Assembly: GCA_041736705.1 (NCBI GenBank)
Contig: JBGSTC010000028.1
Span: 20,768-84,767 of the forward strand
Direction of reading: 5' to 3'
Origin: Erysipelotrichaceae bacterium
GTDB lineage: Bacteria > Bacillota_I > Bacilli_A > Erysipelotrichales > Erysipelotrichaceae
Length of the DNA: 64,000 nucleotides
The position numbers and the translations under genes were made by a program. The notes beneath the pieces were generated by a model that had not been told where the DNA came from, did no database searches, and saw only the letters and a program-made list of their open reading frames with translations. Shown here in pieces: positions 1 through 64,000 of this stretch (the first letter of the stretch is position 1; each line of letters opens with the position of its first letter).

Positions 1-258
1 GTGCTCTTCATTTCACCGGTCGCCAACCACGATTTGCTTCAAATCCACGAAGCCTTGCATCAAGGCATCGATGAGGATGTAAACTGGGTGCCGCATTCGA
101 CGATGTTCATCGAAGAGACGAGTCAAGTCCTCCAAGCCGTCGAATTCCTTGCCCAAACTTTCCAACCCTTCAGCGCGAAGATCGAATCGATCGGTTTCTA
201 TCAGTTCCAACCCACCCGTTTCATCGTAGAGAAATCCTTAAGTCAAACCCACGAGTAA
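1..258 (+). CDS. 3' end of a gene truncated by the window edge; weak resemblance to the C-terminus of a 2H phosphoesterase (LigT/ThpR-like), with an H-S-T-M motif
   Basis: ORF runs from the window start to a stop at 256-258, followed by a hairpin terminator. The family call is weak and rests on a single HxT-like motif. Confidence 0.3.
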   Translation: MLFISPVANHDLLQIHEALHQGIDEDVNWVPHSTMFIEETSQVLQAVEFLAQTFQPFSAKIESIGFYQFQPTRFIVEKSLSQTHE

Positions 259-261
259 AGA

Positions 262-290
262 AAAGTCGGAACGACGTCCCGACTTTTTCA
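262..290. terminator. Bidirectional rho-independent terminator between convergent genes
   Basis: Inverted repeat gtcggaacg/cgtcccgac followed by a T-run (ttttt); it sits between the stop at 258 (+) and the stop at 299 (-). Confidence 0.6.
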
Positions 291-298
291 TTGTGTCA

Positions 299-2191
299 TT
301 ATTCGACGATCGAACGGAGATTACTTCCGTCCATATCGCTGAGATAGACCTTGACCGATCCGTCTTCATAGCTCTTCAAAGTGATCAGAGAGTTCTCGAA
401 GATCACCGTATGGTCGCTTCGAATATTCGACGCAAAGACAAGCTGTTTCTGTCCACTCTCGGGGTTCATGCGATACAACGACCCGTTAGTCTCGTTCCAT
501 GCCACATAATAAAGCATGTCTTCGCCGACCCCGATCACATTAAGATACTCGTCGAAGGTATCCAACACCACGCTTTCCGACCCATCCTGACTCATTCGGA
601 CGATCTGCATGGGGAGTTCGCTATCGCCTTTCTTCTTTGCGTAATAAATCCATTCCGTATCCACGACATAGGAATTGATTGCCTCGTCGAGATACATGAA
701 TTTGTCCGAACCTTCCAACGAATTGCGGTAAATCCCGAAATTCCCCGCTTCGAAGCCGATTTTCTGATAGTAAATGAAGTCTGCGGAAAGCTGGATTTCG
801 CCAAACGAGTCTGAGTCGTCGATCACGCTGCGTTGCGTACCATCCGACTTCGCCTTCATGATTTTTATCTCGTTGAGATCCGTATAGTAGATCCATCCAT
901 CCTTCATCACGAAGTCGTTCACCGATACATCAAGGACGACCCCCTTCTCGCTACCATCCATCTTCATCCGGCAAAGATAACCATTTAAACTATCGTTGAT
1001 GAAATAGACCCAGTCTTTGACGACGGTAAGATTGTGTGCATAGACGTCGATCAGTCTCGTCTTCCCCGAAGCGTCCGTTTTCACTTTATAGATTCCTTTG
1101 TTTGCTTCGCTGGCATCACGATAGAAGATCCATTCGCCGACCCGGACAAGGTAGGGGTCGCTGACCCCAAGACCTAAGATCGAATCGGTGTCGGGATCGA
1201 CCTGACGGATCTTCAATGTATTCTCCAACGTACCTGTCGAAAGCGAAAGTCTGTAGTACTGGGGTGTGAAATCCTGACTTACGAAATATGCGGACGCCCC
1301 GATGATTGACAAAGTGGTCGCGACTTTATCGCTAAGAACGATATCCCCGCTTCCGTCGAATTCCAACGCGCGGACACCGTTAAAACTGCTGACGATGAGC
1401 TTTTGCCCATCGGTATTGATTGAATTGACATCGACATCCGAGATTTTCTTCAGATCGCTTCCATCCATGGCCATCGAGTAGAGTTTAGCTTTATCTTTCA
1501 TATTGCGATAATAGATGCGATTGTTCGCAATGACGAAATCACGTCCGCCGGTCGACACGTCGGTCATCGAACCACCGTCCATTTTGACTTTTTGGATTGT
1601 ATACGAGGTATCGCTGATGCCGTAATAGAGCCATCCGTCATGATAGTAGAAGCCATAGGCATTCACATCCGCAAGTTTTTGCGGATTCTTTCCGTCGACG
1701 GAATTGCGGTAGATCTGTCCGTAGCCGTTGATGTAGACGATGGTTTCGTCCATCACCAGAATCATACCCATGTTGTCGGCGGGAACACCCGTCAGGATTC
1801 TACCTGCTGTTCCGTCGGTTTTAATCGTGAAGACCCCTTGTTCACTCAAGGCATAGAGGTCGTCGTTGACAACATTGATCGACCGGTATTCGCCATCCGC
1901 CAATTTGGTGACACTCGATCCATCGCTTTTCATTTTGAAAAGACCGGTCATAATCGTCAACGTCGACTCATCGAACGTTTCACAGGAACAATAGACCCAT
2001 CCGTCGGCTTCGGCGTACTGCCCGCCGTTCATCATGTTACCGCTGGTATTCCCGATGACCTTGGCAGTGAATTCGGTTGGAATCGGATCATCATCGTCAT
2101 CATCGTCCGGTACGACGGGCTTTTTACCGCAACCCGTCAAAAGTGATAAAGCAAGCATGAAAGCGAAGAGGATTGTTAGGAACTTTCTCAT
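299..2191 (-). CDS. Secreted lipoprotein with a DUF5050-like beta-propeller repeat region
   Basis: N-terminus MRKFLTILFAFMLALSLLTGCGK has a signal peptide and an L-T-G-C lipobox. A poly-Asp linker (DDDDDDD) follows. Degenerate repeats carry WIYY/IYY motifs typical of DUF5050 propellers. An RBS (agggggt) precedes the ATG at 2189-2191. Confidence 0.6.
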   Translation of the reverse strand: MRKFLTILFAFMLALSLLTGCGKKPVVPDDDDDDDPIPTEFTAKVIGNTSGNMMNGGQYAEADGWVYCSCETFDESTLTIMTGLFKMKSDGSSVTKLADGEYRSINVVNDDLYALSEQGVFTIKTDGTAGRILTGVPADNMGMILVMDETIVYINGYGQIYRNSVDGKNPQKLADVNAYGFYYHDGWLYYGISDTSYTIQKVKMDGGSMTDVSTGGRDFVIANNRIYYRNMKDKAKLYSMAMDGSDLKKISDVDVNSINTDGQKLIVSSFNGVRALEFDGSGDIVLSDKVATTLSIIGASAYFVSQDFTPQYYRLSLSTGTLENTLKIRQVDPDTDSILGLGVSDPYLVRVGEWIFYRDASEANKGIYKVKTDASGKTRLIDVYAHNLTVVKDWVYFINDSLNGYLCRMKMDGSEKGVVLDVSVNDFVMKDGWIYYTDLNEIKIMKAKSDGTQRSVIDDSDSFGEIQLSADFIYYQKIGFEAGNFGIYRNSLEGSDKFMYLDEAINSYVVDTEWIYYAKKKGDSELPMQIVRMSQDGSESVVLDTFDEYLNVIGVGEDMLYYVAWNETNGSLYRMNPESGQKQLVFASNIRSDHTVIFENSLITLKSYEDGSVKVYLSDMDGSNLRSIVE

Positions 2192-2535
2192 AGGACCCCC
2201 TGGTTGATCTGTCCGGTATCGCCATCAATGAGCGCGACATATGATGAATCAATGTGGATACATAAAAACGGAAACTTCTGAATTCATTCTATCGCTACTC
2301 CACCGTCGAATACAATTCTTTTCGATGTTCGTCGTCAAACAACAATACCCCATCCAAGTTTATCAAATCGAAAAGATGTGATAAAAAGCAAAAATAAAAT
2401 ATAGAAACGGAGATAAAATTAAGAAATATGTAAATAAATAGAAAAATAATGTAAAAAACGGAAATAAAAATGGAAAAATGATAGACAAATCGAATTTAGA
2501 CAATAAAATAGAACGTATAGTTGGAGGGAAAAACT

Positions 2536-2889
2536 ATGGAGAAGAAACAAAAGAGGAAAGATTCGGGTTTGATTCAAACAAAGGGAAGCCGTAAAGAAGG
2601 CATTGCGATCCACCATCGCATCGGCCTTTCCAAACGGCTTTCGATCGGAGTGCTGGGGTTTGTCGCGATTGTCTTGATGTGGTTGGGCGTTTCGATTCTA
2701 GTGTTGAGCCTTGTCAACGATGTCTCCTTCACGGTCATGGGTTCTTCGATCCATGGGTCGCTCTGGGGCATCGTCATCGCCTTCCTGGGCATCCGTTACT
2801 TCGTATCCGTGTTGAAGCTTAAACAGAGGGTCTACCAAAGCGCATCGAGGTTCTCCATGAGAAACTTCAAAGGGAAGGTGGCTGCATGA
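2536..2889 (+). CDS. Small polytopic membrane protein of unknown function, translationally coupled to amt
   Basis: RBS ggaggg lies 8 nt upstream of the ATG at 2536. Two to three hydrophobic helices. The stop overlaps the amt start (ATGA at 2886-2889). Confidence 0.5.
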   Translation: MEKKQKRKDSGLIQTKGSRKEGIAIHHRIGLSKRLSIGVLGFVAIVLMWLGVSILVLSLVNDVSFTVMGSSIHGSLWGIVIAFLGIRYFVSVLKLKQRVYQSASRFSMRNFKGKVAA

Positions 2890-4922
2890 AACTCTCGAAA
2901 AAATATCTGGCTTCACTATGGCTCATCGGGATTACGGTAGTTACGATCCTGATCGTCGCCTTCTTGTTTCACGGAGATTCTTCCGCCGCCGATCCGACCG
3001 GTGCATCGTACATCGCGACCAGCGGACTTGAGACCTTGGACGATGTCGCCGCTCTCGCCAATAAAGCCTATCTGGGTTCCAATTATGTCTGGATCATGAT
3101 TTGCGGATTCCTCGTCTTCTTCTTCCAATGCGGGTTCGCAATGGTCGAAACCGGGTTCTGCCGGGCGAAGAACGCAGCCCATACCATGACGATGAACTTC
3201 ATGGTGTTCCTGGTCGGTGCGATCGGTTACTTCCTGTTCGGATTCGCCCTTCAGATGGGCGGTTCGGGCGGTGCCGCAGGCTTGGGAAGCGGGGGTTCCG
3301 CCTTGAACGCATTGATCTCCATTCCGGGCTTGGGCGGCGTTCTTGGCTATAAAGGGTTCGCCCTTCTTGGCACCTACGATGCCGGCATCTATGCCTTGTT
3401 CTTCTTTCAGATGGTGTTCATGGATACGACGGTCACGATCCCGACCGGTGCGATGGCCGAGCGGGTCAAGTACTCCGCGATGGTCATCACGTCCTTCTTC
3501 ATCTCCATTTTGCTCTACCCGCTCTTTGCGAACTGGGTTTGGGGCGGGGGTTGGTTGGCGACCCTGGGGAAGAACTTCGGGATCGGACACGGGGTGGTGG
3601 ACTTCGCGGGATCCGCGGTCGTCCACAGTATGGGTGGGATGATCGCCCTTGCCGGTGCGATCGTACTGGGTCCCCGTATCGGTAAATTCAAGAAAGACGG
3701 GACGGCGCGCGCCTTCCCCGGTCACGATATCCCGATGGCCATCATCGGGACCATCATCCTCTTCTTCTGTTGGTTCGCCTTCAACGCCGGGTCGACCTTG
3801 AACGCTTCGGATTTCCGTCTCGCGGTCGTCGCGACGAACACGATGATCGCCGGTGCAGTCGGCGGTTTGGTCGCCATGTTCTATATGTGGATCAAGTATG
3901 GAAAACCTGATCCTTCGATGACCGCCAACGGCGCCTTGGCCGGCTTGGTCGCCATCACCGCGCCTTGCGCGTTTGTCAACGGGGTCACGTCGTTGTTGAT
4001 CGGTGCGATCGCCGGGATCCTGGTATGTCTCTCCGTGCCCTTCGTTGAAAACAAGTTGAAACTCGACGATCCCGTCGGAGCGATTTCGGTCCACGGCGTC
4101 AACGGTTTCTGGGGAGTGATCGCGGTCGGATTGTTTGCGGACGGCGTCTATGGGGATGGTCTCAACGGCGTCGCCGGCGGCGTACGCGGCTTATTCTACG
4201 GCGATGCCTCGCAGTTGGTCGCCCAGTTGATCGCCTTGCTTGTCTTGGTCGTTTGGGGCTTCGGTTTATCCTATGCCTTCTTCAAACTTCTGGATAAAGT
4301 CTGGGGCTTGCGCGTCTCGCCCGAAGACGAACTGCAAGGCCTTGACGGTCCTGAAATGGGAGTCCTCGCGTATCCCGATTTGATGCTGACGAGGTCGGAA
4401 CTCGACTACGACTCCCATGACAATGTCCGCATCAAGCAATTGGAACGTTTCCGCTATTATCCCGAAGAAAAAGCGAGAACGAAAAACGATACGGAGGAAG
4501 TCCGCGTCGACCAAGCCGTTCCGGTCGAGTTGGTATCCGAACCTTCGCTCAGTGTGATTTCCGATGTCAAGATGACCAAGATCGACATCATCACGCGTCA
4601 AAGCAAGTTCGAGGAACTGAAGGAAGCGATGAACGAAATCGGCATCACGGGGATGACCGTGACCCAGGTGTTGGGGTGCGGGATCCAGAAAGGGAAGTCG
4701 GAATATTATCGCGGGGTCGAAACGGAACTCAACCTCCTTCCGAAAGTGCAGATCGAGATCGTCGTCGCCAAAGTACCGGTGCGCAAAGTCATCGAAACGG
4801 CCAAACGCATCCTCTATACAGGGCATATCGGCGATGGGAAAATCTTCGTCTACGATGTGGAAAACGTCATCAAAGTCCGTACGGGGGAAGAAGGATACGA
4901 CGCCCTTCAGGATGTGGAATAG
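2886..4922 (+). CDS. amt: Ammonium transporter (Amt/MEP family) fused to a C-terminal PII nitrogen regulatory (GlnB/GlnK) domain
   Basis: About 470 aa polytopic Amt core (…DFAGSAVVHSMGG…). After a roughly 60-aa linker, the last ~112 aa align end to end with GlnB/GlnK (MTKIDIITRQSKFEELKEAMNEIGITGMTVTQVLGCGIQKG…GDGKIFVYDVENVIKVRTGE), including a T-loop with YYRG. RBS aagggaaggtgg. Confidence 0.9.
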   Translation: MKLSKKYLASLWLIGITVVTILIVAFLFHGDSSAADPTGASYIATSGLETLDDVAALANKAYLGSNYVWIMICGFLVFFFQCGFAMVETGFCRAKNAAHTMTMNFMVFLVGAIGYFLFGFALQMGGSGGAAGLGSGGSALNALISIPGLGGVLGYKGFALLGTYDAGIYALFFFQMVFMDTTVTIPTGAMAERVKYSAMVITSFFISILLYPLFANWVWGGGWLATLGKNFGIGHGVVDFAGSAVVHSMGGMIALAGAIVLGPRIGKFKKDGTARAFPGHDIPMAIIGTIILFFCWFAFNAGSTLNASDFRLAVVATNTMIAGAVGGLVAMFYMWIKYGKPDPSMTANGALAGLVAITAPCAFVNGVTSLLIGAIAGILVCLSVPFVENKLKLDDPVGAISVHGVNGFWGVIAVGLFADGVYGDGLNGVAGGVRGLFYGDASQLVAQLIALLVLVVWGFGLSYAFFKLLDKVWGLRVSPEDELQGLDGPEMGVLAYPDLMLTRSELDYDSHDNVRIKQLERFRYYPEEKARTKNDTEEVRVDQAVPVELVSEPSLSVISDVKMTKIDIITRQSKFEELKEAMNEIGITGMTVTQVLGCGIQKGKSEYYRGVETELNLLPKVQIEIVVAKVPVRKVIETAKRILYTGHIGDGKIFVYDVENVIKVRTGEEGYDALQDVE

Positions 4923-4937
4923 AAGTAGGAAACCTCT

Positions 4938-4962
4938 ACCGCCGTCATGGCGGTTTTTTATT
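4938..4962 (+). terminator. Rho-independent terminator after amt
   Basis: Hairpin ccgccgtcatggcgg followed by ttttttatt. Confidence 0.7.
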
Positions 4963-4995
4963 GAAGAAGGAGAAAAAGGGAGGATGAGGGTGCGA

Positions 4996-5019
4996 ATGTA
5001 AATTGCGAAAAATTTACAT
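4996..5019. promoter_or_regulatory. Perfect 9-bp inverted repeat, ATGTAAATT-N6-AATTTACAT, in the gltB promoter region; candidate operator
   Basis: Read directly from the sequence, about 95 bp upstream of the gltB start. The half-site ATGTAAA(T) recurs twice upstream of amt, at 2428-2435 and 2449-2456. Confidence 0.45.
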
Positions 5020-5112
5020 GAAAGTGAATGAATTATTTTCAAAAAGAACGGGAAGTTTCCTTAGGTTTGTGATAAAATCAAAAAAACAAGAGATGTCAGG
5101 GAGGTTCGATTG

Positions 5113-8100
5113 ATGAACTACGATGATTACCCCCACAAGCAAGGACTCTATGATCCGGCGTATGAACACGATGCCTGCGGGATGGGTTTCGTCGTCAACA
5201 TTTCGGGTGTCAAATCCCATGACATCCTCGACCAAGCATTGACGGTCTTGGAGAACCTGAGCCATCGCGGGGCACAAGGTGCGGATGAAAACACCGGCGA
5301 CGGGGCCGGGATCCTGCTTCAACTTCCCCACGAGTTTTTCAAACGGGAATGCGAAGTCTTGGGATTCGATCTACCGGATGCCGGCGAATACGGCGTCGGG
5401 ATGATCTTCGCCCATAAATACGATGAATTCAGGAAAGAACAGATTCTGATGTTCGAGAAGATCGTGAAAGAAGAAGGACAAACGGTCTTGGGTTGGCGCG
5501 AAGTGCCCATCGACAAGACCGTTCCGGGCGAAGGGGCGAAAGCCGTCATGCCGCGCTTCATCCAGGTGTTCATCGGGAAAAACGAGGAAATCCACTCCGA
5601 CATGGAATTCGAACGGAAACTCTTTACGATCCGCAAACAAGCCGAGAAAGTGATCACGCCCCTGTGTGAAGGCAAAGGCGGGAAATTCTATATCGCCAGC
5701 CTCTCATCCAAGACCATCGTCTATAAAGGGATGCTGACATCGAAACAACTCCGCGATTTCTATCTGGATCTCTCCGACCTCGACTTCGTTTCCGCCCTCG
5801 GGATGGTCCATTCGCGCTTCAGCACCAACACCTTCCCCAGTTGGGAAAGGGCGCATCCCAACCGCTATATCGTCCATAACGGGGAAATCAATACGATCCG
5901 CGGGAACGTGAACTGGATGAAGGCGCGGCAGAAACGGATCGCCTCGCCGCTTTTCGAAGACATCTCGAAAGTGTTTCCGATCATCGATGAATCGGGAAGC
6001 GATTCGGCGATGTTCGATAATAGTCTAGAGTTTCTAAGTCTGGCCGGCCGATCGCTTCCGCATGCGGTCATGATGATGATCCCCGAACCTTACGAAAAGA
6101 ACAACGACTTATCACAGATGAAACGGGATTTCTACGCGTTCAATAATTTCATCATGGAACCTTGGGACGGACCGGCCGCGATGGCGTTCAGCGACGGGGT
6201 CAGGATCGGCGCCGTCCTGGATCGCAACGGGCTGCGTCCCTCGCGTTATGTCGTCACCCATGACGACCGGGTGATCCTGGCGTCCGAAGTCGGGGTCATC
6301 GACCTGGATCCCAAAAACATCAAACGCAAAGGGCGGCTTGAACCCGGTAAAATGCTTTTGATCGATACACATGCCAAACGGATCATTTCGGATGAAGAGA
6401 TCAAGTCGGAAGTTTCCAAACTTCATCCTTATTCACAATGGATCCAATCCCACATCGTCGATCTCGACCAACTCCCCACGATCGATAAAGAGGATGTTCC
6501 AGTCCGTAAGGATCTCCTGCAGCAGCAAAAAGCCTTCGGATACACCTATGAAGACATCATGGCGACGATGGTCCCCACCGTCCTCAATACACTGGATCCG
6601 CTGGGATCGATGGGCATCGATTCCCCCTTGGCCGTACTTAGCGAAAAACCGCAGATGCTGTATCTGTATTTCAAGCAGCTCTTCGCCCAAGTCACCAACC
6701 CTCCGATCGACGGGATCCGTGAAGAACTCATCACTTCGTCTTCCGTCCTGTTGGGCAACTCGGGAAACCTGATGGATCCCGACGACCCCTCGACCCACAG
6801 CCTCTACCTCGACCATCCCGTTTTGACGGATTCCCAACTGAAACAAATCCAATCGCTAAACGACGACCGATTCAAAACAGTCACGATTTCGATCCTCTAT
6901 CGGATCGATGACGGGGTTTCGGCGATGGAGAAAGCGTTGGAAAGGGTGTTCCGCGATGCGGACAAGGCGATCGAAGACAAAGCCAACATCCTTCTTCTCA
7001 GCGATCGCGGCGTGGATGCAAGACATGCGGCGATCCCCGCCCTTTTGGCTTCGTCCGGTCTGCACCATCACCTCATCGCCAATGAAATCCGCACCAGCAT
7101 CGGAATCGTTTTGGAGTCGGGGGAACCGCGCGATGTCCATCATTTCTGTACGCTGATCGGCTATGGGGTCACGGCGATCAACCCTTATCTCGCCTATGAA
7201 ACCCTTAAGGACCTTTCCGCGAAGAAGCTGCTTGGCGGGAAGGATTTTCACGATGCCCAGGCGAGCTACATCAAAGCGATCGTGAAAGGCATCATGAAAG
7301 TGCTCTCGAAGATGGGGGTTTCCACCATGCGAAGCTATCACGGCGCCCAGATTTTCGAAGCGGTCGGATTGAGTAAGGAAGTCATCGACCGCTACTTCAC
7401 GATGACATCGTCGCGCATCGAAGGGATCGGATTGGAAGAAATCGCGATGGAAAACAAGATGCGTCACGAAAGTGCCTATGCGCTCAATTCACTTGAGACC
7501 AAGACGCTTGAAATCGGCGGATTATACCAATGCAAGGATGGAGGCGAACTCCATCTCTATAATCCCGAGACGATCTATCTTTTACAGAAAGCCTGTCGGG
7601 AAGGGGATTATCGGCGTTTCAAGGAATTCAGTCAGAAAATCAACGAGGAATCGCTCTTTACCTTGCGTCAATTACTCGATTTCAACGTCGAAGGCTCGGA
7701 TGCCATCCCCATCGAGGAAGTGGAATCCGTGGCGAGTATCGTCAAGAAGTTCAAGACCGGGGCGATGTCCTATGGCTCGTTGAGTAAAGAAGCGCATGAA
7801 TGTCTTGCCATCGCCATGAATCGATTGGGTGGGAAAAGCAATACGGGCGAAGGCGGGGAAGACGCGGAAAGATATACGTTAATGCCCAACGGGGATTCGA
7901 AGAACAGCGCCATCAAACAGGTCGCTTCCGGCCGTTTCGGCGTCACAAGCAACTACCTGATCCATGCAGCGGAAATCCAGATCAAAATGGCGCAAGGGGC
8001 GAAACCCGGGGAAGGCGGTCAATTGCCCGCCCAGAAAGTCTATCCATCGATCGCCAAAGTCCGACATTCGATCCCCGGGGTCGAACTGATTTCCCCTCCT

Positions 8101-9714
8101 CCGCATCACGACATCTATTCGATCGAAGATTTAGCGCAACTGATCCAGGATTTGAAGAACGCCAACCGCGAAGCGCGGATCAACGTGAAACTCGTCTCGG
8201 AAGTCGGCGTGGGGACGATCGCCGCCGGGGTGGCGAAAGGCAAGGCCGATGTCATCTTGATCAGTGGCTACGACGGCGGGACCGGCGCATCGCCGCGCAC
8301 CAGCATCTATAATACGGGACTACCCTGGGAACTCGGCTTGGCCGAGACCCAGCAAACCCTTGTCCTCAATAAACTCCGCGACCGCGTCGTTCTGGAAACC
8401 GACGGAAAACTCTTGACCGGACGGGACGTCGCCATCGCGGCGCTCTTGGGCGCGGAAGAATTCGGATTCGCGACCACCCCGCTGATCGCGATCGGCTGCG
8501 TCATGATGCGCGTCTGCAACCTGAACACCTGTCCGGTCGGCGTCGCGACCCAAGACGAGAACCTACGCAAGAATTTCAAAGGGAAACCCGAGCATGTGGA
8601 AAACTTCATGCGTTTCATCGCGCAAGAGTTACGAGAAATCATGGCGACCCTCGGCTTCAAGACGATTCAGGAAATGGTCGGGCGGACCGACCGCTTGAAA
8701 GCGCGGGACAACATCAAACACTGGAAGGCACGTCATGTGGATCTCTCCAAAATGCTTTATCAACCCTATGCGCCTGCCACCGTCGGCAAACACAATCGGA
8801 TCAACCAAAACCATCATCTGGAAGAAACTTTGGATATGAAGAAGCTGCTTCGCATGTGTAAACCGGCACTGGAGAATCGCAAGAAAATCCGTGCGCGTCT
8901 CAAGATCAACAACACCAACCGTGTCGTCGGCACGATCGTCGGGAGTGAAATCAGCCGCAGATACGGGGAAGAAGGACTCCCCGAAGATACCTTGCATCTT
9001 TCCTTCAGCGGATCGGCCGGTCAGAGTTTCGGCGCCTTCATCCCCAAAGGGATGACCTTGGAACTCGAAGGGGACGCCAACGACTATCTGGGGAAAGGAC
9101 TTTCCGGCGGTAAAATCATCGTCTATCCGCCCAAATCCTCACTCTTTGCCTCGAAAGACAACATCGTCATCGGGAACGTGGCGTTCTACGGGGCGACCGA
9201 AGGGGAAGCCTATATCGACGGGATCGCCGGCGAGCGTTTCTGTGTTCGTAACAGCGGCATCCTTGCGGTCGTGGAAGGGGTCGGCGACCACGGGTGCGAA
9301 TACATGACCGGCGGCGAAGCGATCATCCTGGGCAAGACCGGACGCAATTTCGCGGCGGGGATGTCGGGTGGAATCGCCTACGTACTGGATCTTGACCAAA
9401 GCAAATGCAATCCCGCCATGGTTGAATTCTCGTCCATCACCCAAACCGAAGAACAAACGAAACTAAAGGAACGACTCGTAAAGCACGTCCTTTATACCGG
9501 AAGCGAGCAGGGGAAACAATTGCTTGAGGCGTGGGATGCGAGCTTGACGCGGTTTACGAAAGTCATCCCGGGCGACTACAGAAGGATGCTTGAAAACATC
9601 GAGAAAGCGAAATCGTTGGGGAAAGAGCACGACGACGCCCTGATGTGGGCGTTTCAAGAGAGTTTCAAATCCACGTCGAAACAAGAAACATCCGCGCCGA
9701 CGGATTCGGACTGA
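5113..9714 (+). CDS. gltB: Glutamate synthase large subunit
   Basis: N-terminal class-II amidotransferase domain (…[14 protein letters not shown]…), central FMN/Fe-S domain and C-terminal GXGXG domain, about 1530 aa. RBS agggagg lies 7 nt before the ATG at 5113. Confidence 0.95.
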
Positions 9715-9725
9715 AAGGGGAAACC

Positions 9726-11225
9726 ATGGGAAAAACCACCGGCTTTTTAGAGTATCGTCGAATCGATCCGCAAAAACGTCCCCCTTTGGATCGGATCCAG
9801 GATTTCGACGAAATCCGGATTCCTCAAGATGATGAAGAAATCAGAACCCAAGGATCCCGCTGTATGAACTGCGGGATCCCTTACTGCGCTTCGGGCGTCC
9901 TCCTCAACGGGATGGCCGCCGGTTGTCCGCTCCATAACCTCATCCCCGAATGGAACGACCTTGTCTACAAGAACCAATGGCAAGACGCCTTTGAGCGGTT
10001 GATTCGCACCAACCCTTTCCCTGAATTCACCTCGCGGGTCTGTCCCGCCCCCTGTGAAGGGTCGTGTACGGAAGGGCATATCCTCGACGCGGTCGCCATC
10101 AGCAGCATCGAATACCAGATCATCGAGAAAGCGTTTGAGAAAGGATGGGTGAAACCCGTACGATCCTCTTCGACCGGAAAACGTGTCGCGATCGTCGGAT
10201 CCGGTCCTTCCGGCTTATCGACGGCTTATTTCCTCAACGCATGCGGTCACCAAGTCACGATCTATGAACGAAGCGACCGGCCGGGCGGATTATTGATGTA
10301 TGGCATCCCCAACATGAAACTGGGCAAGAAAATCCTGGATCGACGCATCGAAGTGATGAAAGAATCCGGGATAACCTTTGTTTTGAATACGGAAGTCGGG
10401 AAGGATCTCCCGACCCAAGACCTGGTGGATCGCTATGACGCCGTCGTTTTGTGTGGAGGGGCGACCCAAGGACGCGGGATTACGGTGGAAGGCAGGGATC
10501 TGGACGGTGTCCACTTCGCCGTTGATTTCCTGAAAGCCACGACAAAGCATGTTTTAGATCCTAGTGGAAAACCGAATCCTACATTCGATGTGAGCAAGAA
10601 AAAAGTGGTCATCCTCGGCGGCGGGGATACGGGGACGGATTGTGTGGCAAGCGCCCTTCGTCAAGGCTGCGAGAGCGTCGTACAATTCGAAATCCTACCC
10701 GAAGCACCGAAAGAGCGCGACGATCGATCCAACCCCTGGCCGGAATGGCCGAAGAAGCTGAAGACGGACTACGGGCAAGAGGAAGCGATCGCGACCACGG
10801 GGAAAGACCCGCGCCATTACTTGATTTCCACCCGGAAAATCGTCGGGGACGCGGAAGGGAAAGTGACCGAAATCCATACGATCGATGTACGGTGGGTGAA
10901 AGATTCTAGCGGTCGCATGTTTCCCCAAGAAATACCGGGCACCGAAAAAGTCTGGCCGGCGGACAGGGTCTTGTTGGCGATGGGATTCCTAGGACCGGAA
11001 GCGACGATCCTCGATGAACTGAAACTCACCCGCGATCCACGCGGCAACGTCGCCGCCGATTATGGGAAATTCACGACCCGTCTTGACTCCGTGTTCGCCT
11101 GCGGCGACATGCGTCGCGGCCAAAGCCTGGTGGTCTGGGCGATCCAGGAAGGGAAGTTGTGCGCACGTGAAGTCGACCGTTATTTGAATGGGAAATCCGC
11201 TCGATCATCGGCTGATCGTACGTGA
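9726..11225 (+). CDS. gltD: Glutamate synthase small subunit (NADPH-dependent)
   Basis: Fe-S Cys clusters ([18 protein letters not shown]) followed by FAD/NAD(P) Rossmann motifs ([24 protein letters not shown]). RBS aaagggg before the ATG at 9726. The ORF track's upstream start at 9645 overlaps gltB and is rejected. Confidence 0.9.
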
Positions 11226-11245
11226 TGACATAAGTGGCTTATATC

Positions 11246-11288
11246 GCGATGAACCGCACGATTTAGGTGCGATTCATCGCCTTTTTAT
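11246..11288 (+). terminator. Rho-independent terminator after gltD
   Basis: 14-bp stem gcgatgaaccgcac/gtgcgattcatcgc (one mismatch) followed by ctttttat. Confidence 0.6.
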
Positions 11289-11313
11289 CCGTGCTTTGAA
11301 CTATAATGGAAGT

Positions 11314-12735
11314 ATGGAAAAAGAAACCAACCAGATATCCACGATCGACAAGATTTCCTTCGGAATCGGTGATTTGGGGAACGGATTATCGATGCAGATC
11401 ATCGGATCCTACCTGGTTTTCTTCATGACCGCGATCCTGGGGATTCCCGGGACCATGGCCGGTCTGATCGTCGGCGTCAGTATCTTCTGGGACGCAGTCA
11501 CCGACCCCGTCATGGGCTACATTTCCGACCATACGCGATCGGATAAATACGGACGCCGGCACTTGTATCTGATGATCGGGATGTTGGGGGTGTCCATCAG
11601 CAACATCGCGCTCTTCAGCCTTCCCGTGAAAATGGATATGCTTTTCAAAGTCGTTTTGATTACCTTCTTCATCCTGCTCTACAAAACATCGATCACCATC
11701 TTGGTGACCCCTTATACCGCCCTAGGCTCGGAACTGTCCAGTGACTACAACGAACGGGCGCGCATCCAAAGCATCAAGTCGATCTTCTTTACGCTGGGGG
11801 TCGGATTAAGCATGGTCGCCGGGATGAGGTTCTTCTTCAATTCAAGCGATGCTTTTCCCTTGGGTCAACTCAATCCTGCGGGATATCGCAACATGGCCAT
11901 CGTCACCGCGGCGTTTTCAATGTTATCCATGTCGCTTTGCATCTACAACACCAAGAAATACATCCCTCGACTCAACAAACAGAGGATGGACGATAAGCGT
12001 AGGCATTCCGTGAAAGACGTCCTCAACGCTCTGACGTCTTCCTTCTCCAACCATGCTTTCAAGTTCGTCGCCCTCTCCTACATGTTCAGCAACATCGCGA
12101 CCGCCTTCACCAACAACATGGGCATCCATGTCTTCACCTATACCTTCGGGTTTCAAAACACGTCGATTTCGACGATTTTCGCGCTTCAGATCCTCTTCAA
12201 TATTTTATCCCAGCCTTTATGGATCAAATACATCGAACGCTACGATAAGAAACGAAGCATCCTGCTCGCCTTGTCGTTAGTCGCCATCGGGTGCGTCTAT
12301 GTCATCGGGTTGATCCCGTTTCGCGATCTGATCCAAGGGGAAACCAATTTCTTCGTCCCCTACGCCATCCTGGCGGGACTGGGTACGGGCGCTTGGTTTG
12401 TCCCAGCGTCCATGGTCGCCGATGCGATCGACCTGGAAGAACTCGAGATCGGACACCGCAGCGAAGCGACGTATTTCGGCAGCATGACTTTCATCTACAA
12501 GCTTTCCCAAGCCATGACCGTCCCGATCATCGGGATCATGCTTGAAGCGGTCGCTTTCAATGCCAACGCCTCGACCCAAACCCCGTCGACCCAAGTCGCC
12601 TTGGCTTTGATCCTGGGGATCGGGACGCTTGTCGGGATTTTCTTCGCCGCTATTAGTATCGGGAGGTATCCGTTATCCAAGGAAAAAATCCGTAAAATCC
12701 AGGAAGAACTTTCATCGAAAGCGACTGAATCGTGA
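11314..12735 (+). CDS. MFS transporter, glycoside-pentoside-hexuronide (GPH):cation symporter family
   Basis: Twelve-TM protein carrying the GPH signature region (DAVTDPVMGYISDHTRSDKYGRRH). Start chosen at the internal ATG (MEKETNQ…) downstream of the gltD terminator. Confidence 0.8.
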   Translation: MEKETNQISTIDKISFGIGDLGNGLSMQIIGSYLVFFMTAILGIPGTMAGLIVGVSIFWDAVTDPVMGYISDHTRSDKYGRRHLYLMIGMLGVSISNIALFSLPVKMDMLFKVVLITFFILLYKTSITILVTPYTALGSELSSDYNERARIQSIKSIFFTLGVGLSMVAGMRFFFNSSDAFPLGQLNPAGYRNMAIVTAAFSMLSMSLCIYNTKKYIPRLNKQRMDDKRRHSVKDVLNALTSSFSNHAFKFVALSYMFSNIATAFTNNMGIHVFTYTFGFQNTSISTIFALQILFNILSQPLWIKYIERYDKKRSILLALSLVAIGCVYVIGLIPFRDLIQGETNFFVPYAILAGLGTGAWFVPASMVADAIDLEELEIGHRSEATYFGSMTFIYKLSQAMTVPIIGIMLEAVAFNANASTQTPSTQVALALILGIGTLVGIFFAAISIGRYPLSKEKIRKIQEELSSKATES

Positions 12736-12865
12736 AAATTGTGAAAAAAAGGTGTACAAGGCGAAGTTGAACGCAAGATTATGCTAAAATAAAAACAAGA
12801 AATGCCGCACTCCCGCGACACTTCATGAATACTTTTTGACAAATCGAGTGAAAGGAGAAAACACG

Positions 12866-13270
12866 ATGTCAAAGTTAAGCATGATTGAGGGAATCGGAGA
12901 ATCATTCGAATTGAAATTGAAGGAAGCAGGCGTCGGATCGGTTGAAAAATTATTGGAGGTCGGAGCGAACAAAAAAGGTCGCGATGAACTCGCCGAAAAA
13001 TCCGGCATCAGCGACAAATTGATCCTCAAATGGACCAACCATGCGGATCTTTTCAGAATCAAAGGAATCGCAGGGGAATATGCGGAATTGTTGGAAGCCG
13101 CCGGGGTCGATACGGTCGTGGAACTTGCCACCCGTAAACCGGAGAATCTGACAGCGAAGATCCTTGAAGTCAACAAAGCCAAAGAATTGGTCCGTAAAGT
13201 CCCGACCTTGAAACTGGTCGAAGACTGGGTGGAACAAGCCAAGAAACTTCCCAGAGCCGTTTTCTACTAA
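12866..13270 (+). CDS. DUF4332-like (helix-hairpin-helix-like) protein
   Basis: Motifs IEGIGESFE…FRIKGIAGEYAELLEAAGVDTV typical of DUF4332. RBS gaaaggag. Confidence 0.55.
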   Translation: MSKLSMIEGIGESFELKLKEAGVGSVEKLLEVGANKKGRDELAEKSGISDKLILKWTNHADLFRIKGIAGEYAELLEAAGVDTVVELATRKPENLTAKILEVNKAKELVRKVPTLKLVEDWVEQAKKLPRAVFY

Positions 13271-13300
13271 CACAGGAAATCTTTCCTACAGGAGGATGTC

Positions 13301-13876
13301 ATGAGTCTATTGGATGGGATTCTTTCCCAACTGGATCAGGATGAACTGATCGAGAAGTTGGGGAAATCGGTCAACGCGAATCCGGACCAGGTCAAGATAC
13401 TGGTTCAGGTCGGCATGCCGAGTTTGGTGCAGGCGCTCAACAAGAACGCGAAATCACCCGAAGGGGCGGCTTCGCTTGCGAAAGCGCTGGATCAACACAA
13501 AGACGACAAGGTCGACGATCTTTCGGATTTTCTCAAGAACGTGGACACCCAAGACGGGGCGAAGATCCTCCAGCATGTCTTAGGTTCCAAAACCAATGCG
13601 GTCGAAAAGAACCTTTCGCTCCAAACCGGACTGCAGGGCAACCAAGTCGGGGCATTGTTGTCGATGTTGGCTCCCTTATTGTTAGGAAGTTTGGGTCAAC
13701 AGAAGAAGAAACAAGGGATCGACACTTCGGGACTTGGCGGATTGCTTGGCGGTCTGCTGGGAGGTTCGGGTGCGGACAACCTTTTAGGTGGACTCTCCGG
13801 TCTGCTTGACAGCGACAAAGACGGGGATATGATGGATGATGTCGGGGATTTACTCGGCGGATTCTTTAAGAAGTAA
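13301..13876 (+). CDS. DUF937-like protein
   Basis: N-terminus MSLLDGILSQL… and a C-terminal G/L-rich tail typical of DUF937. RBS aggagg. Confidence 0.55.
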   Translation: MSLLDGILSQLDQDELIEKLGKSVNANPDQVKILVQVGMPSLVQALNKNAKSPEGAASLAKALDQHKDDKVDDLSDFLKNVDTQDGAKILQHVLGSKTNAVEKNLSLQTGLQGNQVGALLSMLAPLLLGSLGQQKKKQGIDTSGLGGLLGGLLGGSGADNLLGGLSGLLDSDKDGDMMDDVGDLLGGFFKK

Positions 13877-13880
13877 ACCT

Positions 13881-13912
13881 AGACCGCGACAAACGTCGCG
13901 GTCTTTCCTTTG
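13881..13912 (+). terminator. Rho-independent terminator
   Basis: Hairpin agaccgcgac-aaac-gtcgcggtct followed by a T-rich run. Confidence 0.7.
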
Positions 13913-13950
13913 TATCCATCGAAAAAGATTCGGGTATAATAGAAGTGACA
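13911..13950 (+). promoter_or_regulatory. Putative sigma-A promoter for punA-xpt-lacZ
   Basis: -35-like ttgtat and -10 tataat (13945-13950), about 30 nt upstream of the punA ATG. The 19-nt spacer is slightly long. Confidence 0.35.
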
Positions 13951-13979
13951 AGTCGCGACGATGCGACGGAGGATCCGCA

Positions 13980-14783
13980 ATGGAACACTACTTCGATAAA
14001 ATACAGACATGCGCAACGGTGATCCGAAACCGATGCGAAACCCTTCCCGAGGTCGCCATCGTTTTGGGGTCGGGTTTGGGCGACATCGTCGACCAACTGG
14101 CTAATCCGATCGTCCTGCCCTATGACTCGTTACCCTTCTTTCCCCAGTCCACGGTCGTCGGACACAAAGGTCAAATGATCCTGGGCGAACTGAAAGGGAA
14201 ACCGGTTTTGATCATGGCAGGGAGAACCCATTATTACGAAGGGTATACGATGAAGGAAGTGGTTTTCCCGATTTATGTGTTCAAGGCTCTGGGAATCAAG
14301 ACCTTGATTTTGACCAACGCCTGCGGCGGGATCAATGAAGACTATCAACCCGGGGACATCGTACTGGTCGAGGATTTCATCAACCTCGCTTTCGACAATC
14401 CCCTGATCGGCGTCAACGACGATCGTCTGGGTCCGCGCTTCCCCGACATGAGCGAACCGTTCAGTTTCAAGTTGATCGAAAAGATGAAACGCATCCAGCC
14501 TGACCTTAAGCAGGGGACCTATGGTTTCTTCAGCGGTCCCTATTACGAAACACGTGCCGAGATCCAAGCCTTCAAACGCATGGGTTGCGATTTGATCGGC
14601 ATGAGCACCGTCCCCGAGACCATCGCAGCCAATCATTGCGGTATGGAAGTACTAGCCTTCTCCGTCGTCACCAACATGGCGACAGGCATCCAGAAAGTCA
14701 AACACGACCACCAACGCGTCCTCGATACCGCCGTCCTCGCTTCGGCGAAACTCAAAACCCTTCTTTTGGCTTGGTTCGACTGA
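13980..14783 (+). CDS. punA: Purine nucleoside phosphorylase, PunA type (PNP/MTAP family)
   Basis: Motifs VAIVLGSGLG…, ILTNACGG, GMSTVPE. Start chosen at the internal ATG (MEHYFDK) rather than the longer ORF that overlaps the upstream terminator. Confidence 0.85.
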   Translation: MEHYFDKIQTCATVIRNRCETLPEVAIVLGSGLGDIVDQLANPIVLPYDSLPFFPQSTVVGHKGQMILGELKGKPVLIMAGRTHYYEGYTMKEVVFPIYVFKALGIKTLILTNACGGINEDYQPGDIVLVEDFINLAFDNPLIGVNDDRLGPRFPDMSEPFSFKLIEKMKRIQPDLKQGTYGFFSGPYYETRAEIQAFKRMGCDLIGMSTVPETIAANHCGMEVLAFSVVTNMATGIQKVKHDHQRVLDTAVLASAKLKTLLLAWFD

Positions 14784-15389
14784 ATGGATACACTGAAACG
14801 GCGCATCCGAGAGGATGGAAGGATTCTCCCCGGACAAGTCATCAAAGTCGACGGCTTTCTCAACCATCAACTCGACATCGCCCTAATCCAGGAGATGGGC
14901 GAAGAATTCCACCGGTTATTCAAGAGCGTTCATGTGGATAAGATCCTGACCATCGAAGCGTCCGGGATCGCGATCGCAGCGATCAGCGCCCAATCTTTCA
15001 AAGTCCCCGTGGTCTTTGCGAAGAAGAGCGAATCCAAAATTTTGGATCAAGATACCTACACCTGTACGGTCCATTCCTACACGAAAAACCGCAGTTACCC
15101 CGTCCATGTGGCGAAAACCTTCCTCCATGAGAATGAAAACATCCTCATCATCGATGATTTCCTCGCCAAAGGACAGGCGGTCCTCGGTTTGGTCGATATC
15201 GTCAATCAAGCCGGAGCAAGGGTGGTCGGGATCGGGATCGTCATCGAAAAGGGATTCCAGGACGGAGGGAAGTTGATCCGCGAACAACACCTGAACCTTC
15301 ACTCCCTCGCCATCATCGATTCGATCGAAGACGGCGTCCTGCGGTTTCGCGAATCGTCGCATCCCGACACGAAAGGATCTTCCCTATGA
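14784..15389 (+). CDS. xpt: Xanthine phosphoribosyltransferase
   Basis: MDTLKRRIREDGRILPGQVIKVDGFLNHQ… matches Xpt along its whole length, including the PRPP-binding loop (ILIIDDFLAKGQ). Confidence 0.85.
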   Translation: MDTLKRRIREDGRILPGQVIKVDGFLNHQLDIALIQEMGEEFHRLFKSVHVDKILTIEASGIAIAAISAQSFKVPVVFAKKSESKILDQDTYTCTVHSYTKNRSYPVHVAKTFLHENENILIIDDFLAKGQAVLGLVDIVNQAGARVVGIGIVIEKGFQDGGKLIREQHLNLHSLAIIDSIEDGVLRFRESSHPDTKGSSL

Positions 15390-18300
15390 ACACAAACGTA
15401 GCGAATCATCTCAATCCCCGACTCATCCAAATCAATAAACAAGCCCCGCATTTCGAAGCGGTTTCCTACACGACACCTGAATCTTTCGAACGAGGTGTTT
15501 CTTCTTCGCTGATCGACCTCAACGGCGAGTGGGCATTCAAGTTCTATCCTACCCCCGAGAACGTCCATTCGGGATTGTTTTCAAGCGACCCTTTGGATGC
15601 GCTGGATACGATCGAGGTCCCGGGCGTGATGGAACTGCAAGGCTACGGGAAACCCTATTATCTGGCAATGAGCTATCCTCCCCAAGTGAATGTGAAAAAG
15701 GCAAGCATTCCCTCGATCTCCGCAAGCGATAATCCGACCGGTCTGTATCTTCGCGACTTCGACATCCCGACCCATTTCATGGGTCAGCGCGTGTTCATCC
15801 GTTTCAACGGTGCGAAAAGCCTGCTTGAAGTCTCGATCAACGGACACTTCGTCGGACTCTCCAAAGGATCGATGACCCCGCATGAATTCGAAATCACACC
15901 ATACATCCACGAAGGGATCAACCGGGTCGGCGCGATGGTCGTCAAATACAGCGATGCGACCTATCTTGAAGACCAGGACATGTGGTTTCTGTCGGGGATC
16001 TATCGGGATGTGGAACTGTTCTGTGAACCTCTGAATTATATCCAAGACGCGTTCGCCTTCTGCGAATTCGAAGTGGACGCGAAAGCGGCGAATCTTCACC
16101 TTAACGTCGAAATCGCAGCGGAAGAGATGAAATCCATGAGACTGAAAGCCACCTTGGTCAAAGACAAAACGATTTTATTGTTTGATCAGAAGATCGACGA
16201 GCGTAGAATCTCAATTACCCAGCGGATCGAGGATGTGGAAGGATGGACGGCCGAGACCCCGAACCTGTACGAAATCCGACTCGAACTCTTTCAAGATAAA
16301 CAATTCATCCAAGGGAAGAAATTCGACTATGGCTTCCGACAGACCGAAATCGTCGACGGGATTTTCCTCGTCAACAAGAAGCCGATCAAACTCAAAGGGG
16401 TGAACCGTCACGATTTCCATCCCGTGAAAGGATGGGCGATCGATAAGCTTACCCGTGAAACCGATATCCGGATCATGAAGTCCCACAACATCAACGCAAT
16501 CCGGACTTCCCATTACCCCAATGACCGACACCTCTATGAACTCTGCGACCGTTACGGCCTCTATGTGATCGACGAGGCGGATTTAGAGACCCACGGGGTC
16601 CGTACCTTCCTCCCCAAGGATGATCCGCGATGGTTGGATGCGATGATCGACCGCGGGATCAGGATGGTAAAACGCGACCGCAACCACGCCTGTATCGTGA
16701 TGTGGTCGCTGGGGAACGAAGCGGGTTTCGGGACCAACTTCATCGCGATGAAGAAAGCGATGAAGGAAGCGGACGCGACGCGTCCCTTCCACTACGAAGG
16801 GGATCCCACCCTCAAACTATCGGATGTGAAAAGCATGATGTACCCCGATCCCAAACTACTGAAACGTTATGGGGAAAAAGAAGACATCCTCCCCAGGACT
16901 CCGATGGATTACGTCATGAAAGGCATGTTGTCGAAATTCTACCATGCCAGGAAAGATTATGAAAACCTACCGGTCATGGTTTGCGAATACGCCCATTGCA
17001 TGGGCAATTCGCTGGGCAACCTCAAGGAACATGTCGATCTCTTCGATGCCTATCCCAATCTTCTGGGAGGATTCATCTGGGATTTCGTAGACCAGGCGAT
17101 TGAAAAAAAGGATCGGCACGGACATCCGATCTTCCTTTACGGCGGGGATTTCGACGAAGAGAAAACCAACGGACCGTTTTGCGCCAACGGGCTGATCGCA
17201 GCCGATCGTTCCCTTCATCCGGCGATCAGCGAGGTGAAGAAAGTCTATGCGAACCTCGCGATCATAAAAGACGAAGACAAACTGATCATCCGTAATAAAA
17301 ACGTGTTTGTTACGACGGACGAGTACCGTTTCATATTGAGAAAATTCGTGGAAGGTAAACTCGACATCGAAACGGAACTCATCGTCCCGACGATCCCTCC
17401 CTTACGCCAAGCATCGGTCAAACTCCCCGAAGACTATCTTAAAAAAGAAATCGACCATGACATCCTGCTTGAAGTCGATGTCTTGGAAAAATTCGACCGT
17501 TTATGGTGTTCAGAGGGTCACGAAGTCACCTTCTTCCAGTTCGAAGAAAGAAGAGACCGCAACCGACACATCGCCCCATCAAGCTATCAGGCGCCGGATG
17601 TGATCGATACCTCGACGAACCTGGAAATCATCGCCGGTAAGATGCGCTATGTCTTCGATAAAGTCCACGGGCTCTTGGAGTTCTGTTCGGACAATGAAGA
17701 GAACCTCTTCGAATATCCCCTGGACTATAATTTCTCGCGCGCCGACATCGACAACGACCGGATGTTGGAGATGTGGGCACCCATCCTGCGTCATTTCAAC
17801 CTCAACCGAAGATGGGACTACAACGTCTCGATGTTGAGGGCGAAGAAGTTCGACGTCGTGCTTGAAGACCATGACGTTTTGGTCACCATCCGACATAAAC
17901 TCCCCGACGTCAGATCCATGATCACGACCTATCGTTTCTATGGGAACGGCACCGTCGACATCAAACTCGAACTCACCCCCAAGAAAGAAATCATGCGGGT
18001 CGGAATGAACCTGACATTGTCAAACCTCTTCGACACCGTCACGTTCTATGGGAAAGGTCCGCAAGAAAACTATCGCGACCGCAACACCGGGGCGAAAGTC
18101 GGCATCCATACCGGGAATCTCTTCGAGTTCATCCACCACTACATGCGACCCAGCGAGAACGGAAACCATACGGAAGTCCGTCATCTGAGCGTTAAATCGA
18201 AAATGAAATCCTTTGTTTTCGAAGCCTTGTCCAACGACCTTCTCAATACCTCCGTCTGGCCGTATACCCAGAGTGAACTCGGCAGCGCCCGACACATCCA

Positions 18301-18457
18301 TGATTTACCTATCCCCCATGTGACCACCGTCAACATCGACCTGGGTCAACGTGGCGTAGGAGGGGACTCGCCCATGAACGGGGGGGTTTTGAAAGAATAC
18401 CGAATGAAAAAGAATGTGACTTATATCCTCCATTATCGGATGCATATCGAAAAATAA
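15386..18457 (+). CDS. Beta-galactosidase, glycoside hydrolase family 2
   Basis: GH2 sugar-binding, TIM-barrel (…WSLGNEAG…, …VMVCEYAHCMGNS…) and C-terminal bgaL small-chain domains, about 1020 aa. Start ATG overlaps the xpt stop (ATGA). Confidence 0.85.
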   Translation: MNTNVANHLNPRLIQINKQAPHFEAVSYTTPESFERGVSSSLIDLNGEWAFKFYPTPENVHSGLFSSDPLDALDTIEVPGVMELQGYGKPYYLAMSYPPQVNVKKASIPSISASDNPTGLYLRDFDIPTHFMGQRVFIRFNGAKSLLEVSINGHFVGLSKGSMTPHEFEITPYIHEGINRVGAMVVKYSDATYLEDQDMWFLSGIYRDVELFCEPLNYIQDAFAFCEFEVDAKAANLHLNVEIAAEEMKSMRLKATLVKDKTILLFDQKIDERRISITQRIEDVEGWTAETPNLYEIRLELFQDKQFIQGKKFDYGFRQTEIVDGIFLVNKKPIKLKGVNRHDFHPVKGWAIDKLTRETDIRIMKSHNINAIRTSHYPNDRHLYELCDRYGLYVIDEADLETHGVRTFLPKDDPRWLDAMIDRGIRMVKRDRNHACIVMWSLGNEAGFGTNFIAMKKAMKEADATRPFHYEGDPTLKLSDVKSMMYPDPKLLKRYGEKEDILPRTPMDYVMKGMLSKFYHARKDYENLPVMVCEYAHCMGNSLGNLKEHVDLFDAYPNLLGGFIWDFVDQAIEKKDRHGHPIFLYGGDFDEEKTNGPFCANGLIAADRSLHPAISEVKKVYANLAIIKDEDKLIIRNKNVFVTTDEYRFILRKFVEGKLDIETELIVPTIPPLRQASVKLPEDYLKKEIDHDILLEVDVLEKFDRLWCSEGHEVTFFQFEERRDRNRHIAPSSYQAPDVIDTSTNLEIIAGKMRYVFDKVHGLLEFCSDNEENLFEYPLDYNFSRADIDNDRMLEMWAPILRHFNLNRRWDYNVSMLRAKKFDVVLEDHDVLVTIRHKLPDVRSMITTYRFYGNGTVDIKLELTPKKEIMRVGMNLTLSNLFDTVTFYGKGPQENYRDRNTGAKVGIHTGNLFEFIHHYMRPSENGNHTEVRHLSVKSKMKSFVFEALSNDLLNTSVWPYTQSELGSARHIHDLPIPHVTTVNIDLGQRGVGGDSPMNGGVLKEYRMKKNVTYILHYRMHIEK

Positions 18458-18474
18458 GAGCCCTCGCGGCTCTT
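18456..18474. terminator. Bidirectional terminator between lacZ (+) and the ypfJ-like gene (-)
   Basis: Hairpin aagagcc-ctcgc-ggctctt flanked by an A-run and a T-run. Confidence 0.6.
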
Positions 18475-19309
18475 ATTTCATGATTGAGAGTGTCGTGGCG
18501 TTGAACGTATCGCCATGATCCAAATCCCCGTATTGGAAACCTTTACGGAACCATCGCATCCTCTGTTCGGAGGTGCCGTGGGTGAAACTATCCGGCACGA
18601 CATAGCCTTGCGACTGTTTCTGGATCGTATCGTCGCCGACCGCGGATGCGGCGGCCAAGGCTTCATCGATGTCGCCTTCTTCAAGATAGCCATACCCTTG
18701 GACGTAATACGCCCACACCCCCGCAAGATAATCGGCCTGCAGTTCCAAACGGACGGATAAAGCATTGTATTCGGTCTCGCTCACCGTTTTCCGCAATTCT
18801 TCCATTTGCTTGATGATCCCGAGTTGGTTTTGGACATGATGTCCGACTTCATGGGCGATGACATAGGCCATCGCGAAATCACCCGGCGCGTTAAACCGTT
18901 TTTCCAGTTCATCGAAGAACACCAGGTCGATGTAGATCTTCTCGTCCCCCGGGCAATAGAACGGTCCGGTCGCCGAAGACGCGTTCCCGCAGGCGGATTG
19001 AACCGACCCGCTGAAGATTACCAGATACGGTTCACGATAATCCTCCCCGTAATCGTCGAACACATCGCTCCACACCCGTTCCGTATCCGCCAATACGACC
19101 GAAACGAACTCCGTCAATTCCGCCTCGCGGGCTTCACTCAGCGGACTGCCATTATTTTGATTGAATAGACCATTCAGTAAAGCGGAAGGGTCTCCGGTCA
19201 ACAGCGTATAGGCGATTAAAACGATGAACCCCAACCCCCCGATCGCCGCACCTCTTCCTCCGCTTGCGGTACTCACCCGCCCGCTGCCTGTTCGTCCTTG
19301 CCAACGCAT
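18473..19309 (-). CDS. YpfJ-family putative neutral zinc metallopeptidase (Zn_peptidase_2), membrane-anchored
   Basis: N-terminal TM helix (GGLGFIVLIAYTLL), HEXXH-type motif (HEVGHHVQNQLGI) and YpfJ-like conserved blocks. Confidence 0.8.
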   Translation of the reverse strand: MRWQGRTGSGRVSTASGGRGAAIGGLGFIVLIAYTLLTGDPSALLNGLFNQNNGSPLSEAREAELTEFVSVVLADTERVWSDVFDDYGEDYREPYLVIFSGSVQSACGNASSATGPFYCPGDEKIYIDLVFFDELEKRFNAPGDFAMAYVIAHEVGHHVQNQLGIIKQMEELRKTVSETEYNALSVRLELQADYLAGVWAYYVQGYGYLEEGDIDEALAAASAVGDDTIQKQSQGYVVPDSFTHGTSEQRMRWFRKGFQYGDLDHGDTFNATTLSIMK

Positions 19310-19446
19310 GACGTCACATCCTTTCCGTCATTATCTGTTTCTATTGTATCACTTCTTCGCTTTTTTCAGTGCATTTGTAATTGTGCTATAATGAAACCAA
19401 AGAATAGGCTAGTAGCGCTTTTGCGAATCGCGGAAGGAGGATGGGT

Positions 19447-20571
19447 ATGATACCAATCCGTAAAGCAGAAGTCGAAGACTTATTGAACCATGAGCATCGT
19501 CCGTGCATCACCTTGGTGGTTTCGCCCGGAGTCAAGGAAGTCGGTTTGGCGACCGGGGTCGCCGCGTATCGCGCATTGGTCAGGGATGCCTTGAAACAAT
19601 GCGAACGTTATCATTTGGGACAGATCGAAACCGAAGCGTTGTTTGAACCCTTGAACGCGCTGGAAAAAGATACGATCTTCTGGCAGGAACACCAACACAC
19701 CGTTTTGATCTATCGAAGCGGAGATCTCTTCAGGGTGGAACATCGGATCGCACAGTGGGAAAGCCGTGCGATCGTCGACGATGTCTTCCATCTTCGCCAT
19801 TTGGTCGCCGACCGTAACCTCGATGTGAACTATCACGTGTTGGTCGTCGCCAAAAACAAAGCCGAACTTTATCGAGGGAACTTGGAATCGTTGATACTCA
19901 ACGACACGAAGCTTGTCCAATCGAAGAAGGAAATCACGGAAGCTTCCGACAACATGCGGCAGCAGTTCCACAGCGCCGCATCCCCCGCCCACCGGGGATC
20001 GGGTTCAAACGCGTTTTATACCGGGGCGGGCGAAGACAACGATGAAGCCAGACAAGACCAGATACGCTATTTGAAAGCGTTGGACGAGGAAGTCGTCACC
20101 GTGTTAGGAAAATCGCGGGATCCCTTGGTGTTGGTCGGCGTCGAAGAGACGATGGCGCGCTATCGGAAATTTTCGGATTATCCCAATGTGTCGATCGAAT
20201 CCTTGCGTTATCAAGAGGAATACAAAGACATCGCGAAACTGCATCGGGATACCTTGGAAGTGATCAAAAAAGAAGTCGGGGATCCCAAAGCCGAACTCGT
20301 GGCTAAAATCAATGAAGAGATCGACCATCCCAACGGGAAAGTCGTCGCGGGCTTGGAGAGTTTATTGGCGGTCGCGGAAGAAGGCCGGATCCACAGCATA
20401 ATGATCGCGGTGGACCAGCAATCGATCCGTGGCTATTTCGACCCCGTTTTACTGAAGGTCGTCGAAGACGACCAGGGCGAAGACCTCGTCGAAAGACTGG
20501 TTCGCAACGCCTTGGATCAAGGCGCGTCCATCTATAGCGCCCAGGAGACCCTCGCTTATTTACGATATTAA
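19447..20571 (+). CDS. Hypothetical protein with an eRF1/Pelota-like C-terminal domain (bacterial baeRF-like)
   Basis: C-terminal block GKVVAGLESLLAVAEEGRIHSIMIAVDQ resembles the eRF1 domain-3 / Pelota VxGxxxVxxAxxxGxVxxLLV signature. No other domain recognised. RBS ggaagga gg. The family assignment is tentative. Confidence 0.55.
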   Translation: MIPIRKAEVEDLLNHEHRPCITLVVSPGVKEVGLATGVAAYRALVRDALKQCERYHLGQIETEALFEPLNALEKDTIFWQEHQHTVLIYRSGDLFRVEHRIAQWESRAIVDDVFHLRHLVADRNLDVNYHVLVVAKNKAELYRGNLESLILNDTKLVQSKKEITEASDNMRQQFHSAASPAHRGSGSNAFYTGAGEDNDEARQDQIRYLKALDEEVVTVLGKSRDPLVLVGVEETMARYRKFSDYPNVSIESLRYQEEYKDIAKLHRDTLEVIKKEVGDPKAELVAKINEEIDHPNGKVVAGLESLLAVAEEGRIHSIMIAVDQQSIRGYFDPVLLKVVEDDQGEDLVERLVRNALDQGASIYSAQETLAYLRY

Positions 20572-20589
20572 CAGAAACGGATAGGAAAC

Positions 20590-21510
20590 ATGCGACTGCG
20601 AAGAAGAAGGATGTGGATCCAAATCACAATCGGGGTAACGGTCATCGTCATTGCGGTGGCCGTTACGTTGCGTTTTGCCAACCCGTTGCGCTCCTATCCT
20701 TCCAAAGGAAAGCCGTCGCCGAAACCGACGATCCAGGATGTCCGTTTGCCAAGTCAGCCCGGTACATCGGTCTATGAGAAAAGCGGCTACACGATCGACT
20801 ACAGCCATGCCGACCAAGGCTACATCAGCGTGATCGGACCGCAAGACGATAAAATCAAAAAAGTACAAGTTCTGTTCGACGGGTTTACCTATACCTATGA
20901 CTTAGGGTCGGATCGCTATACGATCCTACCCCTACAAAAAGGGACGGGGGAATACACCGTACGAACGATGAGGAATACTTCGGGGAACGCCTATACGGTG
21001 ACGGCGTCCACAGTGATCAGCGCCACCGTGGCGGACGATTTGACGATCTACCTTTATCCCAACCAGATCGTGGATTACGACCTTCAGACGCTGGCCGTCA
21101 ATAAATCCTTCGAGATCACCCAGGAAGATGAATCCGACATCCAGCGCGTGCATACGATCTACCGCTATGTCATCGACTTGCTGAGCTACGACCAAGCCAA
21201 GGCGGACCGGGCGAAGGACATCTTCATGCTTCCGAACCTCGATGAAACCCTGACCAGCAAGAAAGGCATCTGTTTCGACTATGCGGCGCTGATGACCGCG
21301 ATGCTTCGGGTCCAAGGGATCCCGACCCGCTTGATCACAGGGTATACGGACATCGCCTATCATGCCTGGGTCGAGATCTATCTGGTCGATGTGGGATGGA
21401 TCAATCCCAAGATCTACTTCGAATCTAAGGTCTGGAAACGGGTCGATCCGACCTTCGACGATTCATTCGGGATTTATTTCGGGGACTATCAGACGAAGTA
21501 TACATACTAG
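20590..21510 (+). CDS. Transglutaminase-like cysteine protease superfamily protein, membrane-anchored
   Basis: N-terminal TM. The Cys-His-Asp core region (KGICFDYAALMTAMLRVQGIPTRLITGY…AYHAWVEIYL…RVDPT) is typical of the transglutaminase-like superfamily. Confidence 0.8.
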   Translation: MRLRRRRMWIQITIGVTVIVIAVAVTLRFANPLRSYPSKGKPSPKPTIQDVRLPSQPGTSVYEKSGYTIDYSHADQGYISVIGPQDDKIKKVQVLFDGFTYTYDLGSDRYTILPLQKGTGEYTVRTMRNTSGNAYTVTASTVISATVADDLTIYLYPNQIVDYDLQTLAVNKSFEITQEDESDIQRVHTIYRYVIDLLSYDQAKADRAKDIFMLPNLDETLTSKKGICFDYAALMTAMLRVQGIPTRLITGYTDIAYHAWVEIYLVDVGWINPKIYFESKVWKRVDPTFDDSFGIYFGDYQTKYTY

Positions 21511-21525
21511 GAGGAGGGAAAAACA

Positions 21526-22557
21526 ATGGCGAAAAACAAGTTCCACAGCGACGAGGCGCTCCAATCCTTTTGTACACAAATCGGATTGATCTACGATTCC
21601 GGTCTACCGATGGAGGATGGGTTGCGCATGTTGGAAGACACACGCGTCGAAATCGATGTCGATAAACTGGCGCAGAACCTCGGGAAAGCCGGGAAACTTT
21701 CGTCCGCGATGGCGATGGACCCGGGGTTTCCGCCTGAGTTGTTGCATGCGATGGAAGCGGCGGAAACGGTCGGACGCGAAGACAAAGTCGCTTTCAACCT
21801 TGCCAACCACTACAAACGCCAGGCTGAAACGAAACGGTTCCTCAATGACCTCCTCTTCATGCCGGTGTTGCTGCTCTCCGTCCTGATCGTCGTCATGGGG
21901 GTCTTGAGCTATGCGGTTCTTCCCGTCTTCCAGGAAGTCTATGCCAATCTCGGCGGGGTCGACAACGCCTGGACCGATTTACTGTTAAATGCGGCGAAAC
22001 TGGTCTCGGGGGTCGGATTGGGTTTATTGGTGATCGTGTTGGGTTGGCTCTTGATCCACAGCGTACGTTACGGACTCGGATTGGACCATGAAGACCTGAC
22101 GGAAAAGATGCTGCGCTTCTTTCCCCAAAGTAAACGCCTGGCCGACCTTGCCCGTTTCAGTTTCATCGCCCAAGTCCTGCTTGAAGGCGGCGTGGAAGCC
22201 CGTACCGCCCTCAACCTTTCGATCGCCCAGGTTCCCGAGGGAAGGCTATTGGATTCTCTCAAAGACACCGCGACGCAACTCGCTTCCAACGAAGGTCTCT
22301 ACGAACTCATCACCCAAGCCCATATCTATCCGCCTCTGATGCAGAAAACGCTCAGTTTGGCGGCACGTGCGGGGAAAGTGGATCTGATGATGGAAGAAGT
22401 CAGCCGCAAGACGCAAGCCGATGCCGAACATAGCCTGGCGAAGACACTCAACCGGGTCGAACCGATCTTGGTCATCCTCTTGAGCGCGTTTGTCAGCGCG
22501 GTCTTGTTTTCGCTTCTGATTCCGCTTCTGGGCATCATGTCCGTCCTGGGGTCGTAA
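21526..22557 (+). CDS. Type II secretion / type IV pilus platform protein (GspF/PilC/ComGB family)
   Basis: Two T2SSF-like halves, each with a cytoplasmic domain followed by TM segments. RBS aggaggg. Confidence 0.75.
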   Translation: MAKNKFHSDEALQSFCTQIGLIYDSGLPMEDGLRMLEDTRVEIDVDKLAQNLGKAGKLSSAMAMDPGFPPELLHAMEAAETVGREDKVAFNLANHYKRQAETKRFLNDLLFMPVLLLSVLIVVMGVLSYAVLPVFQEVYANLGGVDNAWTDLLLNAAKLVSGVGLGLLVIVLGWLLIHSVRYGLGLDHEDLTEKMLRFFPQSKRLADLARFSFIAQVLLEGGVEARTALNLSIAQVPEGRLLDSLKDTATQLASNEGLYELITQAHIYPPLMQKTLSLAARAGKVDLMMEEVSRKTQADAEHSLAKTLNRVEPILVILLSAFVSAVLFSLLIPLLGIMSVLGS

Positions 22558-22558
22558 C

Positions 22559-22855
22559 ATGAAACGTTTCGTTTGGATCCTGGGATTCATCGCGTTGCTC
22601 TCGCTCGCGATCCCCGCTGCGGATCAACTGAAACAGGGCAATCTGGAAGAGAGACGGGTACGCACCGAAGAAGCCATCCAACGCGCGCTCAATCTTTGCT
22701 ATGCCCAGGAAGGGTTCTATCCCGCGAAACTCGATTACTTGTTGGATAACTACGGAATCGTCGTCGATTTCGAAGACTACAGCGTCTACTATAAAACGAT
22801 CGGTTCGAACATCCGTCCGGATGTCACCGTCTTTTTGAAGGGGGGACTGAGATGA
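22559..22855 (+). CDS. Small N-terminally anchored protein, putative pseudopilin-like component
   Basis: 98 aa with a single N-terminal hydrophobic helix. Operonic with the GspF-like gene. Confidence 0.45.
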   Translation: MKRFVWILGFIALLSLAIPAADQLKQGNLEERRVRTEEAIQRALNLCYAQEGFYPAKLDYLLDNYGIVVDFEDYSVYYKTIGSNIRPDVTVFLKGGLR

Positions 22856-23304
22856 ACCGTCATGGCTATCGCAATCTCTTCATGCTGTTGCTGATCACGC
22901 TCTATGTGGCGGGGACGGGCTTCATCGTGCTTTACGGTGCACGGTTCTACCGCGACATGGTCGCCCGATCTAATGAGAATCTGCAGGTCCGGACCGCGTT
23001 TTCCTACTTCAACAACCGTCTGAAACAAAACGACGAACAAGGGAAAATCGAAGTGCGCGACGATTCGATCCTCGTCTTCAAACAAGAGGATAGTTTCATT
23101 CTGGTGTATGAAGAAGACGGATACTTGGTCGAACAGAACTCGCTCACCGATGAAATCATGGTCGGGGCGTCGCAGAAAATCGCACGGCTACGCGACATTT
23201 CTTTCACTTCGACCGGGAATACCCTCACCGTCACGTTCAGCGACGACCAAGGGGAAGAACACTCGATCACCTATACCCTGATGAGCGAAGGGGTGATCTC
23301 ATGA
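22852..23304 (+). CDS. Small N-terminally anchored protein, putative pseudopilin-like component
   Basis: 150 aa, N-terminal TM (LFMLLLITLYVAGTGFIVLYGA). The start overlaps the previous stop. Confidence 0.45.
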   Translation: MNRHGYRNLFMLLLITLYVAGTGFIVLYGARFYRDMVARSNENLQVRTAFSYFNNRLKQNDEQGKIEVRDDSILVFKQEDSFILVYEEDGYLVEQNSLTDEIMVGASQKIARLRDISFTSTGNTLTVTFSDDQGEEHSITYTLMSEGVIS

Positions 23305-23726
23305 AACAGAAAAGCCTGTATTCCTTTTTCCTGGAAATCGTCTTCAGTCTGATCCTGCTGACGATCGCGACGATCGTCTCGCTGCTTTTATTCGCCAACG
23401 CCGCGAAGATCGACCAAACCAACAACGCGATCACCAAAATCACCAACGAAATGGTGAAATACAGCGAACGGCTACGCTTAAGCGACGATACCTATCTTCT
23501 TACGTTCGAACCCGCCCAAAGTAATGAAAAAGCGTACTTCTTCGGATATGACGCCAACGGGGAACCGGCGAAGGATAAGGTCGTCTATCAACTCGCCGTC
23601 TATATCCAAAGCGACGCCGATGGAAAGCAGACCTTAAGGGACTGCCGCCTGGAACTGGTCGATTTACGTGATGGAAGCATCGTGACGGGTTGGCATGTCT
23701 CGACCTTGACGGAGGCGCAACCATGA
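23301..23726 (+). CDS. Pseudopilin-like protein with a degenerate prepilin-type N-terminus
   Basis: N-terminus MKQKSLYSFFLEIVFSLILLTIA resembles a class-III signal (F-x-L-E-x-hydrophobic) but lacks the canonical G-1. Confidence 0.45.
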   Translation: MKQKSLYSFFLEIVFSLILLTIATIVSLLLFANAAKIDQTNNAITKITNEMVKYSERLRLSDDTYLLTFEPAQSNEKAYFFGYDANGEPAKDKVVYQLAVYIQSDADGKQTLRDCRLELVDLRDGSIVTGWHVSTLTEAQP

Positions 23727-24184
23727 AATCAAGAAGCGTCACTTTGTTTGGTTTGCCGACCTTATTGACGGTCTTCATCGTCATCACCGTACTCAGTTTC
23801 TCCACGCTCAGTCTCTTAAGCGCGAACAGCGACAGAAATGCCTTGCGACGTACGACCGGGCTGATTGCCACATCGTATGCGATTTCGACGATGGCGGAGG
23901 AAAAACTCGCGTCATTGAGCGCCGAACTGTCCGAAATGATGGAAAATGAACCAAATATCGACGAAGTGCTACCGTCTTTCTTGAACAAACATCCGGAAAT
24001 CACGTATAATAGTAAAACAAGAACACTCGCATACACCCTTGAATTATCGATCCTTCGGATGGATGTGAAACTCAAGGTGGACGACACCGGCGACAGTCCG
24101 CGCCTTACGCGCATCTCATACCGAATGACGACAGAAAACGGACAGGATTATTCCGAAAATGGGGATCCGGTTTGGGGAGGGTGA
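23723..24184 (+). CDS. Small N-terminally anchored protein, putative pseudopilin-like component
   Basis: ATG at 23723 overlaps the upstream stop (ATGA). RBS ggagg. N-terminal hydrophobic segment TLFGLPTLLTVFIVITVL. Confidence 0.45.
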   Translation: MKSRSVTLFGLPTLLTVFIVITVLSFSTLSLLSANSDRNALRRTTGLIATSYAISTMAEEKLASLSAELSEMMENEPNIDEVLPSFLNKHPEITYNSKTRTLAYTLELSILRMDVKLKVDDTGDSPRLTRISYRMTTENGQDYSENGDPVWGG

Positions 24185-24185
24185 C

Positions 24186-25253
24186 ATGAAGATCCAAGAA
24201 CTAGTGGCGGTCGCGATGGACAACAAGGCTTCGGACATTTTTATCGTAGCCGGCTGCCCGCTCTCCATCAAAGTCAACAATGAATTACGCAGGGTCGACG
24301 ACATCAACCTGAAACGGGAAGAGACCGAGCAGTTGGTCGATGAGATCTACGCCTTAAGCCTGCACCATACCAAAGCCAACCTGACGGTCAAAGGGGATGA
24401 CGATTTCTCGTTCGCGATCCCCAACGTCGCGCGGTTTCGGGTCAATGTCTTCATGCAGCGGGGTTCGATGGCGGCGGTGTTGCGCATCGTACGCTTCGAC
24501 ATCCCCTCGGCCAAGGAACTATCGATCCCCGAGGAAATCCTGAAGTTTTCCCGTATCAACAAAGGCTTGGTCATCATCAGCGGTCCTGCCGGAAGCGGGA
24601 AGTCCTCGACGCTTGCGGTCTTGCTTGACGAGATCAACCGTAGCCGTCACGCCCACATCGTGACCTTGGAAGACCCGATCGAATACCTGCATCGTCATAA
24701 CTTAAGCATCGTATCCCAACGCGAGATTTCCTCGGATTGCGAAAGCACAGCGTCCGCTCTGCGCGCCGCCTTGCGGCAAGCCCCCGACGTCCTCTTCATC
24801 GGGGAAATGCGGGACTTGGAAACGATCTCCTTGGCGATGACCGCGGCCGAAACTGGCCACCTGGTCTTCTCCACCTTACATACCCTGGGTGCCGCCAACA
24901 CGGTTGACCGCATCGTCGACGTGTTCCCGCCCCTTCAGCAGCAGCAAGTCCGCGTCCAGTTGTCGATGGTATTGCAAGCCGTCATTTCCCAACAATTGTT
25001 GCGTACGAAGGAAGGCAGTCTGCTTCCCGTCTTTGAAATCATGACCAACGCCACCGCGATCCGCAACCAGATCCGCGAAGGCAAGACCCATCAGCTCAAC
25101 AACACCATCGTCGCCTCCAGCGATGAAGGCATGGTCTCGATGGATAGCATGATTTTGGATTTGGTGAAGAAAAACATCGTCGAAGAATCCGAAGCGCTGT
25201 CACATAGTTTCGATCCTGCGATCATGAAGAAACGCATCAAAGAGATGCGCTAA
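24186..25253 (+). CDS. pilT: PilT/PilU-family type IV pilus (twitching-motility-type) ATPase
   Basis: Walker A GPAGSGKSST, Asp box, His box and the PilT-type AIRNQIREGKTHQL signature. About 355 aa. RBS ggagggtg. Confidence 0.8.
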   Translation: MKIQELVAVAMDNKASDIFIVAGCPLSIKVNNELRRVDDINLKREETEQLVDEIYALSLHHTKANLTVKGDDDFSFAIPNVARFRVNVFMQRGSMAAVLRIVRFDIPSAKELSIPEEILKFSRINKGLVIISGPAGSGKSSTLAVLLDEINRSRHAHIVTLEDPIEYLHRHNLSIVSQREISSDCESTASALRAALRQAPDVLFIGEMRDLETISLAMTAAETGHLVFSTLHTLGAANTVDRIVDVFPPLQQQQVRVQLSMVLQAVISQQLLRTKEGSLLPVFEIMTNATAIRNQIREGKTHQLNNTIVASSDEGMVSMDSMILDLVKKNIVEESEALSHSFDPAIMKKRIKEMR

Positions 25254-25267
25254 AGGGGGAGTGACTC

Positions 25268-26464
25268 TTGAGCTCGAAAGACCGTCCATTAATCGTTCGA
25301 ATGTTTGGCGAACTGGGTTTTTCGTTTGACGTCAAGAAGGTCGACCTCAAAGAAAAACTTGGCAAACATTTGATGTTGCTGCTGGAATACCTGATCTACC
25401 ACCGCGACCAGAACGTATCGAAAGAGAAATTGATCGAGAATCTCTGGAGCGATAGTATGAACCCGGCCAGCGCATTGAAGTTCTCGGTCTTTCGACTGCG
25501 CCAGTTATTGGACGAGATCGACGAATTGACTGGGGTTGAATGCATCAAGACCACCAAGAACGGCTACGCCTTCAACCCGGATATGCCGCTTTGGGTGGAT
25601 ACCGAAGAAGCCGAAGCCATCTGGAAACAGATCAACGACGAGAATGTTACTCGGGCAGAGAAACAAGAGTTGATGAAGAAAGTCATCGACTTGATTCCCC
25701 AACCTTTTCTGAGTTCCAGCACCGCGCAGTTATGGACCTTGCCGGTCAGGGAATATTTCACACACATTTACAACCGATGTGTCCTGATGTATCTTGAGGA
25801 GTTGGAAATTGATCGGAAATACGACGAGATGATGAACACTTCCCAAATCGCTTTACGGATGGACCCATACAATGAAGAGTTTCATTATTATTACATACTG
25901 GCATTGATCGAAACGAAACAGTACCGTAAAGCGATCGAATATTATGAAAGCATCAATCGTCGTTTCTACAAGGAATACAACGCACAGTTGTCTTTGCGCA
26001 CTAAATCCCTCTACAACATGATCCTTTCCCGTGAGGAAGTCAGCAATATCGGGATGGGGGAGCTATTGGAAACCCTGCAGGAAAACAAGGAAGTCGAAGG
26101 CGCATTCTATTGCGAGCATGAAGTGTTCAAGCGAATGTATCAGATTGCCTTGCGTACGGAAGAAAGATCTGACGAAAAGAGTTACGTTTTATTACTGGAA
26201 GTGAAAACCGAAGAGAACGACTTGACTTTGCAGAAAACGATGGAAAGACTGCGCGGTATCATCAACCAATCCTTACGTAAGGGGGATATCTTTTCAAGGA
26301 TGAACCCAACTCAATTCATCCTATTGCTTCCGTGCAAGAACGAAGAGAACGCGCACACGATCGCCAATCGTATCCGCACCTCCTTCCACAAACACAACAC
26401 TTCCGAAACGATTAAGCTCCACTACCATGTTTCTCCGCTTCACAAGGAAGTTGGAACCGTATAA
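25268..26464 (+). CDS. Transcriptional regulator: OmpR/SARP-type winged helix plus BTAD/TPR-like region plus a degenerate (inactive) GGDEF-like C-terminal domain
   Basis: The N-terminus (…LLLEYLIYHRDQNVSKEKLIENLWSD…) matches the SARP/AfsR DNA-binding domain. The C-terminus (IFSRMNPTQFILLLPCKNEENAHTIANRIRTSF) aligns with the GGDEF core (RxGGDEFxxLLP…A..iR) but GGDEF is replaced by NPTQF. TTG start with RBS aaaggggga. Confidence 0.65.
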   Translation: MSSKDRPLIVRMFGELGFSFDVKKVDLKEKLGKHLMLLLEYLIYHRDQNVSKEKLIENLWSDSMNPASALKFSVFRLRQLLDEIDELTGVECIKTTKNGYAFNPDMPLWVDTEEAEAIWKQINDENVTRAEKQELMKKVIDLIPQPFLSSSTAQLWTLPVREYFTHIYNRCVLMYLEELEIDRKYDEMMNTSQIALRMDPYNEEFHYYYILALIETKQYRKAIEYYESINRRFYKEYNAQLSLRTKSLYNMILSREEVSNIGMGELLETLQENKEVEGAFYCEHEVFKRMYQIALRTEERSDEKSYVLLLEVKTEENDLTLQKTMERLRGIINQSLRKGDIFSRMNPTQFILLLPCKNEENAHTIANRIRTSFHKHNTSETIKLHYHVSPLHKEVGTV

Positions 26465-26519
26465 AACACGATAAATGAATCTTTTTCCAAAAGATATCCT
26501 AAATCTAACCGACCACTAA

Positions 26520-26560
26520 CCGACGTACTTGATAATTGAATCAAGAAGTCGGTTTTTTAT
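26520..26560 (+). terminator. Strong rho-independent terminator after the regulator gene
   Basis: Long hairpin ccgacgtacttgat-aattga-atcaagaagtcgg followed by ttttttat. Confidence 0.7.
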
Positions 26561-26578
26561 CTATGAAAGGGGCGGCCT

Positions 26579-27028
26579 ATGCGCAAACATCTCGGATTGT
26601 TGTCGAAAAGCGCGCTAGTCTTCACACTTCCCGCCTTCATGGTATATGATCCCAACGGGATGTGGACCTGGCTGACCTCGGCGCTTTTGATCGGTGTTCT
26701 CTATTTCATCCTATCCCGCCATCGAAAAGAAGTTCGTGCGGTGGTGGATAAGGTTGAAAGAATGCCTGATGGCACCTATTTAGTGACATGGGGGTATATC
26801 AACCCAACTTCCGAACCTGTAAAAGTACAGAACGGGGAAAGTTGTTTACTTGTCAAAGGCGGAACGGCACTCTTGTTATCAAGAGAGATACCGAAGCATT
26901 TTGCTACAGGTCGACATCGGAATGTCATACAAACCATTATTTTAGGAGAAACTTCAGTTGAGTGGATCATCGGAAGTCAAAGGACTTCCAGTAGAGATTT
27001 TGCATCGATTCGATATGAATCGATGTGA
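26579..27028 (+). CDS. Small single-pass membrane protein, paralog of the cytoplasmic anchor domain of the downstream giant adhesin
   Basis: A TM helix (WTWLTSALLIGVLYFIL) is followed by R.R.EV..VV…PDGTxxxTWGY..P…GRHxN…W.I, which aligns with adhesin residues after its C-terminal TM. RBS gaaagggg. Confidence 0.7.
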   Translation: MRKHLGLLSKSALVFTLPAFMVYDPNGMWTWLTSALLIGVLYFILSRHRKEVRAVVDKVERMPDGTYLVTWGYINPTSEPVKVQNGESCLLVKGGTALLLSREIPKHFATGRHRNVIQTIILGETSVEWIIGSQRTSSRDFASIRYESM

Positions 27029-27042
27029 GAAAGGAGAGTACT

Positions 27043-30000
27043 ATGCATCATTTCAAGAAGTTTGCTAATCGTGTATTGAGAATCATGCTTGTCTTCGGAT
27101 TCGCATTGTCGACGATGTCTTTTCCAAGTAGTCGAGTTGTTGCTTTGGATCCACTTCCTCCGGGAACCGTAACGGTTAATAAAACCGCGGCGAGTCTAGG
27201 CGGAGGGTTTTATGAGATCACCCTCACCATAACCGGTGTCCCTGTCGTAAAGGCAAGCGATATCGTTTTGGTCATGGACACCTCCGGAAGTATGTCGAGT
27301 GCGAAGATGAATGCGATGAAGACTGCGGCGAAAAACTTCGTGGATACGATTATCGCCCGTGACGAAGGTCATCGCATCGCAATCATTCGTTTCTCCACAA
27401 GCCCAAGCCTAGTCATGGACTTCTCCCAAAATGCAGCGTCATTGAAAAGTGCAATCGATGGCTTAAGTGCTAATGGGTATACGCATCTCGAGGGCGGTGT
27501 GTATCAAGCACGTTTATTATTGGATTCCGCATCCTCGATCGCATCCAATTCAAATGCGATCGTCGTTCTCGGTGACGGATTCCCGACCCGTGGATATGAT
27601 TTCGACCCGCAATACGTGGGTCCGCTAGATTACGAAATCCGATCAAACGGAAATTGTCGTGTTACCGTCTCGAATGCTAATCGTGACAATCCGTTAAACT
27701 ACACGGGTCGTTACAATTTTGACTATTCTGAAAGTATCTATACTGTCGACACAGACTCGATCTGGGTTGAAAAATCGTTTACCGTTGGGGGCACATGCTC
27801 AAACGGGGATTATGACGATTATGATTTTAATGCCGAATTCTCTTTAGCTGATTCGGTATTATGGCAAGGACAGCAAGCACAAGCCGCCGGAGCGACGATT
27901 TACTCCATCGGTTTGAATGTCGATGCTACCGGCCAACAAATCTTGAGTAGTATCGCAAATGGTGGCTATTATAATGGCAATACCGGGAATCTCGATGCGA
28001 TCTACGATCAGATCGCCTCACAGATCATCAATGCCGGTACCGATGCAGTCATGAACGATAAAATGGGGAGTGCGTTCACATTCCAAAACATTTCGCCGGG
28101 ATATGAGTTGCTTGATATCGTCTATGATCCGGCGACGGAAGTGATGACTTGGGATGTCGGTACGATTGGATCGGAACCCATGGTTGTCAAATACATCATC
28201 AAAATCGATGATGGTTTGCCTACGGGCTATTATCCGACCAATGAATATGCAGAACTGTCATATACGAATATTGAAGGTGACCCGCATGGGGAAGAATTCC
28301 CGAAGCCCATCATCGAGCATATCGTTATCGATGACAATGATGCTCCGGTCTCTATGGATGACACATATGACGTGGACGAAGACGGTAATCTGGTTGTCGT
28401 CAACCCTAACGGTGTCTTATCCAATGATACGGATGCTGACGGCGATTCGTTGACAACTGTTCTGGTTGATGATGTTGACCACGGCACCTTGACGTTGAAT
28501 GCCGATGGAACATTCACCTATGTTCCCGACGCGAACTTCAACGGAGCGGATTCGTTTACATATAAAGCCAATGACTCTCAAGAAGATTCGAATATCGCAA
28601 CGGTCACCATCACGGTTAATCCTGAAAACGATGCACCGGTTGCGAATGACGATGAATATTCCACAGAAGAAGAAGCGCTTCTAACCATTCCGGCGACAGG
28701 CGTTCTTGGGAATGATACGGATCTCGATGGCAATACACTGACAGCGATTGTAGTTGTTGATGTCGCGCACGGTGTCCTCACATTGAACCCGGATGGATCC
28801 TTCACATATTTGCCGGAATTGAATTTTGTCGGCACGGATAGTTTCACCTATAAAGCCAACGATGGTACGTTGGATTCGAATACTGCGAAAGTAATGATTA
28901 CGGTTGGCGCCGCCAATGACGCCCCGATTGCTGTTGCGGATGATTATGAAGTCAATGAAGACAACACGTTGGTCGTCATCGATCCCAATGGCGTTCTAGC
29001 CAATGATTCGGATGTAGATGGCGATGTATTGACTGCCATTCTGGTTGATGATGTCGATCACGGTACATTGACGCTGAATACCGATGGAACATTCACCTAT
29101 GTTCCCAACGCGAACTACAATGGAACGGATACATTTACGTATCAAGCAAACGATTCAACAGCGAATTCCAATGTCGTTACCGTCACGATCGCGATTAAAC
29201 CGATCAATGACGCTCCTGTCGCGGTTGATAATGAATATGATACGGATGAAGATGTTACCTTGAACGTCATCGCACCCAACGGCGTACTTACCAATGATTC
29301 GGATGTAGATGGCGACGTGTTGACTGCCGTTCTCGTTGATGATGTTGATCACGGCACATTGACGTTGAATGCCGACGGAACACTCACCTATGTTCCCAAT
29401 GCGAATTATCACGGAAACGATAGTTTCACTTATAAAGCCTACGATGGTACCGCCGAATCGAATCTAGTGACGGTTACCATTACCGTTCATCCTGTAAACG
29501 ATGCACCAATTGCAAACGTGGATGAATATGAAGTGGATGAAGATAGTAGTCTAGTCGTGATTGACCCGAACGGCGTCCTTGAAAATGATACGGATGCCGA
29601 AGGGGATTCGCTCACGGCAGTCTTAGTTGACGATGTCACCCATGGTACGTTGACGCTGAATTCCGACGGAACATTTACCTATGCTCCGGATGCGGACTTC
29701 CACGGAACGGATACCTTCACCTACAAAGCCAACGATGGATCATTGGACTCAATTGCGACTACGGTCACGATTATCGTACGTCCAATCAATGATCCGCCAG
29801 TAGCAATCACGGATACATATGAAACCGACGAAGATGTAACGCTGAATATCCCTGCGCCTGGTCTTCTCGGAAACGATTATGACATCGATTCTCCGAGTAT
29901 CAGCGTCTATGGTTATGCTTGGAACAGTTTCCAAGGAACACCCAATATCAATCCTGATGGTTCCTTCAGCTTTGTTCCTTACCCCGATTTCGTCGGAACC

Positions 30001-33000
30001 GCATCGATAACCTACTATATTACCGATGGTAATGGAGGGACCGCTTCTGTCGCGATCTCGATCATCGTTAAGCCGATCAACGATGCACCTGTCGCCAATA
30101 ACGACGAGTATTCCACCGATGAAGATGAATTATTGACTGTACCGGCTCTTGGAGTCCTTGGGAACGATACGGACATTGAAGGAAATCTGTTGACCGCGAT
30201 TGTCGTCGTCGGACCTCTCCATGGCGAACTCTTCTTGAACGCCGATGGATCCTTCACCTATCTCCCGGATGCGAACTTCCAGGGAAGCGACTCATTCACC
30301 TATAAAGCGAATGATGGCAGCCTTGATTCCAATGTTGCGACCGTAACCATCAATGTCGGTGCTGTCAATGATGCCCCGGTTGCCGTTGAAGATGATTATG
30401 ATGTTGATGAAGATGGTAGCTTAGTCGTCATCGATCCCAATGGTGTCCTGTCCAACGATTCGGACCCTGACGGAGATTCATTGACGGCGGTCTTGGTTCT
30501 GGACGTTGAACACGGAACGTTGACATTGAATCCTGATGGAACGTTCACGTATACACCGGATGCGAATTTCCACGGTACCGATAGTTTCACGTACCAAGCC
30601 AATGATGGTGATTCTGATTCGAACGTCGTTACGGTGACTATCACGGTCAATCCGGTGAACGATGCTCCGGTCGCCGTCGAAGACATGTATAGTGTCGATG
30701 AAGACGAAACGTTGACCGTTGTGGACCCCGATGGCGTTTTAGCGAACGATACGGATCTCGATGGCGACGCGTTGAATGCAGTCTTGGTTATGGATGTCCA
30801 ACATGGAACCTTGACCTTGAATCCTGACGGAACGTTCACATATGTTCCTGCGGCGGATTTCAACGGAACGGATTCCTTCACCTACAAAGCGAATGATGGC
30901 GATGTAGATTCCAACGTTGTGACGGTGACCATCACGGTCGATGCCGTTAATGACGGACCTTCCGCTACAGACGATGCCTACGATATTAATGAAGACGGTG
31001 CCTTGATCGTTGTGGATCCTAACGGCATACTAGCCAACGATTCGGATCTCGATGGTGATATGCTAACTGCGATCTTGGATACCAATGTTCAACACGGAAC
31101 CTTAACCTTGAATGCAGACGGAACGTTCACCTACATTCCGGAAGCAAACTTCTATGGTACGGATTCCTTCACTTATAAAGCCTATGATGGTACGATGGAT
31201 TCCACTATCGCGACCGTAACGATTACCGTAAATCCGGTAAACGATCCTCCGGTTGCGAACAATGATTACTATGTAACGGATGAAGATACTCCGATCACCA
31301 TCCCGGCGCCTGGCTTCTATGCCAACGACGTCGACCCCGACAACGCGATTTACCATAACATTTATAACTACGTGAATGTCGCTGGTTATCTTGATGCCCC
31401 GTTTGGCGGCGGCGGAACCTTCACCTATACCCCGGCTGCGAATTTCACCGGAACCGCCTCGTTCTTCTATGGAATAAGTGATGGTCAATACTCTTCGCAA
31501 GCGTACATCTACATCACGGTTCACCCGGTCAACGATGGACCTGCAGCCCAAGATGATGAGTATACCATCGATGAAGACACTGTGCTAAGCGTTCCTGCTG
31601 CCGGTGTCATGGAAAACGATTCCGACGTCGACGGACCTTCGCTGAATGTATCCCTGTTGAGCGATGTCTCCAACGGTACCTTGGTCTTGAATCCGGACGG
31701 ATCCTTCGAATATACCCCGGATGCGAATTTCAACGGTGTCGATTCCTTCATATACTCCTTAACCGACGGAACGCTGACAACTAACGCTACCGTAACGATC
31801 ACGGTCAACCCGATCAACGATGCGCCGGTCGCCGAAGACGATGCCTACTCCACCAACGAAGACGTACAATTGGTCATCGCCGCCCCGGGTATCCTGGGCA
31901 ACGATGTCGATGTCGACTCGATCTTCTCGATCGAAGACCATGGACAACCTGCCAACGGCACGGTCGTCGTACAACCTGACGGATCCTTCATCTATACTCC
32001 GAATGCGAACTTCAACGGCGTCGATTCCTTCGTTTATGGAATCACCGATGGAGAAAACACCGACACCGCGACGGTTACGATCACGGTAAACCCGATCAAC
32101 GATGTTCCGAGTGCCGATAATAAGACGTTGACCGTTGCCGAAGGCGGCGCGGGAAATGGCTTGTTCACCGGTTTGGATGGCGACGGAGATGTCTTGACCT
32201 TCAAGATCCTTACCCAACCGGTCAACGGTACGGTCAGCTTCAATGCGACCACCGGAGCCTTCACCTACACGCATAACGGTGGCGAAACCACCAGCGATAC
32301 CTTCACCTACGCCGTCAACGACGGAAAAGTGGATTCCGCTGCCGCAACCGTAGCCATCACCGTAACCCCGGTCAACGATGCCCCGACCGCCGCTGGCGCG
32401 ACGTACACCGTCCAGATCGGATCCGTATTCAGCCGTAACTTCATCCGCGGCGACGCCGATGGCGACCCGCTCACCATCAGTATCGTCAATGGACCGGACC
32501 GCGGCGCAGTCTCCATCGTCGGTGGACAGTTCACCTACACCCACGACGGCGTAACGCTCGACAGTGATACCTTCACCTTCCGCGTCTATGACGGACAAGC
32601 CTACTCGCCAATCCGTACAATCCGTGTCAACTTCACCGCGCTGCCCTTTGAAAACACCGCTCCTGAAGTAACCAATGCCGAATTCGAAACCGAATTCGAA
32701 ACCCCTCTTGATGAGACGTTAGGTGATTTGGGAAGTGATTTCGATGATGATGACTTAACCTTCACCTTAGTCACACAACCTGCACACGGAACCGTAACGC
32801 TGAATGCCGATGGCACCTTCCGCTACGTCCCCGACAACGACTATGAAGGCGATGATAGCTTTACCTACAAGGCGAACGACGGTACCGACGATTCCAACAT
32901 CGCGACCGTGACGATCACCGTCGGCGAAGAAATCATCGTCGATCCGGAACCGACACCTGAGGCGACCTTGCCGTGGTGGTGGTTGCTTGGTTTACTCCCG

Positions 33001-33336
33001 TTCCTCCTCTTCTTAATCCGCCGCCCGCGTCCTGAAGTCCAAGATGTCGTCCTCAATCCTGACGGAACGATCACGACGACTTGGGGTTACCTCGGCCCGC
33101 GTCTGATGCATAAAGATTACGACCGCGACGAATCCATCCTGGAAGTCGTCTCCGGTGAAGTCAAAGTGCTGCCTCCGGTTGAAAAAGTCCCGTACGAATT
33201 CGACCGCGGCCGTCACGAAAACATCTTCAAGACGGTATCCGACAAGAACGCCGTCATCCGTTGGACGATCAAGAAGAAAGCCGAAGAACTCGACAAAGAA
33301 TTGATCGAAAAGATGTTGAAGAAGAATCAGAAATAA
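27043..33336 (+). CDS. Giant cell-surface adhesin: signal peptide, vWA (MIDAS) domain, about 16 tandem ~95-aa cadherin-like/VCBS-type repeats, C-terminal TM and a ~110-aa cytoplasmic tail domain
   Basis: MIDAS DxSxS motif (VLVMDTSGSMS). Repeat consensus NDAPVA.DD.Y..DED..L.V…GVL.ND.D.DGD.LTA.LV…HGTLTLN.DGTFTY.P.ANF.G.DSFTYKANDG. TM LPWWWLLGLLPFLLFLI followed by RRPRPE. RBS aaaggagag before the ATG at 27043; the ORF-track start at 27025 is a GTG inside the upstream stop region. The product is 2097 aa. Confidence 0.9.
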   Translation: MHHFKKFANRVLRIMLVFGFALSTMSFPSSRVVALDPLPPGTVTVNKTAASLGGGFYEITLTITGVPVVKASDIVLVMDTSGSMSSAKMNAMKTAAKNFVDTIIARDEGHRIAIIRFSTSPSLVMDFSQNAASLKSAIDGLSANGYTHLEGGVYQARLLLDSASSIASNSNAIVVLGDGFPTRGYDFDPQYVGPLDYEIRSNGNCRVTVSNANRDNPLNYTGRYNFDYSESIYTVDTDSIWVEKSFTVGGTCSNGDYDDYDFNAEFSLADSVLWQGQQAQAAGATIYSIGLNVDATGQQILSSIANGGYYNGNTGNLDAIYDQIASQIINAGTDAVMNDKMGSAFTFQNISPGYELLDIVYDPATEVMTWDVGTIGSEPMVVKYIIKIDDGLPTGYYPTNEYAELSYTNIEGDPHGEEFPKPIIEHIVIDDNDAPVSMDDTYDVDEDGNLVVVNPNGVLSNDTDADGDSLTTVLVDDVDHGTLTLNADGTFTYVPDANFNGADSFTYKANDSQEDSNIATVTITVNPENDAPVANDDEYSTEEEALLTIPATGVLGNDTDLDGNTLTAIVVVDVAHGVLTLNPDGSFTYLPELNFVGTDSFTYKANDGTLDSNTAKVMITVGAANDAPIAVADDYEVNEDNTLVVIDPNGVLANDSDVDGDVLTAILVDDVDHGTLTLNTDGTFTYVPNANYNGTDTFTYQANDSTANSNVVTVTIAIKPINDAPVAVDNEYDTDEDVTLNVIAPNGVLTNDSDVDGDVLTAVLVDDVDHGTLTLNADGTLTYVPNANYHGNDSFTYKAYDGTAESNLVTVTITVHPVNDAPIANVDEYEVDEDSSLVVIDPNGVLENDTDAEGDSLTAVLVDDVTHGTLTLNSDGTFTYAPDADFHGTDTFTYKANDGSLDSIATTVTIIVRPINDPPVAITDTYETDEDVTLNIPAPGLLGNDYDIDSPSISVYGYAWNSFQGTPNINPDGSFSFVPYPDFVGTASITYYITDGNGGTASVAISIIVKPINDAPVANNDEYSTDEDELLTVPALGVLGNDTDIEGNLLTAIVVVGPLHGELFLNADGSFTYLPDANFQGSDSFTYKANDGSLDSNVATVTINVGAVNDAPVAVEDDYDVDEDGSLVVIDPNGVLSNDSDPDGDSLTAVLVLDVEHGTLTLNPDGTFTYTPDANFHGTDSFTYQANDGDSDSNVVTVTITVNPVNDAPVAVEDMYSVDEDETLTVVDPDGVLANDTDLDGDALNAVLVMDVQHGTLTLNPDGTFTYVPAADFNGTDSFTYKANDGDVDSNVVTVTITVDAVNDGPSATDDAYDINEDGALIVVDPNGILANDSDLDGDMLTAILDTNVQHGTLTLNADGTFTYIPEANFYGTDSFTYKAYDGTMDSTIATVTITVNPVNDPPVANNDYYVTDEDTPITIPAPGFYANDVDPDNAIYHNIYNYVNVAGYLDAPFGGGGTFTYTPAANFTGTASFFYGISDGQYSSQAYIYITVHPVNDGPAAQDDEYTIDEDTVLSVPAAGVMENDSDVDGPSLNVSLLSDVSNGTLVLNPDGSFEYTPDANFNGVDSFIYSLTDGTLTTNATVTITVNPINDAPVAEDDAYSTNEDVQLVIAAPGILGNDVDVDSIFSIEDHGQPANGTVVVQPDGSFIYTPNANFNGVDSFVYGITDGENTDTATVTITVNPINDVPSADNKTLTVAEGGAGNGLFTGLDGDGDVLTFKILTQPVNGTVSFNATTGAFTYTHNGGETTSDTFTYAVNDGKVDSAAATVAITVTPVNDAPTAAGATYTVQIGSVFSRNFIRGDADGDPLTISIVNGPDRGAVSIVGGQFTYTHDGVTLDSDTFTFRVYDGQAYSPIRTIRVNFTALPFENTAPEVTNAEFETEFETPLDETLGDLGSDFDDDDLTFTLVTQPAHGTVTLNADGTFRYVPDNDYEGDDSFTYKANDGTDDSNIATVTITVGEEIIVDPEPTPEATLPWWWLLGLLPFLLFLIRRPRPEVQDVVLNPDGTITTTWGYLGPRLMHKDYDRDESILEVVSGEVKVLPPVEKVPYEFDRGRHENIFKTVSDKNAVIRWTIKKKAEELDKELIEKMLKKNQK
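28330..32925 (+). repeat. In-frame tandem coding repeats of ~285 bp, about 16 units, inside the adhesin gene
   Basis: Recurrent nucleotide blocks such as gatgtagatggcgatgtattgactgcc…cacggtacattgacgctgaat recur at roughly 285-bp spacing. Confidence 0.85.
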
Positions 33337-33346
33337 TCGATGAATC

Positions 33347-33373
33347 GGACGCTTCGGCGTCCTTTTCTTTTTC
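33347..33373 (+). terminator. Rho-independent terminator after the adhesin gene
   Basis: Hairpin ggacgcttcggcgtcc followed by ttttctttttc. Confidence 0.75.
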
Positions 33374-33440
33374 GCTCATGCGCCTTGTTATGCGATGCAC
33401 AAGAGAGTACAATGAACTTATCCTAGAATGGAGGAAGATC

Positions 33441-35393
33441 ATGAATGATCTGATTTTATGGGCTAGTATCGCAGTGATCGCGCTTTTCGTCCTTTATCTG
33501 TTAATCTTTAAAATCTTCGGTTTACGCGTCATCAATTCCAACGAAGTCGCCGTTGTCGAACAATGGTGGAGTTCCAAGGGATCCTTGAAAGACGCCATCA
33601 TCGCCTTGCACGGGGAAGCCGGTTATTCACCGGATCTGCTGCGTGGCGGGATTCATTTCAAGTCCGTCCTCAAGTATAAAATCCATCGTTATCCTTTGAT
33701 TACCATCCCTCAGGGACAAATCGCCTATATCTTTGCGCGGGACGGCCATCCGCTGTCACCGACCCAGACTTTAGGTAAACTAATCCCCGAAGCCAACAAT
33801 TTCCAGGATGTCCGCGGATTCTTAACCAACGGCGGACAAAGAGGTCCGCAACGCGGGATCATCCGTGAAGGGACCTATGCGATCAACTTGGCGCAATTCA
33901 TCGTCATCACACCCAACGACATCAAGATGATTTCCACCGGCAACCGGTCGGAACGCAATGAAATGGTGTCGATGCAACAGACCTTGGCGGCGCGCAAAGC
34001 GTTCCAACCGGTCATCATCATGGGGAATACGGACAATACTTCCGATTTGATGGGGATCGTGACCGTCCATGACGGGTCACCCTTGGACGAAGGCGAAATC
34101 ATCGCCCCTTCCGTCGGTGAAGGACACGCCAGCTATCAAGATCCGGAAGCGTTCTTGAAACTCGGAGGAAGACGCGGTAAGCAACTTCAAGTCTTGACCG
34201 ACGGCACCTACTACATCAACCGTCTCTTCGCGACGGTCGAATTCCGTCCCAAGACGGTCGTTCCCATCGGTTATGTCGGCATCGTCGTTTCCTTCTACGG
34301 AACCGAAGGCGTCGATACCACGGGTGCGGACTACCACCATGGCGAATTGGTCGCGCAAGGGTCCAAAGGGGTCCTTGAGAAACCGTTGATGCCGGGTAAA
34401 TACGCGTTCAACACGGATGCCGGGAAAGTCGTTCTGGTCCCGACCACCAACATCATCCTGAAGTGGAACAAAGCCGAAACCGGCGACCACAAGTACGACG
34501 AAAACCTGACCGAAGTCGACATCATCACCAAGGACGCCTTCGAACCGGCTCTGCCGTTGTCGGTCGTCATGCATATCGACTACAAACAGGCGCCGTGGGT
34601 CATCCAACGTTTCGGTGACATCAACATGCTGGTCAACCAGTCGCTGGACCCCTTGGTCAGCGCCTACTTCAAAGACGTCGCCCAGACCAAGACCTTGATC
34701 GAACTGATCCAGGAACGTTCCGAAATCCGTGAACGCGCGGTCATGGAAATGCGTGCGAAATTCGCCAAGTACAACCTCCAACTGGAAGAAGTCTTGATCG
34801 GTACGCCGCGCTCCCCGGTCGCCGATGTCCAGATCGAAAACATCCTGACCCAGCTTCGTGAACGTCAGATCGCGGAAGAAAAGAAAGTCACCTACGGAAA
34901 GCAACAGGAAGCCGCCGAACGCGAAAAGAGTTTGCGTGAAGCCCAAGCCGTCGCTGAACAACAAGGTACGCTGACACGTTCCAAGATCCAGATCGAAGTC
35001 GAACACAATACCGGTGCCGCCGCCGCGGCACGTGCCGAACAAGAAGCGAACCAAATCGTTGCGTTGGCGAAAGCGAATGCGACCAGGGTACGCGTCGAAG
35101 GGGAAGCGGAAGCTTCCAAGGAATCCAACATCGGGTTGGCGAAAGCGCAAGCGATCGATGCCCAGGTCAAGGCGTATGGCGGAGCGGAATACCGCGTCAT
35201 CAACGAAATCGCGGATAAACTCGCCGATGCCATCAGCAACGCGACCGTGGACGTCGTCCCCAAGACCATCGTGAATTTCGGCGAGGCACAGGGAAACGAC
35301 AATTCGATCGTCTCTTCCTTGATGAAACTGCTGACGCTTGAAAAACTAGGGGTCAAAGTACCCGGTGTCGAAGAAGTAACCCCGAAGGAGTAA
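33441..35393 (+). CDS. Flotillin-like SPFH/band-7 protein (YqiK-type)
   Basis: N-terminal TM, SPFH domain and a long A/E/Q-rich coiled-coil (EAAEREKSLREAQAVAEQQG…). RBS ggaggaag before the ATG at 33441. The longer ORF starting at 33261 overlaps the terminator and is rejected. Confidence 0.85.
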   Translation: MNDLILWASIAVIALFVLYLLIFKIFGLRVINSNEVAVVEQWWSSKGSLKDAIIALHGEAGYSPDLLRGGIHFKSVLKYKIHRYPLITIPQGQIAYIFARDGHPLSPTQTLGKLIPEANNFQDVRGFLTNGGQRGPQRGIIREGTYAINLAQFIVITPNDIKMISTGNRSERNEMVSMQQTLAARKAFQPVIIMGNTDNTSDLMGIVTVHDGSPLDEGEIIAPSVGEGHASYQDPEAFLKLGGRRGKQLQVLTDGTYYINRLFATVEFRPKTVVPIGYVGIVVSFYGTEGVDTTGADYHHGELVAQGSKGVLEKPLMPGKYAFNTDAGKVVLVPTTNIILKWNKAETGDHKYDENLTEVDIITKDAFEPALPLSVVMHIDYKQAPWVIQRFGDINMLVNQSLDPLVSAYFKDVAQTKTLIELIQERSEIRERAVMEMRAKFAKYNLQLEEVLIGTPRSPVADVQIENILTQLRERQIAEEKKVTYGKQQEAAEREKSLREAQAVAEQQGTLTRSKIQIEVEHNTGAAAAARAEQEANQIVALAKANATRVRVEGEAEASKESNIGLAKAQAIDAQVKAYGGAEYRVINEIADKLADAISNATVDVVPKTIVNFGEAQGNDNSIVSSLMKLLTLEKLGVKVPGVEEVTPKE

Positions 35394-35395
35394 AC

Positions 35396-35770
35396 ATGCA
35401 GCAAATCCGTTTTATCGTATTCATCGCGCTGGCGATTTTGGTTTCCTTGTTCGCGGTGTTGAACGCCGAAGCGATGACGATCAATTTGATGTTCGCGCGC
35501 TATGAAGTCTCGGCGTCGATCATCATCCTGATCTCCGTCATGTTGGGATCCATCCTGACGGTCCTCTTCGGATTATCGACGCGGGTAAAGATCCATTTCC
35601 GCCAACGTGAAACCCGCAAACAGATGGATGCGATGCAGAAGCAACTCGACCTCACCGCCAAGACGCTGGAAACGGTGAAACTCAGCGAAGCGGGTTGGAA
35701 AGCGAAGTATGAAGAAGCCGTGAAGAAAGCGGACCAACCGATCATCGATCCGACAAAGAACCAGGGGTAA
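35396..35770 (+). CDS. LapA-domain (DUF1049-like) small membrane protein
   Basis: Two N-terminal TM helices and a C-terminal coiled-coil tail. Tightly linked to the flotillin gene (3-bp gap). Confidence 0.55.
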   Translation: MQQIRFIVFIALAILVSLFAVLNAEAMTINLMFARYEVSASIIILISVMLGSILTVLFGLSTRVKIHFRQRETRKQMDAMQKQLDLTAKTLETVKLSEAGWKAKYEEAVKKADQPIIDPTKNQG

Positions 35771-35787
35771 CCCGGTTCTTTTTTCTT
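35756..35787 (+). terminator. Rho-independent terminator
   Basis: Stem gaaccaggg/cccggttc followed by ttttttc; it overlaps the stop of the LapA-like gene. Confidence 0.5.
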
Positions 35788-35868
35788 GGATTTATGGGAT
35801 TCGATTGAATCACGGTTGTTTCATGGAAGAAATCTAGATACAATGAAAGCAAGAAGCGAGGATACCTT

Positions 35869-36777
35869 ATGCACGAACCAAGTCTAGTCATCTTAGCCGC
35901 CGGGATGGGAAGCCGTTATGGCGGATTGAAACAAATCGACACCGTCGGATCCAACGGGGAAAGCATCATCGATTTTTCGATCTACGATGCGATCATCGCC
36001 GGGTTCAAGAAAGTCTACCTGATTATCCGACGCGAACACGAAGAAGCGTTTAAGAAGGCGCTAACCGATAAAATCACCCGATTCATCCAGGTCGAATTCG
36101 TGTTCCAAGATTTAAGCGACCTTCCTGAGGGATATACGGTACCGGAAGGACGGGAAAAACCTTGGGGGACGACCCATGCCTTATTGGCGTGCCGCAATCA
36201 AGTAAAAGAACCTTTCGCCATCATCAACGCGGACGATTATTATGGAAGGGATGCGTTTGAAAAGATCTATAACTTCCTTAAAAACGAAGTGAAGGACGAC
36301 GCCTATGGGATGGTTGGCTACAAGTTGAACAACACTTTGACCGACGCCGGGACGGTTTCCAGGGGTGTATGCGAGGTTGTCGACGGAGAGTTGAAAGAAG
36401 TGGTCGAACGCTTGAAAATCGCACGCAAAGACGGCGGTGCGGCGTATACCGAAGATGGCGAGAACTGGACGAAACTTGCGGACGATTCGCTGGTTTCGAT
36501 GAACTACTGGGGCTTCACCCCGAAAGTCTTCGAGACCGCACGACGTCGTTTCGATCTTTTCCTCAACAGATCGCTTGCCGGTAATCCGATGAAGTGCGAA
36601 CATGTCCTTCCGACGATGATCGGGGAATGCCTGGAAGAAGGAAGCTTGACCGTGAAAGTATTGTCCTCCGCCGAACGTTGGTTCGGAGTGACTTACCGCG
36701 AAGACAAACCCGAAGTCGTCGCGATGTTGGCGAAGATGAAAGAAGACGGGAAATATCCCTTCGATCTCTGGAAATAA
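35869..36777 (+). CDS. Sugar-phosphate nucleotidyltransferase family protein
   Basis: N-terminal LAAGMGSRYGGLKQ nucleotidyltransferase signature (GlmU/LicC-like fold). Substrate not assignable. Confidence 0.65.
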   Translation: MHEPSLVILAAGMGSRYGGLKQIDTVGSNGESIIDFSIYDAIIAGFKKVYLIIRREHEEAFKKALTDKITRFIQVEFVFQDLSDLPEGYTVPEGREKPWGTTHALLACRNQVKEPFAIINADDYYGRDAFEKIYNFLKNEVKDDAYGMVGYKLNNTLTDAGTVSRGVCEVVDGELKEVVERLKIARKDGGAAYTEDGENWTKLADDSLVSMNYWGFTPKVFETARRRFDLFLNRSLAGNPMKCEHVLPTMIGECLEEGSLTVKVLSSAERWFGVTYREDKPEVVAMLAKMKEDGKYPFDLWK

Positions 36778-36800
36778 GAAAACAGGCGTACGCCTGTTTT
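36778..36800. terminator. Bidirectional terminator between convergent genes
   Basis: Perfect hairpin aaaacaggcgtacgcctgtttt. Confidence 0.7.
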
Positions 36801-36807
36801 CTCTTGT

Positions 36808-37956
36808 TTAGTTGAAGATTTTGGAGAGGAGTTCGGCGGAGATCACAAACGTTCCGACCGTGGCGAAGAGGTTCGCGAAGACCACCACCATCAAGATCCG
36901 CAAGACACGGTTCTTCCAGAACCCTTTGAGGGAGGAGGCATCGGTGTTGATCCTCAGGAAATCCTCGACCTTGGGTTTATGGACCCAGGCTTCCATCAAT
37001 CCCGCGAACCATCCGGTGGCCAGAAACGGACTCAATGCGCCAAGGGGCGCCATGACGAAGGCGGTCAGGATACTGAAGGGATGACCCAGGGCGACCATCG
37101 TACCCAAGGCGGCGAAGGTTCCGTTGATCAAGACGAAGCGGAGGATCGTATCCATCGCCAGCGAAGGGACTTTCCATACCGCCGCGACCAAGAGGACGAC
37201 AAGCAAGCCGGGGACGATGTATTGGCTAAGTTTCGATAGGTTCGACTTCTTCGGAAGTTCAAGCAAAGGTTGCAGTTCATAATCGTTGTGGATGTTCTTC
37301 AGGATCCCTTGGACATGGGCGGCCCCGACCACCGCGACGATTTTCTTGCGTCGGCTGTGTTTGAGAGAATAGGCCATCACGCGGTCGCGTTCATACACCA
37401 AGGTTTCGACGATACTTGGGAACTTACCCGAGAATTCGCTCATCATCGACGTAATCAAATCCCCTTGTTTCAGGTTCTCGATCTCGGCTTCCGAGATCTT
37501 TTCCGTATCGAAGGCGGAACCGATCAGAGCGACCAACAGGTTCCATTTATCCAACCAACGCATCGAGCGCCAGATACGCAGAAACGTGGTCTGAATGTCC
37601 CGGTCGATGCATTCCACTTTGAGATTCAACTCCGTGGCGAGCTGGATCGCGGTCCGCATCTCTTCGCCGACCCGCACATCCATCTGTTTCGCTAAACGGT
37701 CCTGATAGGAAGACAAGACGATGTTGGCTAGCAGGAAACCGACTTTCTTCTGTTTGATGATCTGCGTGATATCCATCTTCTCCCAGCTTTTCCCGTCGGT
37801 GAGCGCTTGATATCTGCCTTTGTCCAACTCGATCGCGATGGCGTCCGGTTGGACTTCCTCGACGACCCGACGGACTTCATCCGCGCTTTCCTGCGAGACA
37901 TGGGCGGTTCCGATCAAGTAGATTTCTTTGTTTTCTAGTACGATATGTTCGATCAT
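36808..37956 (-). CDS. TraB/GumN-family protein with a C-terminal membrane region
   Basis: N-terminus IYLIGTAHVSQESADEVRRVVEEVQPDAIAIELD is typical of the TraB family. Four C-terminal TM helices. Confidence 0.75.
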   Translation of the reverse strand: MIEHIVLENKEIYLIGTAHVSQESADEVRRVVEEVQPDAIAIELDKGRYQALTDGKSWEKMDITQIIKQKKVGFLLANIVLSSYQDRLAKQMDVRVGEEMRTAIQLATELNLKVECIDRDIQTTFLRIWRSMRWLDKWNLLVALIGSAFDTEKISEAEIENLKQGDLITSMMSEFSGKFPSIVETLVYERDRVMAYSLKHSRRKKIVAVVGAAHVQGILKNIHNDYELQPLLELPKKSNLSKLSQYIVPGLLVVLLVAAVWKVPSLAMDTILRFVLINGTFAALGTMVALGHPFSILTAFVMAPLGALSPFLATGWFAGLMEAWVHKPKVEDFLRINTDASSLKGFWKNRVLRILMVVVFANLFATVGTFVISAELLSKIFN

Positions 37957-38066
37957 AGCGACCTGCTTTCTTTCATCATTATAGTGAAAGTGAAAACGAA
38001 GTGCAAATGATTCTCGCCGCGTGCAAAATCCGGTGTTTCATGATACCCTAACAACAGGTGAAAAAC

Positions 38067-38795
38067 ATGAAAAGAAAACGTCCCCGCATCGCATTTTATA
38101 CAACGTTGATCGTCATTTTGATTTTCTCGACCGTGATCTATCTTGGCCGCTCCTATAAGCCTAGCCAGGAGGCGTTGGATGTCTATGACGCCACCGACGT
38201 CGTGATCGAAGAGAATTCGAAAGAAATCCAGGTTTCATCGAAATCCGAAGGAAGCGGGTTGGGGTTCTTGATTTATCCCGGTGGTTTGGTCGAACCCGAA
38301 TCCTATCTTCCCTTGGCGCGTGAAACCGCGCTACGTTTCGACAGTACGGTCGTCATCGTGAAGTTCCCGTTGAATTTCGCGTTTTTGGATTGGAAAAGCG
38401 GCATCCGCGTCATGGATAAACTCGAGATCGACCAATGGGTCCTGATCGGGCATTCGTTGGGCGGTGCGTTCGGGTCGAAGTTGGCGCCGATCGATCCGCG
38501 GATCATCGGGACGGTGTATCTGGCGTCCTATCCGGCGGATGATCTGTCGGATGAGACCTATCCTTCCTTGAGTTTGAACGCACAGTTGGACGCGGTCATG
38601 ACGGAGGCGGATTTCGCCAAGAACCGCAAGAAATTCCCCGAAAATACCGAGTTCTATGTAATCGGAGGCGCCAACCATTCCCAGTTTGGAAGCTATGGCT
38701 TGATGCGCGACGACTCGGTCGCATCGATCACGCCGACGAAGCAACGTGAAATCATTCTCGATTTCATCGCGGACTGGCTAAGTTCCCTGCGCTAG
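38067..38795 (+). CDS. Alpha/beta hydrolase with an N-terminal membrane anchor
   Basis: GHSLGG nucleophile elbow. N-terminal TM. Start chosen at the ATG at 38067 with RBS aggtg. Confidence 0.7.
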   Translation: MKRKRPRIAFYTTLIVILIFSTVIYLGRSYKPSQEALDVYDATDVVIEENSKEIQVSSKSEGSGLGFLIYPGGLVEPESYLPLARETALRFDSTVVIVKFPLNFAFLDWKSGIRVMDKLEIDQWVLIGHSLGGAFGSKLAPIDPRIIGTVYLASYPADDLSDETYPSLSLNAQLDAVMTEADFAKNRKKFPENTEFYVIGGANHSQFGSYGLMRDDSVASITPTKQREIILDFIADWLSSLR

Positions 38796-38847
38796 GGTTT
38801 TAAAAAAAGAAAATATGTTATAATAAAACAGCCAAGGAGGACGCCAC

Positions 38848-40035
38848 ATGCTGAATTATCAAACCATACAAACGATAATTACCTTGCTTAGGATGTTTTT
38901 CGACATCCTGATCATGTGGATTTTGCTTTACTATACGATAAAACTCGTACGGAATAATTCGCGGACGACGCAGATTTTCAAAGGGATCTTCCTGATTCTG
39001 CTGGTCCGCGCTTTTGCGAATTTTTTCGGTTTACAGACGGTCGCTTGGGTGGCGGACATCTTTGTCACCTGGGGGTTTCTGGCGGTCATCATCATCTTCC
39101 AGCCTGAAATCCGCGGATTACTGGAGAAACTCGGGAAGACAAGCATCTTCTCCCGCATATCCACCTTGTCCGGCAACGAACGTGTGAAACTGGTCGAAGA
39201 GATCGAAAAATCCATCGACCAAATGTCCGCAAGCCAGACCGGTGCGCTGATCACCCTTGAACAGGGACATTCCCTGAACGATTTCGTACATACCGGGACG
39301 ATCTTGAATTCGATCGTCACCTCCGAACTTTTAACCTCGATTTTCGTGACGTCGACCCCTTTGCATGACGGCGCCGTCATCATCCAAGGGGACCGCATCG
39401 CCTGCGCTTCGGCATATTTCCCGCCGACTTCCCTGGATTTACCGACCCGCTACGGGGCGCGTCATCGCGCCGCGATCGGCATCAGCGAAATCACCGATTC
39501 GATCACGATCGTCGTAAGCGAACAAACCGGACGCGTCAGCGTCGCGGTGGACGGGAAGTTGATGACCATGACGAAGGAAAGTTTGCATGAATTCCTTGAA
39601 AAGCATATCCTGCATTCCGAGAAGGAACTGAATCCGATCCGCAAGAAGGCGGAAGTCCCCGTGATCAAACTCGATGATGCGGGACAAACGATCGACGGGA
39701 TTGCTTTGGCGAAAGAGCCGAAGAAGACAAGCCGCTTGGCAGAGTTGTTTAAGTTGGAATCCAAGCCTCTCAGACGAAAGAAACCGAATGTCGTTGAAAT
39801 CAAAGAAGAGGTCAAGGAAGAAAGTAAAGAAGTCGTAAGCGACCAGGAACATCTGCTCGATGAACTCTTGGCGGATGCGACCCGGGTCCATGATCAACAA
39901 GACGAGAAGATCAAAGCCGAGGAAATCGTCGAAGTGGTCCGGGAAAAGAAGACAAAGAAAAAAGTCCAGACCGAGACGTTGGATCTTGAGGATAAGGGAA
40001 CACTTTCCGACAGTGATAAGGGAGGTGAAGCCTAA
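38848..40035 (+). CDS. cdaA: Diadenylate cyclase CdaA (DisA_N domain) with an unusually long K/E-rich C-terminal extension
   Basis: Three N-terminal TM helices. DAC domain motifs DGAVII, RHRAAIGISE and VVSEQTG. About 130 extra charged low-complexity residues at the C-terminus. RBS aaggagga. Confidence 0.9.
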   Translation: MLNYQTIQTIITLLRMFFDILIMWILLYYTIKLVRNNSRTTQIFKGIFLILLVRAFANFFGLQTVAWVADIFVTWGFLAVIIIFQPEIRGLLEKLGKTSIFSRISTLSGNERVKLVEEIEKSIDQMSASQTGALITLEQGHSLNDFVHTGTILNSIVTSELLTSIFVTSTPLHDGAVIIQGDRIACASAYFPPTSLDLPTRYGARHRAAIGISEITDSITIVVSEQTGRVSVAVDGKLMTMTKESLHEFLEKHILHSEKELNPIRKKAEVPVIKLDDAGQTIDGIALAKEPKKTSRLAELFKLESKPLRRKKPNVVEIKEEVKEESKEVVSDQEHLLDELLADATRVHDQQDEKIKAEEIVEVVREKKTKKKVQTETLDLEDKGTLSDSDKGGEA

Positions 40036-41402
40036 TGGCAAGACAAAGAGTGCAAAAGCAGAGTAAACCGCAGGAAGATAAACTGGAGTTGGCGAAAGCC
40101 ATCGCTTCACAGAGCCAGCGTGTCGCACGAACGTATGAAAACATCGAAAACACCGTCATCCGGATCATCCGTTGGTTCAGTACGGCCTTCGACAAGGTAT
40201 TGTTTAACCGATTCAGTAAATCCGTCGCCTTGATTTTGGCGATCTTCATGTATGTTTTCATCAACTATAATCTCGGGGAACTCTTCTTCGAATCGCAGAT
40301 CACGGCCGGCGGGAAGATCGACAACATCCCCGTGACCGTCATCGCCAACGACGAGGTTTATGAAATCTCCGGGCTACCGACCCAGGTCAACGCGTTGTTG
40401 GTCGGGGAGTATGCGGACATCCAGTTGGTCACCAATCAAAAAGCCTATTCCGTCGTCGCCGATCTGACCGGTTTGGTCGAAGGCACCCACGAAGTCAACC
40501 TGAGTGCGAAGGATTTCTCTTCGCGCGTCGATGTCGTGCTGCAACCTTCCACCGCCGTCGTCACCATCAAAAAGAAGATCTCCCAACAGTTCAACGTCGG
40601 ATACGATTTCGTGAACACCGACAAAATGAACCAGGAATTCGAACTCGGCATCCCGACCTTCGAGACCACCGAAGTCATCATCCGCGCTTCCCAGTCGACC
40701 ATCGAGAAGATCGGGAACGTCAAGGCCTTGATCGACGTCACCGGCGTCGACACAAGTTTCAGCCAGGATGCGATCTTGGTCGCCTATGACCAACAAGGGA
40801 ACCGTATGGATGTGGATATCATCCCGTCATCCATCTACGCTTCGGTCGTCGTCACCAACCCCAACAAGTCCGTTTCGGTCGTCATCATCCCGCAAGGGGA
40901 AATCCCCAACGGCAAAGCCATCGAGTCGATCGCGTTGGACCAACAGGCGGTGACGCTCTATGCTTCCGAATCGATCCTGCAAACGATCGATTCCATCCAG
41001 ATCCCCATCAATGTGACCACGCTGACCTCCGATACGGTGCAAGTGGCGGAAATCAACCTGCCCAGCGGTGTCCGTAAATCCAGCGTCACGCGCGTCAGCA
41101 TGAACATCAAGCTCGGCGATGCGGTGACCCGTACGATCGAGAATCTTCCGATCGACTACCGCAACAACGTGAACGGTTACCAATTCACCCTGGCGAACCC
41201 GTTGGAAGCCTACGCCAACGTCGATCTCTTCGGGACGCAATCCAATGTGGATTCCATCACCGCGGACGATATTTCCATCTACATCGACATGAAGGACGTA
41301 GGGTTGGGTGAACAAACCGTGACGCTCTACATCGTCGGAACCAACAATCTTGTACGCTATACGATTCAAAAACAAACGATCGACATCATCGTCACTAAAT
41401 AG
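40035..41402 (+). CDS. cdaR: CdaA regulatory protein CdaR (YbbR-domain protein)
   Basis: N-terminal TM followed by repeated YbbR-like beta domains. Start overlaps the cdaA stop (TAATG). Conserved cdaA-cdaR-glmM gene order. Confidence 0.85.
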   Translation: MARQRVQKQSKPQEDKLELAKAIASQSQRVARTYENIENTVIRIIRWFSTAFDKVLFNRFSKSVALILAIFMYVFINYNLGELFFESQITAGGKIDNIPVTVIANDEVYEISGLPTQVNALLVGEYADIQLVTNQKAYSVVADLTGLVEGTHEVNLSAKDFSSRVDVVLQPSTAVVTIKKKISQQFNVGYDFVNTDKMNQEFELGIPTFETTEVIIRASQSTIEKIGNVKALIDVTGVDTSFSQDAILVAYDQQGNRMDVDIIPSSIYASVVVTNPNKSVSVVIIPQGEIPNGKAIESIALDQQAVTLYASESILQTIDSIQIPINVTTLTSDTVQVAEINLPSGVRKSSVTRVSMNIKLGDAVTRTIENLPIDYRNNVNGYQFTLANPLEAYANVDLFGTQSNVDSITADDISIYIDMKDVGLGEQTVTLYIVGTNNLVRYTIQKQTIDIIVTK

Positions 41403-41410
41403 GGGGAACC

Positions 41411-42745
41411 ATGGGTAAATATTTCGGTACGGACGGGATCCGCGGAAAAGCGAATGAAACACTGCGCGTCGAAACGGCGTTCGCGGTCGGACGCTATCTC
41501 GGATATGCGTTCTCAAAAGAGAAACACGGCAAGATTCTGATCGGGATGGACACGCGTCTTTCCTCGAGCATGTTTGAAGCGGCGTTGGCGGCCGGTGCGA
41601 GCGCATCGGGTGCGGATGTCTATTGCCTTAAGGTCGTTCCGACCCCGGCGGTCGCCTATCTCACCGGCTTGGACGACTTCGACTGCGGGGTCATGATTTC
41701 CGCCAGCCACAACCCGTTCTATGACAACGGCATCAAGGTGTTCAATCACCAAGGGGTCAAGATCAGCAACGCTCTGGAAGCGGAGATCGAAGCCTTCATC
41801 GACCACAAGGTCGACATTCCTTATGCGGAGGATGAGAAGATCGGACGGGTGTTCGATTATCGCGAAGGGCTCAAACGCTATACGGACCATCTCAAATCGT
41901 TGTTTACCATGGACTTGAGCGAGATGACCCTCGCCTTGGATACGGCCAACGGGTCGGCGACGACGAGCGCCTACGACGTTTTGACTTCCTTCGGTGCAAA
42001 TTGCATTCTCATCCATAACCAACCCGACGGCGTCAACATCAACACCCACTGCGGATCCACCCACCCCCAATCGCTCCAAGCCTTGGTGAAGGGCGTAAAA
42101 GCGAACTTAGGATTGGCGTTCGACGGCGATGCGGATCGTTTGATCGCGGTCGACGAAGAAGGGAACCTGGTGGACGGGGATAAGATCATCTACGCCTGCG
42201 GCGTCCATATGAAGGAACAAGGACTCTTGGTCAAAAACAAAGTCGTGACTACCGTCATGGCGAACCTCGGGTGCTATAAGGCGCTGGAGCGCGCCGGGAT
42301 CGACTATGAACAGACCCAGGTCGGCGACAAGTACGTTTATGAATGTATGGTGCAAAACGACTATCAGTTGGGCGGCGAACAATCCGGCCACATCATCTTC
42401 AAGCAACACGCCACCACCGGGGACGGTCTACTGACGGCGTTGAAGCTTCTGGAAGTCATGAGCGCGAAGAAACAAACGATCTCTAAGATCACCGAAGACC
42501 TGTACATTTATCCGCAACTCCTTAAAAACGTGAGAGTGAAGGATAAGCAGAAAGCTCTGCACGACCAAGACTTACTGGAAATGACGAAGAAGATCCAGGA
42601 AGAACTCGGGGATGAAGGCAGAATCCTGGTTCGACCCTCCGGGACCGAACCGCTGGTACGCGTCATGGTCGAAGCCAAAACCGACGAACTTTGTGTGAAA
42701 TATGTCGGACAATGCGTCGAGTTGATTCAAAACAAAGGAATCTAA
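41411..42745 (+). CDS. glmM: Phosphoglucosamine mutase
   Basis: MGKYFGTDGIRG… and the active-site motif SASHNP. About 445 aa. Confidence 0.9.
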   Translation: MGKYFGTDGIRGKANETLRVETAFAVGRYLGYAFSKEKHGKILIGMDTRLSSSMFEAALAAGASASGADVYCLKVVPTPAVAYLTGLDDFDCGVMISASHNPFYDNGIKVFNHQGVKISNALEAEIEAFIDHKVDIPYAEDEKIGRVFDYREGLKRYTDHLKSLFTMDLSEMTLALDTANGSATTSAYDVLTSFGANCILIHNQPDGVNINTHCGSTHPQSLQALVKGVKANLGLAFDGDADRLIAVDEEGNLVDGDKIIYACGVHMKEQGLLVKNKVVTTVMANLGCYKALERAGIDYEQTQVGDKYVYECMVQNDYQLGGEQSGHIIFKQHATTGDGLLTALKLLEVMSAKKQTISKITEDLYIYPQLLKNVRVKDKQKALHDQDLLEMTKKIQEELGDEGRILVRPSGTEPLVRVMVEAKTDELCVKYVGQCVELIQNKGI

Positions 42746-42770
42746 AAACAGTTCTCGCGAACTGTTTTTT
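42745..42770. terminator. Bidirectional terminator between glmM (+) and the esterase gene (-)
   Basis: Hairpin aaaaacagttctcgcgaactgtttttt. Confidence 0.75.
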
Positions 42771-43599
42771 ACTGAAAGGATCCGGTCAGGGCGGATGCGA
42801 AACGCATCTGCCAGTACTTCTCATCATGTGTATGCCCTTCAAACACAAGAAACTTCAGGTGGTTTTCGTCGAAGCCGACGATACGCAAGGTTTCAACCAC
42901 CCTGCGGTTGGTTTCCACATAGATCTCGGGGAAATCCGGGCGATTCGCATTGCTAGTCTCGTTTGTCCCGATGTCCATGTAGATCGTCATGGATTCATCG
43001 GCGCCACTGTGAACGATGTGTGTCTTCATCGCCTCTTCATTGAACCAAAACGCCCCGGAGAAACAAAGGACATGTCCGAAAATGTCGGGTCGTGATAGTC
43101 CTGCCGCAAGACTGATGTAGCCTCCCATCGAACTGCCGCCGATCCAGGTATCTTTTTTATCGGGCCGTGTGTTGAAGTGTTCGTCGATGTACGGTTTCAA
43201 GGTGTCGCAGAGGAAATCGATGTATTGAAAGCCGCGACCTCCAAGTTGACCAGTCTGAAGTGAAGACATGCGCTCGATGTCAAGCAACCTCTCCAGATCC
43301 TTCCCCGGCCAAGGGGAGTATTCACTGAAACGTTCCATCCCGCCATTGTCGATCCCGACCACGATCATTCCTTCGAATCCATTTCTCATCAGTTCCTCCA
43401 GTTCAAGATGGACGTTCCAGGGGTTTCCTCCCAGTCCGTTCTTCCCTCCATAGATGTTCTGCGCATCGTGCATATAGAGGACGGGATATTCCTTTTTGCT
43501 TGTGTCATAACCGGGCGGAAGATAGATACGCAGCGTCCGCTTCCGATCCAATTGGGGAATTACGAAATCATCGATGACTAAAATCGTTCCTTGCATGGT
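42769..43599 (-). CDS. Putative esterase (esterase D / enterochelin-esterase-like alpha/beta hydrolase)
   Basis: Motifs GGSSMGG and RIYLPPGYD…YPVLYMHDAQN are typical of the PF00756 putative-esterase family. Start chosen at the ATG at 43599 with RBS aaggagaa, giving 276 aa. Confidence 0.8.
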   Translation of the reverse strand, partial: TMQGTILVIDDFVIPQLDRKRTLRIYLPPGYDTSKKEYPVLYMHDAQNIYGGKNGLGGNPWNVHLELEELMRNGFEGMIVVGIDNGGMERFSEYSPWPGKDLERLLDIERMSSLQTGQLGGRGFQYIDFLCDTLKPYIDEHFNTRPDKKDTWIGGSSMGGYISLAAGLSRPDIFGHVLCFSGAFWFNEEAMKTHIVHSGADESMTIYMDIGTNETSNANRPDFPEIYVETNRRVVETLRIVGFDENHLKFLVFEGHTHDEKYWQMRFASALTGSFQ

Positions 43600-43722
43600 T
43601 TTCTCCTTAGATTCTCCCTTTATTATAGCGTTTCCCAAGAACCTTTCGTATCCTGACCTTACATTTTTCTTCTTCCTTTTCATTCAGGGGGGATTTTGGT
43701 AAAATGAACGAGAGGTGATATC

Positions 43723-44382
43723 ATGAAGCGCGTCATATGCGTCGTCGAAGATGAGAAAGACTTAAACGAACTCGTGAAACGATATCTTGAAAAAGAAGGG
43801 TATGAAGTCCGATCCTATGTGACCTATGAACAGGCGGCGATGCATTGCAGCGACGACGATGTCCATCTTTGGGTACTCGACATCATGCTAGATGATAAAA
43901 GCGGATTCGATCTGATCGAAGAAATCCGTCATCAGACCCGGGATGTACCCGTGGTTTTCATGTCGGCACGCGATAAGGAATTCGATCGGATCATCGGGTT
44001 GGAAAAGGGAAGCGACGACTACATCACCAAACCTTTCTCACCGAAAGAACTGGTCCTGCGCATCAACAACATCATGCGCCGTACATACAAGGACACGGTC
44101 GAGAAGATCAAGGTCGACGGATATGAGATCGACGAGGAACAACGCAAAGTGTTCAAGGCGACGGAAGAACTGGAACTCACGACCAAGGAATTCGATTTAC
44201 TAATGTTGTTCGTACGGAACCGCGCAACCGCGTTCAGCCGCGAACAGATATTGAAACGGGTTTGGGAAGTCAACTATTACGGCAGCGACCGCGTGGTCGA
44301 CGATACCTTGCGCAGATTACGTCGTAAAATGCCGGATTTGAACATCCATACGATCTATGGATTCGGGTATCGCCTCGGATGA
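43723..44382 (+). CDS. OmpR-family two-component response regulator
   Basis: Receiver domain (VVEDEKDL…LDIMLDDKSGFDL) plus a trans_reg_C winged helix. Confidence 0.9.
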   Translation: MKRVICVVEDEKDLNELVKRYLEKEGYEVRSYVTYEQAAMHCSDDDVHLWVLDIMLDDKSGFDLIEEIRHQTRDVPVVFMSARDKEFDRIIGLEKGSDDYITKPFSPKELVLRINNIMRRTYKDTVEKIKVDGYEIDEEQRKVFKATEELELTTKEFDLLMLFVRNRATAFSREQILKRVWEVNYYGSDRVVDDTLRRLRRKMPDLNIHTIYGFGYRLG

Positions 44383-45761
44383 TGAAAAATCTTCGTAATT
44401 TCGTACGCGATCTTTCGCTCACCCAACAATTGATGAGCGTGGTTTTGTCGTTCATCTTCCTCTTCAGTCTGTTCGTCATGTTGTTCTTGTCGGGCAACAT
44501 CACCGAATTCGTAAAGCAACAGATGTTTGGCATATTGCACCAGACCCAAGCCAACGTCATCTATAACTACCGCATGAACCTGCAGGGGAATGCGCTCTAT
44601 GGCGCCAACGACCCCAATATCGTGCATGTCATCTTCTTCACCGACGATACGCGTGCACCACTTACCAATTCGACGACCACCTTGGCGAGCGAACTGATGA
44701 GTGAACTGGAAGCCGCATCGAAGCTATCCACTTCCATCCCGCAGGACTATGTCGCCCAATCTTCCCCTGAAAACATGTACTATTCCTCTACGCGCATCAA
44801 TTCGGACGCAGTCGTGGTCAGCATCATCGGGAATTCCTACACCAATCAATTCAAAGCCGCCCTTTTCAATTCCGTTATCAACATCATGTTGATCGTCGTG
44901 AGCGTCATCTTCATCTTGCTGTTGACCTGGGTCGGATATCTGATCCATCCGTTGAATCAGATCCGAGTCTACATCGAAAAAGTCCGACGGGGCGAAAACC
45001 CTGAATTGAAGGTGGACCGTCATGATGAAATCGGGGCGCTGGCGACCGCGCTTGTGCGAATGAACGAAGAAATCAAACGCCAGGAACAACTCAAGGAAGA
45101 AATGGTGCAGAATATCTCGCATGACTTGAAGACGCCGATCGCGACCATCAAGTCGTATGGCGAAAGCATCAAAGACGGTGTCTATCCCTATGAAACCCTG
45201 GAAAAAAGCGTCGATGTCATCATCGAACACGCCAATCGGTTGGAGAAGAAAGTCCATAGCCTGCTGTTACTGAACCGCATGGGGTATCTGGCTTCCGAAG
45301 ACAAACTCGAAAGCAAGGTCGACATGCGCGAAATCGTGGAGAAGGCGATCCAATCCTTGAAGGTCGTACGGCCTGAAATCAAACTTCATACCGACCTTTC
45401 CTATTGTTTCTATCCGGGAAGCGAAGAACCGTGGCGCGTGGTCATCGAGAATCTATTGGAAAACGCGTTGCGCTATGCGCGAAGCGAAGTCCTGCTTCAA
45501 CTCTCCCCAAGCGAATGTTCGGTGTATAACGACGGTCCCCGGATTACGGACGATCGCTTGGAAAGCATCTTCAAACCGTATGAAAAAGGGACCGACGGTC
45601 AGTTCGGACTCGGATTGACCATCGTCCACCGTGTCGTCAGCGCCTATGGGTTTTCGATTCATGCGCAAAACATGGATGACGGCGTACGCTTCGTCATCCG
45701 TCCCAAACCAGAAACCAAGAAAAAGAAAGCCGACGAGAAGTCCGACGTCGGGAATCCGTGA
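44379..45761 (+). CDS. Sensor histidine kinase
   Basis: Two TM helices, HAMP, H-box (SHDLKTPIATIKSYGE) and HATPase_c N/G boxes. Start overlaps the response-regulator stop. Confidence 0.85.
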   Translation: MMKNLRNFVRDLSLTQQLMSVVLSFIFLFSLFVMLFLSGNITEFVKQQMFGILHQTQANVIYNYRMNLQGNALYGANDPNIVHVIFFTDDTRAPLTNSTTTLASELMSELEAASKLSTSIPQDYVAQSSPENMYYSSTRINSDAVVVSIIGNSYTNQFKAALFNSVINIMLIVVSVIFILLLTWVGYLIHPLNQIRVYIEKVRRGENPELKVDRHDEIGALATALVRMNEEIKRQEQLKEEMVQNISHDLKTPIATIKSYGESIKDGVYPYETLEKSVDVIIEHANRLEKKVHSLLLLNRMGYLASEDKLESKVDMREIVEKAIQSLKVVRPEIKLHTDLSYCFYPGSEEPWRVVIENLLENALRYARSEVLLQLSPSECSVYNDGPRITDDRLESIFKPYEKGTDGQFGLGLTIVHRVVSAYGFSIHAQNMDDGVRFVIRPKPETKKKKADEKSDVGNP

Positions 45762-45765
45762 AACC

Positions 45766-46527
45766 ATGACAATGTTTAATTACGTTTCGATGAACATCGC
45801 ATATCGACAAGAAGGACAAGGCAGGGATGTCCTTTTCCTGCATGGTTGGGGTCAGAATCAAGAGATGATGGATCCTCTTTACGAACACATGAAAGACCGG
45901 TTTAGGGTTACCAACCTCGATTTTCCGGGATTCGGGAAGAGTTCACTACCTGCCGAACCCTGGGGAGTCGATGACTATACCCGCTTTCTGGAAGATTTCA
46001 TCCGGGAACACGGGATCGTCGAACCGATTATCATCGCCCATTCTTTCGGGGCACGGGTCGCAATCCGCTATGCGGCACGAAATAAAGTCCGCAAGATGAT
46101 TCTCACCGGGGCGGCGGGATTGAAACCCAAACGAGGGTTGGATTACCATCTCAAAGTCAAAACCTATAAAGTGGCGAAACACCTCTTCAAGTTCCCGCTC
46201 CTCAAGCCTTATCAGGAAAACATGCGGAAATTCTTCGGAAGCAGTGATTATCGCAACACCGACGGGGTCATGCGAGCCAGTTTCGTGAAAATCGTCAATG
46301 AAGACCTACAACCTTACTTGAGCCACATCCAATGTCCGGTACTCTTGGTTTGGGGAGAAAAGGACGACGCCACGCCGTTATGGATGGCGAAGGTCATTGA
46401 GAAGGAAATCAAGGATGCGGGATTGGTCGTTTTCGAGAACGACGGGCATTTCGCCTACTGGAATCAAACCGATCGTTTCTTACGGATCGCGGATACGTTT
46501 CTTAGAGAAGATGAGGTAAAACTATGA
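45766..46527 (+). CDS. Alpha/beta hydrolase
   Basis: FLHGWGQN… and AHSFGA nucleophile motif. Start chosen at the ATG at 45766 immediately after the kinase stop; the ORF-track start at 45631 would overlap the kinase. Confidence 0.75.
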   Translation: MTMFNYVSMNIAYRQEGQGRDVLFLHGWGQNQEMMDPLYEHMKDRFRVTNLDFPGFGKSSLPAEPWGVDDYTRFLEDFIREHGIVEPIIIAHSFGARVAIRYAARNKVRKMILTGAAGLKPKRGLDYHLKVKTYKVAKHLFKFPLLKPYQENMRKFFGSSDYRNTDGVMRASFVKIVNEDLQPYLSHIQCPVLLVWGEKDDATPLWMAKVIEKEIKDAGLVVFENDGHFAYWNQTDRFLRIADTFLREDEVKL

Positions 46528-48110
46528 TCGAAGGATTGAAAATCGTCTTGTTGATCGCGTGGATCGCGTTGGTCGTCGTTCCTGCAAAACAAGCTTTGCA
46601 TATGTTTCAGCAAAACCGTTATGAAATCCGACGTTATCTCCCGTGGTTGAAGGGAAGGGCGGACCACATGGCCAAGAACGCCTTTTTGGTCGTCCTCTTC
46701 TATCTTCCCTGGATCTTGCTCGCCTATCTCAAAGAGAACCTGATGACCCGAACATTGACGATCTTATTGATTTTAGGGGTCGCCGCGTTTATGATCCGTC
46801 GCGAATTGAAGATGAAGTACATCAAGGAACTCAACGTCACGGCACGCGTCAAACGTCAGATTCTGGTGCTTGCGATCTTCGACCTGATCCTTCTCTATCC
46901 GTTGGCTCTGGTCGCTTCCTGGCAAGTCGCCGCGATTCTCTCGCCGGTCGTCTTGATGATGAATTGGCTGGTCGTGATCGTCATGGCCGCATTGACTTCG
47001 CCCATTGAAGATCTGGTCAAGGATCATTACATTTCCCTTGCCCGAAATATCCTAAAAAAACATCCTAAACTCATTAAGATCGGGATCACCGGAAGTTATG
47101 GGAAAACCTCCAGCAAAAACATACTGAACGAAATCTTGGGTGAATCCTATTATGTTTTGGCTTCGCCGGCGTCGTTCAATACGCCGATGGGTTTGACCAT
47201 CACGATCCGTGAACAACTAAAGTCCATCCACGATGTCTTCATCGCGGAAATGGGGGCGGACAAAGTCGGCGAGATCGACTTTCTGACCAAGTTCGTTCAA
47301 CCGCAATACGGGATCGTGACTTCCATCGGACCCCAGCATCTCAATACTTTCAAAACCCTTGAAAACATCATCACGGAAAAGATGCGGATGATCGAGAACC
47401 TACCCGTTTCCGGTGTCGGGATCCTCAACAAGGACAACGAGCACATACGCAACTATCCCATACGCAACACCTGCCGGGTTTTATGGTACGGCATCGAGCA
47501 GGAAGACGTCGATTATCGCGCGATCGACCTGCGCTATTCCCCCGAAGGGTCGAAGTTCACCGTCCGCAGTCTTGAAGGGGAATATCCCTTCGAAACGATT
47601 CTGCTTGGACAGCATAACATCGCCAACATCCTTGCTTCCATCGCGTTGGGACGTACCCTGGGCATTTCCTGGGAAAAGTTACAGAAAGCCGTGCGACAGG
47701 TCAACTATGTCGAACACCGGCTGCAGTTGAAGAAAATCAACGGCTATACCTTCATCGACAATGCTTTCAATTCCAATCCGGAAGGGTCGAAAATGTCGCT
47801 TGAAGTATTAAAAGGCATGCCGGGCAGACGCATCGTCGTTACGCCGGGGATGATCGATCTTGGGAAACAAGAGGACGAACTCAACCGTAAATTCGGTACG
47901 TATATGATCGGATGTGCCGACGAAGTGATCTTGGTCGGGAAAAACCAGACCAAGGCGATCCGCGAAGGGCTCAAAGACGTCGGGTTCCCCGAGACAAGCG
48001 TCCACGTGGTCGACACGGTCAAAGAAGCGTTCACGACGGTCTATGCGATCGCAAGCAAAGAGGATACGATCTTACTGGAAAACGATTTACCGGATGCTTT
48101 CAACCGCTGA
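46524..48110 (+). CDS. murF: Mur ligase, MurF-like (UDP-MurNAc-tripeptide–D-Ala-D-Ala ligase), with an N-terminal polytopic membrane region replacing the usual N-terminal domain
   Basis: About 150 aa of hydrophobic helices, then the Mur ligase ATP-binding motif GITGSYGKTS and the middle and C-terminal Mur domains. Start overlaps the upstream stop. Confidence 0.75.
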   Translation: MIEGLKIVLLIAWIALVVVPAKQALHMFQQNRYEIRRYLPWLKGRADHMAKNAFLVVLFYLPWILLAYLKENLMTRTLTILLILGVAAFMIRRELKMKYIKELNVTARVKRQILVLAIFDLILLYPLALVASWQVAAILSPVVLMMNWLVVIVMAALTSPIEDLVKDHYISLARNILKKHPKLIKIGITGSYGKTSSKNILNEILGESYYVLASPASFNTPMGLTITIREQLKSIHDVFIAEMGADKVGEIDFLTKFVQPQYGIVTSIGPQHLNTFKTLENIITEKMRMIENLPVSGVGILNKDNEHIRNYPIRNTCRVLWYGIEQEDVDYRAIDLRYSPEGSKFTVRSLEGEYPFETILLGQHNIANILASIALGRTLGISWEKLQKAVRQVNYVEHRLQLKKINGYTFIDNAFNSNPEGSKMSLEVLKGMPGRRIVVTPGMIDLGKQEDELNRKFGTYMIGCADEVILVGKNQTKAIREGLKDVGFPETSVHVVDTVKEAFTTVYAIASKEDTILLENDLPDAFNR

Positions 48111-48179
48111 GGACTCGGCGGTTTTTTATAGTCCAAACGACGCTTATGGGGTATAATGGAACGGAAGAGAGGCGATGTC

Positions 48180-48779
48180 ATGAACTGGGAACAATTCACA
48201 AGCAAAGTCCTGAGCGTGGCGCGCATCGGGCTTAAATTCAGTACCGATCCCTTCGCACTTGAAAACTACGAAGAGTTGGAGAAACTGGCGATCGAGACCT
48301 TGAAGACCAATGTCGATCCGAATATACAGACCAACATCTACGAGCGGGACATCTATCCCACACCCAACGTCTCCGTCCGTGTGATCGTGTTCAACGATGC
48401 AGGCGAGCTGTTGATGGTGAAGGAGAAAGATTTCTTGACTTGGTCCGTACCGGGCGGATGGTGCGATGTCTTCGAGTCTTCCAGCGAAAGTGGAAGGAAG
48501 GAAGTCCTGCAGGAAACCGGTTATGAAGTGAAGATCGACCGTCTATTGGCCGTTTTACAGCGGGAGAAATACAAAGAGTACCGGACACTCATCAGCGAGT
48601 ATGTCCATTATTATAGTGCGACGATCGTCGGAGGGGAAGCCAGACCCAACCACGAGACCGTCGAAGTGAAGTTCTTCCCGGTGGATCAACTGCCGGAAGC
48701 CTCGCGGAAGTCGAGTATGACCGAGATTCGTAAAGCGTTGGCGGTGTACCGCAAGGAACGCGATGTCGATTTCGATTAG
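48180..48779 (+). CDS. NUDIX hydrolase with an N-terminal NUDIX-associated domain
   Basis: Nudix box region (…GGWCDVFESSSESGRKEVLQETGYEV…). -10 tataat at 48152-48157. Start chosen at the ATG at 48180. Confidence 0.8.
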   Translation: MNWEQFTSKVLSVARIGLKFSTDPFALENYEELEKLAIETLKTNVDPNIQTNIYERDIYPTPNVSVRVIVFNDAGELLMVKEKDFLTWSVPGGWCDVFESSSESGRKEVLQETGYEVKIDRLLAVLQREKYKEYRTLISEYVHYYSATIVGGEARPNHETVEVKFFPVDQLPEASRKSSMTEIRKALAVYRKERDVDFD

Positions 48780-48790
48780 GAGGGTAAACC

Positions 48791-49963
48791 ATGAAACTAA
48801 AAGTCGGAGTCGTGTTCGGAGGATCTTCCGTCGAACATGAAGTCAGTATCATTTCAGCGAGCCAGGCGATGGCGGCGCTCGATCGGGAGAAATACGATGT
48901 CGTCCCGGTCTATCTCAGTAAGCACCATCAGCTTTTTTCATCCGAGAAATTCACGGAAGTCGAAACCTTCCGCGATCTGGATAAAATCGAGAAGAGTTTC
49001 CCCCAGGTCTCGTTGGTCCGTGAAAAGTCCAAATATTTCCTTGTGCCGGTGAAACCTTCGCTCTTTTCAAAGCCGATCGAGATCGACTTGATGATCCCGG
49101 TCGTCCATGGGACGCATTGCGAAGACGGGACCGTCCAAGGCTTGTTTGAAAGCGTCGGGATCCCTTATGCGGGCTGCGATGTCATCGCGGCGGCCGTGGG
49201 TCAAGACAAAGTGGTCATGAAACACATCCTTCAAAACTCGGGCATCCCGATCGTCGATTGGTTCTGGTTCTATCGTTACGAGTTCGAGCGATCGTCCAGC
49301 GAGTTCTTAATACGCGCTAACGCGCTGGGTTTTCCCGTCGTCGTCAAACCGGCCAATCTCGGTTCTTCGGTGGGCATCACCGTCGCCAAGACCGAAGAAG
49401 AATTCATCGTCGCCGTCCGTGAAGCCTCCCGCTACGATGTGAAGATCGTCGTGGAAAAAGCCGTCACGGAACTTCGCGAAGTGAATTGTTCGGTGTTGGG
49501 ATTCGACAGCGAGATGAAAGCCAGCGTGTTGGAGGAAGTCCGCAAAAGCGATGAAATCCTCTCTTATGAAAACAAATATACTTCGGGATCCAAAGGATCC
49601 AGTAAAGGGATGGCTTCCGCGTCCCGCATCGTCCCTGCGCCATTGAATGAACATCAGACGCAGGAAATCCAACACTATGCCATTGAAACCTTTAAAGCTC
49701 TCGGCAGTAGCGGCGTCGCCCGCATCGACTTCCTCCTGGATGAATCCACCCATCGTGTCTATGTCAATGAAATCAACACGATACCGGGTTCTTTGGCGTT
49801 CTATCTATGGGATGCCAGCGGGATGGATTTCACGGCCTTGATGGACCAGTTGGTCAAGCAAGCCGTCGATCGACAACGCATGCGCGAGAAGATGATCTTC
49901 TCGTATGACACCAATCTCCTCGCCTCCTATAAAAAAGGGGTTAAAGGAGCCAAAGGTCGCTAA
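48791..49963 (+). CDS. ddl: D-alanine–D-alanine ligase
   Basis: MKLKVGVVFGGSSVEHEVSIISA… and an ATP-grasp domain. About 390 aa. Confidence 0.9.
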   Translation: MKLKVGVVFGGSSVEHEVSIISASQAMAALDREKYDVVPVYLSKHHQLFSSEKFTEVETFRDLDKIEKSFPQVSLVREKSKYFLVPVKPSLFSKPIEIDLMIPVVHGTHCEDGTVQGLFESVGIPYAGCDVIAAAVGQDKVVMKHILQNSGIPIVDWFWFYRYEFERSSSEFLIRANALGFPVVVKPANLGSSVGITVAKTEEEFIVAVREASRYDVKIVVEKAVTELREVNCSVLGFDSEMKASVLEEVRKSDEILSYENKYTSGSKGSSKGMASASRIVPAPLNEHQTQEIQHYAIETFKALGSSGVARIDFLLDESTHRVYVNEINTIPGSLAFYLWDASGMDFTALMDQLVKQAVDRQRMREKMIFSYDTNLLASYKKGVKGAKGR

Positions 49964-50007
49964 AACGAGGGGAACCTCGTTTTATTTGGCAGGAAAGGAG
50001 AGTACTC

Positions 50008-51360
50008 ATGGAACCGATGAAAGACTATACCCCCCAAGAACTATCTCAACTGCTGCAAACCAGACAATTCAGAACCCTCAGGGAAATCTTCGAAGAATAC
50101 AATATCGTCGACTTGGCTTCTTTGGTCGACAAGATGCCGGTGGATGAAATCACGGCGTTGTTTAAAATCCTCCCCAAAGACAAAGGGGCGGAACTTTTGT
50201 CTTACCTCGACCCCGATATCCTGGAAGACTTGACGAACAATTTCACGGTCGCCCAGATCGGCGGTCTGCTTGAGCATCTCTTTATCGACGACTTGAGCGA
50301 TATTTTGAGCGAACTTCCCGACGAATTGGTCAAGAAGGTTCTTTCCTCCGCCACCCCTGAACAGCGCTCCGACATCAACGCCTTATTAAGCTATAAGGAG
50401 AATTCCTGCGGGTCCATCATGTCGATCGACGTCGTCACGCTGAATGTCGGCGATAGCGTCAAAGAAGCGATGGCCACCATCAAAAAGCAAGGGAAGATGG
50501 CGGAAACCATCAACTGGTGCTATGTCGTCGAACCGAAAGGGAAGTTGATCGGCTATGTTTCCTTGAAAGACATCCTCTTTGCGAAAGACGACGCGATGAT
50601 CGAAGAGTTGATCGATTATGACGTACCCCATGTCAAGACGGAGGACGATCAGGAAAAAGCCGCCAAACTGATTTCGAAATACGACATCACGGCCATCCCG
50701 GTCACCGACTTGGAAGGCATCCTGCTTGGCATCATCACGGTCGACGACGTCTTGGACGTCGTGACGGAAGAAGCCACGGAAGACATCCAGAAAATGGCCG
50801 CCATCATCCCCTTGGAAGACTCCTATGTCGAGACGGGGATTTTCCCGATGTTTAAGTCGCGGATCACCTGGCTGCTCGTCCTCATGATTTCGGCGACCTT
50901 CACGGGATCCATCATCAACGCAAACAACCATCTTTTGGTTCATATCACCTCGTTAGCCATATTCATACCGATGCTGATGGATACGGCGGGCAATGCCGGT
51001 TCGCAATCCAGCACCATGGTCATCCGCGGCATCGTCGTCGACGACATGGGCGTCAAAGATTTCGTCAAGATCCTTTGGAAAGAACTGCGCGTCTCTTTCC
51101 TCGCCGGCGGCGTCTTGTTCGCCGTCAACACCTTACGTATCGGGATATTCATGCCGGAAGTCGGTTGGACCCTTGCCTTGGTCGTCTCGGCCACCGTGTT
51201 CATCGTCATCACCTTGGCCAACCTGGTCGGCGGATTATTGCCGCTTCTCGCCCTTGCGATGAAGCAAGACCCGGCAGCGATGGCATCACCCTTGATTACG
51301 ACCGTCATCGACGCGGTTTCGCTGACCGTCTATTTCATGATCGCCGCCGCGGTCCTGTAG
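50008..51360 (+). CDS. mgtE: Magnesium transporter MgtE (copy 1)
   Basis: N-terminal MgtE_N, two CBS domains and a C-terminal five-TM MgtE domain. RBS aaaggagag. Confidence 0.9.
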   Translation: MEPMKDYTPQELSQLLQTRQFRTLREIFEEYNIVDLASLVDKMPVDEITALFKILPKDKGAELLSYLDPDILEDLTNNFTVAQIGGLLEHLFIDDLSDILSELPDELVKKVLSSATPEQRSDINALLSYKENSCGSIMSIDVVTLNVGDSVKEAMATIKKQGKMAETINWCYVVEPKGKLIGYVSLKDILFAKDDAMIEELIDYDVPHVKTEDDQEKAAKLISKYDITAIPVTDLEGILLGIITVDDVLDVVTEEATEDIQKMAAIIPLEDSYVETGIFPMFKSRITWLLVLMISATFTGSIINANNHLLVHITSLAIFIPMLMDTAGNAGSQSSTMVIRGIVVDDMGVKDFVKILWKELRVSFLAGGVLFAVNTLRIGIFMPEVGWTLALVVSATVFIVITLANLVGGLLPLLALAMKQDPAAMASPLITTVIDAVSLTVYFMIAAAVL

Positions 51361-51375
51361 AACAGGAGGTGTACC

Positions 51376-52734
51376 ATGGAAAACAAACTGACATTCCTCG
51401 AACTTGAACAATTGGTGAAGGATCGCCGTTATCAAGCCATCCGCGACGCCTTCGACTACTACAACCTCGTCGACTTGACCAACCATGTCGAGAACCTCGA
51501 CCTCAACGAGATCCTGCTTCTCTTCAAAATCCTCCGCAAGGACATCACCGCGGAGATTTTCACGTATCTTTCCAGCGAAAAACAAGAAGACATCATCACT
51601 TCGTTCACCGGTCCGCAGATCGCCGGGATGCTTGAAAACCTCTACACCGACGACATCGTCGATTTCCTGGAAGAGATGCCGGCCAACGTGGTCAAACACA
51701 TCCTCACCAACGCAACCGCCGAACAGCGGGCAGAAATCAACCTGTTACTGAGTTATCCCGAAGATTCCGCCGGGTCGATCATGACGACCGATTTCGTCGA
51801 ACTCAAAGCCAGCGATACCGTCAAAAAGAGTATTCAAAAGATCAAACAACAGGGTAAAGTCGCCGAAACCATCAGTTACTGCTACGTGGTCGACGTCAAC
51901 CGTGTCCTTGCGGGTTCCATCAAGCTGCGCGACATCCTGTTTGCGGATGAGGACGAACTCATTTCCGTTCTGATGGACACCGACATCGTCTGTGTCACCA
52001 CCACCGACGACCAGGAACACACGGCGGCTTTGATCCGTAAATATGACGTTTCCGTCCTTCCCGTCGTCAACAACGAATCCCGCTTAATCGGGGTCATCAC
52101 CGCCGACGACATCATCGACGTCATCACCGAAGAAACCACGGAAGACATCCAGAAGATGGCCGCCGTCATCCCGACCTCCGATTCGTATCTTCGTACCGGG
52201 GTCTTGGAAATGACGAAAAGCCGGATCGCCTGGCTGTTGGTCCTGATGGTTTCCGCGACCTTCACCGGACTCATCATCCAAGGTTATGAAGTCCAACTCG
52301 CTTCCATCCCAGCACTGGCCGCCGCCATCCCCATGATCATGAGCACCGGCGGTAACGCAGGGTGCCAATCCAGCACCATGGTCATCCGCGGCATCGCGAT
52401 CGACCATATGCGCATCAAGGATTTCGGACTCGTCCTTTGGAAAGAACTCCGCGTCTCGATCGGGATCGGTCTTGTCTTATTCGTAGTCAACTTCTTCCGC
52501 CTCTGGATCTTCATGCCCAGCGATACGCTGATGACGGATCTGGTCATCTCGTTGACCCTGTTTCTCACCGTCATCCTGGCGAATCTTACCGGCGGCATCC
52601 TCCCCCTTGTCGCCCTGGTCTTCAAACAAGACCCCGCGGCGATGGCTTCACCGTTGATCACCACGATCGTCGACGCCCTGGCCTTGATCATCTACTTCAA
52701 CCTTGCGATGGCATTCTTGGGGAATTTGATGTGA
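51376..52734 (+). CDS. mgtE: Magnesium transporter MgtE (copy 2, tandem paralog)
   Basis: Same architecture as copy 1, roughly 50% identical. RBS aggagg. Confidence 0.9.
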   Translation: MENKLTFLELEQLVKDRRYQAIRDAFDYYNLVDLTNHVENLDLNEILLLFKILRKDITAEIFTYLSSEKQEDIITSFTGPQIAGMLENLYTDDIVDFLEEMPANVVKHILTNATAEQRAEINLLLSYPEDSAGSIMTTDFVELKASDTVKKSIQKIKQQGKVAETISYCYVVDVNRVLAGSIKLRDILFADEDELISVLMDTDIVCVTTTDDQEHTAALIRKYDVSVLPVVNNESRLIGVITADDIIDVITEETTEDIQKMAAVIPTSDSYLRTGVLEMTKSRIAWLLVLMVSATFTGLIIQGYEVQLASIPALAAAIPMIMSTGGNAGCQSSTMVIRGIAIDHMRIKDFGLVLWKELRVSIGIGLVLFVVNFFRLWIFMPSDTLMTDLVISLTLFLTVILANLTGGILPLVALVFKQDPAAMASPLITTIVDALALIIYFNLAMAFLGNLM

Positions 52735-52769
52735 GTATGCTATAATATTCGTGGAAATAGGAGAAAAAC

Positions 52770-53480
52770 ATGCCAACACCTCACAATTCAGCCGTGTCCG
52801 GCCAGATCGCGAAAACCGTTCTGATGCCTGGAGATCCCCTCAGGGCGAAAATGATCGCGGAAACCTTTCTTGAAAACGTCGTGAAGTTCAACGATGTTCG
52901 CAATATGTTCGGCTATACAGGAACCTATAAAGGCCATCCGATCTCGGTCATGGGATCGGGGATGGGAATGCCCAGCATCGGGATTTATTCCTTTGAACTC
53001 TATACCCAATATGGCGTCGAAAGCATCATCCGCATCGGATCGGCCGGAGCATATACCGACCAAGTCAAACTCTACGACGTAATTCTCGCGGATAGCGCCT
53101 ATAGCGAATCCAGCTTCGCATCGACGGCTTTCGGGTATCCCGAAGACGTCCAATACCCCGATCAAGAATTGACCCGACATCTTGAAGACGCGGCGAAGAA
53201 ACTGGGGATACCGATGTCGAAGGGGAGAATCCATTCCAGCGATGTCTTCTATCGCGGGACGGGATCGACGACATTCCAGGAAATCTATCGCGACCATGGA
53301 TGCGTCGCGGTCGAAATGGAATCCTTCGCGCTCTTTGCGAATGCACGCTACCTCAACAAGAAAGCAGCCTGCCTGGTGACGATTTCGGACTCGCTGGTCA
53401 CCCATGAAGCGACCAGTGCCGAAGAACGTCAACTTTCCTTCACCAAGATGATGGAAATCGCCTTGGAAATGGCGCTTTAG
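52770..53480 (+). CDS. deoD: Purine nucleoside phosphorylase, DeoD type
   Basis: MPTPHNSAVSGQIAKTVLMPGDPLRAKMIAETFLEN…SIGIY… matches hexameric PNP/UDP-family DeoD. Confidence 0.9.
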   Translation: MPTPHNSAVSGQIAKTVLMPGDPLRAKMIAETFLENVVKFNDVRNMFGYTGTYKGHPISVMGSGMGMPSIGIYSFELYTQYGVESIIRIGSAGAYTDQVKLYDVILADSAYSESSFASTAFGYPEDVQYPDQELTRHLEDAAKKLGIPMSKGRIHSSDVFYRGTGSTTFQEIYRDHGCVAVEMESFALFANARYLNKKAACLVTISDSLVTHEATSAEERQLSFTKMMEIALEMAL

Positions 53481-53491
53481 GCGGATATCCC

Positions 53492-53683
53492 ATGAAAGTG
53501 ATCTTGATCGTCCGCGATCTGAAGACCGAGGAAGATAAGGCGAAGATCGAAGAAGCCATGAATCAGACGAGGATCGATTTCACGGTCAGCCTGAACAATC
53601 ATTGCGTTTCGATCGAAGGCGGAAACGACTTGGTCTATACCGCGAAGACGGCGATCCGGGAAGCCGGATACACCGTCGAATAG
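53492..53683 (+). CDS. Small (63 aa) hypothetical protein, predicted ferredoxin-like betaalphabeta fold
   Basis: Short ORF 11 nt after deoD, followed by a terminator. No metal-binding CxxC. Confidence 0.4.
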   Translation: MKVILIVRDLKTEEDKAKIEEAMNQTRIDFTVSLNNHCVSIEGGNDLVYTAKTAIREAGYTVE

Positions 53684-53698
53684 ACTCACATAGATACG

Positions 53699-53727
53699 AT
53701 TCAGCGGTCTCGGCCGCTGAATTTTTA
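53699..53727 (+). terminator. Rho-independent terminator
   Basis: Hairpin attcagcggtc-tcg-gccgctgaat followed by ttttt. Confidence 0.75.
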
Positions 53728-53789
53728 ACTAAAGTACTTGCGTTCAAATACGTTTCATGGTAACATAAAAAAGCGCTGAAAATGCCTTT

Positions 53790-53882
53790 GGGGAAGTACT
53801 CAAGAGGCCGAAGAGGTGCCCCTGCTAAGGGCATAGGTCGGGTTAAACTGGCGCGAGGGTTCAAATCCCTCCTTCCCCGCCA
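53790..53882 (+). tRNA. tRNA-Ser (anticodon GCT), class II with a long variable arm
   Basis: Manual fold: acceptor GGGGAAG/CTTCCCC, anticodon stem TGCCC/GGGCA with loop CTGCTAA, long extra arm, T-loop GGTTCAAATCC, genomically encoded CCA. Confidence 0.85.
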
Positions 53883-53895
53883 TTTTCAAAAACAT

Positions 53896-53971
53896 GGTCC
53901 AGTGGTGTAGTGGTTAACATGCCTCCCTGTCACGGAGGAGATCGCGGGTTCGATCCCCGTCTGGACCGCCA
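53896..53971 (+). tRNA. tRNA-Asp (anticodon GTC)
   Basis: Acceptor GGTCCAG/CTGGACC, anticodon loop CTGTCAC, T-loop GGTTCGATCC, encoded CCA. Confidence 0.85.
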
Positions 53972-53975
53972 TTTT

Positions 53976-54049
53976 GCAGGTGTAGTTCAATGGTAGAACG
54001 CGACCTTGCCAAGGTCGACACGGGGGTTCGATTCCCCTCACCTGCTCCA
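53976..54049 (+). tRNA. tRNA-Gly (anticodon GCC)
   Basis: Acceptor GCAGGTG/CACCTGC, anticodon stem-loop CGACC-TTGCCAA-GGTCG, T-loop GGTTCGATTCC, encoded CCA. Its 3' end (tcccctcacctgctcca) is repeated downstream at 57661 and 59261. Confidence 0.85.
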
Positions 54050-54053
54050 ATGT

Positions 54054-54085
54054 CATTCAGGCCCTTAAGATGGGGCTTTTTTTGT
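54054..54085 (+). terminator. Terminator after the tRNA cluster
   Basis: Short GC hairpin (gccc…gggc) followed by a T7 run. Confidence 0.5.
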
Positions 54086-54318
54086 GCTCTGACTATACAT
54101 TGACTATACAAATCGATAAAATATCGCTAATTTATCGTGTTTCTTGAAGAATTGATGACTTTTAGACCCAAAAGTTCTAGATCGTTAAGCATGTTGCACA
54201 TGGATTTTTAATATGATAGTATATTATCAAGATACTCGGGGTGGGGGAGGTGAGATCACCAAATATAAACAATCACAGAATTGATTTCTGTCTTTTGAAT
54301 GTAAAAAGGAGTAGTTTT

Positions 54319-54705
54319 ATGAACTTCAAGAAGAAGGCAGTAGTCATCGCAATCATGATTATGATCATTCCAGTTATCAATGTTTTCGCAAATACTATTA
54401 CTATAAACCATACGGCGGGTCAAGTACTTGGTGTTGTTAGCGGAAGTTCACACGGTACGAAGTACAAAGCGACCAAATTAACAGCATCAGGCTGCGCCAA
54501 CTCAGCTGGAGAATACTCCGGATATGGAACTTCGCAATATGCATATTTGACAACTTCTAATACAGTTTGGGTTACACCAGAACCTGGGTTTGGACATTAT
54601 CATATGTATGTTGCGTTTTCAGGTATTCCAGATGATTTGCCTGCAGGTTCAAAATGGTCTCTAGATTACCTATATAATATCGGCCAGTTCCCAGTATACT
54701 ATTAA
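54319..54705 (+). CDS. Secreted small protein, putative lactococcin-972-family bacteriocin precursor
   Basis: A signal peptide (MNFKKKAVVIAIMIMIIPVINVFA) is followed by a G/S/T/Y-rich mature region. Local similarity to lactococcin 972 (GVSSAYSNYHHGSKTHSAT vs GVVSGSSHGTKYKAT). The gene context matches the Lcn972 operon: a large 7TM immunity/transport protein plus an ABC ATPase. RBS aaaaaggag. Confidence 0.5.
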   Translation: MNFKKKAVVIAIMIMIIPVINVFANTITINHTAGQVLGVVSGSSHGTKYKATKLTASGCANSAGEYSGYGTSQYAYLTTSNTVWVTPEPGFGHYHMYVAFSGIPDDLPAGSKWSLDYLYNIGQFPVYY

Positions 54706-54737
54706 ATAATCATTTAGCACTTAGGGAGGAATATGTT

Positions 54738-56783
54738 GTGAAGAAAAAGTTGATTCTATCGACGATTGTACTTTGCTTCTCTCTTAGTTTTTATGCAATG
54801 CAACGATTCAATGAGAAACTTTGGACACAGGTCAATGGGATGCCCTCAACAAATAAAATAGTCTTCACGATAAGTAGCAACAGCGAGTTCTCAAGAGCTG
54901 AACTCGTTAATCTACTCGTAAATGGAGCCAAGAAATTTGAAGTTGATTTAAAAACAGCATATTTCTCGAACGGAGTTTTAAGAGCCTATATGTTCCTTGT
55001 TGATCAAGAGAGCGCTTTTAGTCAAGTTCCATTGATTTTAACGTCTGAAGTTGACTTTGCTACTGTTGATCAAGATATATACCTTTCAACTGATAAGAAA
55101 GATCCGAACAGCTCCGGGTATCTTTACACGGTATTTCCATTAGGTGTATCCGTAGCAGAGTATCATTCATTCCACGACTTGATTTATGGAGATGCGCAAC
55201 TTTTTGGTTGGTATAATGCTTCTTCCGTTAACATTGAAAATGCTAAAGCATTCACGCAATACATTAAGAATTTATTACCTAATAATGTTCATATAGGGAG
55301 TGGCACATACGGCGAAACGAATGATGTGTCTTCTCGAAACGAAATTCTACTCATTTCGTTTTTACTTTTTGTCCTCTTGTTACTCATGGAAATTTCGAAA
55401 AATATGAAGGAGATTTCGTTACGTAAATCATTTGGAGAAAAGATTGAGAAGATTATCTATGATTTGTTTACTCCATTCTTTCTTACTACTTTAATTAGTG
55501 CTATATTGACATTCACATTTTCATATTGGATACTAATTCGCACCATAAATCGGTACACACAAGAATACATTATGCAACTTGGATTATATTTTTTACTGGT
55601 TATCGGATTGACTCTCATTTTATTGTCTGTTTTATGTTTGGTCGTATTCTTTGTTTCGCCGGTAAGTATCATCAAAAATCGGAGCATAAACCAATCAATC
55701 TCAAATTTCAATTTTGTACTTAAGATCGTCTTTATTGTATTCTTATTTCCCCAACTACTTGGATATGCTCGAAATTCGATCGATCAATCATCCGTTTTAG
55801 TTGAATATCTAAATTATGTGGATATCATAAAATCAAACATTAATCGAAGCGGGCTTAATCCAAATGCTAGTATTGTAGGTAATCAAGAAGAACAAATTGA
55901 ACAGTCACTGCAATATAATTATTACGGTATTAAGAATAGTGATTTTTTCATTACCTATAACGAACAAGATCTTCCGGATGAAATGTTACCTGATTCAAGA
56001 AAATATGTTAATTATATGTATGTTCAAATGACAAAAAATTACTTTAAATACTATCCCCTGGAAATAAAAGAAATTGATCTTGAAACAATCAATGAGCCGA
56101 TTCTGCTGGTTAGTCAGTTCAGAAGGAGAAACATTGGATTTACTTATAAATCAGTATGTTCTGAGTGTAAAATTATTGTCACTGAAACAGAATATAGAAT
56201 CCCTGATTTTACCGCTATGTTTCAAGCAAGTTATAAGAGTCCGTTGCTTGTAATTTACCCATCAATTCAAGATATTGTTAAGTTAACTGGAATTAAGTAT
56301 ATGCCATCCGGAGGATTTTACTATCATTCAATTAACCCGAATAAAGCGATTCTCAAACGTGATGAACTAACTGATTTCTTCGGGAACACTTGGATATTCA
56401 CCAATCAAGAGAGTTCGATTCGTCGAACCATTACTGAGTTATCGATTGCGACCTATTATTCAAACATTATCTTTTTACAGTGTTTAGCCGCCTTGATATT
56501 GATCATATTGCATGGTATCACCGTACTCTATGATCTCAATAAGAAAGAAATCGCTGTGCATTATCAAGTTGGGTATTCTTTCATTCAACGAAGCGCCTAT
56601 ATTGTGATTCAAGATGCAATATTGTTTATGTTGTTGGGAGGTTATCTTTTATTACAGAAATTCCACTTCATCGAAGCGGTCGTATATGCCTTGGGCATCG
56701 CTTTACTCAATCTAATCCTCGCCTCGATTCATCTATTACGAAACGAAAAGAATCAAGCTATCGAATCCATCAAGAATGGGTAG
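54738..56783 (+). CDS. Bacteriocin-associated integral membrane protein (Lcn972-operon type putative immunity/transport permease)
   Basis: 681 aa. N-terminal TM, large extracytoplasmic domain, then FtsX-like multi-TM regions. GTG start with RBS agggagga. Directly upstream of an ABC ATPase. Low GC, about 33%. Confidence 0.65.
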   Translation: MKKKLILSTIVLCFSLSFYAMQRFNEKLWTQVNGMPSTNKIVFTISSNSEFSRAELVNLLVNGAKKFEVDLKTAYFSNGVLRAYMFLVDQESAFSQVPLILTSEVDFATVDQDIYLSTDKKDPNSSGYLYTVFPLGVSVAEYHSFHDLIYGDAQLFGWYNASSVNIENAKAFTQYIKNLLPNNVHIGSGTYGETNDVSSRNEILLISFLLFVLLLLMEISKNMKEISLRKSFGEKIEKIIYDLFTPFFLTTLISAILTFTFSYWILIRTINRYTQEYIMQLGLYFLLVIGLTLILLSVLCLVVFFVSPVSIIKNRSINQSISNFNFVLKIVFIVFLFPQLLGYARNSIDQSSVLVEYLNYVDIIKSNINRSGLNPNASIVGNQEEQIEQSLQYNYYGIKNSDFFITYNEQDLPDEMLPDSRKYVNYMYVQMTKNYFKYYPLEIKEIDLETINEPILLVSQFRRRNIGFTYKSVCSECKIIVTETEYRIPDFTAMFQASYKSPLLVIYPSIQDIVKLTGIKYMPSGGFYYHSINPNKAILKRDELTDFFGNTWIFTNQESSIRRTITELSIATYYSNIIFLQCLAALILIILHGITVLYDLNKKEIAVHYQVGYSFIQRSAYIVIQDAILFMLLGGYLLLQKFHFIEAVVYALGIALLNLILASIHLLRNEKNQAIESIKNG

Positions 56784-56794
56784 GAGAAAAATAC

Positions 56795-57424
56795 ATGATA
56801 CTGGTTGAAGCGAATTCAATAGTTAAATCATATGGAAGTCAGAAGGTACTTAATGGGCTGTCCTTTAGCGTGGCAACAAACGAAATGGTAGCGATCATGG
56901 GTAAGTCTGGGACAGGGAAGTCAACATTGTTAAACATCTTGGGACTACTCGACAAACCAGATCATGGGGACTTGACATTATTTGACTTAATCAATGTCCG
57001 CCCATTTAGTTCAAAAGCTTCGAATATCCTGCGAAACAAAATCGGCTTTCTGTTTCAAAACTTCGCTCTTATCGACAATAAGACGGTCGAGTATAATATT
57101 GCACTGGCACTTAAGAATCGTCGAAAGATAAACAAAGCTGATGAAGTCGCAGGTGCGTTGAAAAAAGTTGGATTGGAAGGCTTTGAGAAAAAATACATCT
57201 ATCAATGCTCAGGCGGAGAACAGCAACGGATCGCAGTCGCTCGACTACTACTAAAACCATGCGAGCTGGTGTTGGCAGACGAACCGACCGGGAGTCTGGA
57301 TTTGCAGAATCGCGATGAGATCATTCGTCTCTTGTTACTGTTGAAAGAAGTTGGCAAAACCGTAATCATTGTGACACATGATCCGGAAGTCGCGAGTAAA
57401 TGTGATCGTACAATATTTCTTTGA
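56795..57424 (+). CDS. ABC transporter ATP-binding protein (bacteriocin export/immunity type)
   Basis: Walker A GKSGTGKST, ABC signature CSGGEQQR, Walker B LVLADEPTGSLD. 209 aa. Confidence 0.85.
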   Translation: MILVEANSIVKSYGSQKVLNGLSFSVATNEMVAIMGKSGTGKSTLLNILGLLDKPDHGDLTLFDLINVRPFSSKASNILRNKIGFLFQNFALIDNKTVEYNIALALKNRRKINKADEVAGALKKVGLEGFEKKYIYQCSGGEQQRIAVARLLLKPCELVLADEPTGSLDLQNRDEIIRLLLLLKEVGKTVIIVTHDPEVASKCDRTIFL

Positions 57425-57677
57425 AAATCCCCTCACCAGTTAGTTTTAGTGTACCATAAATGAATTGAGTGATGTTTAACAGGAGAACACCAGGTACCCC
57501 TAATGACGGGTAAAACCATTCGTTTACTTTAGTCAAGATCCAGTTACTGACTATACAATTGACTATACAATACGTTACTAAATCCAATTGAAAAGAAGGA
57601 AACTAAAGGATTTGGGGGGATTTAGAGGGGATAATAAAGTTTGACACAAAAACTATTAAATCCCCTCACCTGCTCCA
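57425..57677 (+). repeat. About 253-bp direct repeat, copy A (right arm of island 1)
   Basis: Near-identical to 59025-59277, with about 6 mismatches. It begins with aaatcccctcacc and ends with aaatcccctcacctgctcca. Contains tandem 11-mer tgactatacaa x2 and ggatttggggggatttagagggg. Confidence 0.85.
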
Positions 57678-57939
57678 TATGCATTTTAAGCCCTGAATAA
57701 AGGCTTTTTTTTGTGCCTATCAGTTCCAAAATTAACCATTGCTTTTTAAGCGGTTTTTCATATATTATTATGTGAGTATTACCTTCACAAAGAGAAGGAT
57801 CAAAATGTTGTAAACAGGTTTATAAATGGGAAAGTAGAATAGCGAAGACATCAATTGTTGTTTTGATCGTAGATTAGCATCAAGAACCATTCAAACAAGA
57901 AAGATTGACACCAGTTTAAGGTGCAAAAGGGGAACAAAA

Positions 57940-58746
57940 TTGAATATTGAAGATATTTTGTCAGCCGGATATGAGATGAAAGCTGCTGAAGCGGGTAGTT
58001 GGAGAATATATGATGAAGAGAATCCCATACCTGGATATTTTGAATTTGATTGGCTAAGCAGCCGGTTTCCCGATTTATATCATGAATTTGCGATATCCAC
58101 CATTGGACTAATAAACAAACTACATACAATCATCGACTTCTCAGAAATGCATGTTTTGGATGTAGGAGCCGGGACTGGAAGATCCTCAATTGAATTATCG
58201 AAACGGGCGAAAAAGGTCGATAGTACAGATGTCTATCGTTCGGTGATCGATTTTGGGAAAAATGAAATACAAAGATTAGGTATTCATAATATTGAATACA
58301 CGTATGGTGATCGTGATAAGCTTCCTTTTGATGATAGTAGCTTCGATGCTGTGGTTTTTTCATGGGCTGAACCAAATTACATAGAAGCATATCGTGTACT
58401 GAAGAACAATGGATACATTATTCAAATGGCATCCATACCTGAAGCGATATGTGGCGAGATAACCGATGTTTTACATGGGACAAATAGTAATGATCAGAAA
58501 ATATTCCTCTCAAGTTATCCTGATGAATTTGAGCAAAGAGACAATACAGTCTTTTCAAGTATTCCACTTGTTGGTTTGGTTGATGTACATCGCTTCACTT
58601 ATTTGTCAAAGTATAAGTCAACTGAAGAATTGGCATCAATTGTAGGCCGTCTTTATGGACCTAAAGCAAAAGAATATTTTACAACTCGCAAACAAGATAC
58701 TTATGCATGGAGAAATGAAATACTAATCGGACAAGTTGTAAAATAA
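57940..58746 (+). CDS. Class I SAM-dependent methyltransferase (Methyltransf_11-like)
   Basis: SAM-binding motif I (VLDVGAGTGRSSIEL) and motif post-I (…KKVDSTDV…). TTG start with RBS aaagggga. Low GC. Confidence 0.7.
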   Translation: MNIEDILSAGYEMKAAEAGSWRIYDEENPIPGYFEFDWLSSRFPDLYHEFAISTIGLINKLHTIIDFSEMHVLDVGAGTGRSSIELSKRAKKVDSTDVYRSVIDFGKNEIQRLGIHNIEYTYGDRDKLPFDDSSFDAVVFSWAEPNYIEAYRVLKNNGYIIQMASIPEAICGEITDVLHGTNSNDQKIFLSSYPDEFEQRDNTVFSSIPLVGLVDVHRFTYLSKYKSTEELASIVGRLYGPKAKEYFTTRKQDTYAWRNEILIGQVVK

Positions 58747-59024
58747 GGACTATTTTGGAATAAGTCGACTTTTTGTAGAGTCAAAATGATTAAGTTGTAT
58801 TAATACAAAAGGTGAATCACTGCCAAACAACAATTGTCGTGTGTGTTGGTATAAACGGTGCCATTGTTACTTTCTTGCAAGTAATCATAATATGTCATGT
58901 GATTTTCTGATTTGTGACTATACAATTGACTATACAAAAGGTGCGAGCCCGTGAAGACTGGTAAAGAATGGTAAAGAATATGCGGGGATTGAAGGGGATT
59001 GAAGGATTGGTTAAAGGTTATTTC

Positions 59025-59277
59025 AAATCCCCTCACCAGTTAGTTTTAGTGTACCATAAATGAATTGAGTGATGTTTAACAGGAGAACACCAGGTACCCC
59101 TAATGACGGGTAAAACCATTCGTTTACTTTAGTCAAGATCCAGTTACTGACTATGCAATTGACTATACAATACGTTATTAAATCCAATTGAAAAGAAGGA
59201 AACTAAAGGATTTGGGGGGGTTTAGAGGGGATTATAAAGTTTGACACAAAAACTATAAAATCCCCTCACCTGCTCCA
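59025..59277 (+). repeat. About 253-bp direct repeat, copy B (right arm of island 2)
   Basis: Exactly 1600 bp downstream of copy A. Same boundaries and internal motifs. Confidence 0.85.
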
Positions 59278-59288
59278 TCGCCAATCAA

Positions 59289-59316
59289 GTTCCGACGGAA
59301 CTTTTATTTTTGTAGA
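59289..59316 (+). terminator. Rho-independent terminator immediately after the distal att-like repeat
   Basis: Perfect hairpin aagttcc-gac-ggaactt followed by ttatttttg. Confidence 0.6.
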
Positions 59317-59389
59317 AATTCGTGGTAAAATTGGATCGTTCAGATTTAGCGATTTTATCATTAGAAAAAAATCACAGCGAAGGAGAAAA

Positions 59390-60190
59390 ATGAGCAAAAT
59401 TAAACTACATATCTTACCAGATGAAGACGATTTCGAAAGTGCCGAGGTCCATGTGTTCGCGACCGTCGAAGGAGACGAGTTCGAATTCTTGCTGGATACC
59501 GGTGCGGGGACAAGCAGTATCCGTAACAGCGAGTTCACGATGCATTATCCTGTGATGTATGTTAAAAAATCGGCAGGTGTATTCGCGCAACATGCAGATG
59601 ACTTGATCAAGATCCCGTCGTTCAAGTTGGGTCCGATCTTAAAAACCGGAGTCGAATTCTATCGGATCGACGGGGAAGTCGGCATGACGAACCTGATCGG
59701 GATGAACATCATGAAAGACTATGCCTTCTACTTCGACTTCAAAAACAACACGATGGAAATCAACCCGGATTCGACGCGTTATGCGAAAGACAGCCATGAA
59801 ATCATCCTGGATGAGAAATATCATCCCTATATCCCTGTGAAGTTCGACGATGAGGAAGTGCTGGCGGTATGGGATACCGGCGCAAGCATCACCGTGGTCG
59901 ACCATGGGTTCATCGCACTGCATACGTCCCATTTCAAACTCGTCGGCGAATCGACCGGAACGGATTCCACCGGTGAATCGATGCAGACGCCGCTCTATGA
60001 AATGAAGGGGATGAGCATCGACGGACATTTATTTCCAACGCATCATGTCGCAGGCGTCGACTTGTCGCTGATCAATTCGACGGTCGATACGAAGATGAAT
60101 CTGATCTTGGGGTATAGTACCTTACGCCATGCGGATTGGTGGTTCAATTTCCCAGGGAAGAAGTGGCGGATTACGAAGTTCAGAGGCTGA
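59390..60190 (+). CDS. Bilobed retropepsin-like aspartyl protease (two DTGA motifs in one chain)
   Basis: Motifs FLLDTGAGTSSI (lobe 1) and AVWDTGASITVVD (lobe 2), each in a roughly 120-aa retropepsin-like segment. RBS gaaggag. Confidence 0.65.
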   Translation: MSKIKLHILPDEDDFESAEVHVFATVEGDEFEFLLDTGAGTSSIRNSEFTMHYPVMYVKKSAGVFAQHADDLIKIPSFKLGPILKTGVEFYRIDGEVGMTNLIGMNIMKDYAFYFDFKNNTMEINPDSTRYAKDSHEIILDEKYHPYIPVKFDDEEVLAVWDTGASITVVDHGFIALHTSHFKLVGESTGTDSTGESMQTPLYEMKGMSIDGHLFPTHHVAGVDLSLINSTVDTKMNLILGYSTLRHADWWFNFPGKKWRITKFRG

Positions 60191-60207
60191 CAATCCAGTG
60201 ATAGATA

Positions 60208-60240
60208 CAAGCTCCCAAATAATCGGGAGCTTTATTATTT
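60208..60240 (+). terminator. Rho-independent terminator after the aspartyl protease gene
   Basis: Hairpin agctcccaaataatcgggagct followed by ttattattt. Confidence 0.7.
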
Positions 60241-60374
60241 ACTGTCATTCATACGAAGAGAGTGATAAAATACAAGTAAAGAAGAACGAAATCATTCACA
60301 ATATGCTTGCCACATCGTATGTACCGCCGCTAAAGGGAATCAGAAAGAAAACCTGAACCAAGATGGAGGAAACC

Positions 60375-61169
60375 ATGGGAAAGTCATCGCAAACCAGTCT
60401 GACGAGTGAGAAACGGGAGACGCTTTTGTCTTGGATCAAATCGATCGGATCATCCGGTGTCAAAGACATCAAGAAATCGATGCGGATCCTCTTAATCCAG
60501 CTGGCGATCTTCGCATCCTTTCAATTGATCTTTTGGTGGAATGTCAGTGCCAACATCATCCCGGCAGCCATACACGGTCCGATCGTTTTCTTGACGGCGA
60601 CGTATAACGACGTCATTCCGAAAACCCTGTACTGGGTGATTTTGTTTACCTTCGGCCGACGTTTGTTCAATAAGATCAAATCGATCGGATTCGCCAAAGC
60701 GATGGCGCCTGTACGTAACCTTGTCCCCGAACTGAAGTCCGCCTATGCCAGCCTGGGAGCCAAGGCGGTCTCGCTGGCTTGGTTTGGCGTGGGGGTTGGT
60801 CTAATCATCGCGAATAATTTCGCCTCGTACAGCCGCTTTAGCGGGGCGCGGAATAAGTTCGACAAGTACTTCATCGCGATTCTGATTTCCTTCACCATTT
60901 CCTATTTGCTTGGGGAAGGAAGGAAACATTGGATCTTCAAGTTCACACGGCTGCTTGTTTCCGATGTGACGCACGCCTTTCACATAAAGAATCATCATAC
61001 GGACAACCACACTTACGTCGCCTTGTCCGGATTCATCATCGGATTACTGGCGGACGCCCCTTTGATTCTGATGAAGAGCATGTATGGCGGTTATTACCTG
61101 GGTCTTGGATGCATCGCACTTGGGTTGATTCTTATTTTTTCGAAAGTGAATGCGAAGGTCCCGGGATGA
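60375..61169 (+). CDS. Polytopic membrane protein of unknown function (first gene of a coupled triad)
   Basis: Five to six predicted TM helices. RBS ggaggaa before the ATG at 60375. Stop overlaps the next start (ATGA). Confidence 0.6.
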   Translation: MGKSSQTSLTSEKRETLLSWIKSIGSSGVKDIKKSMRILLIQLAIFASFQLIFWWNVSANIIPAAIHGPIVFLTATYNDVIPKTLYWVILFTFGRRLFNKIKSIGFAKAMAPVRNLVPELKSAYASLGAKAVSLAWFGVGVGLIIANNFASYSRFSGARNKFDKYFIAILISFTISYLLGEGRKHWIFKFTRLLVSDVTHAFHIKNHHTDNHTYVALSGFIIGLLADAPLILMKSMYGGYYLGLGCIALGLILIFSKVNAKVPG

Positions 61170-62257
61170 TCCGACTCTACGACAAGAAATATCGTTATTA
61201 TGTATACTTCGATCCATTGACCGGTCAAGGGGCGAGAAGCAACGCTTACGATGAATACGGAAGGGATACCGGTGAAGACCCCTATCAGGCGAGTTTCCCC
61301 GAACTGCTGGATATCGGGATCATGGGCCATTGCGAGCATGGGAAAAGCGGACTCTGCCTTCAGTCCGGGGTGGAATGTTACCAAAACGGATTGGGGATCG
61401 AAGAGCCGAATATGCCGCTGGATCAGTTCAAACGACTGATCGACGAGTGTAAAGGCCGAACCTTCCAAGTCGCATTGGGTGGAAGGGGGGATCCCGACCA
61501 ACACGAAAACTTCGTCGAAATTCTGAAGTATGCCCACGCGAACGGCGTCGTTCCCAACTTCACGACTTCCGGCTACGGGCTGAAATCCGAGTTGATTCCA
61601 TACATCAAAGCCTATTGCGGCGCGGTTGCGGTGAGTTGGTATCGAAACGAATATACCCATAAAGCATTACGCATGTTAATCGACGCGGAGATCAAAACCA
61701 ACATCCACTTCGTGTTAAGCAAAGCCTCCATCGACGAAGCGATTGAGATGATCGAAGAGAATCGGATTCCAAAGGGTGTGAACCGCATCATCTTCCTTCT
61801 CCATAAGCCCGTCGGGCTTGGTTCCATCGCCAATGTCTTGGATGTGAAGGATGAACGTGTAAAACACTTCTTCAGTCTGATCGATCGTCCCGAAGTCGCC
61901 GATCGTTTGGGGTTTGATAGTTGTTGCGTCCCGGCGATTTTGAACTTCGCGAAGAACATCCATCCGATGTGCATCGAGGCCTGTGAAGCCGGTCGCTTCT
62001 CCGCCTACGTATCCCCGGATTTCGAATTGATCCCCTGTAGTTTCGAAAAGGATCCGAAATATGCCGTTTCCTTAACGAATTCGTCGATCGAAAAAGCCTG
62101 GAACAGTAAACCGTTCGAATCTTTCCGGAAACTTCAAGACGGGAAATGCATCGATTGCCCTTCCCGTACTTCCTGTTATGCCGGCTGCCCCATCGTTCCT
62201 AAAATCACGCTTTGTCCAACCGTAGATCCTCATCACGCAAGGGAGGTCGCACCATGA
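61166..62257 (+). CDS. Radical-SAM-like enzyme with a C-terminal SPASM domain and a non-canonical N-terminal Cys triad (CX7CX6C)
   Basis: GGE-type SAM motif (QVALGGRGDP) and a TTSGYG ribose motif. SPASM signature CIDCPSRTSCYAGCP (CX2CX5CX3C) plus upstream auxiliary Cys residues. Only candidate radical-SAM cluster is GHCEHGKSGLCLQSGVEC. Start at the internal ATG at 61166; the ORF-track start at 60929 overlaps the membrane gene. Confidence 0.6.
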   Translation: MIRLYDKKYRYYVYFDPLTGQGARSNAYDEYGRDTGEDPYQASFPELLDIGIMGHCEHGKSGLCLQSGVECYQNGLGIEEPNMPLDQFKRLIDECKGRTFQVALGGRGDPDQHENFVEILKYAHANGVVPNFTTSGYGLKSELIPYIKAYCGAVAVSWYRNEYTHKALRMLIDAEIKTNIHFVLSKASIDEAIEMIEENRIPKGVNRIIFLLHKPVGLGSIANVLDVKDERVKHFFSLIDRPEVADRLGFDSCCVPAILNFAKNIHPMCIEACEAGRFSAYVSPDFELIPCSFEKDPKYAVSLTNSSIEKAWNSKPFESFRKLQDGKCIDCPSRTSCYAGCPIVPKITLCPTVDPHHAREVAP

Positions 62258-63846
62258 AAATCAAAGCCGACTATGTCACCAATTCATCCAGCGAAGTGTT
62301 TGCGGTCGTTCTTCAAGACACGTTTGTCAGTGCCGCGCTCATCGCTTCCGCGGTATCCATCCTGCATGGCTTCAAGGTCGAACATGACCTGAAAAACATC
62401 AATGAACCGGTGGTCCTAAGTCTGATCGAAGATGCGCAAACGATTTCAAGAAGCATTGCGAAAGGCGTCGAAGAAGATGCGTTGCGACAAGAGGCGATGG
62501 TCAACGATGCCTATTATGTTTCCAAAACCACGCTGGATTCTAGCCGGTCGGTTTTGGAGCGTGAACTTGACGAGACGATGAAGACGGACGAGCTTGCGAA
62601 AGCGACCTATGGGGTCGAAAGCCAAGAATACCTGATGTTTATGAAAGACTGCGACGAGTACCAAGACTATCTCAACACGCAGCTCCAACAAGTCGATGCG
62701 CGTAAGAAAATCCTGGCGGATGAAAGTACGGCGTTCAACGCGAAACTCTCATCGATCAGCGAGGAAACCCGTACGATGCAAACCGAACTGATCGCCGTAA
62801 GGGAAGAAAAAGCGATGCTGGACGGGATTACGAAAGGATATCCGGAAGCAACCTATGACTTGGATCCAGTCCGGTTGAAACTGAGGGCTCTTGAAGAACG
62901 GGATCTTGAACTTAACGGGAAACTGAAGTCCGCTAATGCGAGTATCGAGTATCAGGCACAACGAAGGGATACGATCAAGGTCTCCGATGAGTCGATCCGT
63001 TTAGGGGACCAGTTGAAATCCAAGCAAGAGGAATTCGCGTCGGAAATGAAACGATTGGATACGGAGAAACGTAACCAATTGAAAGCCGAAACGCAGCGTC
63101 TGAAGGAGATCAAGTCCAATCTGGCGAAAGCCAAGGAAACCGGCGGCATCGATGAAACGAAGCAGGAGATCAATTTCTCGATGCAAGAGGGCGAAGGGTC
63201 GACGAACTTGATTCTGGAGGAATACAAGCAAAAGAGTCATGACCTCCAACTGAGAAGCGAAGAAGAAATGACACTACTGAGAAAGCAACAATTGAATCTC
63301 AATCGGCAGGATCTGACACGTAGCGCCATCGAAACATCGCAATATGGTACCGAATCCGCGATCGATGCCTTGCCGGATGTTTCGCAGGAATTCGGGATGA
63401 ACTTGAAGTTGATGTACAAGACATCCAAGGCATTGGCGGAAGGGATCAATGCGGGCAAAGAAGATCCAAAGCACGCGGCGAAACAAATCGCGAAGGGGAT
63501 CCTCAATGCGTCAAGTGAAGTGTTGAAAGACAAACTCGGATTCCTTCCATTCAGCGCCCACGCGGTAAACGCCCTCAACAACAGTCTGCAAAACGGATTG
63601 AACGCCTCGATCAAAGGGGAAAACGTACTCAAGGCGCTCTCCCAAGGATTGACGAAAGGTATCGCCGAAGCGGGATATGCCCAAGGGACGACGTTGATCA
63701 AGGAAGGTCTACCGCAAACCGACGGGAAGATCACTGAAGCGACGGACCAAACCGTTTCGACACTCCTCAACAACAACCCCCTCACGATGGATCTCTTCAA
63801 TCTACTGACCAAAGAGATCGGTGGCGATCGAATCGCGCAAGAATAG
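62254..63846 (+). CDS. Long coiled-coil protein of unknown function (third gene of the coupled triad)
   Basis: 530 aa, extended heptad-rich E/K/Q/L regions. Start ATG overlaps the rSAM stop (ATGA). RBS gggagg. Confidence 0.6.
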   Translation: MKIKADYVTNSSSEVFAVVLQDTFVSAALIASAVSILHGFKVEHDLKNINEPVVLSLIEDAQTISRSIAKGVEEDALRQEAMVNDAYYVSKTTLDSSRSVLERELDETMKTDELAKATYGVESQEYLMFMKDCDEYQDYLNTQLQQVDARKKILADESTAFNAKLSSISEETRTMQTELIAVREEKAMLDGITKGYPEATYDLDPVRLKLRALEERDLELNGKLKSANASIEYQAQRRDTIKVSDESIRLGDQLKSKQEEFASEMKRLDTEKRNQLKAETQRLKEIKSNLAKAKETGGIDETKQEINFSMQEGEGSTNLILEEYKQKSHDLQLRSEEEMTLLRKQQLNLNRQDLTRSAIETSQYGTESAIDALPDVSQEFGMNLKLMYKTSKALAEGINAGKEDPKHAAKQIAKGILNASSEVLKDKLGFLPFSAHAVNALNNSLQNGLNASIKGENVLKALSQGLTKGIAEAGYAQGTTLIKEGLPQTDGKITEATDQTVSTLLNNNPLTMDLFNLLTKEIGGDRIAQE

Positions 63847-64000
63847 AGACAGCCGGACGACTAAACTGTACCCTTTGTAAAGGACACAAAATAAAAGCAG
63901 GGGTAAGATCGTCGAAGTTGGCGATCTTTTTCATGTTTGAACGGTGATTTGCGATATTCTCATCGGAAGTAGTAGGATAGGACTCCTTCTTTCTGATAGA

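What the first reader, a model, noticed from the sequence alone, without database searches (positions are those of the whole stretch)
27043..33336. 2097-aa vWA plus 16 cadherin/VCBS-like repeat adhesin anchored by a C-terminal TM and a conserved cytoplasmic tail
The topology is unusual. It has a signal peptide, a MIDAS-containing vWA head, and about 16 tandem ~95-aa repeats of RTX-adhesin/VCBS type (NDAPVA…VL.ND.D.DGD.LTA…HGTLTLN.DGTFTY). There is no LPXTG, S-layer-homology or type-I secretion signal. Instead a PEPTPE stretch, a Trp-rich TM (LPWWWLLGLLPFLLFLI) and a RRPRPE stop-transfer precede a ~110-aa intracellular domain. The ~285-bp DNA repeats are similar enough at nucleotide level to allow repeat-number variation by recombination.
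Basis: seen in the sequence. Interest (0 to 1): 0.6.

Follow-up and report, generated by a model that had tools for sequence, protein, structure and literature searches.

The report
Giant adhesin with conserved intracellular tail
A 2097-residue surface adhesin of an uncultured Erysipelotrichaceae bacterium is held in the membrane by a sortase-signal-like helix followed by a strongly conserved, uncatalogued intracellular Ig-like domain. A copy of that domain sits on a small membrane protein encoded just upstream, next to a dedicated regulator.

Summary
ORF 27043-33336 (+) encodes a 2097-aa protein with a Sec signal peptide, a vWA head carrying a DTSGS MIDAS motif, 16 tandem-95/Big_9/cadherin-like repeats, a Pro/Glu linker, one 17-residue Trp-rich helix, RRPRPE and a 99-aa C-terminal domain.

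It is 85-98% identical in relatives whose heads and repeat numbers are replaced (16, 14, 13 or 2 repeats). Its linker motif TPEAT aligns with IPQTG-type motifs in Clostridia homologues, so the anchor looks like a cell-wall sorting signal with a domain appended.

The upstream 149-aa membrane protein carries a paralogous domain (E 8e-13). The order SARP-like regulator, small protein, large surface protein recurs in distant relatives, and some of those adhesins end in a classic LPDTS signal with no tail.

The claim that the repeats can recombine is weak. They are 60-75% identical at DNA level, share at most 26 identical bases, and five strain-level copies are all 2097 aa.

The proposed function, intracellular retention or docking and possibly signalling, is inferred and not shown.

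The parts
25268..26464 (+). Cytoplasmic regulator: winged-helix (Trans_reg_C) + BTAD/TPR + degenerate GGDEF-like C-terminus (NPTQF in place of GGDEF). It is the first gene of the conserved cassette.
   Evidence: Pfam and NCBIfam hits. The highest 19-residue hydropathy is 0.66, so there is no membrane segment. Homologues at 33-59% identity sit upstream of small tail-domain proteins in L007, L009, L036 and L039.
26579..27028 (+). 149-aa 'headless' membrane protein: a basic N-terminus, two hydrophobic segments, RHRKE, then a paralogue of the adhesin tail domain.
   Evidence: BLASTP against the adhesin tail gives 33% identity, E 8e-13. It and the tail are the only two copies in the window. Its stop is 14 nt before the adhesin ATG, with no terminator-like site between them. 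17 homologues were found, several followed by vWA adhesins.
27043..27147 (+). Sec-type signal peptide (MHHFKKFANRVLRIMLVFGFALSTMSFPSSRVVA/LD).
   Evidence: Read from the sequence and the hydropathy scan. The cleavage site is inferred and was not predicted with a dedicated tool.
27259..27609 (+). vWA domain core with MIDAS DTSGS (residues 79-83). The head region continues to about residue 430.
   Evidence: Pfam VWA/VWA_2 at residues 73-189. MIDAS motif. The closest solved relative is the fimbrial tip subunit Mfa5, E 1.2e-14.
28336..32931 (+). Stalk of 16 tandem-95 / Big_9 / cadherin-like repeats (residues 432-1963).
   Evidence: 16 stretches in Pfam and NCBIfam and 16 with an HMM built from the window's own repeats. 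Period 291 nt, 60-75% DNA identity. Mean amino-acid identity between repeats is 58%.
32932..32967 (+). Acidic Pro/Glu linker GEEIIVDPEPTPEAT containing TPEAT, the counterpart of IPQTG-type motifs in homologues.
   Evidence: Alignment A4/A5: the Pro is nearly invariant, and EPTPEAT aligns with EPIPQTG. Census of the motifs.
32968..33036 (+). Trp-rich membrane helix LPWWWLLGLLPFLLFLI followed by the stop-transfer RRPRPE.
   Evidence: Hydropathy 1.86. AlphaFold2 helix at model residues 114-125. The 33-aa region that contains this helix is 100% identical in L016/L017.
33037..33336 (+). 99-aa tail domain, a 7-strand Ig-like sandwich plus a C-terminal amphipathic K-rich helix, then the stop codon.
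33347..33372 (+). Intrinsic terminator-like hairpin GGACGCTTCGGCGTCC plus a T-run, ending the small-protein/adhesin transcription unit.
   Evidence: A promoter-like site at 33385-33413 precedes the SPFH gene (33441-35393).

Best explanation
The gene encodes a Sec-exported fibrillar adhesin of a monoderm Erysipelotrichaceae bacterium. A vWA/MIDAS ligand-binding head sits on a stalk of 16 tandem-95 Ig/cadherin-like repeats.

The protein is not anchored by a canonical sortase signal. It ends in a conserved anchor cassette: an acidic Pro-rich linker with a degenerate LPXTG-like motif (TPEAT), a 17-residue Trp-rich helix, an RR stop-transfer, and a basic 99-aa Ig-like domain that folds against the inner face of the membrane.

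What is shown: the domain architecture; the helix; the fold; the strong conservation of the cassette while ectodomains are swapped; the paralogous 'headless' membrane protein encoded 14 nt upstream; and the conserved gene order regulator, small protein, large surface protein (vWA-headed where the head could be read).

What is inferred: the tail stays in the cytoplasm and acts as a retention and docking module. It would lock the adhesin in the membrane and pair, helix to helix and domain to domain, with the headless paralogue. Through that paralogue it may be coupled to the adjacent SARP-like/degenerate-GGDEF regulator, so that adhesin display is organised or reported inside the cell. Whether the ectodomain is also cleaved at TPEAT and transferred to the cell wall is open.
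For: - Architecture.
- Tail fold: pLDDT 95.
- Compartment: acidic flank (-5) outside and RR inside; ectodomain net charge -278 with 2% K+R against 20% K+R in the tail, and no Cys in the tail.
- Family-wide charge pattern: domains that follow a membrane segment are net basic (+1.7 and +0.65), while secreted tandem copies are acidic (-3.2).
- Position in the family: all 27 C-terminal copies in large proteins follow a hydrophobic segment, 20 small proteins have a membrane segment before the domain, and 12 short proteins show no membrane segment, several of which may be truncated gene calls.
- Selection: the anchor is 85-98.5% identical to relatives. That matches the best-conserved neighbours (SPFH 89-99%) and exceeds the last repeat (64-92%), the small protein (63-78%) and the head (20-24% where replaced).
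- The 33-aa region containing the helix is 100% identical in L016/L017, which is unusual for a passive anchor.
- Paralogue: E 8e-13, with a 14-nt gap to the adhesin ATG and a terminator only after the adhesin.
- Cassette conserved at depth: regulator 33-59% identical, small protein about 28-44% identical where measured, in L007/8, L009-11, L036 and L039.
- Sorting-signal ancestry: TPEAT aligns with IPQTG/VPTTG. Cassette adhesins in L009 and L036 end in LPDTS/IPDTS + membrane helix + basic tail.
Against: - No experiment or dedicated topology predictor was available. Cytoplasmic location rests on the positive-inside rule, composition and the single helix.
- The same domain occurs in tandem in signal-peptide proteins that lack a membrane segment (P0024, P0030, P0032), so the fold works outside the cell too.
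- In many Clostridia homologues the hydrophobic stretch is 28-34 residues long with a central Pro and no basic flank. That leaves room for a re-entrant hairpin in those proteins.
- Pairing between the tail and the small protein, and any link to the regulator, were not tested. No multimer prediction with interface scores was possible.
- The small paralogue is adjacent only in the Erysipelotrichales clade. Clostridia loci lack it within 7 kb.
- The fold search gives only generic Ig-like matches and no functional clue.
Confidence: 0.55

Rival explanations
1. The cassette is an extended cell-wall sorting signal. A sortase (or another membrane-embedded transpeptidase or protease) cleaves at the TPEAT/IPQTG-like motif and links the adhesin to peptidoglycan. 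The folded basic domain replaces the short charged tail as the retention element. The helix-plus-domain remnant left in the membrane acts as a signal, comparable to the C-peptide of sortase-cleaved streptococcal adhesins.
For: - The order motif, about 17 hydrophobic residues, then RR is that of a sorting signal.
- Homologues carry IPQTGG, VPTTGG, IPETGG and IPLTGG at the aligned position.
- Cassette adhesins in L009 and L036 have plain LPDTS/IPDTS signals.
- C-peptide signalling after sortase cleavage is documented (PMC11502775, citing Hall et al. 2019, PMC6662179).
Against: - In this clade the motif is TP[EQ]A followed by T, Q, N or D. It lacks the Thr and the Gly of LPXTG.
- No sortase gene and no LPXTG protein are in the 64-kb window, which is weak evidence.
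- No curated sorting-signal model matches.
- Cleavage cannot be tested with these tools.
Confidence: 0.2
2. The helix is a plain membrane anchor, and the tail is a passive mechanical stopper or spacer with no partner and no signalling role. The neighbouring small protein and regulator are linked only by ancestry.
For: - The fold is a generic Ig-like sandwich without catalytic features.
- Clostridia homologues lack an adjacent small paralogue.
- Membrane-anchored giant adhesins without an LPXTG motif exist, for example Ebh (PMC5031765). Its membrane anchor is stated from my own knowledge.
Against: - The anchor, including its helix, is among the most conserved sequences in the locus. The 33-aa region containing the helix is 100% identical in L016/L017 and the whole anchor is 85-98.5% identical across relatives. 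A passive anchor normally conserves only hydrophobicity.
- The order regulator, small protein, adhesin persists down to about 28% identity of the small protein and in different genomic neighbourhoods.
Confidence: 0.15
3. The C-terminal domain is extracellular. The hydrophobic stretch would be a re-entrant or peripheral segment, and the domain would bind the cell wall or membrane surface from outside, like non-covalent anchors such as WxL or GW modules.
For: - The same domain is clearly extracytoplasmic in secreted tandem-array proteins.
- Some homologues have long, Pro-kinked hydrophobic stretches without a basic flank.
Against: - Here the hydrophobic stretch is only 17 residues, too short for a hairpin, and RR follows it directly.
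- The domains that follow a membrane segment are basic and Cys-free, unlike the acidic, Cys-bearing secreted copies.
- Short versions of the domain with no signal peptide or membrane segment were found, though several may be truncated gene calls.
- There is no match to WxL, GW, SLH or LysM models.
Confidence: 0.07

Closest known systems
Tandem-95 repeat / Big_9 / bacterial cadherin-like fibrillar adhesins with a vWA head (tip adhesins such as Mfa5, GBS104, RrgA)
   Same: The vWA/MIDAS head has Mfa5 as its closest solved relative. Relatives of the cassette adhesin also hit GBS104-like_Ig. The stalk has 16 repeats that score far above the curated cut-offs.
   Different: Those tip adhesins are pilus subunits joined by sortases, or by strand exchange in Mfa5. 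This protein is a stand-alone stalked adhesin that ends in a membrane helix and an intracellular domain.
LPXTG cell-wall sorting signal (sortase substrates)
   Same: Same order of elements: Pro-containing motif, about 17 hydrophobic residues, basic residues. Homologues carry IPQTG-type motifs at the aligned site. Sister cassettes use LPDTS/IPDTS signals.
   Different: The motif is degenerate (TPEAT) and lies 122 residues from the C-terminus. A folded 99-aa domain follows the basic residues. No curated model matches.
Sortase C-peptide signalling in Streptococcus gordonii (Hall et al. 2019)
   Same: In both, a membrane-embedded C-terminal part of an adhesin could carry information to a regulator.
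   Different: The streptococcal C-peptide is a bare helix sensed by a histidine kinase. Here there is a folded domain, a headless paralogue and a SARP-like regulator with a degenerate GGDEF-like domain, and no kinase. The link is inferred only.
Ebh/Embp of staphylococci and mollicute adhesins (P1, P140/P110)
   Same: Very large surface adhesins held by a C-terminal membrane segment with a cytoplasmic end rather than by LPXTG. The absence of LPXTG in Ebh is cited in PMC5031765; the remainder is from my own knowledge.
   Different: No sequence or domain relationship: there are no FIVAR, GA or DUF1542 hits. Their tails are not this Ig-like domain.
BapA/LapF/LapA-type RTX adhesins of Gram-negative bacteria
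   Same: Long arrays of Ig/cadherin-like repeats. NCBIfam adhes_GNV_Cterm matches residues 1639-1961 (252 bits against a cut-off of 180). LapA-type adhesins also use a folded retention module, which is a functional analogy (own knowledge).
   Different: No RTX GGxGxD repeats and no C-terminal type I secretion signal. The protein has a Sec signal peptide, the host is a monoderm, and retention is at the C-terminus in the cytoplasmic membrane.

Membership tests
von Willebrand factor A domain (PF00092/PF13519) | Profile match above the curated cut-off | tested here: met
   VWA 51.4 bits (cut-off 23.8) and VWA_2 57.8 bits (cut-off 27), residues 73-189.
von Willebrand factor A domain (PF00092/PF13519) | MIDAS metal site: DxSxS plus a downstream Thr and Asp | tested here: met
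   DTSGS at residues 79-83. Candidate T147 in GYTHLE and D178 in VVLGDG. The Thr and Asp were assigned from the sequence, not from a structural alignment.
Tandem-95 repeat protein (NF012211) / Big_9 / Cadherin_4/5 | Multiple head-to-tail repeats of about 95 aa that match the profile above the cut-off | tested here: met
   NF012211 scores 1034 bits (cut-off 90) over 16 stretches, and Big_9 1011 bits over 16 stretches. An HMM built from the window's own repeats finds 16.
LPXTG sortase substrate (cell-wall sorting signal) | LPXTG-type pentapeptide within about 35-40 residues of the C-terminus | tested here: not met
   The only [LIVN]PX[TA]G matches are inside repeats (residues 549 and 1517). The aligned site reads TPEAT and lies 122 residues from the end.
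LPXTG sortase substrate (cell-wall sorting signal) | Hydrophobic segment followed by a short basic tail that ends the protein | tested here: not met
   The hydrophobic segment and RR are present, but 99 folded residues follow them.
LPXTG sortase substrate (cell-wall sorting signal) | Cleavage by a sortase and linkage to peptidoglycan | not testable with these tools
   No sortase-like ORF is in the window.
RTX / type I-secreted adhesins (LapA, BapA, LapF) | GGxGxD nonapeptide repeats and an uncleaved C-terminal secretion signal, with no Sec signal peptide | tested here: not met
   No GGxGxD motif. An N-terminal Sec-type signal peptide is present. The C-terminus is a membrane helix plus an Ig-like domain. 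The adhes_GNV_Cterm match covers repeat-like sequence only.
PEP-CTERM / exosortase targets | Conserved PEP motif, membrane helix and Arg-rich cluster at the extreme C-terminus | tested here: not met
   PEP is present here (DPEPTPE) but not conserved in orthologues (EPTPTPQ, GPQPTPQ, TPDPTPQ). It is not at the C-terminus. No NCBIfam sorting-signal model hits at E up to 0.1.
Post-helix Ig-like tail domain family (defined here, uncurated) | About 90-aa domain with DGT(Y)T.xWGY, a conserved Gly, F..G.H.N.F and a late Trp (tail residues G10 W16 G17 Y18 G40 F55 G58 W76) | tested here: met
   Alignment A2 of 27 members. The profile search returned 79 representatives at E up to 1e-3, and the adhesin-type tails score 1e-41 to 1e-48.
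Post-helix Ig-like tail domain family (defined here, uncurated) | Placed directly after a Trp-rich hydrophobic helix, which is itself preceded by an acidic (I/V/T)Px(T/A) motif | tested here: met
   All 27 C-terminal-type representatives have the helix.
Ebh/Embp-type giant staphylococcal adhesins | FIVAR/GA/DUF1542 repeat modules | tested here: not met
   None of these families appears in the Pfam scan. The resemblance is in topology only.

The most novel reading that the evidence does not exclude
The post-helix Ig-like domain marks an unrecognised way of anchoring and monitoring surface proteins in Bacillota. A folded cytoplasmic domain is appended to a sortase-signal-like helix, and a 'headless' paralogue of the same domain partners a dedicated SARP-like/degenerate-GGDEF regulator. 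Together they would form an outside-in circuit that senses adhesin insertion, processing or mechanical load and adjusts adhesin expression.
Probability: 0.2. Interest if true: 0.8.

Novelty: new variant of a known kind. Interest (0 to 1): 0.55.

Why it matters
Surface proteins of monoderm bacteria are usually sorted into a few anchor types: LPXTG/sortase, lipoprotein, and non-covalent wall-binding modules such as LysM, GW, SLH or WxL.

This locus shows a further recurrent arrangement in Erysipelotrichales, Eubacteriaceae, Christensenellaceae and other Bacillota. It is a sorting-signal-like helix followed by a conserved intracellular Ig-like domain that current domain libraries do not describe.

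Three observations make it testable:
- The anchor is kept nearly unchanged while heads and stalks are exchanged.
- The same domain is carried by a small membrane protein.
- That small protein is always found next to a particular regulator.

A concrete hypothesis follows: these bacteria, many of them from gut and anaerobic-digester communities, retain their adhesins through this domain and perhaps sense them. In practice the domain is a new marker for finding surface proteins that LPXTG-based searches miss.

Tried and rejected
- The word-indexed homologue search with the tail found nothing. With profile A2 it found only 5 proteins. The exhaustive profile search was needed.
The narrower A3 worked.
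It was repeated without that row.
- A tail/small-protein complex prediction was considered and dropped, because the tool returns no interface or PAE information.
- A sortase and LPXTG scan of the window found nothing. That says little about the whole genome.
- A link to the downstream SPFH/flotillin-like gene was considered. It is now thought unlikely to be part of the unit: a strong terminator and a promoter-like site separate them, and distant cassettes lack the gene.
- A link to the upstream ComG/type IV pilus-like cluster was considered. It is conserved only in close relatives; L009 has a different pilus cluster on the other strand. It is left as context.
- PEP-CTERM, RTX/type I secretion, WxL, GW and SLH readings were rejected (see the membership rows).
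- Literature searches found no description of this anchor. The Ebh paper by Cheng et al. was not held, and the Embp paper does not describe the anchor in detail.

Full report

Yes. The longest ORF in the region runs 27025..33336 on the + strand. An ATG at 27043 lies 6-7 nt after AAAGGAGAG and gives 2097 aa.

Pfam finds VWA/VWA_2 at residues 73-189 and 16 stretches each of Big_9 and Cadherin_4 (15 of Cadherin_5). NCBIfam finds 16 stretches of the tandem-95 repeat model NF012211 at 1034 bits against a cut-off of 90. An HMM built from the window's own repeats also counts 16, spanning residues 432-1963. The MIDAS motif DTSGS is at residues 79-83, with a plausible Thr (GYTHLE) and Asp (VVLGDG) downstream. 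The closest solved relative of the head is the fimbrial tip protein Mfa5 (E 1.2e-14).

The two most hydrophobic windows are residues 1974-1992, which contain LPWWWLLGLLPFLLFLI (hydropathy 1.86), and residues 59-77 at the start of the vWA domain (1.66). The signal peptide scores 1.51. There is no LPXTG-type motif near the C-terminus, no RTX GGxGxD motif, and no curated model for the last 138 aa even at E 0.1.

The organism is an uncultured Erysipelotrichaceae bacterium. The exact protein exists in public assemblies, annotated only as 'Ig-like domain-containing protein' or 'VCBS repeat-containing protein'.

**2. The repeat-recombination claim is weak.**

Tandem Repeats Finder and the repeat finder give a period of 291 nt, but copies are only 60-75% identical. 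The longest exact stretch shared by two repeats is 26 nt, and none reaches 28 nt.

In the 90%-identity cluster of this protein, five independent assemblies give 2097 aa and one gives 2083 aa. No strain-level copy-number change is seen.

Between species the gene in the same position does differ: 16 repeats here, 13 in L002 with the same vWA head, 14 in L016/L017 with a different head, and only 2 in L001 and L018-L020 with other heads. The ectodomain is therefore modular over evolutionary time, but it is not an obviously unstable array.

**3. The anchor is the real finding.**

AlphaFold2 on the last 232 aa, with 19 aligned sequences (mean pLDDT 89), gives this order:
- the last repeat, as a sandwich;
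- a coil linker;
- a helix covering WWWLLGLLPFLL;
- a second sandwich that starts two to three residues after RR;
- a terminal helix.

Composition changes sharply at the helix. The ectodomain has net charge -278 with 2.2% K+R. The tail has 20% K+R and no Cys. The 15 residues before the helix are -5, and RR follows it directly.

**4. A paralogue next door.**

The 149-aa ORF at 26579-27028 ends 14 nt before the adhesin ATG. It has a basic N-terminus, two hydrophobic segments, RHRKE, and then a domain 33% identical to the adhesin tail (E 8e-13). These two are the only copies in the window. By the positive-inside rule its domain is on the same, cytoplasmic side as the tail.

The only terminator-like site on the + strand between the regulator and the SPFH gene is a strong hairpin right after the adhesin stop (33347-33362 plus a T-run). 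A promoter-like site follows it, ahead of the SPFH gene. The small gene and the adhesin are therefore probably one transcription unit, and the SPFH gene is separate.

**5. The domain family.**

A profile of the two copies, searched against 1.84 billion representative proteins, returned 79 hits at E up to 1e-3. Among representatives with a full-length domain:
- 27 are C-terminal copies in proteins of roughly 290 to 2800 aa, and every one follows a hydrophobic segment;
- 20 are small proteins with a membrane segment before the domain;
- 12 are short proteins with no membrane segment, several of which look like truncated gene calls;
- 14 are tandem or internal copies, including signal-peptide proteins with up to six copies.

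The domains that follow a membrane segment are net basic (+1.7 and +0.65). The secreted tandem copies are acidic (-3.2) and often contain Cys. The fold is thus used on both sides of the membrane, which is a caveat for any claim that it is intrinsically cytoplasmic. None of these forms matches a Pfam or NCBIfam model.

A scan of species-representative genomes places the helix-plus-domain form in Erysipelotrichaceae and Erysipelotrichales MAGs, Eubacteriaceae (including cultured Alkalibacter mobilis and A. saccharofermentans), Christensenellaceae, Eubacteriales and other Bacillota. The single 'Burkholderiales' contig closely resembles a Bacillota one in domain layout and pre-helix sequence and is probably misbinned.

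**6. The anchor looks like a sorting signal with a domain added.**

Immediately before the helix, homologues carry an acidic stretch with (I/V/T)-P-x-(T/A)-(G/A). Examples are IPQTGG, VPTTGG, IPETGG, IPLTGG, IPQAGG and TPEAA. In the alignment the nearly invariant Pro places the window's EPTPEAT against EPIPQTG. In this clade the motif is degenerate: TP(E/Q)A followed by T, Q, N or D.

The helix itself is strongly conserved, LPWWWLL(G/A)LLP(F/L)LL(F/L)LIRRPRPE, and the 33-aa region that contains it is 100% identical in L016/L017. That is unusual for a passive anchor and suggests a specific contact within the membrane.

**7. Conservation and cassette exchange.**

Identity of each part to its counterpart in seven related loci:

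| Part | Identity to the window |
|---|---|
| Last 132 aa of the adhesin (anchor) | 85-98.5% |
| SPFH neighbour | 89-99% |
| Pilus ATPase | 83-96% |
| Regulator | 76-93% |
| Last repeat | 64-92% |
| Small protein | 63-78% |
| Adhesin head | 20-24% where replaced, 70% in L002 |

The anchor is thus among the most constrained sequences in the locus, while the ectodomain is swapped.

**8. A conserved three-gene cassette.**

In close relatives the whole neighbourhood is syntenic. More telling are the distant homologues of the small protein (about 28-44% identity where measured).

| Locus | Gene upstream of the small protein | Gene downstream of the small protein |
|---|---|---|
| L007/L008 | homologous regulator (59% identical in L007) | tandem-95 adhesin |
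| L009-L011 | regulator (38% identical in L009) | vWA + GBS104-like Ig + tandem-95 adhesin |
| L036 | regulator (42%) | vWA + Flg_new_2 adhesin |
| L039 | regulator (33%) | another large surface protein |

The regulator is a winged-helix + BTAD/TPR protein with a degenerate GGDEF-like end (NPTQF here) and no membrane segment. In L009 and L036 the adhesin ends in a plain sorting signal, LPDTS or IPDTS followed by a helix and basic residues, and has no tail. The small protein and the regulator are therefore the constant pair. In the window's clade the adhesin has, in addition, the anchor type seen in Clostridia. Its tail is 36-49% identical to those Clostridia tails and only about 30% identical to its own neighbour.

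In Clostridia loci no small paralogue lies within 7 kb. Seven of those loci have lgt directly downstream, which may simply reflect shared ancestry.

**9. Most likely mechanism.**

Shown:
- the architecture, the helix and the fold;
- the conservation pattern;
- the paralogue;
- the conserved cassette.

Inferred: the protein is exported by Sec, halts at the helix, and its tail folds against the inner face of the membrane. There the tail would serve as a retention and docking module, probably pairing with the headless paralogue and perhaps linked to the regulator. I put this at about 0.55.

Rivals:
- An extended sorting signal that is cleaved at the motif, leaving a signalling remnant. There is precedent in C-peptide sensing. 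About 0.2.
- A passive anchor or stopper. About 0.15.
- An extracellular wall-binding domain. About 0.07.

**10. Comparison and novelty.**

The ectodomain is an ordinary member of known families. The anchor fails the defining tests for LPXTG, PEP-CTERM and RTX/type I secretion signals. It resembles Ebh/Embp or mollicute adhesins only in topology.

Libraries dated 2025-2026 do not describe the tail domain, and no paper describing it was found. I rate it a new variant of a known kind (surface-protein anchoring) and of moderate interest. Its function remains untested.

Noticed in passing
window 53790-60200: A tRNA-Ser/Asp/Gly cluster (53790-54049) is followed by a low-GC stretch (0.36-0.40, against about 0.51 elsewhere). 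The stretch encodes an FtsX-like permease, an ABC ATPase, a methyltransferase and an aspartyl protease; a SPASM-domain protein lies just beyond it at 60929-62257. It is probably an acquired island.
   Followed up: partly
window 19441-25253: A baeRF-family protein and a transglutaminase-like protein precede a ComG/type IV pilus-like cluster. The cluster has a T2SSF platform protein, four small ORFs with hydrophobic N-termini (one DUF4860) and a PilT-like ATPase (AIRNQIREG). It lies directly upstream of the adhesin regulator and is syntenic in close relatives only.
   Followed up: partly
window 33441-35770: A 650-aa SPFH/band-7 (YqiK/flotillin-like) protein and a LapA_dom membrane protein follow the adhesin. 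A strong terminator and a promoter-like site separate them from it. The SPFH protein is 89-99% identical across relatives.
   Followed up: partly
P0024, P0030, P0032: The same Ig-like domain occurs as 2-6 tandem, acidic copies in signal-peptide proteins with no membrane segment. In P0030 and P0032 the copies carry Cys and are followed by eukaryote-type Ig domains. None matches a curated family.
   Followed up: partly
L025, L026, L027, L029, L030, L033, L035: In Christensenellaceae-type loci the surface protein that carries the helix-plus-domain anchor is followed directly by lgt (prolipoprotein diacylglyceryl transferase). Five of these loci then have DivIVA-like, LuxR-type and MMPL genes. This may be shared ancestry rather than function.
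   Followed up: partly
L029 (JBLNCA010000006.1): A contig labelled as a Burkholderiales MAG carries a surface protein whose pre-helix sequence and anchor closely resemble those of Bacillota contig L027. It is probably a binning error.
   Followed up: no
L005 1-3781: One relative has two adhesins flanking the small protein. The upstream one ends in the PEPTPQA/helix/RRPRPQ/tail cassette, and the downstream one has a vWA + GBS104-like Ig head.
   Followed up: partly
window 2886-4922: A single 678-aa ORF fuses an ammonium transporter to a P-II nitrogen regulatory domain. It lies upstream of the large and small glutamate synthase subunits.
   Followed up: no
L012 7778-8300: In a high-GC contig, a 99-aa gene call with the domain (Cys-bearing, secreted type) overlaps a 93-aa call that has a signal peptide. 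It is probably one secreted protein split by a frameshift or a miscall.
   Followed up: no

What the first reader, a model, noticed from the sequence alone, without database searches (positions are those of the whole stretch)
54026..59320. tRNA-Gly integration hotspot with two tandem islands delimited by direct copies of the tRNA 3' end
The last 17 nt of tRNA-Gly (tcccctcacctgctcca) recur as direct repeats at 57661-57677 and 59261-59277; the latter two are exactly 1600 bp apart. The repeats partition the region into island 1 (3.6 kb, lactococcin-972-like locus, about 33% GC against a roughly 50% backbone) and island 2 (1.6 kb, lone methyltransferase). Each copy is followed by a hairpin/T-run terminator. 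No tyrosine or serine recombinase is encoded anywhere in the window, so these look like integrase-less, satellite-like or decayed elements mobilised in trans.
Basis: seen in the sequence. Interest (0 to 1): 0.65.

Follow-up and report, generated by a model that had tools for sequence, protein, structure and literature searches.

The report
Integrase-less phage-att islands at tRNA-Gly
Downstream of a glycine tRNA gene in an uncultured Erysipelotrichaceae bacterium sits a stack of small cargo islands (a bacteriocin/immunity locus and a methyltransferase) that carry the attachment-site arms of a temperate-phage family but no integrase, a familiar kind of "hitch-hiker" or decayed element that is unusually well documented here by comparison with related genomes.

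Summary
The last 17 nt of tRNA-Gly(GCC) recur exactly at 57661 and 59261. The 1600-bp spacing comes from a 254-nt direct repeat.

- In four related genomes and five metagenome contigs, the same tRNA-Gly end is followed by a terminator, a GACTATACA pair at +58, a tyrosine integrase with an arm-binding domain, and in most of them a CI-like repressor.
- A second GACTATACA pair always lies 112 nt upstream of non-tRNA core copies and marks the other prophage end.
- Island 1 carries both arms. Island 2 carries only right-hand arms. No recombinase is encoded in the window.
- Occupancy differs in every relative examined.
- Island 1 is 99.0% identical in a genome whose flanks are about 75% identical. 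It also occurs, at 94% identity, framed by tRNA-Gly(UCC) cores.
- Small cassettes recur in different orders, and some retain integrase fragments.

These are CIME-like, prophage-derived islands that are att-flanked and integrase-less. They are probably moved by a phage integrase acting in trans or in cis, or swapped by homologous recombination through the conserved arms. No excision or integration event has been shown. This is a known kind of element, so interest is moderate.

The parts
53976..54049 (+). tRNA-Gly(GCC), last gene of a Ser-Asp-Gly tRNA cluster. This is the attB-bearing gene and it is intact.
   Evidence: ARAGORN. Rfam tRNA model, 69.6 bits.
54033..54049 (+). Core copy 1, TCCCCTCACCTGCTCCA. 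It comprises the last T-loop base, the 3' T-stem, the 3' acceptor stem, the discriminator base and CCA. Together with the P' arm it forms attL.
   Evidence: Exact match, 0.01 expected by chance. Sequence read directly.
54050..54135 (+). P' arm of island 1. It holds an element-supplied tRNA terminator (54059-54085) and a pair of putative arm-type integrase sites, GACTATACA x2 with an 11-nt period, at 54091-54110, that is +58 from the core start.
   Evidence: Terminator called. Homologous to the sequence between tRNA-Gly and the integrase gene in the prophages or phage contigs L009 (90% over 62 nt) and L087 (95% over 42 nt). The motif lies at +58 in all P' arms found next to this core.
54319..54705 (+). 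Cargo gene 1: a 128-aa secreted protein with an N-terminal signal-like segment. It is the putative bacteriocin, but no family could be assigned.
   Evidence: Translation. No Pfam, NCBIfam or PDB match. 96-98% identical copies in L007 and L158.
54738..56783 (+). Cargo gene 2: a 681-aa membrane protein with an FtsX-type permease domain and weak C-terminal similarity to the bacteriocin-associated 7-TM family (DUF1430/TIGR01654). It is the putative immunity or export component.
   Evidence: Pfam FtsX 29.2 bits and DUF1430 19.4 bits, below cutoff. TIGR01654 20 bits, below cutoff.
56795..57424 (+). Cargo gene 3: an ABC ATPase of the lactococcin-972-type bacteriocin exporter subfamily.
   Evidence: TIGR03608 L_ocin_972_ABC, 254.7 bits against a cutoff of 254.85. 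Pfam ABC_tran.
57425..57678 (+). 254-nt direct repeat, copy 1. It contains a truncated core TCCCCTCACC|AG (57428-57437), a 107-nt segment (57441-57547), a type-A P arm (57548-57660) with GACTATACA x2 at a 12-nt period (57549-57569, -112 from the core), and core copy 2 (57661-57677). It serves as attR of island 1 and as the left junction of island 2.
   Evidence: Repeat family D1. The P arm is 85% identical over 130 nt to the P arm next to the integrase-bearing phage contig L087, and 86-88% identical to L003. The -112 geometry is fixed in all loci found. Coordinates checked.
57688..57712 (+). Weak hairpin plus T8 after core copy 2, marking the left end of the methyltransferase cassette. No P' arm motif follows it.
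   Evidence: Fold -7.8 kcal/mol with a 5-bp stem. Not called by the terminator scan. 75% similar to the hairpin after the tRNA (family D6).
57940..58746 (+). Cargo of island 2: a 268-aa class-I SAM-dependent methyltransferase of unknown substrate.
   Evidence: Pfam Methyltransf_25/11/31. Only sub-threshold NCBIfam hits. Copies at 93-95% amino-acid identity sit in different array positions in L003 and L095.
58915..59037 (+). Type-B P arm with GACTATACA x2 (58916-58936) and 10-nt direct repeats, ending in a truncated core TCCCCTCACC (59028-59037). This is the true right end of the methyltransferase cassette.
   Evidence: Homologous to arms that end in a full core in L010 (95% and 97% over two segments) and L084 (89% over 123 nt). 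The motif-to-core distance is again 112 nt.
59025..59278 (+). 254-nt direct repeat, copy 2. It has the same parts as copy 1, with arm motifs at 59149-59169 (one mismatch in the first unit), and ends in core copy 3 (59261-59277). This is attR of the whole array.
   Evidence: 98% identical to copy 1 at a 1600-nt offset. Exact core match. Coordinates checked.
59287..59310 (+). Hairpin plus T-run after core copy 3. It is probably the original chromosomal tRNA terminator. Backbone GC resumes from here, and the Asp-protease-like gene follows at 59390.
   Evidence: Terminator scan. Fold z-score -1.9. GC profile. L004 homology resumes at 59380.

Best explanation
The 3' end of tRNA-Gly(GCC) in this uncultured Erysipelotrichaceae lineage is the attB of a family of temperate phages. 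Their tyrosine integrase has an N-terminal arm-binding domain.

**Structure of the phage attP**
- A P arm with a pair of GACTATACA repeats 112 nt upstream of the core.
- A 17-nt core identical to the tRNA end.
- A replacement tRNA terminator.
- A P' arm with a second GACTATACA pair at +58.
- The int gene, and beyond it (seen in most of these loci) a CI-like repressor gene.

**What the window holds**

The window holds no phage. It holds a tandem stack of small, low-GC cargo units framed by these same att parts but lacking any recombinase.
1. A 3.6-kb bacteriocin/immunity-type island with both a P' and a P arm, that is, a complete attL/attR pair.
2. A 1.4-kb methyltransferase cassette with its own type-B P arm ending in a truncated core.
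3. Two copies of a 233-nt att-only mini-unit.

**Origin and movement**

The units are CIME-like. They are remnants or streamlined derivatives of prophage ends, consisting of cargo that sat next to attR plus the att arms. I infer that they are still moved in one or more of three ways:
- by a cognate phage integrase supplied in trans, excising and integrating them as circles;
- in cis, when a prophage integrates beside them and excision uses the outermost att sites, so the cassette leaves as part of the phage genome;
- by cargo exchange between att frames through homologous recombination in the conserved arms.

**Shown versus inferred**
- Shown: the att anatomy, homology of both arms to integrase-bearing phages, absence of a recombinase, site polymorphism, and near-identical islands in divergent genomes and in a second tRNA frame.
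- Inferred: that GACTATACA is the integrase arm site, that excision or integration of these units actually occurs, and how they travel between cells.
For: 1. **Prophages at the same site.** In L009, L014, L016 and L019, tRNA-Gly is followed by a terminator, GACTATACA x2, and a minus-strand 355-380-aa protein with Phage_integrase plus Arm-DNA-bind_4 domains. An S24/HTH CI-like repressor follows it in L014, the one locus where that ORF was scanned. Metagenome contigs L103, L108, L127, L144 and L154 show the same layout; four of the five also show a CI-like hit, and L144 shows only the integrase.
2. **The P arm is the other prophage end.** In L151 and L094, a virion structural gene, a phage-family small protein and a DNA methyltransferase are followed by unassigned genes, then the P arm and the core. 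L087 has P arm, core, P' arm, int and CI contiguous, as in an attP.
3. **Fixed geometry.** In the 34 of 73 metagenome loci that carry this core, the 22-nt motif (12-nt period) lies 112 nt upstream of a core, and the 21-nt motif (11-nt period) lies 58 nt downstream in all but three loci that have a 2-mismatch core. The repeats are at least 90% conserved across 28 distinct P arms and 16 P' arms, while neighbouring columns vary.
4. **Co-variation.** L021 has an integrase 46% identical to that of L016 at the same site, with a different direct repeat (GGCACTACATTGGCATTACA) in the same position.
5. **Arm homology.** The window's arms match the phage arms: the P arm is 85% identical over 130 nt to L087, and the P' arm is 90-95% identical to L009 and L087.
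6. **No recombinase in 64 kb**.
7. **Occupancy polymorphism.** L003, L004, L007, L010 and L013 all differ from one another and from the window.
8. **Horizontal transfer.** Island 1 differs from its L007 copy at 36 of 3628 positions with no indels (99.0% identity), while the flanks are 74-75% identical. A 94.4% copy in L158 is framed by tRNA-Gly(UCC) cores.
9. **Recurrent units in different neighbourhoods.** These include the 839-bp DMP19 cassette, the 1.33-1.37-kb methyltransferase cassette and an 806-bp cassette holding an integrase fragment.
10. **Decay intermediates.** Integrase fragments lie directly after cores in L151, L161, L160, L125 and L157.
11. **The concept is established.** CIMEs are elements that have lost their integration and transfer genes but retain attL and attR, and they form tandems by accretion (PMC5704250). 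Phage integrases have been shown to drive excision of accreted tandems (PMC13651849).
Against: - No excision product, circle junction or precisely empty site for this window's right junction was found. L004 has 7.4 kb of other genes there, and a scan of viral contigs for the predicted island-1 circle junction found nothing.
- No cognate integrase is known in this genome. Only 64 kb is available.
- Island 2 and most cassettes elsewhere lack P' arm sites: 27 junctions have a P arm and core but no P' motif, against 4 that have both. If this integrase needs P' sites the way lambda Int does, such units could not integrate on their own as circles.
- Between the GCC-framed and UCC-framed copies of island 1, homology starts near the P' motif and weakens across the 90-nt spacer between the P motif and the core. 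The core-proximal segments are swapped. That looks more like homologous exchange in the arms than integrase-mediated movement.
- All comparison genomes are MAGs or metagenome contigs. Conserved tRNA and arm repeats could cause chimeric joins.
Confidence: 0.75

Rival explanations
1. The units are inert scars. They are leftovers of repeated prophage integration and deletion and are no longer substrates for any integrase. Their presence in other genomes, and in the tRNA-Gly(UCC) frame, comes from uptake of DNA by transformation or transduction, followed by RecA-dependent homologous recombination through the conserved tRNA cluster and the conserved att arms.
For: - Integrase fragments in equivalent cassettes show that decay happens.
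- Most junctions lack P' sites.
- Between the two core frames of island 1, the core-proximal segments are swapped while cargo and arm motifs are shared, which is the pattern expected of homologous exchange.
- The tRNA cluster is about 98% identical across species and offers left-hand homology.
- RecA-dependent spread of phage-tandem fragments has been demonstrated experimentally in streptococci (PMC13651849 abstract).
Against: - The GACTATACA pairs and their exact 112-nt and 58-nt spacing are conserved in integrase-less units at a level well above neighbouring arm sequence. That suggests continuing selection for integrase recognition.
- The truncated-core junctions (type-B arm + TCCCCTCACC | AGTTAG...) sit exactly where a crossover inside the core would place them.
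- Island 1 has identical core-to-core boundaries in two genomes.
Confidence: 0.2
2. The repeats come from a duplication of the tRNA gene or tRNA operon, or from an assembly artefact, rather than from site-specific integration.
For: Several relatives (L010-L013, L015, L018, L023) do carry a second complete tRNA-Gly gene 136-1283 nt downstream of the first. Short-read contigs from the source-like sample break at these repeats.
Against: - In the window, identity to the tRNA is exactly 17 nt and stops there.
- Upstream of copies 2 and 3 lies phage P-arm sequence, not tRNA.
- The same arrangement recurs in dozens of independent assemblies.
- GC drops by 15 points between the copies.
Confidence: 0.02
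3. The islands are autonomous and encode an unrecognised recombinase or other mobility function among their cargo, for example the 128-aa protein or the methyltransferase.
For: The 128-aa protein has no family assignment.
Against: - The 128-aa protein has a signal-peptide-like N-terminus and sits in a bacteriocin-exporter operon.
- The other three genes have clear non-recombinase assignments.
- Cassettes with entirely different cargo share the same arms.
- The arms match those of phages that encode a conventional integrase.
Confidence: 0.03

Closest known systems
CIMEs (cis-mobilizable elements) and tandem accretion, described for ICESt1/ICESt3 in Streptococcus thermophilus and for tRNA-Lys islands in S. 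agalactiae (definition and references in PMC5704250)
   Same: - Islands that have lost their integration and transfer genes but keep attL and attR.
- They lie in tandem at the 3' end of a tRNA gene.
- A related autonomous element with the same att specificity can integrate beside them.
- Decay followed by accretion explains the arrays.
   Different: - Here the autonomous relatives are temperate phages, not conjugative elements.
- The units are very small (0.23-3.6 kb) and often carry a single gene.
- Most keep only the P-arm side.
- Cis-mobilisation has not been demonstrated.
[quoted passage not shown]
   Same: A phage-encoded integrase acts on a composite of tandem elements that share an att site. 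Homologous recombination serves as a fallback dissemination route.
   Different: Those tandems pair a full prophage with a full ICE and transfer by conjugation. Here the partners are gene-poor cassettes with no transfer machinery, and no helper is present in the window.
Tycheposon arrays in Prochlorococcus genomic islands (bioRxiv 10.1101/2020.12.28.424599)
   Same: tRNA-targeted elements stack in tandem, separated by partial tRNA copies. Newer arrivals push older ones outward. Degraded remnants and cargo make up most of the island.
   Different: Tycheposons are defined by their own integrase, and often by replication genes. The units here have neither, and their arms belong to a phage family.
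Phage satellites (PICI/SaPI-type islands). This comparison rests on general knowledge plus the description in the paper.
   Same: Small chromosomal islands that depend on a helper phage and sit at specific att sites.
   Different: Satellites encode their own integrase, regulators, replication functions and packaging-hijack functions. None of these is present here.
Integron gene cassettes and IMEX elements. This comparison rests on general knowledge only.
   Same: Recombinase-less units consisting of cargo plus a recombination site, stacked in arrays or inserted at one site by a recombinase encoded elsewhere.
   Different: The recombination sites are different: attC/attI with IntI, or dif with XerCD. 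No platform-encoded integrase or common promoter is present here.

Membership tests
CIME-like (att-flanked, recombinase-less island derived from an integrative element) | Flanked by attL and attR, that is, direct repeats of the core with arms homologous to those of an autonomous element | tested here: met
   Island 1 has core + P' arm at 54033-54135 and P arm + core at 57548-57677. Both are homologous to arms of integrase-bearing phages. Island 2 has P arms only.
CIME-like (att-flanked, recombinase-less island derived from an integrative element) | No integration, excision or transfer genes | tested here: met
   Pfam and NCBIfam on all island ORFs and on 42 window ORFs, plus tblastn with the cognate integrases, found no recombinase.
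CIME-like (att-flanked, recombinase-less island derived from an integrative element) | Derived from an ICE or IME | tested here: not met
   The autonomous relatives carry int, a CI-like repressor, virion genes and a phage-family small protein, so they are prophages. The term applies by analogy only.
CIME-like (att-flanked, recombinase-less island derived from an integrative element) | Mobilisable in cis or in trans by a related autonomous element | not testable with these tools
   Only indirect evidence is available: 99.0% identity against 75% flanks, cassettes adjacent to a prophage attR in L151 and L094, and a copy in a second tRNA frame.
tRNA-targeting temperate-phage integration module (lambda-type tyrosine integrase with arm sites) | Core identical to the tRNA 3' end, regenerating the tRNA | tested here: met
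   17-nt identity, with the tRNA intact.
tRNA-targeting temperate-phage integration module (lambda-type tyrosine integrase with arm sites) | Integrase with a catalytic domain and an arm-binding domain, encoded next to attL | tested here: not met
   Absent from the window. Present at the same site in L009, L014, L016, L019 and L021.
tRNA-targeting temperate-phage integration module (lambda-type tyrosine integrase with arm sites) | Repeated arm-type sites at fixed distances on both sides of the core | tested here: met
   GACTATACA pairs at -112 and +58, 7 copies against 0.08 expected. Binding by the integrase was not tested.
Phage satellite (PICI/SaPI-like) | Own integrase, a repressor/derepression module, and replication and packaging-interference genes | tested here: not met
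   The only genes are a secreted protein, a permease, an ABC ATPase and a methyltransferase.
Lactococcin 972-type bacteriocin locus | Structural peptide of the lactococcin 972 family | tested here: not met
   The 128-aa protein has no significant Pfam or NCBIfam hit and no PDB sequence hit below E = 0.04. Fold-level similarity was not tested.
Lactococcin 972-type bacteriocin locus | Dedicated ABC ATPase (TIGR03608) and 7-TM bacteriocin-associated membrane protein (TIGR01654/DUF1430), in the gene order peptide-permease-ATPase | tested here: inconclusive
   The ATPase scores 254.7 bits against a cutoff of 254.85. The membrane protein scores only 20 bits (cutoff 189) and 19.4 bits (cutoff 28.2). 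The gene order matches.
tRNA gene or operon duplication | Repeat extends over the whole tRNA or its 5' part | tested here: not met
   Identity is limited to 17 nt. Upstream sequence is phage P arm.

The most novel reading that the evidence does not exclude
The tRNA-Gly sites of this clade work as phage-integrase-driven cassette arrays.
- Each small unit is kept mobile by selection on just a P arm plus core, consisting of the arm-type sites at -112 and the 17-nt core.
- A temperate phage that integrates next to the array can then excise using a downstream cassette's attR and carry that cassette away as a new moron at its own attP-proximal end.
- This would be a site-specific route of moron capture and exchange.
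- Cargo would also be portable between two tRNA specificities, Gly-GCC and Gly-UCC, through the shared arm motifs.
- The truncated-core junctions and the duplicated 233-nt unit would be footprints of integrase activity on these recombinase-less sequences.
Probability: 0.25. Interest if true: 0.6.

Novelty: new member of a known kind. Interest (0 to 1): 0.4.

Why it matters
The locus gives a clean, sequence-level example, in an uncultured and little-studied Erysipelotrichaceae lineage, of how phage attachment sites organise accessory genes into swappable units. The cargo includes bacteriocin/immunity genes, a methyltransferase, a DMP19-like protein and copper-resistance genes.

The same 3.6-kb bacteriocin island sits at 99% identity in a genome whose flanks are only about 75% identical, and also in a second tRNA frame. 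Recombinase-less cargo therefore does circulate between genomes here.

If the cis-capture model holds, it would offer a concrete, testable mechanism for how temperate phages pick up and shed morons next to attP. Even so, tandem att-flanked remnants at tRNA genes, CIMEs and accretion are established concepts, so this extends a known theme rather than opening a new one.

Tried and rejected
- **Exact-protein look-ups** of the flanking and island proteins returned only short Logan contigs from SRR28170466 and SRR28170467. These break at the repeats and gave no context.
- **Rfam** on 53500-59600 found only the three tRNAs. The 254-nt repeat is not a known RNA.
- **GenBank phages.** The islands have no nucleotide match. 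The cognate integrase has only about 29%-identical relatives in cultured phages, so no named helper phage can be proposed.
- **Circle junction.** A viral-contig scan for the predicted island-1 circle or tandem junction found nothing. The same junction type (P arm, core, island-1-type terminator) does exist chromosomally in L003.
- **L093** looked like a free attP but turned out to be an IS-rich island with a truncated integrase. L087 remains the only attP-like configuration, and its contig has only 580 nt upstream of the P arm, so a free phage attP is not proven.
- **Motif false positives.** 39 of the 73 metagenome motif hits lack the GCC core. Several of these are simple 12-nt tandem arrays, coding repeats or other unrelated contexts. 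About 10 belong to the tRNA-Gly(UCC) sister family.
- **A truly empty site** matching the window's right junction was not found. L004 carries a 7.4-kb segment there.
- **Lactococcin 972 identity** of the small protein was not confirmed by sequence. Structure prediction was not attempted because it is peripheral to the finding.
- **tRNA duplication** was considered and rejected for this window.

Full report
**1. Observation**

The window carries a tRNA cluster: Ser(GCU) at 53790-53882, Asp(GUC) at 53896-53971 and Gly(GCC) at 53976-54049. The last 17 nt of tRNA-Gly, TCCCCTCACCTGCTCCA, recur exactly at 57661-57677 and 59261-59277. No further matches appear at up to 2 mismatches, and 0.01 are expected by chance. 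GC falls from 51.3% in the backbone to 36.4% between copies 1 and 2 and 35.8% between copies 2 and 3, and rises again after 59300.

Three details were missed.
- Copies 2 and 3 are the ends of a 254-nt direct repeat, 57425-57678 and 59025-59278, 98% identical. This is why they are exactly 1600 nt apart.
- That repeat starts with a truncated core, TCCCCTCACC followed by AG, at 57428 and 59028.
- The 9-mer GACTATACA occurs 7 times in the window, against 0.08 expected. All copies are on the + strand and in pairs: 58 nt after the start of core 1, and 112 nt before the start of core 2, the truncated core at 59028 and core 3.

**2. Genes**

Island 1 encodes three proteins:
- a 128-aa secreted protein with no family match;
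- a 681-aa FtsX-type membrane protein with weak DUF1430/TIGR01654 similarity;
- an ABC ATPase scoring 254.7 bits on TIGR03608 (L_ocin_972_ABC), against a cutoff of 254.85.

The exporter/immunity part is thus of the lactococcin-972 type, but the peptide is not recognisably lactococcin 972.

Island 2 encodes a class-I SAM methyltransferase of unknown substrate.

No recombinase was found in 42 window ORFs or by tblastn with the cognate integrases.

**3. Source and relatives**

A genome-collection scan with the left-flank nucleoside phosphorylase gene placed the window in uncultured Erysipelotrichaceae. The closest genomes are L003, a New Zealand groundwater MAG with 99% protein identity, and L004 with 95%. 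About twenty related species share the synteny MgtE, PNP, orf63, tRNA-Ser/Asp/Gly.

**4. The site is a phage attB**

In L009, L014, L016 and L019, tRNA-Gly is followed by a terminator hairpin, GACTATACA x2 at +58, and a minus-strand 355-380-aa protein with Phage_integrase and Arm-DNA-bind_4 domains. In L014, the locus where the next ORF was scanned, an S24/HTH CI-like repressor follows. Five metagenome contigs show the same layout, four of them with a CI-like hit as well.

The other phage end is visible in L151 and L094. There a virion structural gene, a phage-family small protein and a DNA methyltransferase are followed by unassigned genes, then GACTATACA x2, 90 nt of spacer and the core. The IMG/VR contig L087 has P arm, core, P' arm, int and CI contiguous, as in an attP.

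A collection-wide motif scan found 73 metagenome loci, of which 34 combine the motif with this core. In those, the 22-nt version (12-nt period) lies 112 nt upstream of a core. The 21-nt version (11-nt period) lies 58 nt downstream in all but three loci that have a 2-mismatch core. In alignments of 28 distinct P arms and 16 P' arms, the repeat pairs are the most conserved blocks.

L021 has an integrase 46% identical to that of L016 at the same tRNA, with a different direct repeat in the equivalent position. This is the co-variation expected of arm-type integrase sites. Binding itself is inferred, not shown.

**5. What the window's units are**

- The left end of island 1 (54050-54135) is homologous to the phage P' arm: 90% to L009 and 95% to L087.
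- The 130 nt before cores 2 and 3 are homologous to the phage P arm: 85% to L087.
- Island 1 therefore has a complete attL/attR pair but carries cargo where the phage would be.
- The methyltransferase cassette has its own, different P arm (type B, 58915-59027). In L010 and L084 this arm ends in a full core. Here it ends in TCCCCTCACC joined to AGTTAG..., the start of the second copy of the 254-nt repeat.

The array reads as follows:

tRNA::core1 – P' – bacteriocin cargo – truncated core – 233-nt unit (107 nt + type-A P arm) – core2 – weak terminator – methyltransferase – type-B P arm – truncated core – 233-nt unit – core3 – chromosomal terminator.

The truncated-core junctions lie exactly where a crossover inside the first 10 nt of the core would put them. 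I read them as footprints of site-specific or microhomology-mediated recombination. Two scenarios fit: reinsertion of a 233-nt circle, or deletion from a second copy of island 1. I cannot distinguish between them.

**6. Polymorphism and mobility**

- L003 carries three different units at the site: a 1347-bp unit, an 839-bp DMP19 cassette and a 90%-identical methyltransferase cassette. They lie where L004 has only about 96 unmatched nt, and the two genomes are collinear on both sides.
- L010 has a 2045-bp island where L013 has none.
- Downstream of the same prophage end, L151 and L094 carry different cassettes.
- Recurrent constant-size units occur in different neighbourhoods: the DMP19 cassette (839 bp, three loci), the methyltransferase cassette (1334-1367 bp), and an 806-bp cassette holding an integrase fragment.
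- Integrase fragments directly after cores in L151, L161, L160, L125 and L157 show how such units arise by decay.

Most telling is island 1 in L007. It differs from the window copy at 36 of 3628 positions, with no indels and the same core-to-core length (99.0% identity). The flanking chromosome is only 74-75% identical.

A third copy, 94.4% identical, lies in metagenome contig L158. It is framed at both ends by TCCCATCATCCGCTCCA. This is the 3' end of tRNA-Gly(UCC), which is the attB of a sister phage lineage whose integrase is 56-58% identical to that of L014 and which uses the same GACTATACA motif. Homology between the two frames begins near the P' motif and weakens across the spacer between the P motif and the core. 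The cargo and arm motifs are therefore shared, while the core-proximal segments are swapped.

**7. Mechanism**

The best-supported reading is that these are CIME-like units derived from prophage ends. They can be acted on in three ways:
- by a cognate integrase supplied in trans;
- in cis, when a phage integrates beside them and excision uses an outer attR;
- by homologous exchange through the conserved arms.

Junctions with a P arm and core but no P' motif outnumber those with both by 27 to 4. This fits the cis model, in which a cassette needs only its own P arm and core, because the phage supplies attL. It also fits simple decay.

The core-frame swap argues that homologous recombination in the arms contributes. 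None of these steps has been observed directly. No circle junction was found, no helper is known in this genome, and all comparison sequences are metagenome assemblies that could in principle be chimeric at repeats.

**8. Comparison with known systems**

The anatomy matches the published definition of CIMEs and tandem accretion (PMC5704250). The differences are that the autonomous partners are phages rather than ICEs, and that the units are very small. Phage-integrase-driven excision of accreted tandems, with homologous recombination as a fallback, has been reported for phage-ICE tandems (PMC13651849). Stacking of tRNA-targeted elements separated by partial tRNAs is known from tycheposons. The units are not satellites, because they have no int, replication or packaging genes. 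They are not integron cassettes, and they are not a tRNA duplication, although several relatives do have a second full tRNA-Gly gene.

**9. Verdict**

This is a new example of a known kind of element, in an uncultured lineage, with good comparative evidence that recombinase-less cargo circulates. Interest is moderate at 0.4. The more novel reading, a phage-att cassette array that feeds moron capture, is not excluded. I give it about 25% probability.

Noticed in passing
L158 4912-8569; L114 1092-2340; L159; L093; L119; L132; L153: A sister element family uses the 3' end of tRNA-Gly(UCC), TCCCATCATCCGCTCCA, as its core. It has the same GACTATACA arm motif, with P at -112 and P' at about +70, and an integrase 56-58% identical to that of L014. 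The bacteriocin island exists in this frame too. L119 has a divergent lactococcin-972-type cluster (ABC ATPase 63% identical) next to such a P arm.
   Followed up: partly
L106 2568-2848: tRNA-Gly core, P' motif and P motif lie only 113 nt apart. This is an 'empty' att-only mini-element with no cargo at all. The contig ends just before the expected second core.
   Followed up: no
L007 14909-20441: The island following the bacteriocin island in L007 is a 5.5-kb integrase-less copper/iron unit encoding a P-type ATPase, CueP, a SHOCT-domain protein and an FTR1 permease. It ends in a degenerate P arm and a core with 3 mismatches.
   Followed up: partly
L003 12613-13452; L097 493-1332; L110 1066-1905: An 839-bp single-gene cassette encoding a DMP19-like protein recurs at constant length in three assemblies. 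A similar-sized minus-strand ORF follows tRNA-Gly copies in L010 and probably L013. The gene is on the minus strand and shares a possibly bidirectional terminator with the upstream core.
   Followed up: partly
L004 11333-18699 and L003 14809-20708: A 7.4-kb segment lies between the tRNA-Gly array and the Asp-protease-like gene in L003 and L004 but is absent from the window. It encodes a 1144-aa protein with no Pfam match and a 713-aa DUF7507 protein. In L004 it begins with a decayed P'-like terminator and motif, so it may be an older island. No right-hand core remnant was found.
   Followed up: partly
window 58950-59027 and 57600-57645: The P arms contain short direct repeats between the arm motif and the core. 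Type B has TGGTAAAGAA x2 and GGGGATTGAA x2. Type A has GGATTTGGGG and TTTAGAGGGG. There is also an inverted repeat, GAGGGGAT...ATCCCCTC, that includes the start of the core (pair I6). These are candidate excisionase or host-factor sites.
   Followed up: no
window 59390-63846: Immediately right of the array lie a clan-AA aspartic-protease-like gene, a 268-aa protein and a 544-aa protein with no Pfam match, and a SPASM-domain (radical-SAM-type) protein. This may be a peptide-maturation cluster.
   Followed up: no
window 19441-35393: A baeRF-family protein, a transglutaminase-like protein, T2SS-F/T2SS-E-type pilus-assembly genes and a BTAD regulator are followed by a 2103-aa surface protein with VWA, Big_9 and cadherin-like repeats and by an SPFH-domain protein.
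   Followed up: no
window 50008-52734: Two tandem MgtE-type magnesium-transporter paralogues about 53% identical to each other, conserved in most relatives.
   Followed up: no
L016 8720-9160: In one prophage an RNase H gene sits between the P' arm and the integrase gene. This shows that cargo can also be inserted on the attL side.
   Followed up: no
L091, L096, L131, L134, L152 (metagenome loci): Long tandem arrays of a 12-nt unit (CAACTGACTATA-like) match the arm-motif pattern but have no tRNA core or integrase nearby. They appear to be unrelated simple repeats.
   Followed up: no

What the first reader, a model, noticed from the sequence alone, without database searches (positions are those of the whole stretch)
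60375..63846. Translationally coupled triad of membrane protein, SPASM radical-SAM-like enzyme with a non-canonical Cys triad, and coiled-coil protein; candidate novel system
Three genes are fused by ATGA start/stop overlaps at 61166-61169 and 62254-62257, so they are almost certainly co-translated as one unit. The middle protein carries a textbook SPASM signature (CX2CX5CX3C) and a GGE-type SAM motif. However, it lacks the canonical CX3CX2C; the only N-terminal Cys triad is CX7CX6C. SPASM enzymes usually mature ribosomal peptides or protein cofactors. Here the partners are a polytopic membrane protein and a 530-aa coiled-coil protein, and no obvious precursor peptide is present. I do not recognise this arrangement as a described system. 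It lies just outside a tRNA-Gly island hotspot and next to a bilobed retropepsin-like protease.
Basis: partly seen in the sequence, partly recalled or inferred. Interest (0 to 1): 0.75.

Follow-up and report, generated by a model that had tools for sequence, protein, structure and literature searches.

The report
Radical-SAM enzyme with N-terminally tagged partner
The three overlapping genes are real, and the third protein, not a hidden peptide, is probably the enzyme's target. It starts with a 16-residue tag that also heads hundreds of unrelated bacterial and phage proteins encoded next to this uncharacterised radical-SAM enzyme family.

Summary
There are three + strand ORFs (60375-61169, 61166-62257, 62254-63846) with two ATGA overlaps. 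The middle protein has a full 7-Cys SPASM domain and an invariant CX7CX6C.

The interpretation needs revising. CX7CX6C is the ordinary radical-SAM cluster loop, expanded. Relatives form a graded series back to CX3CX2C with all three Cys aligned.

The conserved unit is not the triad. It is the enzyme plus an adjacent protein that begins MK[IV][RK]xD[FY]VTNSSS[SE]x[FY]. Such a protein was found in 85 of 86 informative bacterial loci and 74 of 80 viral loci. These proteins are 88-1062 aa long and unrelated after the tag (TIR, BRCT, BspA-LRR, beta-propeller, coiled coil). Gene 3 carries this tag.

Tag Asp6 co-varies with enzyme Lys177: it switches to Gly/Thr together with Thr177 in five independent lineages. 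That points to direct binding.

Gene 1 is an orphan-fold membrane protein. It occurs only where the tag is followed by a hydrophobic anchor, which is about a third of loci and no viral locus.

No Pfam, NCBIfam, PADLOC or annotated PHROG model covers the tag, and no paper I could search describes the system. The chemistry and the biological role remain unknown.

The parts
60242..60271 (+). Promoter-like site (TG-extended -10) upstream of g1. The terminator-like hairpin of the preceding protease gene lies at 60209-60232.
   Evidence: This is a consensus match only, so the assignment is inferred.
60375..61169 (+). g1: a 264-aa polytopic membrane protein of an orphan family. It has highly conserved motifs (FLTATYN, PKTxYWxIxFTFG, GLxxANNFASYSRFSGARNKxDKYF, DAPLI, YGGY).
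61166..62257 (+). g2: a 363-aa radical-SAM/SPASM-fold enzyme of an uncharacterised family.
61331..61378 (+). Codons C56..C71: the CX7CX6C-YQ loop, which is the expanded radical-SAM [4Fe-4S] cluster loop.
   Evidence: Invariant. It lies between beta1 (residues 47-53) and alpha1 (85-95) in the model. It aligns Cys-for-Cys with CX3CX2C, CX4CX2C, CX5CX3C, CX7CX2C and CX7CX3C relatives.
61478..61495 (+). G105-G-R-G-D-P110, a variant of the GGE SAM-binding motif.
   Evidence: Invariant. It aligns with GG-GEP/GNP in the relatives that have the canonical Cys motif.
61694..61696 (+). Lys177 codon: the enzyme residue that co-varies with tag residue 6.
   Evidence: K/R/H177 accompanies D/E6 in 122 of 124 loci. 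T177 accompanies G/T6 in 29 of 29 loci, spread over five independent lineages.
61982..62215 (+). SPASM domain with seven Cys (C273, C291, C328, C331, C337, C341, C350), enough for two auxiliary [4Fe-4S] clusters.
62254..63846 (+). g3: a 530-aa tagged protein made of tag, hydrophobic anchor, long coiled coil and a conserved Gly/Asn-rich C-terminal region.
62254..62301 (+). The N-terminal 16-residue tag MKIKADYVTNSSSEVF, proposed to be the recognition and modification site for g2.
62302..62376 (+). Hydrophobic segment (residues 17-41) directly after the tag, probably a membrane anchor.
   Evidence: An equivalent segment is present in every tagged protein from a locus that has g1.
63905..63928 (+). 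Terminator-like hairpin plus T-run after g3.
   Evidence: This is a consensus match only, so the assignment is inferred.

Best explanation
The operon encodes a protein-modifying radical-SAM/SPASM maturase (g2) together with its own full-length substrate (g3). The proposed mechanism has four parts.

- Binding: g2 binds the first 16 residues of g3 (MKIKADYVTNSSSEVF). Part of that contact is a salt bridge between tag Asp6 and enzyme Lys177.
- Chemistry: g2 uses a [4Fe-4S] cluster held by the expanded C56/C64/C71 loop to cleave SAM. The resulting radical abstracts a hydrogen within or next to the invariant T9-N10-S11-S12-S13 stretch. The two SPASM auxiliary clusters complete an oxidation or a cross-link.
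- Location: this happens in the cytoplasm. The hydrophobic helix after the tag then anchors g3 in the membrane.
- Role of g1: g1 is a partner specific to the membrane-anchored subclass of tagged proteins.

What is shown: the fold and motifs, the near-universal adjacency of enzyme and tag, protein-level selection on the tag, and the covariation of tag position 6 with enzyme position 177.

What is inferred: catalysis, the modified residue, membrane topology, the role of g1 and the biological purpose.
For: - Adjacency, enzyme to tag: a tag-bearing ORF lies next to the g2 homolog in 85 of 86 informative bacterial loci (79 of 80 after removing duplicates). The same holds in 74 of 80 viral loci, with up to 7 tagged ORFs in tandem.
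- Adjacency, tag to enzyme: 93 of 120 viral DNA pieces found by the tag pattern alone lie within a few kb of a g2 homolog.
- Sharp tag boundary: positions 2, 6 and 8-13 are 98-100% conserved in 91 proteins, and nothing is conserved after about residue 21.
- Unrelated carriers: the rest of these proteins include TIR, BRCT, BspA-LRR, beta-propeller and coiled-coil domains.
- Protein-level selection: across 372 distinct coding segments the synonymous sites are saturated, and both Ser codon families are used at each Ser position.
- Covariation: D/E6 goes with K/R/H177 in 122 of 124 loci and G/T6 goes with T177 in 29 of 29. Parsimony on an NJ tree gives about 6 changes in each character, coinciding in 5 lineages. 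Each T177 lineage is closer to a K177 enzyme than to any other T177 lineage.
- Fold: the g2 model matches peptide- and protein-modifying SPASM enzymes best.
- Cluster loop: the Cys triad is homologous to CX3CX2C.
- No alternative substrate: no conserved small ORF is present.
- g1 pattern: g1 occurs only alongside tagged proteins that have an anchor segment.
Against: - There is no biochemical evidence. SAM cleavage, cluster binding and any mass change on the tag are all untested.
- The Pfam Radical_SAM score is below threshold (16.9 against 29.5).
- Some superfamily members lack the Cys triad altogether (P0295, P0389), so a non-catalytic binding role is conceivable for the family.
- Lys177 sits just before a beta-strand.
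- Covariation shows contact, not catalysis.
- In some g3-like proteins the tag is followed by lipobox-like or AxA-like sequences. If these are cleaved, the tag would be removed and the modification would not persist in the mature protein.
Confidence: 0.68

Rival explanations
1. The tag is a docking or assembly handle rather than a substrate. It recruits diverse proteins to the rSAM protein, or uses the rSAM protein as a chaperone, scaffold or sorting receptor. The enzyme's true substrate would then be a small molecule or something encoded elsewhere.
For: The covariation proves only contact. Homologs without the Cys triad exist. In membrane-class proteins the tag sits where the n-region of a signal peptide would be. 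Arrays of phage proteins sharing one N-terminal sequence resemble the T4 capsid-targeting sequences; that comparison is from my own knowledge and was not tested.
Against: The best structural neighbours are peptide and protein maturases. The invariant polar TNSSS stretch looks more like a reaction site than a docking strand. All cluster ligands are invariant in the CX7CX6C clade. Nothing else is conserved nearby that could serve as a substrate pathway.
Confidence: 0.17
2. This is a classical RiPP system in which a short, unannotated precursor peptide near the operon is the substrate, and g1 and g3 are an export or immunity pair.
For: Most SPASM enzymes mature small peptides. A membrane protein next to a maturase is typical of RiPP export.
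Against: No small ORF (18-75 aa) is conserved upstream of g1 or downstream of g3 in 26 class-A loci. The only clusters found are N-terminal fragments of g1 or antisense shadows. Region 60190-60375 holds a terminator-like and a promoter-like site. No RRE/PqqD, protease or ABC exporter is conserved. This reading does not explain the universal tag.
Confidence: 0.04
3. The enzyme-tag module is an anti-phage defence or counter-defence system, in which modification of the tag switches toxic effectors (such as TIR) on or off.
For: Tagged proteins include TIR and BRCT domains. The module is abundant in large phages, with tandem arrays of small tagged proteins. Inteins in homologs are consistent with life on mobile elements. 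In the window, the closest relative shares only the protease-plus-triad block, not the surrounding DNA.
Against: There is no PADLOC hit. Most tagged proteins have no recognisable effector domain. The class-A triad has no nuclease, NADase or sensor. This is a statement about biological role, and it is compatible with the best explanation rather than exclusive of it.
Confidence: 0.11

Closest known systems
Anaerobic sulfatase-maturating enzyme (anSME, e.g. anSMEcpe, AtsB)
   Different: anSME has CX3CX2C and recognises (C/S)xPxR inside sulfatases. Here the cluster motif is CX7CX6C, and the target motif is a different 16-residue sequence at the extreme N-terminus of unrelated proteins. TIGR03942 scores 12.8 against a cutoff of 349.
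Streptide and sactipeptide maturases (SuiB/StrB, SkfB, CteB)
   Different: They act on small dedicated precursor peptides with a leader and core, and usually through an RRE domain. Here no small precursor exists, no PqqD/RRE Pfam hit was found, there is no Cys in the tag so no sactionine is possible, and there is no Trp.
QhpD / QhpC (quinohemoprotein amine dehydrogenase maturation)
   Same: A SPASM radical-SAM enzyme modifies a genuine protein subunit encoded beside it. This comparison is from my own knowledge.
   Different: QhpD has a single dedicated substrate and makes Cys-Asp/Glu thioethers. It does not use a portable tag shared by many unrelated proteins. I did not test it directly here.
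Triceptide (three-residue cyclophane) rSAM/SPASM maturases
   Same: The tag has an aromatic residue (F/Y/H) at position 7, followed by V8 and T9. That resembles an aromatic-X-X motif of the kind these enzymes cross-link. This comparison is from my own knowledge and is only a lead.
   Different: Triceptides are small RiPPs with repeated motifs. No family model matched, and the chemistry here is unknown.
Signature-tag and processing-enzyme pairs (sortase/LPXTG, exosortase/PEP-CTERM; T4 capsid-targeting sequence)
   Same: One short conserved terminal sequence is carried by many unrelated proteins and is tied to one dedicated partner protein.
   Different: Those tags are handled by transpeptidases or proteases, not radical-SAM enzymes. 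This is an analogy only.

Membership tests
Radical SAM superfamily (PF04055) | Three Cys in the beta1-alpha1 loop that ligate the SAM-binding [4Fe-4S] cluster (canonically CX3CX2C) | tested here: met
   Three invariant Cys (C56, C64, C71) lie in the beta1-alpha1 loop. They align Cys-for-Cys with CX3CX2C relatives of the same superfamily. The spacing is non-canonical (7 and 6).
Radical SAM superfamily (PF04055) | Score above the Pfam gathering threshold | tested here: not met
   16.9 bits against 29.5. The match covers residues 71-151 only.
Radical SAM superfamily (PF04055) | Partial (beta/alpha)6 TIM-barrel fold | tested here: met
Radical SAM superfamily (PF04055) | GGE SAM-binding motif | tested here: inconclusive
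   The sequence GGRGDP is present at the homologous position. Whether it functions as the motif is unknown.
Radical SAM superfamily (PF04055) | Reductive cleavage of SAM | not testable with these tools
   This needs biochemistry.
SPASM subfamily (PF13186 / TIGR04085) | C-terminal 7-Cys motif CX9-15GX4C...CX2CX5CX3C...C and a score above the cutoff | tested here: met
   PF13186 scores 30 against 21.5 and TIGR04085 scores 32.4 against 27. All seven Cys are invariant.
anSME (TIGR03942) | Equivalog score, and a substrate motif (C/S)xPxR in a sulfatase | tested here: not met
   12.8 bits against 349. The tag has no xPxR and no sulfatase lies nearby.
RiPP maturase with a leader/core precursor | A small precursor peptide gene conserved next to the enzyme | tested here: not met
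   No conserved 18-75 aa ORF in 26 loci.
RiPP maturase with a leader/core precursor | RRE (PqqD-like) recognition domain | tested here: not met
   No PqqD/RRE Pfam hit at E<=1. The N-terminus is a three-stranded sheet with no helices. I did not run a structure-based RRE search.
Named rSAM/SPASM equivalogs (MftC, PqqE, NirJ, AhbD, W-cofactor maturase, SCIFF, GeoRSP and others) | Score above the NCBIfam curated cutoff | tested here: not met
   The best is TIGR04317 at 41 bits against 380. All others are further below their cutoffs.
Known anti-phage defence systems (PADLOC, including pVip) | A significant match to a system component | tested here: not met
   The only hit is pVip at E 0.006, 14 bits. 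g1 has no hit; g3 only a chance-level one (JetC, E 0.69, 5.6 bits).

The most novel reading that the evidence does not exclude
This is a previously undescribed, widespread protein-tagging system of Bacillota and their large phages. A portable 16-residue N-terminal tag (MKIRxDFVTNSSSSSF-like) marks hundreds of otherwise unrelated proteins for covalent modification by a dedicated radical-SAM/SPASM enzyme with an expanded CX7CX6C cluster loop. That would be radical-SAM post-translational modification acting as a general 'handle' on whole proteins, rather than as a route to one peptide natural product or one cofactor.
Probability: 0.5. Interest if true: 0.85.

Novelty: new variant of a known kind. 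Interest (0 to 1): 0.74.

Why it matters
- Scope of the enzyme class: radical-SAM/SPASM enzymes are known mainly as makers of peptide natural products and a few protein cofactors. A family whose cognate sequence is a portable N-terminal tag on whole proteins of many folds, in both bacteria and large phages, would add a new mode of protein maturation.
- Unannotated proteins: it would give a first handle on a large set of gut and rumen Clostridia and phage proteins that currently have no annotation.
- Cluster-loop evolution: the graded CX3CX2C to CX7CX6C series is a natural experiment on how far the radical-SAM cluster loop can be stretched.
- Direct testability: the Asp6/Lys177 swap gives a clean specificity experiment, and a 16-residue tag with a single enzyme is attractive as a protein-engineering tool if the chemistry turns out to be a defined cross-link or an aldehyde.

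Tried and rejected
- Known families: Pfam, NCBIfam, PADLOC and PHROGs scans of g1, g2, g3 and 18 tagged proteins found no family for g1, g3 or the tag. g2 hits only phrog_7293, which has unknown function.
- Solved structures by sequence: profile searches of the PDB gave only a marginal PqqE hit for g2 and spurious PPR-repeat hits, and nothing for g1 or g3.
- Hidden precursor peptide: rejected.
- DNA- or RNA-level cause of tag conservation (recombination site, leader): rejected, because synonymous sites are saturated.
- Aspartic protease and tRNA island as parts of the system: rejected. They are not conserved with the enzyme outside the closest relative.
- Cultured-phage relatives: Slopekvirus homologs are about 30% identical, have CX7CX2C and have no tagged neighbours, so they do not inform on the tag.
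- Other tag/enzyme covariation: signals at enzyme columns 22, 146 and 294 are confined to one clade and were not used.
- Literature: searches for the Cys spacings, for tag strings and for SPASM with phage found nothing relevant. The VMAP-associated rSAM peptides of PMC7159879 are a different system, with C-terminal FxSxx peptides.
- Complex prediction: I did not run an AF2 complex of g2 with the tag, because the tool returns no coordinates or contacts.
Full report
**Observation.** Searches confirm three + strand ORFs. g1 runs 60375-61169; an ATG also lies at 60363, but the GGAGG ribosome-binding site and the public gene call for the identical protein P0130 favour 60375. g2 runs 61166-62257 and g3 runs 62254-63846. 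The ATGA start/stop overlaps sit at 61166-61169 and 62254-62257. A terminator-like hairpin (60209-60232) closes the preceding protease gene. A promoter-like site (60242-71) precedes g1, and a terminator-like hairpin (63905-28) follows g3 (consensus matches only). The three genes therefore look like a self-contained operon.

**The enzyme: motifs and family matches.** g2 passes the SPASM models (PF13186 30 bits against 21.5; TIGR04085 32.4 against 27). It fails the Pfam Radical_SAM threshold (16.9 against 29.5) and every NCBIfam equivalog; the best is 41 bits against a cutoff of 380. In 20 homologs at 53-69% identity the following are all invariant:
- C56, C64 and C71, followed by Y72-Q73
- G105-G-R-G-D
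- the seven SPASM Cys (C273, C291, C328, C331, C337, C341, C350)

**The Cys triad is the normal cluster loop, expanded.** A search of 1.84 billion cluster representatives found about 400 clusters at E<=1e-30. Among the best 150 the cluster loop forms a graded series: CX3CX2C, CX4CX2C, CX5CX2C, CX5CX3C, CX7CX3C and CX7CX6C, with a T4-like Klebsiella phage at CX7CX2C. In this series the three Cys align and the third is almost always followed by YQ. CX7CX6C is the normal site with both spacers expanded. The 'GGE' motif is really GGRGDP.

**The conserved partner is a tag, not the triad.** Neighbourhoods of three diverse homologs showed the same three genes. Across 80 species-level genome loci, however, only about a third had g1-like and g3-like neighbours. 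What is nearly universal is an adjacent ORF that starts with the same sequence as g3.
- It was found in 85 of 86 informative bacterial loci. Three of these have Asp6 replaced by Gly or Thr. One locus with an IS element has none. Two further loci end at the enzyme gene and are not informative.
- It was found in 74 of 80 IMG/VR viral loci, with up to seven tagged ORFs in tandem.

**Shape of the tag.** In 91 distinct proteins the tag is M1 K2 [IVFY] [RK] x D6 [FYH] V8 T9 N10 S11 S12 S13 [SET] [SV] [FY]16, then a short hydrophobic strand, then no conservation at all. The proteins range from 88 to 1062 aa. They include TIR, BRCT, BspA-type LRR, PQQ-like beta-propeller, zinc-ribbon-like and coiled-coil proteins. 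No Pfam, NCBIfam or PHROG model covers the tag.

**The tag is selected as protein and is tied to the enzyme.** In 372 distinct coding segments the third codon positions are close to saturated. Each Ser position uses both the AGY and TCN codon families, and only a Shine-Dalgarno sequence is conserved upstream. Selection therefore acts on the peptide, not on DNA or RNA. Searching viral contigs with a back-translated tag pattern alone returned 120 DNA pieces. Of these, 93 contain or overlap a g2 homolog within a few kb. A few very large phage contigs also carry tagged genes at several separate positions, whose distance from the enzyme gene I could not establish.

**Evidence for direct contact.** Tag residue 6 and enzyme residue 177 change together.
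- Asp/Glu6 goes with Lys/Arg/His177 in 122 of 124 loci.
- Gly/Thr6 goes with Thr177 in 29 of 29 loci.
- Column 177 is the only enzyme column with this behaviour across lineages.
- On a neighbour-joining tree each character changes about six times, and five of those changes coincide. Every Thr177 lineage is closer to a Lys177 enzyme than to another Thr177 lineage.

This is the pattern expected of a salt bridge between tag and enzyme. It shows binding, not catalysis.

**g1 and g3.** g1 (148 homologs, strongly conserved motifs) gives an all-helical model with no convincing structural match. It occurs only in loci where the tagged protein has a roughly 20-25 residue hydrophobic segment straight after the tag, and in none of the 80 viral loci. 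In some relatives that segment ends in lipobox-like or AxA-like sequences. In the window it does not, so I read it as an anchor. g3 homologs share four elements: the tag, this segment, a coiled coil and a conserved Gly/Asn-rich C-terminal region. A fourth gene of about 316 aa with no Pfam hit follows g3 in 15 loci, but not in the window or its closest relative.

**No hidden precursor.** No small ORF is conserved around the 26 triad-type loci.

**Interpretation.** The best-supported reading is that g2 is a maturase for whole proteins and that g3 is its substrate through the N-terminal tag. g1 would be an accessory for the membrane-anchored subclass. The reaction is unknown. Three candidates come from my own knowledge of SPASM enzymes and are not tested here:
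- oxidation of a Ser to formylglycine, as anSME does
- a carbon-carbon or ether cross-link involving T9, N10 or the serines and the aromatic residues at positions 7 or 16
- a Lys2-to-aromatic link, as in streptide

None of these deserves more than about 0.25 probability. The biological role is also open. The spread in large phages, the TIR and BRCT carriers and the inteins in some homologs hint at phage-host conflict, but PADLOC finds nothing.

**Novelty.** I found no description of the enzyme family, the Cys spacing or the tag in the searchable literature. Subscription-only papers were not searched. In kind this is a radical-SAM/SPASM maturase with its substrate, which is a known category. 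The portable N-terminal tag on unrelated full-length proteins and the expanded cluster loop make it a new variant of that kind.

Noticed in passing
window 57425-57678 and 59025-59278: A 254-nt direct repeat (98% identical) flanks the class-I methyltransferase gene (57940-58746) inside the AT-rich island. It may mark a small inserted cassette or a duplication.
   Followed up: partly
window 53790-59300: A tRNA-Ser/Asp/Gly cluster is followed by a 5-kb island of 36-40% GC, against about 52% in the rest of the window. The island carries a 681-aa multi-pass membrane protein that I read as FtsX-like by eye (not scanned), an ABC ATPase-like gene (also read by eye) and the methyltransferase.
   Followed up: no
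window 59390-60190; L009 6214-10696: The two-lobed aspartic protease is syntenic with the triad only in the closest relative (Erysipelotrichaceae UBA12416, 90% DNA identity over 59380-63861). In that relative the block is followed by a tRNA-Gly(CCC) whose sequence resembles the window's tRNA-Gly region (86% over 113 nt).
   Followed up: partly
P0259, P0264, P0303, P0316, P0352 (homologs of g2): Several superfamily members are 500-800 aa long because an intein-like insertion interrupts the conserved QxALGG SAM-motif region.
   Followed up: no
P0295, P0389 (homologs of g2): These relatives keep the overall sequence but have no Cys in the cluster loop, so they are 'pseudo-radical-SAM' members of the family.
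   Followed up: no
L089 4929-6074 (Klebsiella phage PMBT1) and 171 other cultured phages: T4-like Slopekvirus and related phages of Enterobacteriaceae encode a homolog about 30% identical with CX7CX2C. It is annotated as hypothetical, Fe-S oxidoreductase or radical SAM. No tagged ORFs lie next to it.
   Followed up: partly
L250, L214, L259 (IMGVR_UViG_3300028886_000026, 504 kb): A very large viral contig carries tag-bearing ORFs at three places more than 50 kb apart. In huge phages, then, tagged genes occur at several widely separated places on one contig.
   Followed up: no
L002 8536-9486, L004 8597-9544 and 13 other loci: A fourth conserved gene (about 316 aa, no Pfam hit) directly follows the g3 homolog in 15 triad-type loci. 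It is absent from the window.
   Followed up: partly
L102 3708-5258 and 11265-12629: In one phage locus the enzyme and its array of seven tagged genes lie between an RNA-binding-protein gene (phrog_850) and an RNA-ligase gene (phrog_968). That places them in a nucleic-acid-metabolism region rather than among structural genes.
   Followed up: no
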